A stretch of DNA of 63,577 nt, filler included, from Dugesia japonica (Eukaryota), in the NCBI GenBank assembly GCA_001938525.1. It is 6 parts of 6 records of this genome, joined end to end, with 100 filler letters (N's around TTAATTAATTAA, not from the genome) between each part and the next. Parts side by side here need not be neighbours in the genome. Positions count along the whole stretch, not along the records: positions 27,122 to 40,000 come from MQRL01599083.1; 5 more parts are not named here. One strand, 5' to 3'. This document shows positions 1 to 63,577 of the stretch, one piece after another (position 1 is the first letter of the stretch; each line of letters starts with the position of its first letter). The translations under genes and the position numbers were made by a program. The notes under the pieces are model-generated. The model worked only from the letters and a program-made list of their open reading frames with translations, did not search any database and was not told the origin of the DNA.

Positions 1-1930
1 ATTCATCTAGAAGGCAAGATTGATGACATGATTAAAATGCTTGCCAAAAGTGGCATTATAAAAGAATGCAGTATCCCGTGAAACTCACCTATAGTGATTG
101 TAAACAAAAAGAATGGAGTTAATAATATGTATCAAGATTTTAGATTATTGAATGAAGCAACATATAAATTTTTGTTTCCTATGCCAAATCCTCAAATGTT
201 TTCTGATCATCTTAGTGAGTACCATATTCTCAACATTAGATATAAGTCAAGCATTTTATCAAGTTGAACTAGAGGAGGAGGATAAAATTAAAACCGCTTT
301 TTTTACAAAAAAGTTCATAATCACATGCCATTCGGCTTATCAACCGCTTCTGCTACGTTTCAAAAATTAATGCATAAAATTCTGTCTGATATTCTATTTA
401 AAGGCGTTGTAGTTTATATCAATGATATTCTAATCTTTGCTAGAAATCGGAAGTAATATCATCGTATTTCATCAGAAGTATTTTAAAGAATTCAAGTATC
501 TAGTCTTAAAGTAAATACAGCCAAATGTAAGCTCTATCAAGAAGAGCTCGTGTGTTTTTGTCATACAATAAACAAATTTGAATTAAAACCAAATTCAGAG
601 AAAGTCAAGGAGATTGTTAATGCGGGAATTCCGAAATGTACTAAACAATTGTGATATTTTCTTGGAATGGCAAACTATTAGAGGAAATTTATAAAGAATT
701 TTTCGCCACTTGCTATACTTTTATAATCTGCTAATGAGTGTCAAAAGCACGATATAGTGTGGACAAAGGAATGTGAGATGAGCTACGGGAAAATCAAGGA
801 AGCCCTTTGTAACTCTTCAGTAACCTAAATAAGAAGGTCAACTAATTCTGGATACTGATGTCAATTTTTTGAAAACTTTTGCTGTACTGAGCCAATTATA
901 AAACGGTATGGAAGTCGTTATAGTATATGAATGCAGGTTGTTGAACGCACATGAAAAGAGATTGAGTGACCAGAAAGGAGTTATTGGGTCTTTATGAATG
1001 AATCCGTAATTTTTGGCATTACTTTTATGGGAAAAGTTTTGTTGCGAGAACCGATCACAAAGCTTTAGAGTTTTTAAAGAATTCAAAAAAAAACCAATTA
1101 CACCACAGTTCTAGACTTGTATGAATGAGTTATCAGAATATGATTTCGTATTAAACTATAGGAAAGAGGAACATCATTCCAATGCTTATAGTATGTTCAC
1201 AATGCCAGACTGAAGCGTGCCAATCTAAGGTAAAATATTTAAATGTTATGAAATTTTTCACAAGTGATTCACACAATTACATAAAAGAATTTAAAGAAGA
1301 TGAATTATTTAAGGAAATCAAAATTCATTTGATGGACAAAAGTTATCAAAAACGGTAAAAACCTTCCCGAATTTAAATATTTAAATAGGTTTTTAATTGA
1401 AGACGATATGCTGTTAATTGAGTCTGATGGTGGTCAAAAGATTATGGATCCCAAAAGATGCGTAACTACTTTTACAAACAAAATTTATAAAGGCTTATGT
1501 CGTGTTGGAATAAAAAAAACAGCAAAATATGAATCTAATTATTCCTTCTAGCCGAATATGATTACAGATATTCAGAATGCTATCAGAGAATGTCATTTTT
1601 GTATACACAGGAAGGTTAGTAGTGAAAACCTTTGGAAAATTTTAGAGTAAAATACGCAGGTTACCTGATGGAANAAATCGTGATAGATGTTGCATATATG
1701 GATAACGCTAAATTCTACAAAAATACATGATAGTCATAATTGATCAGTTCAGCAAGTTAGTCAGTCTTTATGCAACGAAAAGTCTTAACGAAAACACGAT
1801 CAAAAGTGCAATGTTAAATAACTGGATTTACAAATATGGAAAACCTTAACGCATCGTTTCTGATCGAAGATGAGTGTTTGAAGCATAGGTTTTACAAGAG
1901 TTTGCTTCAAGATTCCACAATAAGAACGAT
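1..1930 (+). mobile_element. Degenerate Ty3/Gypsy LTR retrotransposon pol (RT, RNase H, integrase)
   Basis: Broken frames give SP*NSPIVIV-like RT start, FSTLDISQAFYQV, KTAF, MPFGL..ASATFQ, VVYIND (YxDD decayed), FLGMANY, ILDTD, RTDHKAL and integrase remnants; many stops and frameshifts. Ends approximate. Confidence 0.9.
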
Positions 1931-2320
1931 TTCTCATTAAATATCATTGAATTATATTATAGAAAATAAGTTTTTAAAATAAAATTGATATTTTCGAATA
2001 AAACAGATAAACGAAGTTTTCCAGTCCACCTCAATTTAAAAATTAATTAAAAACTACTTAAAATATCTAAAATAAAATCAAATGAAAACTTTTCATTAAT
2101 TTTTGTTAATTTAACTGTTAATGACTTAATTAATTTTTTAATTTAATTAAAGCTAATAATAATAAAGACTAAAAAACTTTTAAAAATTAGTCAAACACAA
2201 TCATTCATTTTTTTAAATGCATCAAGAGAATATTTTGGTTTGTTAAGGCAATCGTTATACTTTTTATAAATTTTTCAATTAAAAAAATTGTTGATAAGTT
2301 TTTATATTTTAATTTTATAG

Positions 2321-5300
2321 GGAATCATCTTTTTGGATGAAGTTGATAAAATCAGTAAAAAATACATTCTGAGCAGTTCATGTCGAGATGTGGGAGGTGA
2401 AGGTGTCCAACAGGCTTTTCTGAAAATGTTGGAGGGTTCTACTGTTAGTGTTCCCGATAGTAGAAGTACTAGAAAAGCTAGAATGGATGCAATACAAGTC
2501 GATACTACAAATATATTGTTTATAGCGTCTGGTGCTTTCAATGGACTTGATAAAATTATTAAAAAAAGACAACAAAAAGATGTTAGTTTTAGTATTTGTT
2601 TAATGTTTTAATTAATAAATAAATGAACTTACTGCTCTGTATTCANNNNNNNNNNNNNNNNNNNNNNNNNNNNNNNNNNNNNNNNNNNNNNNNNNNNNNN
2701 NNNNNNNNNNNNNNNNNNNNNNNNNNNNNNNNNNNNNNNNNNNNNNNNNNNNNNNNATAGGAGTATCTTAAATAGGCTTTAAAAATATTTTTTTATATAT
2801 GTCAGGCGTTTAGCGAAAAGAATGCGCTCCTCATTTTTAAAGAACATATAAAAATCTGAGAATTAAAAGAAATTGATAAATTTCTAAAGATATTCTTTAT
2901 ATGATTATTTCTTATCTATGGATGCAAAATTGTTATAATTATACTAGAAAGAAAGGCATTGGATAAATTTTGGCGAAAAACTGGTAAGTGTGTTAAGTGT
3001 ATCATAATTTTGGCCAAAATAAGTTCAAATTTTTTTGCTAAATAACAATTAANNNNNNNNNNNNNNNNNNNNNNNNNNNNNNNNNNNNNNNNNNNNNNNN
3101 NNACAAAAAGATGTTAGTTTTAGTATTTGTTTAATGTTTTAATTAATAAATAAATGAACTTACTGCTCTGTATTCAAATATTATTCTTTATTATTTCCAA
3201 AAATCCAATACGGTAATTTTTTCGCTCAAATTGAAACTCTCTCTGACACCATCCTAAAATCAATTTTCCATGAATTATGAATATTTTATAGGAGTATCTT
3301 AAATAGGCTTTAAAAATATTTCTTTATATATGTCAGGTGTTTAGCGAAAAGAATGCGCTCCTCATTTTTAAAGAACATATAAAAATCTGAGGATTAAAAG
3401 AAATTGATAAATTTCTAAAGATATTCTTTATATGATTATTTCTTATCTATGGATGCAAAATTTTTATAATAATGCTAGAAAGAAAGGCATTGGATAAATT
3501 TTGGTGAAGAACTGGTAAGTGTGTTAAGTGTATCATAATTTTGGCCAAAATAAGTTCAAATTTTTTTGCTAAATAACAATTAAATAAGAGAAGGTAACAA
3601 ATAATTGTAAGCACTTATGAATGTGCCGAAATATATTTTTAAAAACATGTTTCTGGCTGTATGGCACGAATGTTGTCTCTGATATAGTCTTTAAGTTCGT
3701 CAATCATACGAGGAAGTTTAGCAAAACGGCCTCTTTTAAATAACCAAGAAGAAAGCAGTCAAGCGGTGTACGATCGGGAGATCTTGGAGGCTTTTGATAT
3801 CTTGTGATAATTCGATGATCAAAAATGTTTCGTAAATATAGGATGGTATGTCGACTGGTGTGATTAGTAGCAGAATTCTATTGAAACCATGCATGCTCAC
3901 GCTCATAGTCATTCAGTTGTTCCTTAAATTGATCAATGATAGTACAATAGCGCACAGATGTTATTGTTTCTTTAAAAAATATTAGACCAATAATACGGCT
4001 GCGACAAATAGCCACCTATACACCAATTTTCACAGGATGTAGAGGTAGCTCTATAAACCAACAAGGATTTTCTGTTGACCATAGTTTTAAGTTTTGAGAA
4101 TTCACGTAATCTAACTAAGCGAAGCTTCATCTGTGAAAAAGTTTCATCAAGTATTTCGTTATTCATTTAATCTTGAAACCACCTGCAGTATTTGTGACGT
4201 TTACCATGATCTGNTGGGAGTAGTTCTTGTAAGTATGAAAGCTTATAGGAAACAATTTCAATGATTTGAGAATCACCTTGTGCCAATTGAGAAAACAGTT
4301 TCTGCAGACAATTGGCGTATTGATTTTTCGGGACTGATCACGAATATCAACAATAAGTTCTATAGTAGCTTGGGATTGTGCTTTACATTTTCAATTGTTC
4401 CACTCTTCCTAAACATAGCTACAAGTTTTTTGTTAGCAGTTCTGCATGGCACAACATTAGGAAAAAACATTTCACTATTCGAAATTTTTCACTTGTCTCT
4501 TAAACCTGTTATTGCTGTTCGTCTGGGGAGTGATACTCCGGAACCACAAGAATTTGCAATGCTAAAATCTGGCGAAAATCAAAGAATCAATATTATAAAG
4601 TTAAATAATGAAAAGAATATATTATCAATTTTGTGTGCAATGTATAATAAATAAAAGATTAAATAAATCGTGATTTCTTTGTGGACTCCATTCAAAAAAT
4701 CTTGTCTATACTCCGTTTGTATATAAGTATAGTTATTTGTACATCGAAATTTCAATTTAACAAATAATAATGTTGACAACTTAAAGAATTAATGTCCTGT
4801 TTATTTAGCAAAGTATAGGATTTTCTGTTGAAATTCTCAATAAATGTGACAATAAATCATCACATGGCAAATATTTAGATTTTAATTCTAAACCAGACGA
4901 AGTCGCTCGAAATGAAGATGAAGATCGAGATAATTTACTGAAAAATATTGAATCTAAAGATCTTATTGAACATGGTTTAATACCTGAATTTGTTGGTAGA
5001 TTCCCGGTGATAGTCGCATTACACAGTCTCAATGAAGATATGCTTATGAGGATTTTAGTTGAACCGAAAAATGCTATCGTTTCTCAATATAAATGTTTAT
5101 TTAATTTAGACCAAGTTTTGATTTTCTTGTCACAGTTTATATTTTTAATCTATTTTAAAGTGTGAGCTTCATATAACGGAGGATGGATTGAGAGCAATTT
5201 GTAAATTAGCCATAGCGAAACAAGTTGGAGCTCGTGGTTTGAGATCTATTTTGGTAAACTTTTTTTGTAAATGAATTTTTGTATAGAATTTTATTGGGAA

Positions 5301-5450
5301 TTTTAGGAAAATATATTAATGGATATTCGTTACGAAATACCAGAATCTGATATATCAAATGTTATTATTAATGCGAATGTGGTAAATAAAAAGGAAGCAG
5401 TCGAAATTATACGACGACCTCTACGTTACATTAGTAGTGGATCAGTTTGA
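2321..5450 (+). CDS. CLPX: Mitochondrial ClpX AAA+ chaperone, 3' exons 2321-2581, 4809-5114, 5161-5253, 5307-5450 (5' exons not found in window)
   Basis: GT-AG spliced phase-0 exons translate to [11 protein letters not shown] (Walker B), [62 protein letters not shown]|ENIL; TGA at 5448-5450; AATAAA at 5557-5562; introns of 2227, 46 and 53 nt. Confidence 0.95.
3597..4530 (-). mobile_element. Decayed Tc1/mariner-superfamily transposase inside a CLPX intron
   Basis: Minus-strand remnants [55 protein letters not shown] (cf. WFQQDGA.HT) and [11 protein letters not shown] (cf. WPPRSPDLTPLD). Confidence 0.85.
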
Positions 5451-7710
5451 AATATATGGGGAAATATTATTTAGTGACATAACAATAATGCTTCTCTTCA
5501 TAACAATTGACTGATTCATTTTGTACTGTTGTATTTTTGGTGGAATTTGATAATTTAATAAAATATTTCGCTCATTTTCAATTTATTGAAATTAGTTATT
5601 AAAAATATTTTAAAATTTTGTAATATATATTACTTAAAACTTAATGAGTAGTAGTTATTAATAATATTTTAAACTTTGTGATATTATGTTTATTTAAAAT
5701 TATTAAGTATTAAAATTTACGATTTCTAAATTTTTAAATAACGTCTTGCTGTTGAATCAATGCTCTTGTTGATTATTTCACTATTTAATATTTATGTGCA
5801 AATTATAAATTTAGGACATTTTAACAGGATTGTAAGATTTACGTAATTATGAAAGAAATATATTGGAGGTTGTGGCCATATTGCATGTTAACATAAGTGC
5901 GTTTGTCACTTACATTACATTCGAGAAGGTCTGAGATGTGANTTCATTACCTAAACGGTGAACATTAAAATTTGTGTGGTGCACTATAAAGTGTTTCAGT
6001 GTTTGTTAGTCTTGCGATGGTTATTAGTAACTTGAAGACATTGCATACACTGAAACTTTGAATTAACCATCACAGCGTGTAGAGTGATATTGTGGCAGAT
6101 GATATTTCGAATCCAATTCAGATTACAGCGACCTCCAATTTTTTATTTAGATTATTGTCTTTAATTCAAATTCAAAACATGCTAACTTTAAAAAAAGAGA
6201 AAAAGTACAAAATTTATTGCTAAACGAGTGAAATATCAAGAAGTTAGATAAGAATGCAAACAAATCTAACCCACATTGATTTCAGTAATCAAAGAAATAG
6301 TGAAATTAATAATAAAAGACAAGGAAAAATCATTGAAAAAATATTTAATTATCCAAAAGCAGAATTAATATCAAACTGAAAATAAATCTAAATTAAACAA
6401 AAAATCAGTTTTGTAAGAATAACTTGGTTATGGGTAATCACAGAGACCCAGGGAAAGAAAATGTTAAAAGGCATTAAAATTTCGTAACCGGAAAACTTTG
6501 CAACCATCAGAAGAACGACCACAAGGGTTGGAAAATTGGGCCAATAAGAACCTGAAAAATAAACATAAAACAAAGACACAATTATCATGTGCCATTCTAA
6601 AAATAGCTACCAATCAGAATTTCAGAACTCTTAGAAGATTGGCATCAGATCCAATGAAATTTAAAGGATTCGAACTCAAAATAACCGACCACAGTCGGGA
6701 TGCAACCAAAGTCCTATATAAGCCGCGAAAAGTTTAGTGAAAAAACAACAAAAATTTTAACTTTATAAAAATTACTTAACATTACCAGCATTATCGTCAA
6801 ATTTTACTTTACTAGTGCTAAACCAGGAGTACGTGAAGTCACTTTACTGTTTATCGCAGAAACTTGTAACTCAATTGAATTTCCCACAAGTGGATAAGGT
6901 ATTCTACTACCAGAAGAAAATTAGTGAGAAATTTAACACTGAAAATTTTCTGTGTACTATCCTCGTTGCAGAAGTAAAATCATATTAAAGTAAGTATTAG
7001 TTATGATGTAGTAAAAAGTGTTGTTAAATTTAATTTTAGCTGTATGAAATACAACGTTTATTCCGAAATTAGTTATTTATTTTTCAAATATATTTTTTCT
7101 TTCAATTAATAATAGAGAAAAATATCAATCGTAATATGCAATCGATAGTGTTCTGTGTTAATACAACATGTTGTTTTTCCGCCATAATACCGCAGCGAGT
7201 AATTTCCACTGTCCTTAACTATTGGCAACTTGACATGCAATTGCCACAGTGCAATCCAGAAAATATAATTAGCACGTGATCATAAATTTTAAGCAAGTGA
7301 GAGTAAACACGCTGAAACCCGTGGGTGGACACAGTTCTTATATCTACTGCGAACGCAAAAGGGAAGCGTTATAGAAATAAATGTGTTAACGTACACAAGG
7401 AGATGGAAGCTGCGCACGACCAAGAAAGAATTTGGAAATCGCAGGTAGAGTCGTTCGCCGAGATCATCCGGTCCAGCCATGACCATGAAAATAAACTAGT
7501 CAAGGATATCCTGCATCTTAAGGAAAGATCCTACCTCGAACCTCTCATGGTTGATAAGAGCACACAGACAAAATCCATATCGCGTGACTAACCTTTCTGT
7601 TTCTGGAAATAAAAAATCGAGTGTTGTAATCTTTGCCTTAGCGTGTATCACCTAAATTTTGATTAGGCGAATTCGATATCGATGTATTAATTATTTCTTC
7701 CCTATTATTA

Positions 7711-8106
7711 ATGCTTAATTATTTAGTGCCACGAATTGTATTTCCAACGAGTTTACGGAGGTGTCACCGGATTATGCGTCGATTGTTATTAGAACGACAT
7801 TTAAAACGTAAGATCGAACGGGCTCTTCTAAGACATATCACCCAGCGGGACCGATTAATAAAAAAATTAGATTTAGTGGTTAAAAAACAGAATGAGTTGG
7901 CTGCACAAACCATGGCTTTTGAAGCACAAAACAAAAAGTTACAACAAAAGGTAGATTTCTTAAAGCAATATATAGCCAACCTATCGAGCCAGATGGGAAA
8001 CCCTACTTGGGTACAGGGGGATGACAATGATGACATCGCTGCATTCGATTTTTTGGTAACTTACCCAGCCCAGTGGTTAGACCCCGAAACCGTGGAAGAA
8101 CTATAA
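7711..8106 (+). CDS. Hypothetical 131-aa coiled-coil ORF, possibly a retroelement 3' accessory ORF
   Basis: ATG-initiated ORF, GC-richer than its flanks, with heptad-like LIKKLDLVVKKQNELAAQTMAFEAQNKKLQQKVDFLKQYIANL; lies ~400 bp upstream of a PPT-like tract. Confidence 0.3.
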   Translation: MLNYLVPRIVFPTSLRRCHRIMRRLLLERHLKRKIERALLRHITQRDRLIKKLDLVVKKQNELAAQTMAFEAQNKKLQQKVDFLKQYIANLSSQMGNPTWVQGDDNDDIAAFDFLVTYPAQWLDPETVEEL

Positions 8107-8502
8107 ATGTTATTTTAATAGATGTTTTCGGCTAGCTTTTGCTTAATTGATTATTCATAACTATAAGGGAAAAATGTGAACCCAAAATTTAAAGGCATAT
8201 AGGCGTGCACCTCCTATTAAGTGAGAGGTCAAGCACTACGTGCTGAAGACCTAACTTGGGGGCGTTAGGTTAAATTCTTGAAAAGGTCCCCTGAGGGCTG
8301 TTTTTCCCCAGCCTCGTCCTTTCCGTAACCAACTCAGGTGGAACCCCAACATATCAACAAACTTTTATTGCCAATTTGTGAACAAAATTCAAATGATTTA
8401 TAATATCAAACTTTATTTTATTATATGTTATGATTTTTTTTCTTTATCAATATAATGATTTATATGTTGATATTTTAGTTTTTGGGACAAAAGCATATTT
8501 TT

Positions 8503-8862
8503 GGGGGGATGATATGTTAGGGTTCTAAGCTAGGCTTAATTTCATTTAAATTTATTTATTTATTAAACATTAAAATTATAATTATTATTAAAAATTGTTG
8601 GGGTGAAACACCTGAAAATAGAAAATATACCAGCGCTAGGTAGTGAAATAATACGAGCACTAAGTTAACAAAATCATTATGGGCTAAATGTAGAACAATT
8701 TTCTTCGGCCTACGGCCTAGCATTTTGCTTCCAATGTTATATGACGCGAACCAGGAAAGATGAGTCTTAATTACGCATCTTTTCTCGTTCCCGCCATTAT
8801 CTGATGCTAGAATGGATTTTTATCTTCATTATCAACAATAAATAGAAAATGATTTAGTTGAA
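8503..8862 (+). mobile_element. Putative polypurine tract and start of a 3' LTR
   Basis: GGGGGGATGATA directly followed by TGTTAG (8515), the usual Gypsy PPT/LTR junction; truncated by the linker. Confidence 0.4.
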
Positions 8863-8962
8863 NNNNNNNNNNNNNNNNNNNNNNNNNNNNNNNNNNNNNN
8901 NNNNNNTTAATTAATTAANNNNNNNNNNNNNNNNNNNNNNNNNNNNNNNNNNNNNNNNNNNN
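8863..8962. other. Artificial scaffold linker N44-TTAATTAATTAA-N44
   Basis: Exactly 100 nt with a six-frame-stop palindrome; identical structure at five sites. Confidence 0.95.
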
Positions 8963-9419
8963 GGTGTTTGTTTATTTTTATGATTTATATTATGTATAAT
9001 AATATTATAATTTTGAAAAAATTAATTCTGTTATCAGTTTCAATATTATCTTTAAATTTAAATGGGGAAGATGAAATAATGGCAGTACCACACATTGGAA
9101 TCATTCACTGTCAATATCAACAAGATTAATTATTGTGATTGAAGTTCTGAGTATTTTGGTAGTTTAGTCGAAGTCAATTGATCAGTCAACTTTAGTATCT
9201 TTTTAAAAATTAGCTTGAAAATAATCGGTAAAATTTCTCCAGCCTTCACTCCCTTACTGGATTCTGTTAGAGTTTTCAATCAAAAGCTATATTTTGTTTA
9301 ATGAAAATTAGGGATATAATTAATTAATTAATTTAAATAATATATATGTATTTATATTTGTTTAGTATTATTCCTAAATTTAAACTCTTCGATAGATAGT
9401 TACTGTTCAACTAAAAAAT

Positions 9420-10812
9420 CACAAGAAAATACAGCATTTTCAACAAAATTAGGACAGTTTTGTTTTACAAAATGCCATTTGGTATTGCTGCTGCACCAAG
9501 AACATTTCAAGAACTTATTAATAGAGCATTAATCAAGATAAATGGTATCAAAGCCATGGCTTATTTAGAAGATATTTTAGTTTTTTTGAATTCCTTGGAA
9601 GAACACATGATTCGTTTAAATAATGTGTTAAGTATAATACAAACCGCAGGTTAAAAAATTATTCCAGAGAAATGTTCGTTATTGAAAAAAGAAGTTAAAT
9701 TTCTTAGACACTGTAATAGATTAAGGGAGGCTTATTTTACTTAGAACTATTTTGATTTAATTAATTTATTTTAATTTAGAGTGTATAATTTGTTATTATT
9801 ATAAGTATTATTTTATTACCAAAGGAATCTATTGAGTCCGACAGAGTCTCCTGTCTCAATGTTGGGACAACCGGGATGTATGTTATGTTAAACAATTAGA
9901 TTGTTAACTAATTAAATAACTGAATATTTTCAATACCTTGGCAAAAATACATAAAAATTTTTATCAACAATATTAATAATAGTTCAACAATTTTTTTTAA
10001 CAAAAACTATATAATTTACTGTTTTTCTTTTGAAAATAGGAATAATTGAACTTTGATTCGCTTCTACTGAAAGAGTTCTTTAGCTTTCTAAAGTTTTTCT
10101 ATTAGATCTTTGTTTTGGGGAAAATTTGCTGTATTTCAAATATTCATATTTATTTCAGTTTAAGTTCAAATAAAACTTTCCTTTGTTTCATTTGGCGGTT
10201 GCAAAATATATACATTTCATTTAAGTTCTAAATTCGATTATTTCTTTGCTAATTTTATTTCCATTTGCAGGTTGCCAAGTATTTAATTAGACTTGAATTT
10301 TCAATTTGTNTGTGGAAATAGTTTTTCCAGTGTTTCTGTAGTTTTCGGCCGTTGCCAAGTTTTATTTTAAATTGTTTTTCCAATTTTCAAATTTAATTTA
10401 TTTGTCCATTTAACTTATTGATTTTTTTATAGCTAATTTTTTTTATTATTATTATAATTATAAGTGTGTGTATGTAAATACACGCATATATACATATATA
10501 TTTTAAATAAAAAATAATAACATTACAGACATATTATAACAAGTGCAGGAATACAAACAAATCAAAGTAAAATGGAAGCGATTTCTGAAAGGCAAAAAGC
10601 AAATTTGAAGNGCCAAAATGTATCAAGAGTTTGAGAAGTCACTTAGGATTATGCATTTTTTATCAAAGATTTATAAATAAATACACAGAGAAAGCTAGAG
10701 TTTAGAGGCATTATGGGGTGAAGGTAATGAACAGCTGATTTGGTTTGATCAATGTGATGAGTCATTTAATCAACTAAAAACTGCATTACAGAAAGCACCA
10801 GTTATAGCTTTA
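9420..10812 (+). mobile_element. Ty3/Gypsy RT fragment interrupted by a solo-LTR-like insertion
   Basis: TAFSTKLGQFCFYKMPFGIAAAPRTFQ, AYLEDILVF, PEKC...EVKFLRH; resumes after 10527 as HIITSAGIQT...LGLC...FNQLKTALQKAPVI. Confidence 0.88.
9712..10527 (+). mobile_element. Solo LTR (816 bp)
   Basis: Termini TGTAAT...ATTACA (perfect 6-bp inverted repeat, TG..CA), 5-bp TSD GACAC/GACAT (9707-9711, 10528-10532), AATAAA near the 3' end; splits the RT reading frame. Confidence 0.75.
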
Positions 10813-10829
10813 AGGTTTGTTCATTTGCA

Positions 10830-12858
10830 AAACTACTACAAACCAACTGCTTATACCTTCATAAGCTTTCAGACAGTTTCCAAGCTCCACAACTAACTTT
10901 TCACCAACAACGTTCAAGGTGCCAACAATGAATTTTTCCCGTCCTTCAACATGACGTCATTCTCTGCAGTTTTGTCAAAAATGTCCCTTTTATCAACAGT
11001 TTATCTCCATACGCAGTGCCATTGTTTTCAATACCAAGTATATGTTTTGTCTTCATCTTTATTCTTAGGAAATTTTCTCTGACGCTTTGAAACAAAATTT
11101 TTAACGAACTAAACAATTCAACTACGTTCAACAGATATAGTTTGTGATCCTGCAGAGATTCACTGGTTGCATTTATTCTTTGCAGCAACGAATTCCATAA
11201 TATTGTCACTAGAGCTNNNNNNNNNNNNNNNNNNNNNNNNNNNNNNNNNNNNNNNNNNNNNNNNNNGATTTGCCTTTGCATCAGCACTTGTATCAGAGAA
11301 AGCTGCTTTTATCTCCTTGTAGCTTTTATTTAAAGCTAGAACAGTATCTGTTCTTGCAGACCACCTGTTATCAAAATCTTTTTTTCACAGACCGCGAATT
11401 TTTCTTAAGGTGTTGTTTCAAAATGGTCTACCTATGAGTTGATGCAGAAAACCACACATACAAGTTTTGCACAGCGTCAGAAAATGTCACTGCAATGGCA
11501 CAAGACGCAGCAGCATTACATACTAAATTGAGTGAGTAATTAGAACCTAGAATGTATTCCACAGTTGTGCTTTTAGCTTTGATGCTAGCGTGTCTTCTTA
11601 ATGCCAGTCCTTGGGTAGAAAGTAATTTCCCAGTCGTAACTACGCTTTTCAGAATATCTATCCAATATTGCTGCTGTTTTAAGTTGTTTAACCATTTCTG
11701 TATCAATGCGCCATTCTTGGACCACTTTATCGTTGAGCACCGGTGGTCCTTTGAATTTTCATGTGCAGTCATTACTGCTCATACGTTATCCCAATCGAAA
11801 CAATCATTCGTTAGTTTTGTTTTCTTAGTAGAAAACCACTTACAAATGTAACAATAAATTTTGCCGGTTGTTTCACTATAACTTAACCACTCACGTTTTT
11901 CTCGGGTTCCGTTTGATTTTTGTAAGTAAAACATTTTCTCAGTAAAATATCGATTGTATCTTCTAACTCGATCTATGACCTAAATACCATGCATAGTTTT
12001 GCTTATTTCAATATCCACATCTTTTGGTTTCTGAGTAAAAAATTTTTCCCTTAACTTTTTAGTTATATCATCAGACCACTGACCAACATTTTTAAAATAT
12101 ACTATTTCAGTTTCGGGGAATGCATTATTGTAAATTTCGTGATCTTCTTACCGATAAAGAAGCTCTACATCGTTATTGTTTGAAACGTGTCTATTCGTTT
12201 AAGTGAAAGTGAAATTCACTTTTGATTGCGTTAGTCTCTGTTATTTCATAATCTTTTCCCGTTAGAAATGGCGACGTCACACCGAGTAGTTAAGAGGGTG
12301 TTCCTGCTTGTGGAAAATGATCAACGACTATTATATTTACATTTGTGAAATATATCAAATGACAACTCTTGCCTTCTGCATCCGTATTATAATCCGTATT
12401 AGCCGTAACACTAACTACATTTTAGTCATCAAGATGTCTACGACTTACAAATGCATCAAACGAGTTTTTCTTGTTTACTTAGCTCATGTATCAAAATGCT
12501 TACGCTTCTACGTTTCATTGCGGCAGATTTTAATCAATATTTATTATTGTTTGCATTTCAATTATAGTGAATATATATTATATTACTGACATTAACTGCA
12601 GCAGACGGCCGTCATTAGCTTTACGGATAGTTGCTAACAAGTTTGATGTTGTTTAGCATAAATTCGAATATTATTAGCACAATTGAACAAAGCCAATTAT
12701 TAATTAATTACAACAATATACGTTTATGTGAAATTGTAAAATAGGTTTTTAAAGTCAAAATTCACAAATGTTTTTTATCTTAATTTAAAATTTTATTTTC
12801 GTACGATTGGGGTGCCCTAGGCGCGAGCCTAGTGCGCTTATACGTAATTGCTCCACTG
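10830..12858 (-). mobile_element. Decayed hAT transposon (ZMYM1-like transposase with TTF-type Zn finger)
   Basis: KREWLSYSETTGKIYCYICKWF...AHENSKDH (TTF Zn finger), LSTQGLALR, SLNLVCNAAA...QNLYVWFSASTHR, RWSAR, LWNSLLQRINATSESLQ; GC-rich terminus CAGTGGAGCAATTACG...CCTAGGGCACCCC starting at 12858 on the - strand. Confidence 0.85.
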
Positions 12859-15800
12859 GAAGCGGATCAGTTTATTATTTGTCATTTTAATACATATTGC
12901 AAATTTTCTTTGTATTTCAACTGAACAATGAGTACTTAAATTCAACTCAAGTCGTATTCCATATTCAAAGAATTGTTTGACTGGATGGAAATCATGATTA
13001 TAATAGACATAAGTACTCCATATCGGTTAAAAAAAATCAATAGACTTGGTTATATAAAGTTTTCCGTAATTTCTGTTGCTAAACGTGTTTCTACATTATT
13101 AGTCAAGTTTCATCTTTATCATATTTGAAGAACAGAAACTTAATTTTAACACGATAATCTTGTAAAATTAACAAATCCAGTAATATCATGTATATATGTA
13201 TAAATATCAAAAGAAAAGTAAATATTGAAGAAACAATAACAATAAAACACGAAACATTTAATCTGGTGATCTTTGAAAATCTGATTAAAGGGAAAATAAA
13301 TTACAAATTGAAAGCATTATCATTTTCATTTATGATAGTAAATCAATATTTTGTATGCTTTACTCATTTGTTCAAAAATTATGAACATAATCACAGTGTT
13401 TGAGCCGATTTTAAGAAAATAAGGAACAAAACCTTTCCATAAACTAAGAATACCTTCATTTTTAAATATTCTGTAAAAGACATTCTAAAGTAGAAACATA
13501 ATAATACTATTAGACAATTTCCATTACCCAACAACTGGAATATTCTGGTATACCATTTATAATTCTCATATTTTGAATTCTTGTTTTAATGATGTCAACA
13601 GGCATAGATATTATTGCTGTATTTAATCCACTGATCATACTAGCGAGAAAATGTAAAAGAATACCATCGGCTAACAAATCTGAGTAAATATTTGAAAAAT
13701 ATAAAATTATTTTTTATTATATCAATAATTTAAATGTTTTTGATGCATTATCAATTGATCAAATGAAATTCTTCAACTTGCAAAAATCAAACCAGAAAAA
13801 AAAACAATTTTGATCTTTGCNNNNNNNNNNNNNNNNNNNNNNNNNNNNNNNNNNNNNNNNNNNNNNNNNNNNNNNNNNNNNNNNNNNAAAAAAAAATTTG
13901 TTAAACTTTTTTTTATTAATTTATAAATTAATGAAATTTATAAATTGCTGTAAATTATTTTATGATAGATTTTTATAATTAAAATCTTTTAAAAATTATA
14001 TTATAGTAAAATTTGTTTTTAAAGATTTTAAAATGAATAATAATTAATTAATTGATAATTTGTTTAAATATTATAAATAAATCCTCTTTTAAAATATATG
14101 TGAATATAAAACCAAACTTGTAATAATTAAAAATTTTTATGGAAGACTTTGAAAATATTAATTTAATTAATATAAAGAAAATGTTGACAATTAAATTTTT
14201 ATTTTTATCGTTTTAAGCTTGAAAATCCTATTTTCATTTTTAGTCATGTTAGAAAATATTTCGAAAAAGAGTTTAGTGTTGACAATTCGNTAAATTTGTC
14301 ACATCAACAACAAACTAAAGTTGTTTTATCGTTATTACTGTATCATTAATATTATAAATTAAATTAGATTAAATCAAATTAATTTCAATTTGATTTTATT
14401 CAATGAAGTAATTAATTAAATTTAATTTTTATTAAATATTTAAACTGAAAATTTTGATAATTAATCTATTGATCAATTACATTCTATCGGCTTGTGATTA
14501 TAAAATTTCGTATTGCAAAAAATATGAAATAAAATGGGGGGGGGTGATTTTTAAAGAAATGTATGTATATTTTTTCAATTTAATATGCAAAAAAATAATG
14601 TAAAAATATAGAACTAAAATAAGAAAAGATAAACTACGTTTCAAATAGTTAAACAATTAAAAAATTTGTTTAATTTTTTTGGCTAAAGAGCAGAATGAAG
14701 TTGAATAATGCATTAGAATGAGAATATTGCATAGCACAAATGAGACATAAATTATCAACGGACTTGGAAACTAAATTGCGTACGAAGATAAAAATAATAG
14801 AATGAATAAAATATAGGACAATGTAAGTAGAAAACCAAGAATTCAAAAAATGAAAAAGGAAATCAAAAGCGAGAGAGTAAAAATTTCATATCATCGAAAA
14901 AATGAATATCATTAAACATTCAGAATGGAACAGTAAAACTGGAACAGAAAGAAATCAACAAAATAAAGTTTAAAATAATAAATAAAAATTAACCAAAAAA
15001 CGTGAGATTAAACTATGAAGGCGCAAGAAGTGAAAAACTACAAACAAATATTCGAGAAAGAAAGAAAATAATTTAATTATTCAAAATTTAAAATGAAGTT
15101 TAGTAAAAGTGGTAAACAAAGCAACATCAATAAAATGAGAAAAAATTAATTTAATTTGATATAGTAAATTATTTAATAGAAGAACAAATCGGAAAATTAA
15201 TAGTTTTCTGATACAGGATGAAAATGAATATAAAATAAGTAATTAAGTTGATTAATTTAATTANNNNNNNNNNNNNNNNNNNNNNNNNNNNNNNNNNNNN
15301 NNNNNNNNNNNNNATTAATTAAGAAAGTTGAACAATGATCCACCAAAAGAAATAATAATTAAGAATAGAAAATAATAGAATAAAAAATTCAAAACTAACA
15401 ATAATAATTTATCTATTTGATGGCAGTAAATAAATTTATATTAAAAATAATTAATTTTGTAGGAGAAAAAATAAGAGGCTTAAGTAAAAATTGAGTAGAA
15501 ANNNNNNNNNNNNNNNNNNNNNNNNNNNNNNNNNNNNNNNNNNNNNNNNNNNNNNNNNNNNNNNNNNNNNNNNNNTAACGTTACTAAAACTATTCGATAA
15601 AATAATAAGTAGTCACAATTTTCGTTTCAATCAATCGTTAGATTTGGTGTGTGCAATTAAATTCTCACATGTAATGCATATTTATTATTAAAATCAATCG
15701 AAAATTTTCAATTATCAAATACAGCATTGATAGTGAATATCAAATATTATAAAATTGTCAAACATTACCCTGCAGATAGGATTTCAATGTTATGTTTGTT

Positions 15801-17326
15801 TTCAGTCAATGTGACTATATTTATTTATTCTTTTGGGCAATTTCTTAATGGTAAATATTGTGAGAATGGTTTTTGAGTTTGGTTTCGAACTGTGTTTAAC
15901 GAGTTCATTATTGATAATATAACAATTCTAATCAATAATAATTCTTGTAATTATAACATTTTATTAACTTTATNTTTTTAAGTAATGCTGTTATCATTTA
16001 TCATAACGAGTCTGCCTTTAATAATTTAAAAAAATAACACATCTAACTTAGTGTGCTCATAACTTAGTGTCATATTCTGAGTCATAGACAGGTAATAAAA
16101 TTTTTGTAAAAATATCAACAATTTAGTATTAGTAGCCTTAACAATTATAATATAAGGAATAATAATAGTACAAAAAAAATCTCTCAGCGTTCCGAGATTG
16201 AAAGGGAATCGTGAATACTGATAGAACTGGAGCCATCCACACTATATCAAGAATTGAGAACAGGGACACGATTCAATTCTTGTGAGTATAAAAGGAATAC
16301 CAAAGACGTGAATTAATCAAATAAAGATATTTAATAATGATCCTTCAGGAATCCTAACAAATTAAGTTATTTAAATATCACTGTTAGATGAGTTTGGAGA
16401 ACTCATCTGATCATTAATATCACAATTCAACTCCATAGGAAAATTTATTCAAAACAAAAACTATGCTAACATTATTTGTTTATTCAAACAAATTAAAATC
16501 CCGTGTTTTAATTGATGATCATTTTTCCAAATTATTTAAAATTTATTTTAATTTATTTAAAAAATTTTACTTTATTATTCAATCGTCATTTTTAAAATTT
16601 AAAACAAAATTTTCGTTCACTTAGAAATTTTTATTTATTAATTAACCGAATTTTCGTTTACTCAAAAATTTTAATTTATTATTAAAACCAAATATTTGTT
16701 ATTTAAATTTTTCATCAATAATTNAAATCTTTCTTTTAAATAAGAGATTTTAAGAAAAATGATCAGCAATCACACAAAATTTTCAGCACAAAAATTAATC
16801 AATTGAAAAGTAAATAATTAAAATTAACTTACAGTAGATTTTCAATTATCCAACACTCAAGTATTTGAAGAAACTAAAAATCTTTAAAATTTAAAATCTG
16901 TCTTATTTTCCAAAAATTGGGAAAGTTTACTTAGAAAACGTTAAAAAAGACCGGGTCAAAAAAATTTATTTAACGAAATGCACAGATATAAAAAAAACTA
17001 ATAAAAATTTAGCAATGTAAATTAATTTAGTCTTTATTTTACCAGATCAGAGCACAAGCCTAAATGAGTTATAGATTTATGATTGAACATATTTATAACT
17101 TTATGAGATTGAGATACTACTTATATATTTAAAATATTCTTAATAGCATTTTCAATTGAGAATTTAAATTTTTTGAAGACTTCGGAATAAGGTATTGATA
17201 AAACAATTTTAGGATTTGTTTAATTGTAAAAAAAACATTTTATTAAATGGATTAAATAAAATTATTAAATAATTATTATTAATTATTAATTAATTATAAT
17301 TATTAATTAATTATAATTATTAATTA

Positions 17327-17426
17327 NNNNNNNNNNNNNNNNNNNNNNNNNNNNNNNNNNNNNNNNNNNNTTAATTAATTAANNNNNNNNNNNNNNNNNN
17401 NNNNNNNNNNNNNNNNNNNNNNNNNN
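17327..17426. other. Artificial scaffold linker
   Basis: N44-TTAATTAATTAA-N44. Confidence 0.95.
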
Positions 17427-18031
17427 CAATGCGCTAGATTTCAATGTTGGTAATATTTTTCTATTATTAGCTATAACATCTTGAGCAATTTTCATACCAA
17501 AACTACCAATACGTTTAAGAATAAGAAGCGCAAATCTACCTATTGTTCGCAACTAGCCGGAACCATACTGTTTTTCTACAAAGTAAGGCAATTCTCCACC
17601 TGCTTGGCTACTACTATAGATGAACATTTGTTGATGCAACTTAATTATTTTCGGATTTCTAATACCTTGGATTAAATCATTCTTCATATCTACAGGTGAA
17701 TATTGTGGTTTTTCTAATCCCAATGTTTTTGTCAAGACTTTATCGAATGTAACAGTTTTGATATTTTCTTTTAGCGAGAATTGAAAAAAATTATTTGCTT
17801 TGAGACTAATCTTAAATCGTTCAGAACCGCTTTCTGTTAAACATTTATTTAATTCTTTAATTTCTGTTATGTATAGTTCATCTTTCAACTGTATAGTATG
17901 ATTAATTACTTGAGGATATTCTATTTTAAATTTTACATTTTCTATTGGAGAATTTTCATTAAATAAAGTAAAGTAAATACGAAGAACTTTGTTATTCTCT
18001 CTGTGATTCTTATTAAAGTATCCTAATTTAC
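17427..18031 (-). mobile_element. Fragment of a second Polinton/Maverick: minor-capsid-like segment running into a small basic QxGGxLP..QxGxG protein
   Basis: Translation ...VTFDKVLTKTLGL...QQMFIYS resembles the Maverick minor capsid middle region; it continues as SQAGGELPYFVEKQYGSG*LRTIGRFALLILKRIGSFGMKIAQDVI, resembling the small amphipathic Maverick protein (QxGGGLPVF..QRGxG..F..A.P.LK). Recognised by eye. Confidence 0.6.
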
Positions 18032-18099
18032 NNNNNNNNNNNNNNNNNNNNNNNNNNNNNNNNNNNNNNNNNNNNNNNNNNNNNNNNNNNNNNNNNNNN

Positions 18100-20300
18100 T
18101 CACGTATAGCAACATGATCATTTTGATTGACACTCAACAACTTTTCTTTATGATTAATTGTTATAGTCACTTCCCAGGACATTTCAATGTCCTCACTATC
18201 GTCTCGCACCTTTTTGGTGGTAACGACGGAGCGATTTCGTGAAACACTCACTGAATGCCAATAAGAGAGTCATTAGCTGTGGAATTATAAAACATTAAAA
18301 AAGATATCAATAAATTAGCATCATAATCTCAATAAAAACTCCTCCGGCGAAAATAGTTATCATAATAGTTTAATTTGTTAATCTTGAAAACGTGTATTAA
18401 CTAAGTAAATATATAAACCGATTAGGGCGACGAAGATTTATTAAGCCATAAAATAAAAAAACTCGAAAACTAGTTATTGGAGTTCCTAACGCTCCATAAA
18501 TAATCATATATAAAATCGCCCATCTCAGACGGGATAGGAGATAATGGCATTGATGCAATGGGCGAGAGGTTATGCTCGGGGCCTGTCCAGTTTTAATAGG
18601 TCTGTCGCCCTATTGCGTCGCATTATCTCTCGTAATCAGCGTTTTCTAGAGGCAAATTAGATCGGGCCACTAAACCCCCAGCGTCCTGATCGTAAGGATT
18701 TGTAAACCGCTTAAACACCATACGGCTGGTATGTCGATCCAATACTAGAGACCAACGATATTCTGTCACAGCAAGATAAAATCAATATAAACACATTCAA
18801 GGAAATGAAGTGTATGAAATATGTAGTCTTAATTAAAGGAAGGCACAAGACTTAGTTAATGACGACACGATAAGAAAATTAAATTAATAACTTCATATAT
18901 TTAAAGAAACCAGGCACTAATTAAAATTAAAAGATTTTTTTAGAGAAACAACACTAATGAACAAGAATATTGATTAAGGTTCTAAATCCAAATCCACTAT
19001 GTTCGACTGTGGCAATAGGAATAATTCCTCGAAACAGATTAAATCCCTTTCATCTGGGAACAATATCTGGTATGAAGCCAAAATATGTCCTATTAGTGGT
19101 TTCTGCCGGGACCTCTCCCTTTCTTGACGAATAAATTTCAACGAAACTTTCAAAAGACTNGACATTATGCTAGACATATCGAATTAAATAAGGAATACTA
19201 ACAAGTTAGTGAATTCAAATTGGCCATTCTATAACCCACTATTAATGATGGTAACCAATATAATAAGAGAATTCTAAAAATGTGTCCCTTAACAAGACTC
19301 TCTTGGATGGTAATAATTGTTTGATCTATTTTCGAGGTACGGAACCCGTTATTTAAAATAAAACAGTATTGTCAGGATACCACCACTACTAGCCGAACTT
19401 ATTGATCTTATCGAGACGACCATTATCCATAATTTTATTCTATAATAGTAAAGTTTCTGACGTTGTTGTTCATTGCGCGGTAGAAAATTAAATCCCAGCT
19501 GGTAATAATTTATGTTTGTGAAACCCACCATAATGGTCGTCCTAGTGATCGTCAGGATGGGAACTAGTATTAATAGAAACAATAAGGGTAGTAATAGCAT
19601 TATCAGCAACTTTTAGTTTGATTTATTGTTAATAACAATAATCACGATAATAATGGTAATAATGACTGTATCAACATTAAAAATGATGAGAATAAATATT
19701 ATAATAATCATCATAATAATAGCATTAGTATAAAGCAACTAAAATAGTAAACAAAATAACGAAAATAGGAGCATAACGCGGTCATCGAGAACAGATAGTG
19801 TACTAATAGTAAAATTACTGTTAGGGGCCACAACACGACTAGAGACAACAATGTTAATAATTAATGATAATAATAATAATAATAATGAAGTGACAGTTCA
19901 TCATAATCATATTAATAATGTAATAATAATAATAGTTATAATTATGATAATTAAAATGTCAATAATAATAATACCAATAAGAATAGTAATCCTAAATATA
20001 TTTTATGGTAACCACTGTGTTAACCGAAATCGGCATTAGTCTCAGAATCAAGTATATATCGATTGGCTGATGAGTACAAAGCTTTCATTGATATAACGTA
20101 TTCGGTGGAATTACCTCTGTGATTAAATTTATCACTCACAGCTGCAGTTGAAACTTCAATTTCCTAATTATTTGTGAAATCTAGTTAATGTTAGTTAATG
20201 ACTAACAATGAGTAACAGTCCCAAGATGTTATTTCTGGCTTGTGTGTGCAGCCACTGAAATCAATCATACGGGGATGTGTGTAATTCATTGATTTATAGT
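18100..20300 (+). mobile_element. Possible 5' part of a degenerate LTR retrotransposon (LTR end, PBS, gag-like low-complexity region)
   Basis: PBS-like TGGTGGTAACGACGG at 18215, then GC-richer sequence and an AAT-rich low-complexity tract; no intact ORF. Confidence 0.35.
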
Positions 20301-21639
20301 ATTTTAATTTCCGTGATACATGGCTTATTTACAACAATATTCCGTTATCGTCGTCTGGAATCCTTTTCCCTCTTTTTTGATCAATAATCAATAACATCTG
20401 TGGTTGTTTATGGAGTCGAATGTAATTACGAAATGGAGATCCTATTTGATCGCAAACTTTTCTCTTACAGGTAATATTAATGATAATTAAATAAAGTGTT
20501 TCATTGTTTAATAGTGAGGTGTGACAACACGATAGAAATAAAAAAACAAATTCCGAATCGTTTACGATGAGAATTTCACTAATTACTTTCAAGGAAAGGC
20601 CATGAGCAACTGAAAACCAGTTATTACAACGTTTATACGAATGCTGGAATTATTTCTTAACGAAGATAGTTTCATCAATTCCCGTTCATCGGCCATGTAA
20701 AATCACTTTTAATAAAAATTGAACTCGTTATACTGTGTATTATTATTCTAGTGATTAAAGAATCTTTATAAGGTTCGAAATTTTATTTTAATCAAAACAT
20801 ATTTTAGTTATAACATCAACAATAATTTTACTTTCAAAAATTGATGATTTTTTGCAAACGTTACAATGTTAATCCGAATAAGTCGTTTTTTGAATAGTGT
20901 AACTTCCAATAAAATTTTCTTTCTTTCACCATAGATTTCGTAGTTCAATTTAGTAACAGAGTTGTTATTATAATAAAACAGTTGTTATTATAATAAAACA
21001 GAGTTGTTATATTCAATTTTAATAAATTTGAGGGTAATTTTCGTCCAAAATATAGGTTATTACTGACAACCCGACTTTCACCGTATTGGTCCCTATTTTT
21101 GTTTTCTGTTTTTTTGATGTTTCATTGGTGCCAACTCCAAAATTCCTAAATTTTCTATGATTCTCTTTGTTTTCTATTGGTGTCTATTTTTGGACACCTT
21201 CTGACTTTTTTGTCTTTATCTTTACTCATTTTCTTGCCTTACCATTATCCCAGGCCTTGAAACTTTTTTTCCAACCCTTCTTCAGATATTGTTATATTTT
21301 TCTTTCCACCATTGGATTTCTCTTGTCCGGGCCTCCCTGGTTTTTCTTGTCCCGATGTTTTTGGACCATCCGCTGCAACGTTATCCTCCTTTTTCTGATT
21401 TCTGACGTAATTAAATTCTTTTCCTGTAATAATTAATTAATTTTTCTTTCTTAATTTCTGCTTTTATTTTTGATAATTTGATTTATTTAAATATTCTGGT
21501 AACTTCTTAATTATGGATATTTTTCTGTTATTTTTACCATTATCCTTTCTTATTTTCTTTATATTTTTTCTAGTTTCCAGATCTTCTTGTAATTTCTTAA
21601 ATAATTAATCCATCATAAATCTTTTCAAAATTGAGACTA

Positions 21640-22460
21640 TTATTGATCGATCCATATTTGAGATTTCACCAATTATGATTTCATTTCCTTAAACTGTTTC
21701 TATTTTCATGACCGTGTTTCACCCCAACATATATTTTACAACGGGATTTTTGTTTATTTTAATATGATTCGACATTCTGGGTATGAACTCCTGTTTGAGG
21801 GTTAATAAAGTTCATTTTATGATTAACTGTCAGGTGTTCATATCTCAGTGTAGCAAGAGAACAATAAACTCTCCACCCATTACTATGGATAATGTTACCT
21901 GACAGCACTATCTGAGTAATTATTGTCAATAAAGTATAAGCTTTTCTATCAGGCACCACCTGCATAAATCTTTTAGTTGGAACATAAATGCAGTCTACAA
22001 TCCTAAATACGCATATTTGAGAATCTGAAAATCTTCTTCAATGATACTTTTGCGTATGACAAAATAGGTTTTCGTCAATTTTACATATAACACTTTCTCC
22101 TCCGAATTTAATTGAATGTCTCAGAAAATACTAGGAGACATAAGTTCCCAACAGTTTGAAGATCTTAATTAGGGTAGATGACGCGATCGACATCGATTTT
22201 TCAATATTAAAAATACTCTTTTCAACTGCTCATCGATACAAAATCTCCTACCAAGGTTTAAGATCAATTGTGTAACTACCAGAAAATGAAAACTTTCTTA
22301 TGGATTTTGTAGTCTTATAGTGACTACAATGTTAATTTTGGAAATTTCATACAAATCGATCTCTTATGAAACGGGTAATTCCTTCGATTTAAAGAACTGT
22401 ATAAGTTCTTTTAAACTTCCTCCTGGCAAGACTATTATCTTTTCCTCATAATAAGTAGAA
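21640..22460 (-). mobile_element. Decayed Merlin (IS1016/ISXO2-like) transposase
   Basis: GGESVICKIDENLF..KYH, VFRIVD, MQVVPDRKAYTL, IIHSNGWRVY (cf. SDGWxAY), HLTVNHKMNFINPQTGVHTQNVESY (cf. VHTQxIESxW). Confidence 0.9.
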
Positions 22461-22704
22461 ATATTGATTTCTATTTATAATTACCATCTATAATAACAAA
22501 TCATTTATAATAATTTTTAAATCACGTGTTAAAAATATTAAATTAATATAAAATTAAAATAACACTAAAAAATACATAAAAAGTTTGACACAAAAATTAA
22601 ACATGTAGTAATTTAGAAATAATAAGTAAAAATAAATAAAAGAAAACAAACTAAAAAGTAGGGGAAAGGAGGACGCGAAGACAAAGGGGGGTAAGGGCGT
22701 AACC

Positions 22705-23221
22705 GTTACCATGACAACAGTCGCAGAACCCTGATCGCGACGGTAATTGCGAGCGTTTCTATGGCAACCGTATTGAAACCGTGATCAATACCGTTTCAAT
22801 GGAAACCAATCGAGATATGGATTTTTTATTTTGCGCGGTAACTAAGGGCAATAGTGCGCAGAGAATTATTGCATAATGTGTATCTAAAGTAGCCGTATAT
22901 CAGGCAACTATTGCCATGGCAATCAAAATTTTTTTAATATTTTTTTTGAATTTTTTCTGAAAAAATAAAAAAAAAATTTTAAATCTTTGAAAGTTTTAAA
23001 ATATGAAAAGATTTAGAAAAATATTTCAAGTCTAATGATAGTTTTATGAATTTTTTCTAAAGAATACCGGTGACGATATAACTTTTCAAAGTTCCTGTCC
23101 TCGCGACCTCCAAAGTTTTTAGGTGACTTACCATATATTTTTTTGAGAAATTATTTTTGTAATAGAATATAGATTTTTATCTGACCTTGAAAACCAAGAA
23201 TGGGGCGGTTGTCCTGGTAAC
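22705..23221. promoter_or_regulatory. Cluster of RFX X-box-like 14-bp imperfect palindromes
   Basis: GTTACCATGACAAC 22705, GTTTCTATGGCAAC 22755, GTTTCAATGGAAAC 22793, ATTGCCATGGCAAT 22910, GTTGTCCTGGTAAC 23208. Function not shown. Confidence 0.45.
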
Positions 23222-23329
23222 GTGCAAAGATATTTTTTCATCGATTTTTCCACACAACTAAGAGGAATAAAGTCGCGCTGATTGCTGAACTATCTGTACC
23301 TTTTGTGCCATATGGTATAGTTCAAGAAT

Positions 23330-24280
23330 TCCAGTGGATATGCGAAAATACTATTAGAAGTGGGATAATGCCAGTAGATAATGAGAGAATACAAGTGGAT
23401 AGTGAGAGAAGACTAATGGGGATAGTGAGAGAAGACCTATGAATAATGAAAAGATATCAGTGTGGTGTGGGGAAAAGTCAGTAAGTGATTATGAAAAGTA
23501 AATAAAATTAGTCACTTTAAGAGAAGATCATTTCAGAGTGGGAAAATACCAGTGGATAGTGTGAGAAGAGCAGTGGAGGGGAAGAATACTAGTAGACAGT
23601 GAGAGAAGACCTGTAGATAGTGAGAGAAGATCAGTAGAGAGTGTGAGAAGAGCAGTGGATAGTGAGTGAATATTAGTGGATATTGGTAGAATACCAGTGG
23701 ATAGTGAGAGAAGACCTATGTAGAGAGAGAATATCAGTAATAAGTGAGAGAATACTAGTGGATGGTGTCAGAAGATCTGCAGACAGTGAGAGAATACCAT
23801 AAGATATTGGAATAATACTAGTGGATTGTGAGCGATTAGTAATGGATAGTGACAAAAGAGCTGTATGGATGGGAGAAGATCAGTAAAGAATTGTAAAAAA
23901 CCAGTGAATATTGAGAGAATATAAGTGGAGAGTAGAGATTACCTGTGGATAGTAGCAGAAGACCTGTATCGAGTGTGAGTAGATCAGTGGAGAGGTAAAG
24001 AATACCAGGAGAAGTGGTTGAAGACCAGTAGACAGTCAGAGAAGATCTGTAGAGAGTAATAGAATACTAGTAGAGTAAGGGAATACTAGTGTGGAGTAGA
24101 AGAAAGTCAGTGACTGTGACAGAAGACCATCTAAGAGTGAGAGTAATAAAGTAGGTGTGAGAGAAAACATGTGAAATGTAGTTGAAAGCTAGTAATAATG
24201 AGAAAAGACCAACGAAAAGTGAGAAAAAACTGTTAAGAAAGTTAGAGGACCTATGAAGAGAGAGGGGAAAAACAGTAAAT
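23330..24280. repeat. Degenerate ~21-bp purine-rich minisatellite
   Basis: Many diverged copies of approximately GAATACCAGTGGATAGTGAGA. Confidence 0.85.
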
Positions 24281-24339
24281 ACTTATACTGTTCGGCGATC
24301 ACATGATCATAATATTGGCCCGTGAAAATTCACATTGAT

Positions 24340-24535
24340 ATAACCCATGAGATGTTACCATTTCCATTGATATTATCATTAATATTGCCTGGGGGATGTT
24401 AACGTCAATATTAATTTTGTCTGGGAGATATTAACATTAATATTGATATTGCCCGAGGATGTTAACATAAATATGGCCCCGGGATGTAAACATTAACATT
24501 AATCTTAACATTAATATTCTCCAGGGCAACATCTA
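24340..24535. repeat. Short degenerate tandem repeat (ATATTGCCC...GATGTTAACATT)
   Basis: About 5-6 diverged units. Confidence 0.6.
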
Positions 24536-24659
24536 ATATAATAGGAATAGTAAGTCTTTGTGTATATAATGTTTAGGATGTTCTCTGGTTTTATAAGAGT
24601 TTTATTATTAGAAATGTCTACGGTTTTATAGAATTATACATATTCTTTAGGGTTAATGT

Positions 24660-26020
24660 AAACTTTACATTAAATCATATACATTTTAAAGCCAATACAT
24701 AAAAAACTATAATATTTCACATTAAAATTGCATTTAATCACACAAAATGTCTAAGTTAACTCATGAAAATTTCTAAATCAACACATAAAGGTATAATCCA
24801 TTGCACAAATTATAATCCATCACACAAAACTTTTACTTAACTCATGAAAATTAAAACTCCACACATGAAGATCACATAGAAATCATTAAAAAGGTTCATA
24901 AATTACAGAAGTAATCAATAACTTTCAAATTTATCGAAACATTGCATAGAAGTCAATAAAGATTTTCAAAGATTTACTAGAAGTCAATTGAAGTCTTGAA
25001 AGATTACATAGAAGTCGTTAAAATTACCATTCATCATGCCAAATTGCATTCCGTCAAACAAAATTAACACTCAAGATGTAATGATTTTAAGCCAACACAC
25101 AAAAATTACATTTCATCACACTAAAACTGTAATTCAACGCAATGAAATTATATTTCATTACACAAATTGTAAATCAACACAAAAAAGTATAATCTATACA
25201 CTAAAATTATTTTAATCACACAAAATTTTAAGACATCTCATAAAACTTCTAAGCCAAAGCTTAAAATGTCTAATTCAGCACATGATTTCTAGTTTGTTAC
25301 AAAGAATTTCTCAGTCAACAGATAAAAATTCTAACCAACAAGTTAAACTTATAATCTGTAACACTAAAAAATATAGTTCATCACATTGAAATTTCTAAGT
25401 CAACGCTTTAAAATTATAATCTGTCACATTTATATTACAATCCATCACACAGAATTTTAACACATTACACAAAAATTACATTCTATCTCACCAAAATTAC
25501 ATTCAATCACAGTAAAATTCTACGTAGTCATAAAACTTCTAAGCCATTAGATAAAAATTATAATTCATCATGTTAAAGTTATATAAAAGTCATTAAAATT
25601 ATCTTAAAATACACACAAGTCAATAAAACATTTCAAACATTGTATATTTCTGTTAAAAAGTTTTATAAATTACACAGAGATATTCAATAACATTCAAAAA
25701 TTACATAGAAAATAATAAAATTTCTAAGTCAGCAGATAAAAATTCAAACAAACAAGTGAAAATTATAATCTATCAGACTAAATATATAGTTCATCACATT
25801 GAAATTTCTAAGTCAACGTTTTAAAAGCACATTTCATCACATAAAATTCTAAAACAACACATAAAATTTTTAAGTCAACATGTAAAATATAGGATTCATT
25901 ATTGAAAATAAACATTTTAACATGGAAAATAATCACTTTGTCATATGAAATTATAGTTTTATCACAAACAATGATACTTCATCATAAAATATACAGGTAT
26001 CATCATGTTAAATACGCAAG
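24660..26020. repeat. Highly diverged A/C-rich minisatellite (AAAATTACATTCAATCACAC-like)
   Basis: Recurring AAAATT..AATC..CAC units, with a near-duplicate block at ~25310-25410 and ~25720-25825. Confidence 0.65.
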
Positions 26021-27021
26021 TCATTATAGAAAATTAGAGACAAAGACTAAGAGAGCGCGATCTAGTGCTGTCGCAAACTTGCCGGGCATAATCAACGCCT
26101 ATGTCGATCGAGAATGGGTGATCATAACTACTGTCCGCACCCTAAGCCTAGCATCGTAACCAGTTAGCAAAAATAGTCGAGCACGGAGTAACGAAATAAT
26201 CAACTTGTACAGTTAATTTAGTATTAATAAACATTTTATAATTACAATTATTGTGAGAATAATTGTTGAACTTAACCATTGATTGCATTTGAGATTTCAT
26301 TAAAATAAGATAAAGCTTCGATCAAAACAAAATTTATTGGTAAAAAAGTTCAAATTTTCGACAATAGTCTTCAAAGACTATCCAATTACAGAAACCAAGA
26401 CAAAACCTTTGTGGTCCCAAATGCATTTGTGATGGTAGAAATATATGNNNNNNNNNNNNNNNNNNNNNNNNNNNNNNNNNNNNNNNNNNNNNNNNNNNNN
26501 NNNNNNNNNNNNNNNNNNNNNNNNNNNNNNNNNNNNNNNNNNNNNNNNNNNNNNNNNNNNNNNNNNNNNNNNNNNNNNNNNNNNNNNNNNNNNNNNNNNN
26601 NNNNNNNNNNNNNNNNNNNNNNNNNNNNNNNNNNNNNNNNNNNNNNNNNNNNNNNNNNNNNNNNNNNNNNNNNNNAAATATTAATTAAAGAAGATAAACA
26701 TCAGATTAATGTAGTGTTCAACAATTACAATATTTGAAAAAAAATATTTTTGATTGAAAAAAAAAGTTTATATCAATATCTATAAATAATATTTTTAAAA
26801 TTAATATATTTTTCATATAAAAAATTTTAAAAAACGAAATAATATTAATTAAATATCATATTAATAATATTAATTAAATATATTAATTAGTTGTCCTAAT
26901 ACTAATTTTAAAGAAATTTTAAAAATTTTTAGTTCAGAAAAAAATTAATTTTATAATATTGTGTATAATTAGTTCATTTTTGAATGAATTTTAATAAAGA
27001 AATTTATAAAAAATAATATTT

Positions 27022-27121
27022 NNNNNNNNNNNNNNNNNNNNNNNNNNNNNNNNNNNNNNNNNNNNTTAATTAATTAANNNNNNNNNNNNNNNNNNNNNNN
27101 NNNNNNNNNNNNNNNNNNNNN
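27022..27121. other. Artificial scaffold linker
   Basis: N44-TTAATTAATTAA-N44; truncates the left end of the Polinton. Confidence 0.95.
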
Positions 27122-27480
27122 AAATGTTAAATGCGAAATGTTAAATGCGAAATGTTAAATGTGAAATGTAAAATGTTAAATGTGAAATGTAAAATGTGAA
27201 ATGTTAAATGTGAAATGTAAAATGTGAAATGTTAAATGTTAAATGTGAAATATAAAATGTTAAATGTTAAATGTGAAATATAAAATGTTAAATGTGAAAT
27301 GTAAAATGTAAAATGTAAAATGTAAAATGTGAAATGTTAAATGTTAAATGTTAAATGTGAAATATAAAATGTTAAATGTGAAATGTAAAATGTTAAATGT
27401 TAAATGTTAAATGCGAAATGTTAAATGCGAAATGTTAAATGCAAAATGTCAACTACTAAAATATTTCAAATGTTAAATTT
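27122..27480 (+). repeat. Left inverted-repeat arm: tandem heptamer array AAATG(TT/TG/TA/CG)
   Basis: Continuous 7-bp periodicity plus one interrupting motif AAATGTCAACTACTAAAATATTTCAAATG (~27444-27472). Confidence 0.92.
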
Positions 27481-27492
27481 TTTCTATAGAAA

Positions 27493-28113
27493 ATGAGTGC
27501 ACAGAAAAAAGTTATTGAAAAAGAAAAAGTAACATCTGAATTAACTTTAGTTACATTAATGAAATCAATAAAAATTTTTGATAAAACAGAAGAGTTGAAT
27601 ATTAATGATTTAAAAGAATATTTAAAAATTGATTTAACAAAAAAAACCGCAGAAAGCTATTTAAAATATCTTAATGATTTGTATTTAAAATAAGATGAAT
27701 TAAATTTAACACAAAAAATTAAAAATTTGTTTAAAAAGATAATAACTATTGTTGTTACAAAATATACAGAAAGTGAAAGTCGTGGTTTATTACTTGAATT
27801 ATTAAATGAAAGAAACGAAGCATATTTAAAAATTATTGAAAAACAACACGGAGATCACCAAAAAGAAAGAGATGAACATAATATAGCTTTAGTAAAATTA
27901 AAAGAAAAAGCAAAACCAATAAAAATTAATGATGTTATATTATCAGTTTATTATTCTCCTAGTGAAAAGAAAAATTTAACCAGTAAACGTTTTAATGATT
28001 TAGTTGAAAATTTAGATCTAGATAATCTTTCAACTGAAAAATTTACTCGCCTACCAGCTTTAAAAGAAATTACTGGAATTAATAGAGTACATGCTAAAAA
28101 AGATTCTAAATAA
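27493..28113 (+). pseudogene. Polinton orphan ORF (~206 codons, K/E-rich helical) with one premature stop
   Basis: Track ORFs 27493-27693 and 27727-28113 are in the same frame, separated by TAA 27691-27693; start context TATAGAAAATG. Confidence 0.65.
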
Positions 28114-28114
28114 A

Positions 28115-28423
28115 ATGGATACAGTTTTCTATAAAATGTTAAATGAATATAATTTTAAAAACAACTCTATTAAAAATTTTTGTAAAGTAAATAATGTCAA
28201 CGAAAAAACAGTAAAGAAATATTTAAAGAAATGGAATATTGATTATAATAANNNNNNNTGGGATCCATCTAGAAATTTACAAAGAAATTCATATGGAAGT
28301 TTTATTTCTGTAATTGATAGATTTGGAAAACAAGCAATAATTAAAAAAGTTTATGATGGTAAAAATAATTATCAAGAATTATTAAAAGAAATGAATAATT
28401 CAAAAAAGTATACAGTAACATAA
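28115..28423 (+). CDS. Polinton small basic ORF, possible helix-turn-helix protein
   Basis: ATG at 28115 (TAAAATG overlapping the previous stop); SIKNFCKVNNVNEKTVKKYLKKW is HTH-like; contains a short gap. Confidence 0.5.
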   Translation: MDTVFYKMLNEYNFKNNSIKNFCKVNNVNEKTVKKYLKKWNIDYNXXXWDPSRNLQRNSYGSFISVIDRFGKQAIIKKVYDGKNNYQELLKEMNNSKKYTVT

Positions 28424-28545
28424 GATATGATAAGCTAAGATAAGATAAGATATGGTTTATAGTAACACAATAGTAACGCAAAATACAATAAAATATAACA
28501 GCGAAGCCAACATAGTGACAATACATTAAAATATTTCTTTATAAA

Positions 28546-29581
28546 ATGGACAGTATAGATTTAGATGATAATATTCAATTTTCACATACAGCAATTAAAA
28601 ATGATATAATTAAAATTTCACCTTCATCAGGTTCAATTAATAATTTAAATTCAAATGGTGATATCGTATTTCAATCTCTCCAATCTACAAATCCATTAGA
28701 CATTTGCAATTCATTATTATATTTAAGAATTGAAGTTACAATTCCAGAAGCATCAAAAGATAAAATAAGCCTGGAAAATAATTTCTTTCCAAGTTTATTT
28801 AAATCTATGAGATTAACATTAGGTTCATCAAATGTAGAAACTATAAGTGATCCAGGTGTAGTTTCAACAATGTTAAATTTAATAACTACAACCGAAACAT
28901 GGAAAAAACAATATGGACAATTATCAGGTTGAATACCAGATGTTGATAATGGAGATTTAAAAAATAAAAGTTATGATATTAGAAAGAAACTTTATAAGAT
29001 TAATAAATTTGAAGGTTACTTTCAATTAAGAAATCTATTTGGATTTATGCAAAATTATAATCGAGTTTTATATAATACAATGATAGAATTTACATGTAAT
29101 AGTCAAATGGAAGATAAATTAGTATTTTATGGAGAATAATAATCTATTCATTCAAAAATCTACAATAATCACAAAAAGTGTTGCACCAGCACCAGATGTA
29201 CCCAAAAATTCTTATTTAAAAGGTATACAATTACAATTAAATAATACTTATTATCCAATTAATGAATGTAAATTTAACATGGAAAATAATAAAATGGTTT
29301 ATCCTTATATGAATTATATAAAATGTTGTCATGAATTTTTTACAGAACCACAATTATCATTTTTAGATTATAGTAATTTATATCAAATGTTTTGTTTTGA
29401 TACAAGTTCTCACGATGACAAAATGAATATTAATAATGTTGATGTCACACTTCACATAACAAAAGATCCAGATTTAAAAGGAACTCTTTATTGGTGTATT
29501 CTTGAAGAAAAANATATTGAAATGAAATTAGCAAATAATAAAATTGTTTTGATTGAAAATTTACGTGGAATAAATGTCTAA
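28546..29581 (+). pseudogene. Major capsid protein (double-jelly-roll/hexon-like), disrupted
   Basis: NLNSNGDIVF, SLLYLRIEV, LENNFFPSLFKSMRLTLG...VETISDPGVVSTM, SG*IPD, LRNLFGFMQNYNRVLYN, then after a frame change IQLQLNNTYYP, YQMFCFDTSSHDD, VDVTLHI. Motif order matches Polinton/adintovirus MCPs, but the central part appears missing. Confidence 0.8.
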
Positions 29582-30956
29582 TAAGAATTTCTTGTGTAAT
29601 AATTGTGGTAAAATATTATTAAAGAAAAACAAATCAAGACATTTAGATTTATGTATTAATCGCGTAACCCAAAAACAAAAAAAGAAAGGTGGTGATAGCG
29701 AAGCCGAAGTCGTAGGCGGAGATATCGAGCTAATGCGAGCACAAACAGGAGGTGACTTACAAAATTCAAGTGTAATATTTTCATTATTAAAACCTATAAC
29801 AACAGAAAAATATCCAGGAGAAAGACACTTGTTTAAGCATAATTATACAGGACCAGGAACTAGATTAGATATTAGATTAGATTCTGAAGGTAATCCAAAA
29901 CCTGGTGAAGAACCAATAAATCAAATTGATGCCGCTGCATTAAAACATGATTTAGCATATGCTAGTGAAGATATCTGAGATCGTCATATTGCTGATGTAA
30001 ATTTAATACATGATCTTAATAATATTGAAAATCCTACATTAACAGAAAAATTTCAAAGAGCTCTTGTAAAATTAGCTATGAAAGGTAAAATAATGATTGG
30101 TCAGGGTCATAAAGGACAAAGAAAAAGTAAAATTATTAAAGATGAATCTGAAGACGATGAGGATGAACCAGGACAAATATTATCAAAAGAACTTCATAAA
30201 GATTATAGAAAAACTAAACATTTTAGAAAAGTAATTGTTTATGAAAAAGATGATATTTGGTCTGCAGATTCAATATTTCAAGGCACAGAACGTAAAGGTA
30301 AAAATGTAATGTTAACAGTTATAGATCTTTATACAAGATTTGCTTTTATTGAACTTTGTAAAAATAAAACTGGAAAAGAAATAAGAGATGCATTTGAAAG
30401 AATTCTTGATAAAAATAATAGAACACCAAATAAATTATGGGTTGATCATGGTAAAGAATTTTATAATTCAACATTTAAATCTTTTTGTAAAAATAATAAT
30501 ATTGAAATCTATTCAACTCAAAATAAAGGTAAAGCTGTTGTCATTGAAAGATTTAACCGAACTTTTAAAAATAAGCTTTTTCAACATTTTACTGCCGTTG
30601 GATCTCAAGATATTACCGAAGTGCTAATAAATAAAATTGTTGATGATTACAATAACACTAAACATTCTAGTATTAATATTACACCTCAAGAAGCAACAAA
30701 AAATCCAGAAAATGTTGAAATTGAAATTCCAAAAGTTTATCCCAATATTATTAGATTTAATATTGGAGATCGAGTAAGAATTACTAAAATTGGAAAATCA
30801 TTTCCTAAAGGTTATACTTTTAAATNGTCAAAGAAAATTTATATAATTACAAAAATATTTCATGAACAACCATTAACATTTCAAATCTCAAATCTTAACG
30901 GCGACAAAATAATTGGAAGATTTTTTACAAATGAATTACAAAAAACTGCTTTATAA
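29574..30956 (+). pseudogene. Zn finger + parvovirus-type phospholipase A2 + retroviral-type (rve) integrase fusion, one in-frame TGA
   Basis: CNNC-x12-H-x3-C; HNYTGPGT...PINQIDAAALKHDLAY (PLA2 Ca-loop and HD motif); TGA 29976-29978 reads through in frame (DRHIAD...NPTLTEK) into integrase with D (WSAD), D (LWVDHGKEF), E (IERFNRT), YNNTKHSSI and FNIGDRVRI. Confidence 0.92.
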
Positions 30957-30961
30957 AAAAG

Positions 30962-31138
30962 ATGGATCACTTAGAAAATTATATGTTTGAAAATAACTGC
31001 ACCGATTCAAGTAAATATGAAGATTTATTAAAAGATTATATTGGAGAAAATCATGTTAAAGATTTATCATATGAAGCATATCAAAATATGGTTAAAGAAA
31101 ATGACTTATATCTGGAACAAAAATATTACAAAGTTTAA
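30962..31138 (+). CDS. Small acidic 58-aa ORF between integrase and ATPase
   Basis: MDHLENYMFENN...QKYYKV*; fills the intergenic gap; preceded by TTTATAAAAAAGATG. Confidence 0.4.
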   Translation: MDHLENYMFENNCTDSSKYEDLLKDYIGENHVKDLSYEAYQNMVKENDLYLEQKYYKV

Positions 31139-31873
31139 TAATAAAGTCCTTCCAAATAATTTTAGATTATTAATAATTGGTTCTTCAGGTTCAGGTAAAA
31201 ATTTTTTATTAATGAAAATGCTCCTGACACCTGAATTTTTAGATTATGATAATTTAATTATTTATTCAACAACTATCAATCAATTTGAAATTCAATTATT
31301 ATATCTCGGTTTAGAAAATGGATTAACTAAAGAAGAAATCAGTTTAATATTTGAAAAACAAAATATCATTCCAAATATTTATAATACTCCACATCAAGTT
31401 ATTCAATATTTCTTAGAGAAAAAATTAGTTACTAAAAAATCAAGATAAATAATGGGTCCCCACTGGGTAGATGTTACTTTAAGTAATAAACCTGATGAAA
31501 TAATTTCTTGTGATAAACTTTCTAAAGATAAGAACAATCTTATAATATTTGATAATGTAGTTAATGAAAAAAATCAACAAGTACAAAAAAGTTATTTCAT
31601 AAGAGGTCAACATTCAAATTGTAATGTAATTTATATTTCACAAACATATTATCATTTAGATAAAAATTCTATCATAAATAATTCTAATTGTTACATTTTC
31701 TTTAAATTAAATAAAACTGATAGAGATAATGTTTATCATGAATTATTTTNNNNNNNNNNNNNNNNNNNNNNNNNNNNNNNNNNNNNNNNNNNNNNNNNNT
31801 ACATTGGAAAACTAAATATAATTATTTTTATTTAAATAAAGAAACTGATGAAATGTTAGATGATTTATTCTGA
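31101..31873 (+). pseudogene. A32-like (FtsK/HerA superfamily) genome-packaging ATPase
   Basis: Walker A RLLIIGSSGSGK, Walker B LIIFDN, YFIRGQH (cf. RGRH), IYISQTYY; in-frame TAA at 31446-31448; after the gap the likely end is HWKTKYNYFYLNK...DDLF*. Confidence 0.9.
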
Positions 31874-31895
31874 ATGCTGATGAAATTTAGGTAAT

Positions 31896-32900
31896 TTATT
31901 TTGATTCAAAATATAATTTAATTTTACTAAAGTTTTTTTCAATTTTTCTAAATGACCAATCTGATTTTAAAACATCTAAATAATTTCTTGCGAACCGATG
32001 AAATTTAATTATTTTATTTACATAATTAATTTTTATGTTTATACCAATTTTATGTAAATGATTTTCTACATTATCATTACTTTTTAAAAATTTTTTCATT
32101 GTTTTTAAATAGTAACCTAATTGATAATAACTTATTAAAGTAATTCGTTTTCCAATATTAACATTATTATACCAATATTTAANATTATCATTTAAAGTTA
32201 CTAAACTTATCTCTAGGTTAGTTTCATTTTCTGGAGCTGTTATTACATTTTCTAAATTAAATGTATTAAGAGTTATTTCATTATTTATTGATTTTATAAA
32301 TTCTTTAATAATTTCATCTTCATCATTTTGAAGATATTCAATTGCATTTTTTTTCATTGTATTTTCATCATCAACAATTTCATTTTCATTTTGAATTTCA
32401 TTTTCATTTTCATTTTGTATTTCAACAATTTCATTTTCATTTTGAATTTCATTTTCATTTTCAACAATTTCATTTTCATTTTCATTTTGAATTTCAACAA
32501 TTTCATTTTCATTTTGAATTTCATTTTCATTTTCATTTTGAATTTCATTTTGAATTTCATTTTGAATTTCATTTTCATTTTCATTTTGAATTTCATTTTC
32601 AATTTCATTTTCAATTACACTTTTATTTTCATATTCAATAATTTCTTCAATTACAATTTTATTTTCATTTTCAGATTCAGATTCAGATTTAACATCTTCT
32701 TCTATAAATTTTACACCTCTAACTTTTTGTACTTTAGCTTGATTTCCATAGATAGATTTATCATTCCAATATTCTGGTTTTAAATTATTCAATCCATTCC
32801 ATTTACTTGTTAATGGTGAAGATTGTAAAAATAGATTAATTTTATATGCACAATGTTTACAACATAATTCACAAATCACTTTTCTAAGTTTTTCATTCAT
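31896..32900 (-). CDS. Polinton ORF with a central acidic (EIQNEN)n repeat
   Basis: 334-codon ORF: N-terminal CELCCKHC, repeat tract ~32340-32640, basic helical C-terminus. Confidence 0.7.
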   Translation of the reverse strand: MNEKLRKVICELCCKHCAYKINLFLQSSPLTSKWNGLNNLKPEYWNDKSIYGNQAKVQKVRGVKFIEEDVKSESESENENKIVIEEIIEYENKSVIENEIENEIQNENENEIQNEIQNEIQNENENEIQNENEIVEIQNENENEIVENENEIQNENEIVEIQNENENEIQNENEIVDDENTMKKNAIEYLQNDEDEIIKEFIKSINNEITLNTFNLENVITAPENETNLEISLVTLNDNXKYWYNNVNIGKRITLISYYQLGYYLKTMKKFLKSNDNVENHLHKIGINIKINYVNKIIKFHRFARNYLDVLKSDWSFRKIEKNFSKIKLYFESK

Positions 32901-32952
32901 TATCGATTTTCTATAATAAAAATTTAGTCTAACCTGTTAGCATGCTACCAGA

Positions 32953-33543
32953 TTATTGTATTCCTAGCTTAGCGCGCATTTCATTAATTACTTTAGATTG
33001 ATTTTCTAATATTAATTTTATATTATCATCTTTAGATTTTTTATTTTCAGATATCAGCTCATGAACATCATTTACCATTTTCTTAGAAATCATTAATTCT
33101 TCATCAGTTAAAATTTCATCATTAACAACTTTCTGTTGAAATACGAATAGTTTATTGTTAACACATTTAAGTTTTCTAATTAATTTTTCATATCTTTCTT
33201 TTCTAGATTTTATTAATGAAGTATTTAATGTTCCAATTACAGGTAAAACTGAAATTGAACCAGTTATAATTGTAACTCCTAATGCAGCAAAAGCCGCTCC
33301 AACTGGAGTAATTAATACTATACCAGCAATTCCAATTCCAGCAGAAATAAATATTTGTGTATATTTTATACCTGAATCTATTCTATTCCATCTTTTTTGT
33401 ATTTTCTTATTATGTTTAATTTTATCTTTAATATAATAAAGATCATTTTCAAAATCTTTAATTCTAGATAATGCAAGTTTATTTTTTAAATCTAGAATCG
33501 TATAATCTTCATGCAGGCTAGGATATTATTTTTCAGTGTCCAT
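32953..33543 (-). pseudogene. Polinton/adintovirus-type two-TM coiled-coil membrane protein (not in ORF track)
   Basis: MDTEK*YPSL...KKIQKRWNRIDSGIKYTQIFISAGIGIAGIVLITPVGAAFAALGVTIITGSISVLPVIG...KLFVFQQKVVNDEILTDEEL...; stop at codon 6, otherwise open for ~190 codons. Confidence 0.75.
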
Positions 33544-34975
33544 TTTCTTTACAATAAATTTGATTAATAAAAATTCTTTTTGGTAAAGTTATTTCTATAA
33601 AGTTTACATTTTCTTCAAAATATATATTAGCAATAACAAAAAAATATTTATTATTAGTCTCAATATATTCTTTTGGAGCATTATTATTTGTTTTAATGGA
33701 ATATTTAATATTTTCATTATCTGAACGACCTTCTATTCTAAAAGTAAAAAAAAATTTAAAAGGTAAATATAACTTTATAGAAATAACAAAAGGTTCTTCA
33801 AGATAAAAATATAATGAATATAAATCAGATTTTATTTACCTTTTCTTTTAAAATCTATTCTTTCTACTTTTTCACTAATATAATAATAACGAAGAATTTT
33901 TTCTTCAACTATAAAAACCTTAAATATTATGTCAGAAGCTTTTTCATTTTTAAAAGGTAAGTAATTATCAATTAACTCTTTTATACTTTTAAGTGTTAAC
34001 TCATCGCCATTTATAGAATAAGTTTTTATTAAATTATCAATTCTTATAATTTGAATATTATGGATTTCTGGGTTTATTCTTTCATATTCTTTAATTATTT
34101 CATCAGGAATTTTAAATATATGAATTTTAATATTTAAATTCTCTAAATAAATTTCTTTTGGTAAAATTATTTCAATATAATTTATGGTTTGCTTTGCGAT
34201 TTCTATGTTTTCTCTATAAATGTTAAATATTTTAGATGCACATAAAAATGAAACAGCAATATGATTTATTTTAATGACATACGTAAATTTTTCAATCTGA
34301 CATTTACCATCTATAGTTATAATAAGTTTTCTTTTAATATTTACATGTAAAACAATATGTTTACCTTTTCGTTTAAAATCAAAATCATTTACATATTTCT
34401 CCATATAACTAAATTCTTGATTAGAATTAATTGAAAATATTTCATCAACATTATTACTTTTAACATATGGTAAATAATTATCAAACATTTCTCTTAAAGG
34501 TTTTAATGTTACATCTGAAAGTTTTTCTTTATAATTTTTAAATAAAAGATTAAATCTATCAAAATGTATTTTATGAAGTTTAGATTTTATAATTTCAAAT
34601 TCTTTAGATAATCTATCAATAATTTCAAATTTAAATAAGTTAACACTTAATTCACCTAAATTAAGTTTTCCTAGTAAAACTATTTCAATATAATTTATAT
34701 TTACATCTTTATTAATTTCTGTGCTATTATGAAAGATATCCATTATATTATTAGTATTTATAAATGATTTTATAATATTATTAATTTTAATTGAGTAATT
34801 ATAAATTGCATAAATATTAGATACTCCAGAAATTTTTATAGTAACTTCTTCATTTAACTTTGTATGTAAATAAATACAAAAAGGTTTGTCACGATAAAAA
34901 GAAAACTGTTTAGGTATAAAATTACTTCTTTTAAAATCTAAATTCTGGACATATTTTTCCATAATACTTTTCACC
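33533..34975 (-). pseudogene. Protein of three tandem ~180-aa domains; frameshift at ~33835, 5' end probably deleted
   Basis: Repeats begin MEKYVQNLDFKR, MEKYVNDFDFKRKGK and SEKVERIDFKRKGK; shared motifs Y.IK.N, N(Y/F)IEI.L and TLK...E..DNYLP (repeats 1 and 2). The third repeat continues in a shifted frame to ...VNFIEITLPKRIF...NGH* at 33533. Confidence 0.7.
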
Positions 34976-37340
34976 TTCTTCTCCAGAATATCCACCTCTA
35001 ACTCCACGTTCAAATTTTAGGAAAGTATCATAAGTTTCTTGTTTAGCAAATTTTAATTTTTGTTTTGTAAATATCATTCCAGCTTGCCATGTTAAACCTG
35101 ATGCGGTATAGCAATAACATGGATCTATTTTATAAAATTCTAAACATATCTTTCTAAAATTTTCTACATAATCTGCTAGAATCAAAACATCTAATTTCAT
35201 ATAGTGTAACATATAATCCCAAAGATTTTTTTTATCTCGCATATCATTTAAAAATTCTTGATAATCATTGTCAGATATTCCTTTTTGTTTTAAAACACTA
35301 AAGAAATCATCTTTTTTTGGAATTTTTTTTTNNNNNNNNNNNNNNNNNNNNNNNNNNNNNNNNNNNNNNNNNNNNNNNNNNNCATAATCATATGGAAAAC
35401 TTGCTTTTTTAGGTCTTAAATCATGAGATGTTAATATTTCATGATTTCCTGATTTAATTAGTGTTTCACCCATTTTCTCAACTGAAGTTTTACATATTTT
35501 AAAAGAATCTAGAAATCTAATATTTTTATAATGAAATGAAATATATTGATCGTCAGAATGTGGAATTATTTTCTTTATTTCTTTTGGATGTTTCTTTAAA
35601 AGTTGTCTAAAAAATAAATGATTATCATATCCCATTGCATTATGAAAGTAACATGGTATAAATAAATTACTTTTATCTTGTTGATTACAATTTGAATGTG
35701 TATAACCACGGAATTCACCATTAAAATTATTGTATTCTTTAACTGGATCTTTTACGATTGGTTTTTCACAATAATAACAATTTGTGTTAGATACATATTC
35801 TGGACATGGTCCTATAATATTGTCACGCAACCTTTTAAAAATAACATCTTTAAATTCTTTATTAATATTTTCAAGAAACTCTATCAAAGCATTAACTACA
35901 TTTTTTCCTGAGAAATGATAGTATTTACTTTGTATTAAATTTGGATAATCTGATTTGAAATATACACCTAAACTTATTGGTTCTTGAATAACATTTTCTT
36001 TTGTGAAACACTCAAAATCACAATACATTACAAATGGTATTTTATTTTTAAAATAATTATTTTTAAATTCAAAATATTCCTCTCTAGGAAATTTTACTTT
36101 TAATGTTTTATGATGAATACATTCTTTTTGATGTTTTAATAAAACTTCTTCAGATGAATATTGATTCATACATCCGAGACATAAATGATTACCTTGTGAT
36201 ATATTAAGTAAAGTATGTACATTTCTAACTAATATATAATGACTTTTATAAAGTAATAAATTACATTTATTATCTTTAGGATTCGTTTTACATCATAATG
36301 TTTAATACGAATTGGTCTAATTTTAAATTTTCTATTTAATTAAAAAAACATTTATTTTAAAATTATTTAACTTTTCTAATTTCTTTACATCTTCAATTGC
36401 TGATGGAAAATTAATTCCTTCAGTTTTTAATTCTGGTAAATGTTTGATATAATTATTTACTCTTCTCGCATTATGAAAAATATGTTTATATGCGAGAACT
36501 GAATATAATAAACATTTATCATCTCTGTTTTCAATATTAATAACTCCATATTTCATTATTTCATTTGGTAATTCACAATAAGTATAAGAACCGCCAACTA
36601 ATGATTGATATTTTTTTAATTCTATTTTAAAATTAATCATATGATTAAAGTTCCAATTAGATTCACTTCGATCTTTATCTCGCATAAAATTTTCTACCTG
36701 TTCAAACATTTGATTTAATTTTTTAGGTATTNNNNNNNNNNNNNNNNNNNNNNNNNNNNNNNNNNNNNNNNNNNNNNNNNNNNNNNNNNNNNNNNNNNNN
36801 NNNNNNNNNNNNNNNNNNNNNNNNNNNNNNNNNNNNNNNNNNNNNNNNNNNNNNNNNNNNNNNNNNNNNNNNNCTAACAATTTCTTCTATGTGTGGTCTA
36901 ATCAATTCAGTTGATTTTAATTTATAAACTTCAACATCTCTTGTCATATATAATCTACTATTTAAATAAATATCAATATTATAATATGGATATGTTTCTT
37001 CATTAAAAACATGTTTAATATGACTTGGTTTTGTTTTCCAATTTTTTAATAATTTTTTAACTAATAACATATGCCTATCACTTTTACAATGTTCATTTAT
37101 TAATTCTTCATTTGCAAAATGTTTATCACAAATTTCACAATATAAANNNNNNNNNNNNNNNNNNNNNNNNNNNNNNNNNNNNNNNNNNNNNNNNNNNNNN
37201 NNNNNNNNNNNNNNNNNNNNNNNNNNNNNNNNNNNNNNNNNNNNNNNNNNNNNNNNNNNNNNNNNNNNNNNNNNNNNNNNNNNNNNNNNNNNNNNNNNNN
37301 NNNNNNNNNNNNNNNNNNNNNNNNNNNNNNNNNNNNNCAT
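34975..37340 (-). pseudogene. Protein-primed family B DNA polymerase, N-terminal and exonuclease portion only
   Basis: C2H2 finger YCEICDKHF..EHCKSDRH, GGSY..LP...INIENRDDKCLLYSVLA, ExoI YCDFE, EndoVII-like CYYC...FRGYTHSNCN, ExoII HNAMGYD, FLDSF, FPYDY, ExoIII YMKLDVLILAD, DPCYCYTASGLTW, ERGVRGG; stops before the polymerase motifs; two gaps and a frameshift. Confidence 0.92.
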
Positions 37341-37416
37341 TTTTATTTTCTTCTTTTTTTATTATAAACAATTTAATCATACCTCTTAAATTTCACCTCT
37401 TAAATTCTTATGTTGA

Positions 37417-37880
37417 ATTTCGCATTTAACATTTCGCATTTAACATTTAACATTTAACATTTCGCATTTAACATTTCGCATTTAACATTTTGCATTTAAC
37501 ATTTCGCATTTGAAATATTTTTGTAGTTGACATTTTACATTTCATATTAACATTTCACATTTCGCATTTAACATTTTACATTTCACATTTAACATTTCGC
37601 ATTTAACATTTAACATTTAACATTTTACATGTCACATTTTACATTTTACATTTCACATTTAACATTTCACATTTAACATTTCACATTTCACATTTCACAT
37701 TTAACATTTCACATTTAACATTTAACATTTCACATTTTACATTTCGCCTTTGAAATATTTTTGTAGTTGACATTTCACATTTCGCATTTTACATTTAACA
37801 TTTCACATTTAACATTTCGCATTTAACATTTCACATTTAACATTTCGCATTTAACATTTTACATTTCACATTTGAAATAT
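37417..37880 (-). repeat. Right inverted-repeat arm: tandem heptamer array (AA/CA/TA/CG)CATTT
   Basis: Reverse complement of the left array, including the motif TTTGAAATATTTTTGTAGTTGACATTT (~37509 and ~37749, partial at ~37871). Confidence 0.92.
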
Positions 37881-38879
37881 TTTAAGGTATGGTATAAACC
37901 TTTTACTCAAAAATTCTAGGGTTAAAAAAAACCCTGAGTGAATTTAGGGTATTTTCCCTATACATATATATAGTATATATCTCGCTATATATTTCCCTAT
38001 ATATATTTCGCCCGCACGGTCCAAAACGGCGTTCCAGTTCTTTTTTAAAAATATTAGGTGAAAAGGTTTCCTATTAGTTTTGTTTTTCAATTCCAACTCC
38101 TCTGACTTTCCAATTAACGAAAAAAATATAATTTAATTTTTTTGTTATTTAAAAAAATGTATTTTGCACATATCTTTTTGCAATTTGAATATTTTCCAAA
38201 GAAATTCGAACTTATTTACACAGTAGGCTTTATGTTTCAAAAGTATTTCAGAAACCAATTCATATTGTCACTTTGATTTTTGTTTATTTTCGATATCAGT
38301 TAGCTTAGGTTTAGTGTGTGATTTCGATATTTTTAATGAAGATTTAGTGTTATTTTGTATTATATAAGATTTTTTTAGTATTTAGAAGTTGACTTCTTTT
38401 ATTTTTAGTATTTAATAGTGTTTTTTATGTTTTTAAGTTTTCGCAGTTTCATAAATATTTTATATTTTTAGTTTTCCATAATGTATTATAATATTTCTTA
38501 TATTATTTGATGTTTCCTATATTTGTTTAATTTAGGTATTTTATTTGTAGTGCATATTTTGAATTCATGGTGTTTTCTGTGTATTTCATCCGTCGTTTTG
38601 AAAACCGATTTATTTTTGTTCGACATGCAAAATATTTATAGAAAAGGTTATATAATTAATATTTCCTATTTGAAAATTTAATAAAAGCGTAGCCAAATGT
38701 CTCAAAAAACAAGCTTTTGGAATATTTTGGTCCTACTAAAAGAACAAAAGAAAATCCTAGAAATTAAGTAAATGTTGTAAATAAAGAGGCAAGTGGAACT
38801 GCTACAGTAATCTTGGTTGAAATCGAACTTATGATGGAACCATCATCATCCAAAGACTTGAATAAACTACTAGTAGGTA

Positions 38880-39965
38880 GATAGTGCAGCACGGGAACAG
38901 TAACCTCCCCCCGCCGCCAACTGTTCTTGACAATTTAACTGTTTTAATGTTTTTGACAAGTAGGTTTTTGATTGGAAGTTACGAATACATAAAAAAATCT
39001 TTCGAATTTTGGTTGGAAAGGTCGAATATCGAAATTTTGTTTTTTTAAATTTTTCGGTCAAATTTTATTGTACGGTTTCGAATAATAAAATTTGAATTTG
39101 GTATTGATGGTCATATAATTATAAACTAAATATCTTTTGTATAGGGTTTGCTATGTAAATGTTTTTAGTTTCCAAGATAAAGGTAGCGCAGCACGGGAAC
39201 ATTTTGACTTGTTTTTCAAATTTCTTGGCCAATATTTGTTGTATGATCATGAAAATGATGGCATTTAATTCAAATTAAAATTCCAAAAATTTTTTTTATA
39301 GGGTTTGTTGTAAAAATAGTTTTAGTTCAAAAGATAGAAAATTCACAGGAGCCATGTCGCACTGAGGATGAAAAATTAATTTTTCGAGAAATACTTATGA
39401 TAATCAAACAAATTTGATATCAGTGAACTCAGAATTAAACACTTAACATTTTCTACATAGGGTTTGCTATATAAATATTTTTAATTTACAAAATAAAGGT
39501 TGTGCAGCACGAGAACACTTTGACTTGTTTTTTAAATTTCTCGGTCAAAACGTATAGTATTGCTTCACAAATAGTACTATTTGATTTAAAATGAAATTCT
39601 AAACATATTTTGTATAGATTTTGTTGTGTAAATATGTTTGGTTCAAAAGATAGAAAATTACCGGGTACCATGCTTCACCTTAGATAAAAGAAATTATTTA
39701 CTCTGAAAGTACTTATACTAAGTAAACAAATTTAATTTCGTTGAAATCAGAATAAAAAACTGAACATATTTTGTATAGGCTTTAGACTATAAAAATCCTT
39801 CATTCAAGAAATAATATATATAATTATATAATTAATTATAAATTATAATCATAATCAAAATAATAATAAATTTCAAATGATTTTCTAACTATTTAACTCA
39901 GAATTAAAATTTGAACATGTTTCATGTAGGGTTTGCTGTATGAAAATTCTTCGTTCAAGAAATAA
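38880..39965. repeat. Diverged ~310-bp tandem repeat
   Basis: GCAGCACG(G/A)GAAC at ~38886, 39188, 39504; AAAAGATAGAAAATT at ~39329 and 39645; recurring TAGGGTTTG. Confidence 0.7.
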
Positions 39966-40000
39966 TATATAATTATATAATTAATTATAAATTATAATTA

Positions 40001-40100
40001 NNNNNNNNNNNNNNNNNNNNNNNNNNNNNNNNNNNNNNNNNNNNTTAATTAATTAANNNNNNNNNNNNNNNNNNNNNNNNNNNNNNNNNNNNNNNNNNNN
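40001..40100. other. Artificial scaffold linker
   Basis: N44-TTAATTAATTAA-N44. Confidence 0.95.
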
Positions 40101-40165
40101 ATTTAAAACAATTTTGTATAAGAAAGTCGAAATGAATAAGATAAAATTAATTGTAGATTATAAAT

Positions 40166-40580
40166 AAAGTAGATAGATAGTGACGCACTAAACCACATCC
40201 CCAGATTACAAAGTTTAGAAATTCGGTTTGAAATTTTGGTTTAGTAATTTGAGATCTAAATATACATAAATACTGTAAAAATATTAAATACTAAAAATCA
40301 TAAATTAAATAAATTTTATAATAAAAATTAACCTTATATAGAAATTGTACTTGTTTGTTTTTTATTGTTATTTTCATTTATTTCCTCGGGAATACGTTTT
40401 GGTGATTAGTCTTACTCAGCATAAAACTCTCTATTGAATAGATGGTTTGATGATAAAATTTAAAATACTTTTTATTTTTCGTAAAATCTATGTAAAATAT
40501 TGATAAAACCAAATTTTCAACAGATTGGTAAAAAGAATTTTTGAACAACTTGGATTGTTCCCACAGATTCCCATGAAAAT
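40166..40580 (+). repeat. Interspersed repeat, copy 1 (copy 2 at 63211-63577)
   Basis: Both copies run AAAGTAGA.AGATAGTG.CGCACTAAA...AAAAATTAACCTTA...CAGATTCCCATGAA. Confidence 0.8.
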
Positions 40581-42054
40581 TTTAATTATTTGTAAAAAAA
40601 ATTTGTTTAATGTGAAAGTTATTTTTTTGGTAATTATTCACTTTTTAAAAATTTTTAATCATTTATTTCTGAATGATAAAATTAAATATTTTCCAAATTA
40701 AGAAAATAAACTAAGGCTTACATCAAAAAATGTTTTTTAAAAATTTTCATTCAGATAAAAAATTTCAAACTTTCGAGTTCAAGTTTATCTTCTTCGAGAG
40801 TTGTGATTGATTTATTAAATATTTAAACATAATGGACTTTTCTACTGGATTTCCGTGAAAATTAATTGTAGCACCGTATTTTCCCGCATATAACGCACAG
40901 GTTAATCTAGACTCTACTGGCTTCAAGAAAGGATGCTGGCTTTACAAATCATCTTTCTTAGATGTATATTATATACATATATAATTATACAAATATAAAT
41001 ATACAAACATTATTAATCATTAATTTCACTTTATTTAAACTAAAAATATAATTCCCGGTCGATTACATAATAAATGACGTAATTATTTTTATATCGCTCC
41101 CTCCATGAAAAATTCCTGGATCCGTCGCTGAAAATGATGTATACTGAAACAATGATTATAAACTAAATAAATAAGTATGGCAATGAGATGAGAGTTAATA
41201 TTGATGAGTGGTGGTTGAATTCTATCTTTTATTAAATATTACTGTATTATTACGGATGTAATAATTGTAGCGGAAAATATTAATTCAAGTTTTTATTATT
41301 CATTATAATTTATATGATAATAATTAAGTTTATTTCACAAACTGAAGTTTAACTCTTAAATTTACATGAGTCTATTATTGATAGTTCATTATAATTTAGG
41401 ATAATTCTATAAATTAAATTGATAATCTATGGTTGATAAAAAAAAATACGAAACATCCATTCAAAAATGATATTAAAGAAGAAATTAATTAAAATTTTGA
41501 AATTTCATTCAAAAATCAAAGGAAACTTTGCCAGATGTTTTTTTCAAAAAATTAAACGATTAACCTGCCTTTCAAGGTCAAGTTCAGTGGCTGATTTTAA
41601 CGAGCTGAACTTGGAAATTTAGAGTACATTTATTTGACATTAACTCCATATAAACTTATTTTCTATTCTCTCAAAATCGTAGAGCCTTTTACAATTCAAT
41701 ATTAATGAGGGTTTTAGTTTATATCGAAGAAGACTATGGTATCTAGAATGGTAAATAATTATGATACCTTCGTTAATTTATGTATTTTTTCTAAACTAAT
41801 GTTTAATTTCTCTTAAATTTGGTTTTTTTTATCTTCTGGTATTTTTAAAGTTTATGATAAAAATAGTCTTTACAATATTTTTGTCCGCCGTTGTCAAACC
41901 TCTGCCCATTGTGAGCCATCAAAACAAAATAGTGTGCTGTTCTATTACTAGAAGGAACATTAGTTATCTTATCGAATAGTTTAAGATAAGAATTATCTAA
42001 CACAATTATAAATATCAATACATGTATATTGTTTTACAATTACAAAAATTATTG

Positions 42055-42270
42055 CTAGAATAATTGTTGGACATAACCATTGATCGATTTTCAGAATTCA
42101 TTAAAATAAAAGCTTCGATCAAAATCTTTTTTTTGGTTTTTGATATTAATTCTATACTTTGACTTTTTCTTTGTCAGGAATTGACTTTTTGATTCATTCA
42201 ATATTTGTTTTTAAATTAGTAATTTTCTTTGAATTAATTTAATTTTACTAAATTTTAATTGGTTAATTTT
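42055..42270. repeat. Copy of a dispersed MITE-like family (also ~26257-26335, ~44612-44805, ~51585-52260)
   Basis: Shared core AATAATTGTTG.AC.TAACCATTGAT...TTCATTAAAATAA.A.CTTCGATCAAAA. Confidence 0.75.
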
Positions 42271-42307
42271 AATTTTTATTTAAATTTAATTATTATAAAT
42301 TACATTG

Positions 42308-42960
42308 ATTTTAAGATTTTCTTCTTCATGTATTTTTCAATGAAGTGTAGAAATGTAGCCTGTTCCTAGTGTTTTCCATGTAATATGATGTTGTTCTGGT
42401 GAAATTTTATGTTTGCGTTGAAAGTGTTTGAAGACTTCACTTTCTTTTTGTTTCAGATGTTCTTTAATACTTGTTCGGATGGTTCTGCATATTTCTCCAA
42501 TATATGTATCTTGACAAATGGTGCATGTTATTTTATAAGTGACATTTTTCTTATCGCATATATTTCTTCCATCACAAAGACATTTGGTAACACAAATATT
42601 TTGTCTTGGTTTATGTAATTAGATGCCCAAAAATGCTTGTGTTTCGAAAAATAATTATTTAATTGAACTTAAGTTTAGATTTTTCATTATATATTTTATA
42701 TGATTTGGCTACATTTTTCATTAATAAAAAATAATTTAATAATTGTGTTAGTTTTTGGTTTGATTTTATTATGTTCTGTATTCAAAGATAAATATTTTGA
42801 TATAATTTTATTTGAGAAGCCGTTATTTAAGAATTTATTTTTATCAACTTGAGAGAAATCAATTTCATTTCTTCATTAGAAGATAGTCTTTCAGTTCGAA
42901 TTTTTTCACCTTTACTTATACCAATTTTCTGGCTGATGGTAGTATTATATATACATAGGA
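42308..42960 (-). mobile_element. Penelope-like retroelement 3' fragment (RT C-terminus and GIY-YIG endonuclease)
   Basis: FLNNGFSNKII, then CDKKNVTYKITCTICQDTYIGEICRTIRTSIKEH...SEVFKH (VxY-C-x2-C-YIG, R..EH pattern). Confidence 0.85.
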
Positions 42961-44947
42961 AACATTTCATAAAATTTTGTAGGTTTAAAATGCTATTGCA
43001 TNNNNNNNNNNNNNNNNNNNNNNNNNNNNNNNNNNNNNNNNNNNNNNNNNNTTTTCACAAATATTAAATCAACATAATTAGAAGTAATTAATTACGTTAC
43101 TGAACATTTTTATTTCTTATGTTTCTTTGATAGTAAATTTGTAAACTAAATAATATACAATATAATGTTTTTAAATATAACTTTATTAACATTAAAAGTA
43201 TAAATTTAAATTAAAATTTAATGAAATTTATGTAACTGAGTAATGAGGTTATTTTTATTAATTTTATAATTTTATTATTTTATTATTTTTATTATTTTTA
43301 TTATTATTTTTTTTTCAATATATTATTTTTTATATGCACATTATTCTAAATCTTTAGTAATGTATACTTCGTCTAATACTTATTTCTACCCAATATTATA
43401 TGTACATGTTATGATATATTTGAATGACAGATTTATTTAAAATTTTTTTCATTTATGTCATAAGTGTATTAGGTGATGGCCCACTTGACATTGTAAAACA
43501 TTCAGTGTGACCTCTGGATTTCAAAGTTTGCTATAAGCAGGTATTGGTTAATCTAAAAGAAATATACTTTCCACCGACAATTTTCATTTCCAAAAATTTT
43601 AAAAAATAATTATATTTATCAAAATAAAATTTCACAGTAGTTTGTGTAAATCGGTGTAAATTAAAACTCAATTTAGAAATCCTATTTGATAATTACAATA
43701 ATTATGTGTACGGTCATTTTTAGAAATTTGATAAAAATGTATTTATTAAAAATTTTATTTAGGATATTCAGAAAAATATTTATTCCTGCTTTTAAATGCA
43801 TGTCTAGCCAATTAATAGCTTATCTAAAAACAAAAAAAAGAAATTAATTATCCAAAAAGCCGTATGATTACGAAAGAAAAATTAAAATAATTTACTGACG
43901 TTATTTGAATAATTAAAAATATTTTAAAAAATTAACATACGAAAAACAAAAAATGGATAGTATAATTGATTTTTTCTTAATTCTGTATTATTTCTAAATA
44001 AAATTTTGAAAAAAAATTACAATTAAATAGGAAAATCAAAAAAATTAATATATTTTAAAAATTTATAAGAAAATCAATAAATGGTTAAATTCATCACATA
44101 AAATGTGAAATGTAGTCTATATTAGGGGCAACTTATTCTAGACAGCATATTAAATGATAAATCAATTCTTATTGGCTAAGAATTTCCACCAATAAATAGA
44201 TCGAAGATTAATTGGCGCAATCAATGAAATGTTTTATTTTACTAGATTGCTAAATATTCTCCAATAGTAAAAATAACGATTGTGATCTTTGCATTTTGAA
44301 AATTCTAATTGATAAAAACAGATCAATAAATTGATTAATAAATGAAAATGTGGATATTAACTTTTAATTCATAAAAAACTGTAAGCAAAATATACTTAAA
44401 AGTCACAATTTGAAAATCTTAACTAAAAAATAATATTCGAAAATTAAAATAACATAATAATAACAACAATATTATTAACCAATAAAAATTGACTAATTCT
44501 TGTTTTGACATACCTACATGTTATTTTCGAATATTATTTTTGAATTTGTTTTTACAAATTGTGAATTTAAAACGTATATTTTGCTTACAGTTTTTTTAAA
44601 ATCATATTTGAAGATTTCATTAAAATAAAAGGTTTGATCAATTTTTTTTCTTTTTGATAGCATTTCAACTTTGTTTTATCAAAAAATTCGAAACGCTATC
44701 GAAAACATAAAAAATTTGATCAAACCTTTTATTATAATGAAATCTCAAAAACGATCAATGGTTAAATTCAACAATTATTCTTTCAGTAATTCTTGTAATT
44801 GTAGAAATATTTGAAGATTTTCATTTTTTCAAATTTACGGATGTAATATGAACCGTACATTAATTTTTCCTTAAATGAAATTGGATTGCATTCAACATTT
44901 TCATGGTTTTACATAATTCAAATTTTAAATTTATTAAACAATTACCT

Positions 44948-45383
44948 CAGAGGCATAGCTAGGGAGCAGGAGGAGGCAAGTATTCTCGGGCGTCAGACCA
45001 TGGGGGCGCCAAAAAGGGGTTTGAAATATTTGTATTGTGTATTTTTTTGTACCGTTTTAATATGATATCTATCAAAATTGAAGGTTCGTCACTCTCTTGC
45101 AGTCAACTTTTTGCCACAGTTAAATCCAGAAAAATCAACCTGATATGAACTGTCTGCATTTACGCGCACAATATATGTATAAAGTTATTGGTAAAAATAA
45201 AATAAAATATAGTATTTCGTTTGTATTACTTCTTGCTTGACTAATTACATGTTTCGTCTGCATCAGTTTCTTCATTAGTCTTTATTTTAGTAGCCGTTAC
45301 ATTGGATGACTCTTAATTTTTCAGTGGGGGGCGCAAAATATGAATCTTGTCTCCGGGTGCCAAACACACTAGCTACTCCTCTG
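44948..45383. mobile_element. Non-autonomous hAT element (MITE, 436 bp)
   Basis: TIRs CAGAGGCATAGCTAG / CTAGCTACTCCTCTG and perfect 8-bp TSD AATTACCT (44940-44947, 45384-45391). Confidence 0.9.
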
Positions 45384-48300
45384 AATTACCTCTGTTAGAT
45401 AACTATATATATATAATACAATATTAAAACCAAATCAATAATGATAAATTTTGTTTGAGAAAAGATCTATAAATTATGCCATTTTAAAAGATATATTCTA
45501 TTATTATATAATAATACTAAATTGCAATAAAAAACAATTATTTGTCCTAAAGCAGCATTATATAGATATTACCAAAGCTATTTTAGAGTTTAAAAAACGT
45601 CAATTTTAAATGTCATATTGTTTGAGTAAGTACTTTATTTATATTTATATTAAATAGATATGTTGATAATGTATTATGAGAAAATATTATTTGTTATTAC
45701 TAATAATTAATAAAGTTCACTTACTGAATTCTATGATTAACTGATAAATATTTAAAACTATTTTTTTCCTTATTATTTTGTAAAAAATCTTAGGGATCGT
45801 TAATCGAAATTGTTGCTTACCTAACTGAATAAATATTACTTATCCTCTTTGAATAGTTTTCGGTGTCATAAAGAGGACAATGTAAAAATTTAATTGTTTA
45901 TAATCATAATCAATTCGATGCTTGTGCATATTTTGCCATTTTGCACTTAAGAAAAAAGAAATATTTTAAATACGCCTTATTGTGTTTATATGCGATTCCA
46001 AAAATAAAATATTGCACTCGATTTTTGTAAAATTCTGATTGTTTTTGTTTTATTATTTAAAATTATGAATTTTGTATAAAATAATTATTAACTTAATTGT
46101 TTTTTCTTTACTTTTTTGTTTAAATAAAATCTATGTAGAAAGCATATAAGATCCATGAATGTACATTATACTTTATTCACCTTATTTTAGCTGATATTTA
46201 AAATGTAGAACCTCTTTTTTATATGGATATGTTTTTCACGCGAGTTGCCGCAGAACGTATCTATCCCGTATAAACAGAATTAGATGAACTCAAAATTCAT
46301 AATACAATACAAGTCAAATTATAAGTTAAAATTACATAATCAATATAGATAAATTAGAGTTTCCAAATTTTCGTGTAAGAGCCAAAGAAACTCAAGAAAA
46401 TGAAAGTCGAAAAAATACGTACATTTAGTTATAAAGAAATTTTTTAATAAAATAATTTCATATCAGATTTCTTAACTAATTAATAAAAGTAAGTAACACA
46501 CCATTAGTAAAACAAAGATAATAAATAAACAAATAAATGTTTCAATTTCGTGGAGCTGTTGATATCTCAGAACTTAACTGAAGTCCGATTTTAATTTTGT
46601 TGATTATTAACGAAGTATATATTTGTGAGGAAAAGTTAAAATAGTAAATAAAAATTTAGTTTCTCAACGGTTGTTTTAATAACTGAAAATAAAAAAAGTG
46701 GGGATTAAGATTGTATTTGAAAATTGTATTGTGATAAAAAAAACAATATTTTTAAACTGTTAATTGAAGCTAGTTATTCTGTGAATTTTGGTGTCATAGT
46801 CAATTGGAATTATTGCTATTNNNNNNNNNNNNNNNNNNNNNNNNNNNNNNNNNNNNNNNNNNNNNNNNNNNNNNNNNNNNNNNNNNNNNNNNTAATTGTA
46901 AATTTTATCGTTACTGTTAAATATTTTGAAATATAAAAATATTTATTAAATATTATTGTCAACTATATTGTCAAATATTTTCTTTTATTAATAGCAATTA
47001 TTACTGAGAAATAATTAAATCTAAATTCTTTTTAAATATTATTTTAACTTTTCCTCAATTATTTGTTATTTAGATTAATTATTTTAACGATGACAACGAC
47101 TCCGTTATCCTCTAACAATATTGAAACAAGTATTTCGAATATTTACTAATATTAGATTATTTTTCATGTTTTCTAATTAATTAATTAACCCTATGTTTCA
47201 TTTATTTAAAATAATAATTTAATATAATTTTCAATACGACATATTTCTAGTTATTTAATCATTATTAATATTTAAATAAAACCTAAAATAATTTTCATTT
47301 CCATTTTTGGAAAAGGAAAAATTTTGTTGGATTCCTTTTATAAACTGCATTTTAGGAAACTATGGATTAAGGATTTCCCAAAAATAATTCCTTAAAGTCA
47401 TTTATAAACTTATTATTATTATTCACTGAAATTTATTTGTTTTTCTAATATGAATATACTGATAATGGCATAATAAAAACGTTTGTTTTAATTGATAATC
47501 TAACTAGAAATTCATTTCATTTTATTGGATTTACCATCTAATAAACTATTATTAATTTTATGATAATATTCAAAATTATTTATTATTAATAATCATCTCT
47601 GAATATCATTTAAATACTCAAACCTCAAAGAAAATTCAAAATCAAATATCGTAAAGCATCTTTTCAATTAAAACAAAATCACATTCAAGTGCAATTCTAA
47701 ATCTTTTCCAGTAATGAAAATTGATTTAGAAGAAAAATATATAGATATACAATCCGCAGAAATTTGTTGATATCATTTTATTCATTTGAATAGAAATACT
47801 GTCACTGAGTATCGCAAGGTGAGTAGTGGGATCGTTTAAATAACATTTGACAATAATGAAAGTGTAATATAACAGTAATAATATTAATAATAATCGACAA
47901 TCTTGTAATGTTTGGGGGGTTTGATATGAACAGGGTTTGGGACTAGAAGATCGAATATTAATTATCAATCTTTATAAGTAAGAAATCAATAAAAGCACAG
48001 ACATCCACATTGCTAGAAATAAATTTGATAGTGAAGAGCCGCCATTCTTTTGCTGAACTACTCTTTCGGGGGAAGCTACTGAAAAAAATAAATTTAATAA
48101 TATTATTTTTATTTACAAATGATTTATTAAAATGATAAATCATTTAAAGAAAAACGAATAATTTTTCACACTAAAATTATAAATAATATAATAAATTTAT
48201 AAAATTATAAATTTATTAAACTTTTATAAACTTTATTAAATAAGAAATTCAAACAATCGCAAAATCACATTAAAGTTGATATTAGTTTTTTTTTCTAAAA

Positions 48301-49559
48301 CTTTTATATATTATTAAATAACAAGAATATGAAGTTTACAATATTATTTTTTAACAAAATAACACTGTTAAAACAAATTAAATTCATATTTAATATTCAA
48401 TAATTTGAATTTCGATTTATTTAAATGACACTAATATTAGTATAATTTAAATGTATCACAACATCAATTTTTAAAATTGTAGCCTTTTTTGACAGATAAT
48501 CAATGTTTTTTATATTTATGATTATAGAAAACAGGCATGTATGTTAGCATAAATAATAATAATCTGATGTAACTAACCACACCAACCATTAGTAAAATTA
48601 TTAAAATAAACCTTTTTAATGGTTTTACATCATGCAACTATGAAAAAGAATATCCATAAAACCTGTAATTCTCATTTGTTAATAGCGGCAATTATTGATT
48701 TTTCTTTGAACAAAGCTAAAATGATTATGGTTTTCCGACAATCAAATGGTGACTAATTCTCAAACAGACAAATATTATGTTAGTGACAGTCTATATAATA
48801 CCAACAATCACACTATCAAATTTAACAGTATTCCAACAAGTACTGTACCAATATCACTGAAGATTTGATGCTTAAAGTTATAAATTTCGTTTGTCATATT
48901 TCATGATAATAAACGACTCTGAATATATTTTTTTTTATTTTTCGATATTTATGTGTTTATGTTGTTTATTATTAGAATAATTTTGATTGGTGTCTGAACT
49001 TGTTAGAATATTTAATACGTTTTCGTAAAATATTGGCCAATTTCTGGTTCATATTATTATTGCTAATAATAAAACTAAGACAAATAAACCAGTTCATCGT
49101 AAATGGTTTTTTTTTATTAAAACAAATCTGATTTATTATTTCGACTAATTTTTTTCTATAATAAAAAATATATTTTAAGATTATTGCTATATTAAAATTT
49201 ATTAAACTCATAAATAATATTACATTTATATTTTTCAAAATATGTTACTGTAGAAATTAATAATATTAATTAAATCAATATGCGAGGATTTGTAATTAAG
49301 AATATTTATTGATATGTATTGAGTAGTAATAATTTTTAAATAAGATTAAAAAATAAGTTTGTTTTATTAATCAGAATGTTTTGAAATGTCCGCACCAATT
49401 TTTCTTGAATATTTTGTTAATTATCAAAAACAATTTTTTCTGAGGCCCCCGTAATTTTTGAATTTTCTTTTTAATTTTCAAGCTGCAAATCTTTTGCAAA
49501 TTTTTTTTGGTTTTTTTCATATTTATTTAACGCAAGGACTATGTGAAAAAACCAAACAA

Positions 49560-50750
49560 TGGTTTTGGTGTGACGACGAAGAAACAAATTACGTCACAAT
49601 TCCAAACATGGATTATTTACCTTAGTGGTTTAGACATGGCATTATAATATAGAAAAGGAATTCAACAAAGTAACGCAAAAAATGTTATCTAGAGGTATGT
49701 GTACAATGACAAATGTCACACGAAGATACTAAGAAAGAAAATAATGAGACAAGGATACTGAACACAATCGAAAAAGAAATAGAAAATCAATTATATATTT
49801 CTGAAGAAAAAGATTTAATTAAGAAAATTAAAATCCTGGATGACAAAATACATGAAACAATAGAAGAAATACACNAATTATTATGTCATGCAGGAGTTGA
49901 AAAGGTGTACGAATATGTGAGAGACAAATAAATTGCGAAGAATTTGTGAACCCAAATACAAAATCTATCAGAAGATAAAGATAGTAATGACAGCAACTAA
50001 AGAGAAGATAATAAAATTAGAAGCTGCCAATTTGTTTGAAATCATATTCGCAGATATATATGAGTCAATGCGGAAAACAAGTNNNNNNNNNNNNNNNNNN
50101 NNNNNNNNNNNNNNNNNNNNNNNNNNNNNNNNNNNNNNNNNNNNNNNNNNNNNNNNNNNNNNNNNNNNNNNNNNNNGCTATTTTTGAAAAGTAAATATTA
50201 AGATTTGAATGCTCAAGAGAGATCAGATTAGATTGTGAAAAAGCCTTTGAATCAAGAGTTATGAAAGAGTCTGCACAGAAGCTAAACATTAACCTTCGCT
50301 TTTTAGGTTCTTATCATCACACTGCAAATGGGAAAATTGAAAGACAGTTTAGGAAAATTTGGGATTTAATTAATGCAACATTTCAAAAGAGAAAGACTGG
50401 CCAGATTTTTTAATCGAAATATAACTTACGATGAATGCAACAAAGCAGAAGACGATTGGAAATATTCCAGTTGAGATGGTATTTGGAAAGAAAATTATTA
50501 GCGAAAAGTGGCAGGAGTTCAAATTTTCAGAAAGAATTAAAGAAAACATTTCAGAAATGACTACTAATAGAGAATTCAAAGTAGTAGATTGTGCCCTAAT
50601 CAAGATAAAAACACAAGAAAATTCACGAAACAATATATGCGGTACAAGGAGGAAATANNNNNNNNNNNNNNNNNNNNNNNNGAAACTTAGAGAGTTTCTT
50701 AAGAAAGGTGATAGAAGGATATAATAAATAATTAAAATTTTCAACCAATA
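49560..50750 (+). mobile_element. Ty3/Gypsy integrase relic
   Basis: IH.LLCHAGVEK (H2C2 finger half), IFADIY, IRLDCEKAFES, YHHTANGKIERQFR, MNATKQKTIGNIPVEMVFG. Confidence 0.85.
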
Positions 50751-51584
50751 GAAAACGATTAAAATAATTATTAATATTAATTATTTCTATTTACCTGTAT
50801 TTATTTAAATCAATCATCTATGTTAATTGTGAAAAAAATTTACCTAAAATATTTGTTCTGATTTCGAGAATAAATTATCATTTAAAGATTTACTTAACAA
50901 GGTCTTTGTTTATTATAGATTGTTTTTAGCTTTTAATCTTTTAAAAATATTCTTAAGTATGCCAAGTTAACTAAATTAAATAAATTGATTTAAATAAACA
51001 TAATTCTAGATCAAATTTGAAAACATATATTTATGATTTGCAAAAATTATTTAACTTTAAAATATTAGATTTATAATTATTTAATTATTGATAATTTTTT
51101 AAGTTTTTCAATTAATCCATTTAATTTAATTAAAACTAAAAATTAAATTTCAAATATAAATTCTACTTAAAAAACTCATTAAAAAAAACTCGTTATATAA
51201 ACATGTAAAATATTAAACTTCTCAACGCTAAAATAATATACTAAAAATTCAACTTTGACAACCACGTTTTCTTCAGGAGGGTACAAACTAATTTAACTTC
51301 TACTATAAAAGTTTTACGTAAAATGCTTTAATTAAGTAATTAGTTTTTTTGAAAGAATTGAATGAGACAGTTAAATTTTTTAATAGCTCGACTAAAGTTG
51401 TTAATGTAAATAAAATGAATTAATTGAATAATTTAATTAATTTTTTTAAAAAAATGTATTAATTTAAAATTTAATAATTAAATTTGATTGTATGGCTTAA
51501 TGAATTTGATGATTTTAATTATAGATAAATAAACGCCTTAATAAATAATTTAAAGTTTAAAATGATTTTATTTATTAAAAAAAG

Positions 51585-52260
51585 ATTTCATTAAATTAAA
51601 AGCGTCAATCGAAATATGGTTTGCTTTTATATACTACAACCCAAAAAAAACCAAGTCAATTCCTGTTGAAGGCAAAGTTGAATATTCTAAATGCTATCAA
51701 GAAATAAAAAACAAATTAATATAAAAACAATATTTTGATCAAAGATTTAATTTAATGATATCTCAAATACGATCAATGGTTAATTGTTCTATAATTATTC
51801 TGGCAATAATTCCAGTAATTTTTGAAAAATACTATAAATTTTTGTATAAAAAATTTAAACAATTGTCCTTATTGCTAGAATAATTGTTGGACGTAACCAT
51901 TGATCGTTCTTTAGAGTTCATTAAAATAAAAGCTTCGATCAAAATTTGTTTTTTTGGTTTTTGATGATAATTTTATGTTTCAAATTTGTCTTCGTCAGGA
52001 ATTGAATTTTTGATTCATTCAATATTTTTTTTTAAAATAGTAATTTTTTTAAATTAATTTACTTTTACTAAACTTTAATTGGTTAATTTTAATTTTTTTT
52101 AATTTTAATTATTTAATTATTATAGATTATATTGATTTATAAATATAAATATTGAATTAATCAAAAAAGTCAATTCCTGAAGAAGACAAAAGCGAAAATT
52201 AGAATTATTATCAATAACAAAAAAAAATTTTGACCGAAGCTTTTATTTTAAAGAATTCTA
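51585..52260. repeat. Dispersed MITE-like family copies in alternating orientation
   Basis: GATCAATGGTT..TAATTATTCT (~51771) is inverted relative to AGAATAATTGTT..AACCATTGATC (~51878); AAGCTTCGATCAAA (51930) is inverted at ~52230. Confidence 0.7.
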
Positions 52261-53159
52261 AAAATTTAAAATTTTTGACCTTTTTTGAAAATTTTTCTGG
52301 AAATTGCAATTAGTTATTAAATAGATTTTAAAAAATCGATTTCAGTCAAACAAAAAAATGTTTAACTTGTTTTAATTTGTTTAGAAAAAAAAAATTATTT
52401 TTGGGAGTACAGGAATAGTGGCACTCAACCTCTGCACACATTCAATAGCCCCCCCGTGACGCCATATATTAATAAAAGAAGACTGAGTGTGACCTAGTAT
52501 GATATGCTTTATATTTNAAATAATATAACTATTTCAGTATATTTTAATCATCTGATTATCTTCTGATTTTTTGCTTTCTCCTTGGTTCTCCTTGCTCATT
52601 TCTAATCATGCTTGTTCTTTGGTTTTATGGGTTTCTTTTTTCATTTTGATAGCCAATATCCAAATACAATGTTACAAAATAATAGTTCAACATAGAAAAT
52701 ACTGATCTTATCATTAAAAATATTTATCTCAACATTTAAAATATTAGTTTCAATAGATAAATTATTGTTTCATCAATAAAAACATGGGGTTTTATAATGA
52801 AAATGTGCATGTTGTAATGTTAAATATAGGATTTATCATGAAAATACTGGTTTTACCAATAAATATGAGTTTTATAATGAAAAGTTTGGTTTTATCATTG
52901 AATATTAGATCAATAAGTTCGATATATCCAATACACTACATTAGGATTTATTGATCCTTTTAACACTTAGACCAACACAAAGACAAACATGTAATACTTA
53001 CTTAATTATTTCTTATTCAAACTATATTTCGCTTCATTATCAGTAAGTTTCTTTTATTTAAGTTAGAAAAAAGATAGGTAAGGACAAGAGTGAGATGGAT
53101 CAAATTTACTATAACTCGTAAGATTTAATCTGAAATTTTAATGTAGTTGATAAACATTG

Positions 53160-53490
53160 TCGAAAACTGCACAGTAGTCAATAAATATTTTATGAAATTG
53201 CACAGAAGTCGATAAAAATTATCTGAAATTGCACAGTAGTCGATAAATATTTCAAAGTCCTAGGTGAAAGAATGGGAAAATAGTTCAATTATTGCATAGA
53301 AGTATCGAAATATTTTATGCAATTGCACAGTAGTCGATAAAAATTTTATTAAATTGCACAGTAGTCGATAAAAATTTTATTAAATTGCACAGTAGTCGAT
53401 AAAAATTTTATGAAATTGCACAATAGTCACAAATTATTTTATGAAATTGTATAGAAGTATTAAAACATTTTATGAAATTTACATGAAGTA
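53160..53490. repeat. 31-bp minisatellite AAATTGCACAGTAGTCGATAAAAATTTTAT(T/G)
   Basis: About 9 head-to-tail copies, near-perfect at ~53320-53420. Confidence 0.88.
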
Positions 53491-54619
53491 TAAAAGATGA
53501 ATACAATATGAATATCCTTCACGTGGCAATCTAACATTATTCAAGGAAAGGAATAAATGGAAATTATGGAATCTATTACTGACAATTCTCATGATCCTCT
53601 AATTCATTTATATAATTACTTAGTTAAACCTTGATTTCAAATTTAAATATTCTCCATGGGAAGTATTGAGTATTAATAATTCGATTTTATATATTTTTGT
53701 AAAACATTTATCAGTTTTAACCTGTTCTAATACTCTTCAAATTCATTTACCCATCGATCACTAAATTAATGGTTTAGTTTTTCATCGCTGATACCTGATA
53801 GTCAACCATTTAATTCATAATAAATATATATACTTTTCAACTTATAAATGGTTAATTATTCACATATTTTCACCTTAATATAGAAATTTCGTTTAAAAAT
53901 AGATTTCTAATGTGTTTATTCACCAAATAATCATATATTTGTAACATACATTTTATTCAAGCATTACAATTCTAACCAATTATTCATTAACCTATTATTA
54001 ACCTTGCAAATCAATTAATTTATTTATTTAAAATTTTTATTAATTACTTAGTTAAATGTTCACAGTAATTTTATTCAATCAATGTAACATTTAGAACCAA
54101 TATATAAAAAATTATAAATTCAATTTTAAAATTGTAATATCCTAATTGAAAATATAAAATTGTAAATGATTTTTCCTCTTTATAATTGTAAAAGCTTAAA
54201 TTTCACTTATTATTTTAAAAAGTCTCAAGTGACTGTATTTTACACTTTAAATTGAGGGTTTAGATTCTTTTCTCATAATTATTTGAAAAATTATTTATTC
54301 AATAAATTATTTAAGTCCCTTTCAATAAATATTTAAAATTATTTCAAATTATCTAATGCTTAATAAAAATTTCAATTATTATAACTTAAACTTTAATTAA
54401 ATTGTACGATGAAAAAATAGAACAATTTATTAAAAATCCACAAAATCTAATTCAATTTTCAAAATTTTAAGTAAAAATATAGATCAGGTTAAATAAAAAG
54501 TATATTTACTACTAGTAAAGACATGTAAATAGTGGATTAAAACCAATAAGTAATAGAAAATACTAGTATTCAGTAAGAAAATCATTGATGATTGAAATCC
54601 AGTGCACTGCGATCAGAAT

Positions 54620-54719
54620 NNNNNNNNNNNNNNNNNNNNNNNNNNNNNNNNNNNNNNNNNNNNTTAATTAATTAANNNNNNNNNNNNNNNNNNNNNNNNN
54701 NNNNNNNNNNNNNNNNNNN
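54620..54719. other. Artificial scaffold linker
   Basis: N44-TTAATTAATTAA-N44. Confidence 0.95.
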
Positions 54720-54969
54720 TTAATCCTATTACGTAAAATTTCACCGATGAAATTAATCTCATGACATAATTTGTGTGCAAAAAATTTTTCCAACTAAATA
54801 CACAGGAAAAAAGTTACCCCAAATTAAATACTATTACCTAATGATGCAATTTATGATGCAATTTTTAAATTCCCAACTAAATACATTAGGATTAAATTTC
54901 GTTACGTAACGTTGGGTGGGGTGGTTACTGAATTTGTGCGTGGTGTGGACTGCCACTATCCATCTACTA

Positions 54970-57900
54970 ATATGGTATAGATGATGATGGGTTTCCAAGA
55001 ACATGTAGTAAAGCTAAGAAAATGAAAGTGGGAATTCTCATTAATAAACAAGGGAAACCAACTAGGATGGACAAATGAGATATACAGTGCGAGGACCTTA
55101 TAACTCACCAATCAGTACTATATCCAATCCATCATTGAAAGCAAGCGCTCCAATGGAAAGTTATACCTTACCTCCGTCTAGATATCCAACTTGGGAATTG
55201 GATGAACTAAAAAAGCACATAGATAACTGAGATATGGAGAAAATCTTAGAATATGTTAACACTAAACCAGGATCACGAAGATTAGTAAGCACTATATTTG
55301 AAAAACGAGCTGGTCAACAATTGCTAACAAACTATACTCAAGAAGATTTGGCAAAAATATTTCAAAACTGGGAACAAGAACAAACTAGAATAAGAAACTT
55401 ATCATATCTGAACCCAGAGTAGGTTAGACGAGATTCGCGAATCAGAACTATCAGTTGCAAGAAAATCGCATGAATAATCAAACAGAACAAAATTTTGATA
55501 AACAAATAGAAAACATGTTGGGGATTTCAACATTTATGTCAACTCTCATGGTAAATTCAGATTATTCTCAACAGCCAACTATTAAAATCAGAATTAATAA
55601 ACATGTGGTCTACGCTATGATAGATTCAGGATCATACAAAACGATAGTAGAAGCCAATCTACTGAATAAAACAGAAACTGAAAATGTAGTTAAAGAACAA
55701 TCAGACATTACTGCAGCAAATGGAGGAAGATTAAATATAATAGGATATCTAGTTTGCAATATTAAATTATGTGATCAAGACATAAAACAAGAAATAAAAG
55801 TTATGAGATTTCCAGTTGAATGCATACTAGGTATGAACGTGTTAAAGAAGCTCAAGAATATAGTCTTTCATTGTGACACAATTGGTGAAACTAGCCAGAA
55901 AGCAAAAAAAAGAAATACAATGAACACTTAGCTTATATTGATAGACATGGAAAGCCACCCATTACCATTATTAAAATAGATATTCGATAAAAAAAAAGTA
56001 TTTTATTACTTTGTAGGAGAAGCACAAAAGTGCTTTCATTAAATCATTTGTACTGATGAAACGAAATTAATGACCGCATTTTCAACAAATATGGGTCATT
56101 ATGAGTATAATGTTATACTGTTTGGACTTACAGGAGCCTCGGCGACATTTCAAAGAACTATGAATAAAATTCTAGAAGGCGTGCATGAACATTTCGGAAA
56201 TTTGGAAGAAGTGTTTACTAGATTAGAAAAAGCAAACATTAAATCAAAGCCTACAAATTGTAAATGGGCTGAGGAAGAAGTCACTTATGTGGGTCATGTA
56301 ATATCTCGGAAAGAGATAAGACCCGACTCAGCAAATATAATAAAAGTACAAAAATTTCCTCAACCGAAAAATCCAAAGAGTCCCTTGGATTAGCAGGATA
56401 TTATAGAAAATTTATTAGAGATTTTTCAGCAATAGCATTCCCTCTAACACAGTTGGAAAAACTGGGAATTATATTTGTATGGGGAAAAGAACAAGAAAAA
56501 GCGTTCGAGATGCTAAAGAATTTATTAATATCGGCAGCAATACTTAAATATCCTAATTTTGAAAAACAGTTCATGGTGATGACTGATGCCAGTAATAAAG
56601 GAGTTGACGCCGTGTTAGGCCAACTCGATGAAAACGACAATGAATGTGATATAGCTTATGAAAGTAGAGAATTGAAGCCTCGGGAGAAAATTTATGCTGT
56701 GGTAGAGTAAGAGACTCTTGCAGTAATATTCGCAATTGATAAATTTAGAAATTATCTTTGGGGTTGAAAAATTATAATCTATACCGATCACAAGCCAATA
56801 CAATAGTTGATGAAGCATAAAAACGATTCATCTAGACTAATTAGATGGGCATTGAAATTACAGCCATATTATATACATATCATTTACAGATAAGGAAAAT
56901 AGAACTCAAATGCAGATACATTATCGCGGATGAACCACGATGACGAACCGAAAGACATTAAAGAGGGACAATCTTTACAATTCTTAAAATGGCAAACAAC
57001 CAAACCGAGGTGATCAAAGCTCAATAAGAAGATGAAGAAATTAATCAAATAAAACAAGTTTTAGAAACTGGAATAGTACCAGTCGAATTTGAGAAATTTT
57101 CATCAAAGAACCAAGGAAACATTTTATTGGAAGATGGATTGGTTAAATATCAGGAAGCAACTGATAATGTTGTAATGGTACCAAAAACTCTTAGAAATGC
57201 TTTGATGCTACAATATCATGATGGGCGATTGGGAGGACATCTCTCAGCCATGAAAACAATTTCAAGACTAAGGCAGAAATATTTCTGGCTGGAAATTTGT
57301 CAAGAAGTAAAGAAATTGTGTCAAACATGCAAAGTGTGTGATACCAAACAAAAAACAACAGTACCATTGAAACCAATGTCAGTTTCTAGCGATGAATGTG
57401 TTTGGACCATTTAAACCTACAAATGATTGAAATAAGTTTATATTAGTAGCCTGTATTTATCTCATAAAATGGCCTGAAGCTTTCATAATGCCGGACCATA
57501 AAGCCGATACAATGGCTAGAATCTTTGTGAAACATAAAATAATAAAAAAATAAGAAGTTGTTAACCGACAGAGACAAAGATTTTATGAGCAATTTATTAA
57601 AAGGAATAAATGAGTATTTTGGAATATTAAAATTGAATANNNNNNNNNNNNNNNNNNNNNNNNNNNNNNNNNNNNNNNNNNNNNNNNNNNNNNNNNNNNA
57701 AATCTATCATCATATGCTACCTCTGAGCAAACTGACTGGTATATTCACATACTCACATGCTTATTTGGTATTGTAACGAAGTACATTCAAGTACAGAATA
57801 TTCGCCGTTTTATTTGATGTATCTGAGTAATAGTAATATGCCGATGGATCTCGTATTTCAAACAATATAATCACAGTACCTGGATGAGAGCAATTATCTG

Positions 57901-58930
57901 CTCAAACTACAAGATAGAATGTAAATAGCTTGGTCAAAAGCTAACTTAAGTTTTAAATATTCACAAGAAGGAATGAAGGAGGCATATGATATAAAGACTA
58001 AACCACACGAGTTTAAAGTGCAAGATTTAGTAATGGTCGAAGGACATAATAATATCAAAGGTTTGTCACCGAAGTTGATACAAAATTATAAGGGACCTTA
58101 TGAGATACTAAAAACGACTGAAACTAATTTGGTCCTGCAATTGTGTTCTAACAGAAAAGCGGAACCTATACTGGCACATGCAAATAGATGCAAAAGGTAT
58201 TATACAAATAGCGATCAAAATAAAATAAGATAAAAGACAAAAGTCAAGGAAAAGGCAAAAAGGCCTTCAACAAATACTCAAGGATCTAGCAATAGATATC
58301 GACTAAGATCGCAAAATTTAATGATTATTGCAATAATAAGCTGTCTTAATGTGGTCAGTGCACAAATTGAATTCCAACCCAAAGCAATACCTATGGAGAA
58401 AATAATACTACGTAGATGGTATCACAGATTCTCAATAAAGACAACTGTTGAACATTTAATTACCATATAGCGTTTATTTCCGATGGAACAGTAACATATT
58501 ATAAGATAAGACATAGGAATAGAGAGGTTAATATCACTAATTTAAAGGTTTATCATGATATTTTATGCCGTGTTGGTATCAGCAATTCAAATCCGAATAT
58601 TGGGGGACTGAACAATCCACAGAATGGTATCTTAAAACCTTTCCAATAAACAAAGTAGTAATATCTTACCAAAAACCATGTCTATTCTTCAAGCAAGTAT
58701 ATGCAGAGCAGGAGGAAACGCTAATCGAACTTCACTACCAAGCACTAAATGCTAAGATTCTTTTGGACCAGAAAGTTAATGTCGGAAGATGGTGCTCTGA
58801 ACTCAACTATAATATAACAATTAGGTATTATCGACAGCAAGAGGGATCAGCAACCACCTATTTGGTATTTTCAGAGGAAATAAAACCAAGCAAGGTTATC
58901 GTTAGTTCAACTAGTAAGAAACCTATTTCC
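54970..58930 (+). mobile_element. Decayed Ty3/Gypsy element: gag remnant, protease, RT, RNase H, integrase, env-like tail
   Basis: AMIDSGS and CILGMN (aspartic protease), TAFST..GHYEYNV..FGL..A.ATFQ, VMTDASNKG, YTDHKP, ADTLSR, YHD...GGH...C..C, YKGPYEI, followed by a signal-peptide-like segment. Confidence 0.92.
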
Positions 58931-58959
58931 AGAAAAGTAAATGCAAACTTCTGGAATAA

Positions 58960-60180
58960 AATCAAATCATGTTAAACAAATGTTAACGTAGAAAAGGCAG
59001 CACTTAAAGAGACCTTAGTGCAGTTTGTGTTTCTCATTTGAGTTCATTTTTAGTATAAACAAACTATTATCGAACATTTATTCAAGAATATGCAAAACTT
59101 GCAGCATTATTATATGCTGTCATTTTAGGCGGAGATAAGATTTTACAATGAACTGCTCGGCATCAACAAAGTTTTCAAAATCTAAAGCATAGATTAAGAA
59201 ATACACCAATATTAAACTCCCTTTTTTGTGTTTGATACAGATGCTAGATTTTGGTGCCTTTAAAGCAGTACTTAGTCAAAGCTGAGAAGACGGAACTAAG
59301 GTAGTTAGTGCAAATGGATCAAAGCATATGTCGGCTCAGAAGCTAGGATACTATGTAACAAGAAATGAGTTGTTAGTCTTATACTAACTTGTTTTGCATT
59401 TTAAACAATATCTATTTGGTAAACAGTTAATTACACGCATGGATCATAAAGACTTAGTATTTATGAATTCTACAAAGAATCCTATCAGTTCTCAATTTCA
59501 GACATGGTTGTAAAATTTATCTGATTTAATTTTGAGTTAAAGTACAGAAAAGACAAGGAGCATGGTACTGCTGATGAGATATCAAGGATTTCTCACATCA
59601 CATGCGCGCAGTGCCAGATAAAACACAGTTATGTCAAGATAGAAAACCCCAAGACAAGATATATCCTCGCGATGCGGAGGATATTGGTCGGCTGAAGAGA
59701 ATAAAACGTAAACAAAATTCAGGTCCAGTTATTAATGTGTTCACGAAATTTTTACCATGGTAGAGCGGTGAGTTGTCAGAGGTTTCAGAAAAGAATATTC
59801 TATATTCCATGAGAAAAAGGCTTAATGTAGTGAACAATTTGCTAGTTCTAAAAAAAGATTATAAAAATCTTATTTTAATATCAGAGAAATTTTTACAGGA
59901 GTTCGTAACAAATATTCATTCAGAATTATGTTATTTTGGAAACAAGAAGATATTCATTTATTTATAAGATCATTATTACTAGCCATCGATGTAAAATTCA
60001 ATCAGCTCATGGTTGAAAGATAGTTTTGTTTGTGCTAGGAGAAAAATAGACCAGACTCGTACAAAAGAAATATTGATTTCAAGAAAAATCTCGAATTTCG
60101 ATTAACAGATTGTGATAGATGTGGCTTTCATGAAAAATCTGGAGCATACTATAAGTATTTGGTTGTTATTAAAATAACAC
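58960..60180 (+). mobile_element. Second Gypsy pol fragment (RNase H to integrase)
   Basis: NYYRTFIQEYAKLA, DTDA, HFKQYLFGKQ...DHK, ADEISR..C..C, IHSELC. Confidence 0.85.
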
Positions 60181-60599
60181 CTAGGGTAATAAAANNNNNN
60201 NNNNNNNNNNNNNNNNNNNNNNNNNNNNNNNNNNNNNNNNNNNNNNNNNAAAATAAAATTTTTTCATATTTAAATGCAAAAAAGTTTTGAAATGAAAATT
60301 TTAACTTTAGTTATTTTTATTTTTTCTATTTTAATATTTGTTTTAATACAAAAATGTTAAATGTTTTTAATTTTGCTTATATAAATATTAATATTGTATT
60401 ATATATTAACTATTGTAATATTTCCTTAATTTAATTTATTGTGATGATTAAATCAGTTAAAATATTAACGTATTAACTTTTAACATATCTATAATTTATG
60501 TAGCATATTCCTATTTTTAATGTGCAATAATTAGATTAATGATATGGAATTAAATGGATATTTTTACATTTAATACTCATCTAATTTTTTATTTAATAG

Positions 60600-60791
60600 G
60601 TATTACCAACGTGGTTAGTAAAAGATTGGTGGAAAAAGTATCCACAATTTCTTTTCCCATTTGTAGTAATTTATATTGGTAATTATATCTTCGAAGGAAA
60701 TGCTGATAAGCACTATGTTAGGTATAAAGGAAAAAGTGTGATGTTTCAAAATAAGAAACTGCCCGATGGAGCAGATCCGTGGACATATTAA
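60600..60791 (+). CDS. NDUFB1: Probable NADH:ubiquinone oxidoreductase MNLL subunit (NDUFB1-like) exon
   Basis: After acceptor TTTAATAG: VLPTWLVKDWWKKYPQFLFPFVVIYIGNYIFEGNADKHYVRYKGKSVMFQNKKLPDGADPWTY*; single TM then IG.Y...(F/Y)..KS.(L/M)F...L.....W as in NDUFB1; start-codon exon not located. Confidence 0.65.
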   Translation, partial: VLPTWLVKDWWKKYPQFLFPFVVIYIGNYIFEGNADKHYVRYKGKSVMFQNKKLPDGADPWTY

Positions 60792-61699
60792 TTAGCTTCA
60801 AATAAATAGCTTCTTAGTATTATTTAATGTTATATTTTGTAGCAATTTAATAATAGAAGATTTTATAATAAATTCCTTTGTTTTTGTTAAAATTAATTCT
60901 AAACTTATAGATTAATATAATAGCTATAATGTTATATAAAGATTGTAATGGCAGATGAATTACGCCATGATGCACTAAGAATAAAATTATTTTGCACGTT
61001 AATAAATATTAAAAAACAAAATGTTTTATGAATATTGATGGAAACAATTTTTTGCAATTAATTTATTTTCTGGCATAAAATGAGGTTTAATATAGGTAAA
61101 ATGAAATTTCAGCAACAATTTCTGAAAATTAATTAACTATTTAACTGACGTTTTTAAAAAAAATAACAAATTTAAAAATATTAATGGTAATTGTTATACT
61201 ACTAGCAAGTTTACATAGACAACTAAATGGTTAAATTATTTCATTTAAATTATAAATAATTGATTTGTAACTAAGTTTTAATTAAATTTGCGATTGTTCG
61301 CTTCTATATTATTTCAATCAAGTATTATTGATATTTCTAAAAATTGCTCTTATTCTTAAAAATTAAAATCGATTTAGTGTTTAATCCAATAGAGTGAAGA
61401 GATTTATATATTTTCTTAATAACGAAGTAATTAAAATTGAATACTAACCTTAATTAAGATAACACTATTACCATTTATTAAGGCACAACTGCCAATTTTA
61501 TTATAATATACTTCAATATAAAAATTGAAAATTTTGAAACAAGATGTAGCCAGTAATTTTCTGAGCCTGCAGATCTTGGTGATGATATAAATTTAATATA
61601 AAATTAAAAATATTGAATTATATTTATAAAGAAATGTTGGAGATAAAAACTATAAATTTTAAAAATGAAGTGAATAAAAATATATGTGATTTAATAGAA

Positions 61700-63030
61700 C
61701 GATTTACAGAAATTTTTTATGAAAGATAAATGAGATGTAGGTATGATTGCACTATTGAAACATGAAATTGTTATCCACGGGGTCCAGTTGTTAAAAATTC
61801 TAGGTGACAACCTGTTCATTTAGAAGATAAAATTAACAAGGCTGCTTTAGAAATGGAAGAAAAGGGTATAATTAAACAATGTGATTCTGAGTGGAAAAGT
61901 CTGTTAGTTTGTGATTGGAAGAAAGATATTAGAATTTGCTTGAATTTTAGATTATTGAATAATATAACTAAGAAATAATTGTTACTAATACTAAAGATAG
62001 GAGAAATGTTAGACATTTTGAATAGATCAAAATATTTTACAACGATATACTTGAGTAATACATACTACCAGGTTGAATTAGAGGAAAGTTCAAAATACAA
62101 AACGGCATTTTCTACAAAATTTGGTCAATTTTGTTTCAATCGAATGCCATTTGGAATAGCTGCAGCTCTAGCAACATTTCAAATATTAATGACAAAAGTT
62201 TAAGGACACTTAAATTGGAAGGAAGTAATTGCTTATCTTGATATACTGATATTTTCTAAAACTGAGAAAGAAAATAAAAAAATATTGGAAAATGTTTTTA
62301 ATCAAATCAAAAATTCAGGTTTTAAATTTAGTCTTGATAAGCATGTATATATGAAAAGTAAGATTAAGTTTCTGGATTATATCATTTCAAAAGATAGTTT
62401 AAAAACAGATCTACAATATAGAAAAACAATTAAAAAATTTCAACAACCTAGATTTTAAAAAACTTTGTGAATTTAATTATTACAAAAAATTTATTAAAGA
62501 TTATACAAAAAACACTCGAGTATATTAGAGAATTTATGTGGAAATCATAAAATTTAATTAATTTGGTCAAATCAATATAAACAAAGTTTGGAAGCTTTAA
62601 AACGAGAATTAATGAAGGTTCCTATACTTAATTATTCAGATTTATCCCAAGAATTTATACTAGATACAGATGCTAGTTTTTACACAATTGATAGAGTATT
62701 ATCGAAGTTAGATGAGCAAGAAAACGAACGGGTTATAGCTTATGAATCAAAAGCAATGAGTAAAAATGAATTAGGTTATTGTATAACCTGAAAAGAGCTT
62801 CTAGCCATATATTATTTGACGAACATTATAAACACTATTTATACAAAAAATGATTTAAACTTCAAACTGATCACAAAGCTATAACTTTAATGTTTAATAC
62901 AAAAAATTCAATTACTCAATAATTACAGACATGGATCAATTATTTATGGAATATAGAAAAGAAGAATAACATTTAAATGCTAACGCAATGTCGAGGAATA
63001 ATTGCGAAAAATGTATTTCATGCAAGGACG
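61700..63030 (+). mobile_element. Ty3/Gypsy RT-RNase H relic
   Basis: QPVHLEDKI...KGIIKQCDSEW, IRICLNFRLLN, KTAFSTKFGQFCFNRMPFG, FILDTDASF, YCIT*KELLAI, TDHKAI, ANAMSR..CEKC. Confidence 0.9.
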
Positions 63031-63210
63031 GATACATATGAGGGCTATGAGGTCGATTGGTCTCCATAACTGGATATAGAAAAATCTATATAACGATAAG
63101 AAACGACTACCCACCTAAATATTAGGAGTATGAATAAAAAAGTAAATAAGAAATGATTAAAAACAATTTTATATCCAAAAGTCAAAAGAATATGATGAAA
63201 ATAATTGTCA

Positions 63211-63577
63211 AAAGTAGACAGATAGTGGCGCACTAAATCACTATCTATCTATTGTAAAAATATTATTTATTAAAAATGATAAGTTAAATAAATTTTTTAT
63301 TAAAAATTAACCTTAAATTAAAATTTTTATTGTTTGTTTTTTATTGTTATTTCCTCTGGAACATGTTTTCGCGATTTTTACCCGTGTTATTTTTACTTAG
63401 CATAAATGGGTTGATGATAAAATTTGAATTACGTTTTTTTTTCGAAACATCTATGTAAAATATTGAAAAAACCAAAAATTATCCCAGTCAAATTCTAAAA
63501 GTTTTTGAAACATGAGCATAAAAATTATTTTTGAAAATTTTTTAAAAATTTGGGCTATTCACCCAGATTCCCATGAA
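63211..63577 (+). repeat. Interspersed repeat, copy 2 (see 40166-40580)
   Basis: Direct sequence similarity between the two loci. Confidence 0.8.

Follow-up and report, generated by a model that had tools for sequence, protein, structure and literature searches.

A probable defective Maverick/Polinton of Beta adintovirus-like type encoding a PLA2-integrase fusion

The window analyzed here, a stretch of 63,577 nt, is made of six segments with identical 100-nt linkers between them. One segment carries a densely coding element that the first-pass annotation described as a compact virus with few lesions per gene. Our analysis indicates instead that its small size mostly reflects loss. With a probability of roughly 0.75, we consider the element to be a defective integrated Maverick/Polinton (adintovirus), Beta-like, lying in an AT-rich eukaryote that is probably an invertebrate. 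The features on which this reading is based are listed in Table 1.

Stop-free frames cover 9602 of the 9848 nt between positions 27493 and 37340. They form two convergent arms (+ arm, 27493-31835; - arm, 37340-31896), and the purine skew reverses where the arms meet. Shuffling the element 200 times gave no ORF longer than 135 aa (mean 82) versus 325-453 aa observed, and codon-position GC was of the coding type in all nine frames tested. The frames of the element are not due to chance. The convergent arms and intron-less ORFs described previously were retained; the count of nine was raised to about 11 frames, which include the 58-aa ORF at 30962-31138 and a repeat gene (ORF9/ORF8) split across two frames. 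An alternative genetic code was rejected, the inner stops being TAA and TGA, both of which also terminate genes.

The subterminal 7-bp arrays are inverted, with 210-nt arms of 84-90% complementarity, and their unit is absent from the rest of the window. The element had been taken as bounded by such arrays; this holds for their inverted nature, but on the left the array is simply cut by the edge of a contig, the segment beginning at 27122 beside an artificial linker. Because of this edge, and with no left flank in the window, the left terminus and the target-site duplication are not visible. The candidate outermost segment on the right gave a folding z of -2.2, with equally good folds in 2 of 200 shuffles, and the vertebrate Maverick end motifs looked for beside the right array were not found. 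A dispersed repeat of ~158/316 bp follows the right array in the same segment. N runs fall inside ORF2, the ATPase and pPolB, where some frames are ambiguous. The element DNA had no match elsewhere in the window. Another segment contains two eukaryote markers, a ClpX exon of mitochondrial type and the RNA of nuclear RNase P; they speak for the host on the assumption that both segments belong to one genome.

Table 1. Features of the element and their positions in the window
Feature	Coordinates	Strand	Remarks
Left subterminal array, 7-bp units	27122..27449	+	Part of inverted repeat; cut by segment edge
ORF1, 206 codons	27493..28113	+	Charged; in-frame stop 27691; weak winged-helix Pfam score, below cut-off
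ORF2, 110 codons	28091..28423	+	Weak helix-turn-helix score (E 0.03), below cut-off
Double jelly-roll major capsid gene (fold predicted from a relative), broken	28546..29581	+	Stop 28930; frameshift and gap near 29123-29139
PLA2-integrase fusion, 460 codons	29574..30956	+	Stop 29976 in PLA2 part; without C-terminal chromodomain
Small ORF, 58 codons	30962..31138	+	Separate ORF; unassigned
A32/FtsK-type packaging ATPase	31053..31835	+	Stop 31446; exact start uncertain
Arm meeting point, 31-bp duplication	31845..31904		AATAAA near both convergent stops
ORF6, 334 codons	31896..32900	-	Cys-rich N-terminus, long acidic Glu/Asn repeat, basic C-terminus
ORF7, 190 codons	32953..33525	-	Hydrophobic centre; start codon missing at expected place
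ORF8	33533..33835	-	Partial third copy of ORF9 repeat, other frame, without own ATG
ORF9, 376 codons	33832..34962	-	Two ~185-aa repeats, 36% identical; each predicted beta-sandwich plus helices
Junction interval	34969..34981	-	pPolB similarity stops, ORF9-repeat similarity starts
pPolB, 5' two-thirds	34931..37340	-	C2H2 finger, OTU-like Cys and His, exonuclease I-III, endonuclease-VII-like insert; polymerase domain absent
Right subterminal array, identical 7-bp units	37417..37873	-	Broken by short spacers, one such also in left array
Candidate outermost segment	37874..37982		Short hairpins and TA-rich tract with CT end; candidate terminus only

Membership in the Maverick/Polinton/adintovirus group, already proposed in the first-pass annotation, was supported by matches for four genes, with Pfam identifying the major capsid protein (MCP), PLA2-integrase and A32 ATPase, and homologues identifying pPolB. 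The two pieces of the capsid gene span profile positions 9-214 and 299-424, with family-profile matches of 1e-65 and 3e-38. They are separated by a gap of ~85 profile positions, where the modelled relative has four strands and a linker helix. We found 134 capsid relatives, the best being 44-54% identical. An intact one, P0132, was modelled with a pLDDT of 91.9 and compared with known structures. The 16 top matches were all double jelly-roll proteins, of either capsids or scaffolds (Z 27.2 to 9.4, with Z 27 to PBCV-1), and unrelated rows scored Z 8 or less. Judging from this model of P0132, and not from the broken gene of the window, the capsid family is a double jelly roll, which agrees with the fold suggested at first. 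The capsid profile had no match among PDB sequences, nor had the capsid relative among phage records. The L002 capsid is of the same class (454 bits versus 60 for the L009 class).

The integrase (rve, PF00665, E 9e-11) and the ATPase (PF04665, E 2.4e-8) both scored over the cut-off. PLA2 catalytic residues and integrase DDE residues are conserved in the fusion, for which 262 relatives were found, the closest 54% identical; PLA2 and integrase were fused in 87 of the 120 matches listed. No description of this fusion was found in the open-access literature searched. In a quick tree, the window integrase fell in a 46-row branch with an SH-aLRT of 100, its own branch being long (0.88). This clade is partly an effect of row choice, since the tree comprised the top 45 and 8 others among the 120 matches listed (262 found), plus 9 loci. 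The lineage had also been called divergent, and we indeed found no near-identical record (54% at best), although these relatives and those of the capsid leave it less isolated than was thought. The ATPase is 28% identical to that of L002, and both its Walker motifs differ from the relative at one conserved position. A frameshift at the ATPase start was rejected: relatives can be aligned to the main frame from ~31071-31110 onwards, and the small ORF is separate.

The pPolB homologues matched over ~600 residues (E to 1e-58), including 11 longer relatives that are 25-33% identical. A profile of 10 of these relatives matches the window over positions 163-779 of 1204, and positions 780-1204 had no match anywhere in the window. 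Motifs A, B and C, expected near profile positions 820, 981 and 1081, were absent from a six-frame search of the window. Using motif patterns that we take to represent the OTU-like Cys and His sites, these were common to 8 and 7 of the 10 relatives, respectively. None of the eight relatives scanned matched PF03175, and the pPolB piece had no match among PDB sequences. Five stops cluster at 36295-36334; five independent nonsense changes were rejected, all stops lying within 14 codons where another frame is open. From the abrupt change in similarity at the junction interval, we infer a deletion breakpoint or an assembly join. Repeats are present near this pPolB/ORF9 junction.

Penton, protease and pX genes, which occur in related loci, were not detected. 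Pfam C5 (adenain) was unmatched in 18 frames, and a 3-sequence protease profile gave a best E of 1.9 in the element. A 15-sequence profile of the single jelly-roll penton had no match in the element, and the ORF9 repeat, whose structure model is of low confidence, scored a probability of 0.6 against it. A penton identity for an ORF at 17553-18269 was rejected. No pX-like (GasderminX) gene was detected in the element. Diverged genes could escape such detection, because the penton and protease profiles are small and even the L002 capsid matched the window at only E 2e-7. Since the element lacks the polymerase domain and a portion of its capsid gene, and since no pX, penton or protease gene was detected, its small size mostly reflects loss, and the description as a compact, nearly intact virus was abandoned. 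The stops indicate a decay of roughly 1% (0.7-0.9% from four to five isolated events; 95% range 0.2-2.0%). This count fits fairly recent decay. The few lesions per gene had been read as a sign of fairly recent integration; that reading overlooked two large gaps, one in pPolB and one in MCP.

About half of the ORFs remain without assignment, as stated before, among them ORF1, ORF2, the small ORF and ORF6. The nine element pieces had 0/9 matches in PHROGs, the NCBIfam scan of the element gave sub-threshold matches only, and ORF1, ORF2, ORF6 and ORF8/9 were unmatched in loci L001-L027. The large protein collection was searched for relatives of the capsid, the PLA2-integrase, pPolB and ORF9. ORF7 is a homologue of an accessory gene conserved in L002 and L006 (phmmer 2e-7 and 4e-11, respectively); this link is based on phmmer and on the Atlas (0.94, with a recognition score slightly under threshold), whereas a direct BLASTP comparison with L002 gave no significant match (E 0.2-0.4). 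Its clusters are mostly eukaryotic, with Mollusca most frequent in the top two (few records). The family is presumably the one labelled "cupiennin-like." ORF9 had no match in the Atlas, and none of 4135 candidates, all with lengths of 206-658, was a homologue at E<=1. Fold searches with its pLDDT-55 model returned many tied beta-sandwich matches (best Z 9.4, TM-scores <0.4), among them C1q/TNF-like proteins, carbohydrate-binding modules, viral spikes and haemagglutinin heads. Because the matches are tied and come from such a model, we claim no specific fold or function; the predicted orphan three-repeat beta-sandwich protein of ORF9/ORF8 may be a candidate spike or attachment protein.

Set beside known systems by gene content and description, with no named exemplar aligned, the element resembles the Beta-type adintoviruses described by Starrett et al. 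2021 (PMC8502044), which appear as Eupolintoviridae in ICTV listings. It shares with them the rve integrase, the FtsK/A32 ATPase, the double jelly-roll hexon and a membrane-type accessory gene, whose L006 family member adjoins pX-like and protease-like genes. The OTU-bearing PolB divergent from pfam03175 is also common to both, here via the relatives, the window having no polymerase part. Unlike them, it has no detected adenain, penton or GasderminX/pX, and its polymerase domain is missing. PLA2X is described in PMC8502044 as a gene of its own that is characteristic of Alpha virion modules, whereas here PLA2 and integrase form one fusion. With Mavericks/Polintons in general (PMC4028283, PMC8097293, PMC10748475) the element shares a two-module arrangement of intron-less ORFs, inverted repeats (here seen as subterminal arrays) and the genes for MCP, ATPase, integrase and pPolB. 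Their reported size is 13-25 kb versus the ~10.8 kb seen here; the inverted repeats of the element differ in being composed of 7-bp arrays, and the vertebrate end motifs were not found beside the right array. Two-module layouts are described as usual for Mavericks, and 96% of 3,511 vertebrate loci as degraded (PMC8097293); the decayed state of our element is typical. L002 shares the capsid class, ATPase, a PLA2 adjoining the integrase, the ORF7 family and the pPolB type, while L006 has convergent arms, with a chromodomain-less integrase facing capsid, pX-like, protease-like and ORF7-family genes. The PLA2-integrase clade (P0001-P0045) and the loci L002 and L006 have the fusion or adjacency and the same capsid and ATPase classes, but are at most 54% identical to the window and differ in gene order. 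The Sf Mavericks of Spodoptera (PMC5803895) likewise encode a PLA2 of parvovirus type, and their PolB weakly matches endonuclease VII; in contrast, their PLA2 is a separate "CAP" gene, their integrase has a chromodomain and their PolB matches polymerase B2.

From the biology of the family, the ancestor would have inserted through its retroviral-type integrase, replicated from terminal repeats by the protein-primed polymerase and filled its double jelly-roll capsid with DNA by means of the A32 ATPase; the PLA2 domain, fused here to the integrase, would have aided endosome breach. A post-insertion deletion would then have removed the polymerase domain, bringing pPolB and the repeat gene together, and penton, protease and pX may have gone with it. 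This copy would further have lost part of the capsid gene and accumulated point stops, and would now be incapable of its own replication or particle building. The gaps could instead be misjoins, since the N runs show a patchy assembly: diverged copies would have been collapsed or misjoined, and longer, more complete copies would exist in the genome. The segment starting inside an array and the repeats near the junction, which could mislead an assembler, are compatible with this, yet the pPolB junction and the capsid gap both lie away from N runs and point stops in four other frames reveal decay anyway, making such an artefact unlikely. We give a similarly low weight to a non-autonomous derivative family, in which the polymerase domain was lost first, the element was copied with the help of intact Mavericks and this copy decayed later. 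Mobile polB-lacking polintons are reported in insects (10.1101/2025.02.07.637071) and arrays are kept at both ends here; however, we see one copy alone, its DNA being unmatched in the rest of the window, and the leftover 5' part of pPolB and the broken capsid resemble passive loss and not streamlining.

Natural reduction was also considered. A distinct Maverick lineage would couple membrane escape to integration through a virion PLA2-integrase, use the three jelly-roll-like domains of ORF9/ORF8 as a vertex spike replacing the penton and dispense with a maturation protease, with only the polymerase and capsid gaps being decay. We hold this to be doubtful. It is very improbable that, instead of an animal Maverick, we are dealing with a co-assembled viral contig or with a protist or fungal Polinton-like virus (Gossevirus- or VC35-like). 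Most relatives are contigs without a name, and about half of Gosseviruses also have a phospholipase (10.64898/2026.06.19.733378), but the named eukaryote matches are coral, Hydra and mussel, the ORF7 clusters point to eukaryotes, and the stops and repeat-rich flank indicate integration.

The element is an ordinary genomic fossil of a known kind, with two mildly unusual proteins. A single decayed Maverick adds little, as fossils of this kind are the rule, and the open question of the Maverick virion is not made testable by it, since its genes for capsid, ATPase and polymerase are all broken. PLA2-integrase fusions are widespread in sequence databases and, if the fused protein is packaged, entry and integration would be joined in one polypeptide. 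The orphan three-repeat protein is a candidate attachment protein, and little is known about how such proteins work in Mavericks.

The element starting at position 27122 is a real Maverick, divergent and decayed. Its core genes and mode of working are those of a Maverick/adintovirus, bearing out the membership of the Maverick/Polinton/adintovirus kind proposed in the first-pass annotation; the three names are synonyms in the accessible text of 10.64898/2026.06.19.733378. The two 7-bp arrays have common units in opposite (inverted) orientation, and the unit has no occurrence outside them in the whole window. Between the arrays, frames cover 9602 of 9848 nt, and they are not due to chance, because 200 shuffles of the element yielded ORFs of at most 135 aa. 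AATAAA was found close to 6 of 10 gene ends (background 0.17), and at the DNA level the element had no match in the remaining window. The two-arm layout first described was retained, but the count of nine ORFs, five on + and then four on -, was revised to six and five. The window's six segments are connected by five identical 100-nt linkers (N44, a 12-mer stopping all frames, N44); since these join separate segments, adjacency across them is meaningless.

Coordinates of the element, its genes and other features of the window and a related contig
Feature	Position	Strand	Remarks
Element's segment	27122-40000		GC 0.227; first base within a 7-bp array
7-bp arrays	27122-27449, 37417-37873
Plus-arm frames (n = 6)	27493-31835	+
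Capsid gene	28546-29581	+
PLA2-integrase	29574-30956	+
Minus-arm frames (n = 5)	37340-31896	-
ORF7	32953-33525	-
ORF8	33533-33835	-
ORF9	33832-34962	-
pPolB remnant	34931-37340	-
Dispersed repeat	38879-39990		Element's right flank; ~158/316-bp spacing
Linkers	8863-8962, 17327-17426, 27022-27121, 40001-40100, 54620-54719
ClpX exon	4809-5120	+	Closest to mitochondrial ClpX (E 5e-22)
Nuclear RNase P RNA gene	5864-6137	+	40 bits, cut-off 28
Second Maverick remnant	17445-18269	-	Different type
Degenerate tandem arrays	23325-25519, 52676-53479		Off the element's segment; periods 21-bp and 31-bp
Decayed LTR-retrotransposon pol	55428-58975	+	Protease, RT, RNase H, integrase zinc finger, Ty3/Gypsy order; followed by a 138-aa frame
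377-aa ORF	L002:959-2092	-	Adjoins Maverick genes

Two pieces of the capsid gene gave weak PF21738 scores. The N-terminal piece retrieved 134 relatives (42 of them 400-490 aa long), 49 of which were aligned, and the best one, protein P0132, was folded (pLDDT 91.9, pTM 0.90). When this model was searched against 48,161 chains, the top 16 matches were all double jelly-roll capsid or scaffold proteins, the best being PBCV-1 (Z 27.2, rmsd 3.1, 363 aligned), and a viral structure library search agreed. Judged by the P0132 model, the capsid family thus has the double jelly roll set beforehand as the test of the annotated MCP. The window's own capsid gene is broken: its pieces span profile positions 9-214 and 299-424, four strands and the linker helix in the P0132 model fall within the gap, and there are also one stop and a frameshift.

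Both PF08398 and PF00665 scored above cut-off in the PLA2-integrase fusion, whose catalytic residues are kept and whose PLA2 part has one stop. It has 262 relatives (top identity 54%). Among the best 120, precomputed Pfam gave both domains in 87, our own PLA2 profile matched 103 and a chromodomain motif occurred in 11, a ranking tilted to fusions because the fusion protein itself served as query; named matches come from Oculina patagonica and Hydra vulgaris. A quick tree with 63 rows placed the long window branch (0.88) within a 46-row group (SH-aLRT 100) with 45 fused proteins, outside which lay the coral fusion and protein P0105. Phospholipase is common within one group, according to the accessible text of 10.64898/2026.06.19.733378. 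No published description of the fusion was found in the open-access literature searched, which is weak evidence, most subscription papers and Repbase being outside that coverage. The A32 ATPase gene exceeded the PF04665 cut-off if read with X; it has one stop, and both Walker motifs differ from those of its relative.

The pPolB piece had no polymerase match in Pfam and 11 longer relatives (identity 25-33%). These alignments end about ten residues past the RGG motif, and motifs A, B and C lie farther along in 8 of the 11. With a 10-relative profile (1204 positions), the window matched 163-779, and no match to the rest was found anywhere in the window. The remnant retains what we take to be exonuclease motifs, OTU-like Cys and His, and an endonuclease-VII-like insert. 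PF03175 matched none of the 8 relatives scanned. In the accessible portions of the sources, PF03175 non-match is a Beta adintovirus criterion (PMC8502044), the domain order is TP-vOTU-EXO-PALM (PMC11161782), and an endonuclease insert within Maverick PolB is already published (PMC10748475, PMC5803895).

Within 34969-34981, pPolB similarity stops and ORF9-repeat similarity starts. The ATG at 34962 matches an internal Met of ORF9 repeat 2, so the original ORF9 start may have been lost as well. ORF9 comprises two repeats and ORF8 a third, partial one (three comparisons, each with 0/500 shuffles scoring as high). Neither an Atlas search nor a large candidate protein search found ORF9 homologues; its model was weak (pLDDT 55), many beta-sandwiches matching about equally, and a spike role would be a guess. 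ORF7 matched accessory genes of loci L002 and L006 and unnamed Atlas clusters of 197 aa. No assignment was obtained for ORF1, ORF2, ORF6 or the small ORF.

Nine inner stops were counted in 3058 readable codons, 4 isolated and 5 within 14 pPolB codons, where an alternative frame is open. Four to five stop events give 0.7-0.9% divergence (95% range 0.2-2.0%) and all 9 give 1.5%, a rough guide assuming equal substitution rates. Decay is modest, yet no replication, capsid or packaging gene is intact. We favor (probability about 0.75) insertion first, after which the polymerase domain and part of the capsid would have been lost from the copy. Misassembly is an unlikely source of the large gaps. The element fails the autonomous-Maverick test. 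A helper-dependent derivative family, with a precedent in the accessible text of 10.1101/2025.02.07.637071, is an equally unlikely account. A protist or fungal Polinton-like virus is very improbable. The nuclear RNase P and mitochondrial-type ClpX exon, on a segment other than the element's, show a eukaryote; an animal host is only inferred.

Scanning contigs of bacterial and archaeal genomes gave 38 loci, several of them probably mis-binned eukaryotic or viral contigs; L001-L027 were compared. Maverick genes occur on contigs L001, L002, L006 and L009, which are filed under MAGs of bacteria or archaea, and P0121 is a pPolB labelled Sulfurimonas; their source contigs are probably mis-binned. 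Of these contigs, L002 and L009 each hold an almost complete element, and the two differ in capsid class. L002 resembles the element in capsid class, ATPase, PLA2 adjoining integrase, ORF7 family and pPolB type, and presumably adds penton-like and pX-like genes. Its 377-aa ORF, without a Pfam match, is by eye what we take to be a Penelope-type RT/GIY-YIG fragment. In L006, a chromodomain-less integrase is convergent with capsid, pX-like, protease-like and ORF7-family genes. The 3' part of the window's second remnant matches an L009 small ORF sited between penton and capsid (E 3e-12); checks failed to confirm a penton identity upstream.

Profiles built from 15 penton, 3 protease and 3 pX-like sequences had no match in the element; loss is the simpler reading, though divergence may be the cause instead. 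The boldest reading, a lineage that naturally has neither penton nor protease but carries a PLA2-integrase in its virion and a spike of three domains, is doubtful. As described in the accessible parts of PMC4028283 and PMC8502044, Mavericks insert by integrase and replicate by protein priming, their ATPase packs DNA into a double jelly-roll capsid, and PLA2 aids entry in parvovirus fashion. L009 combines a pPolB of the window's non-PF03175 type with the other capsid class, which suggests module exchange.
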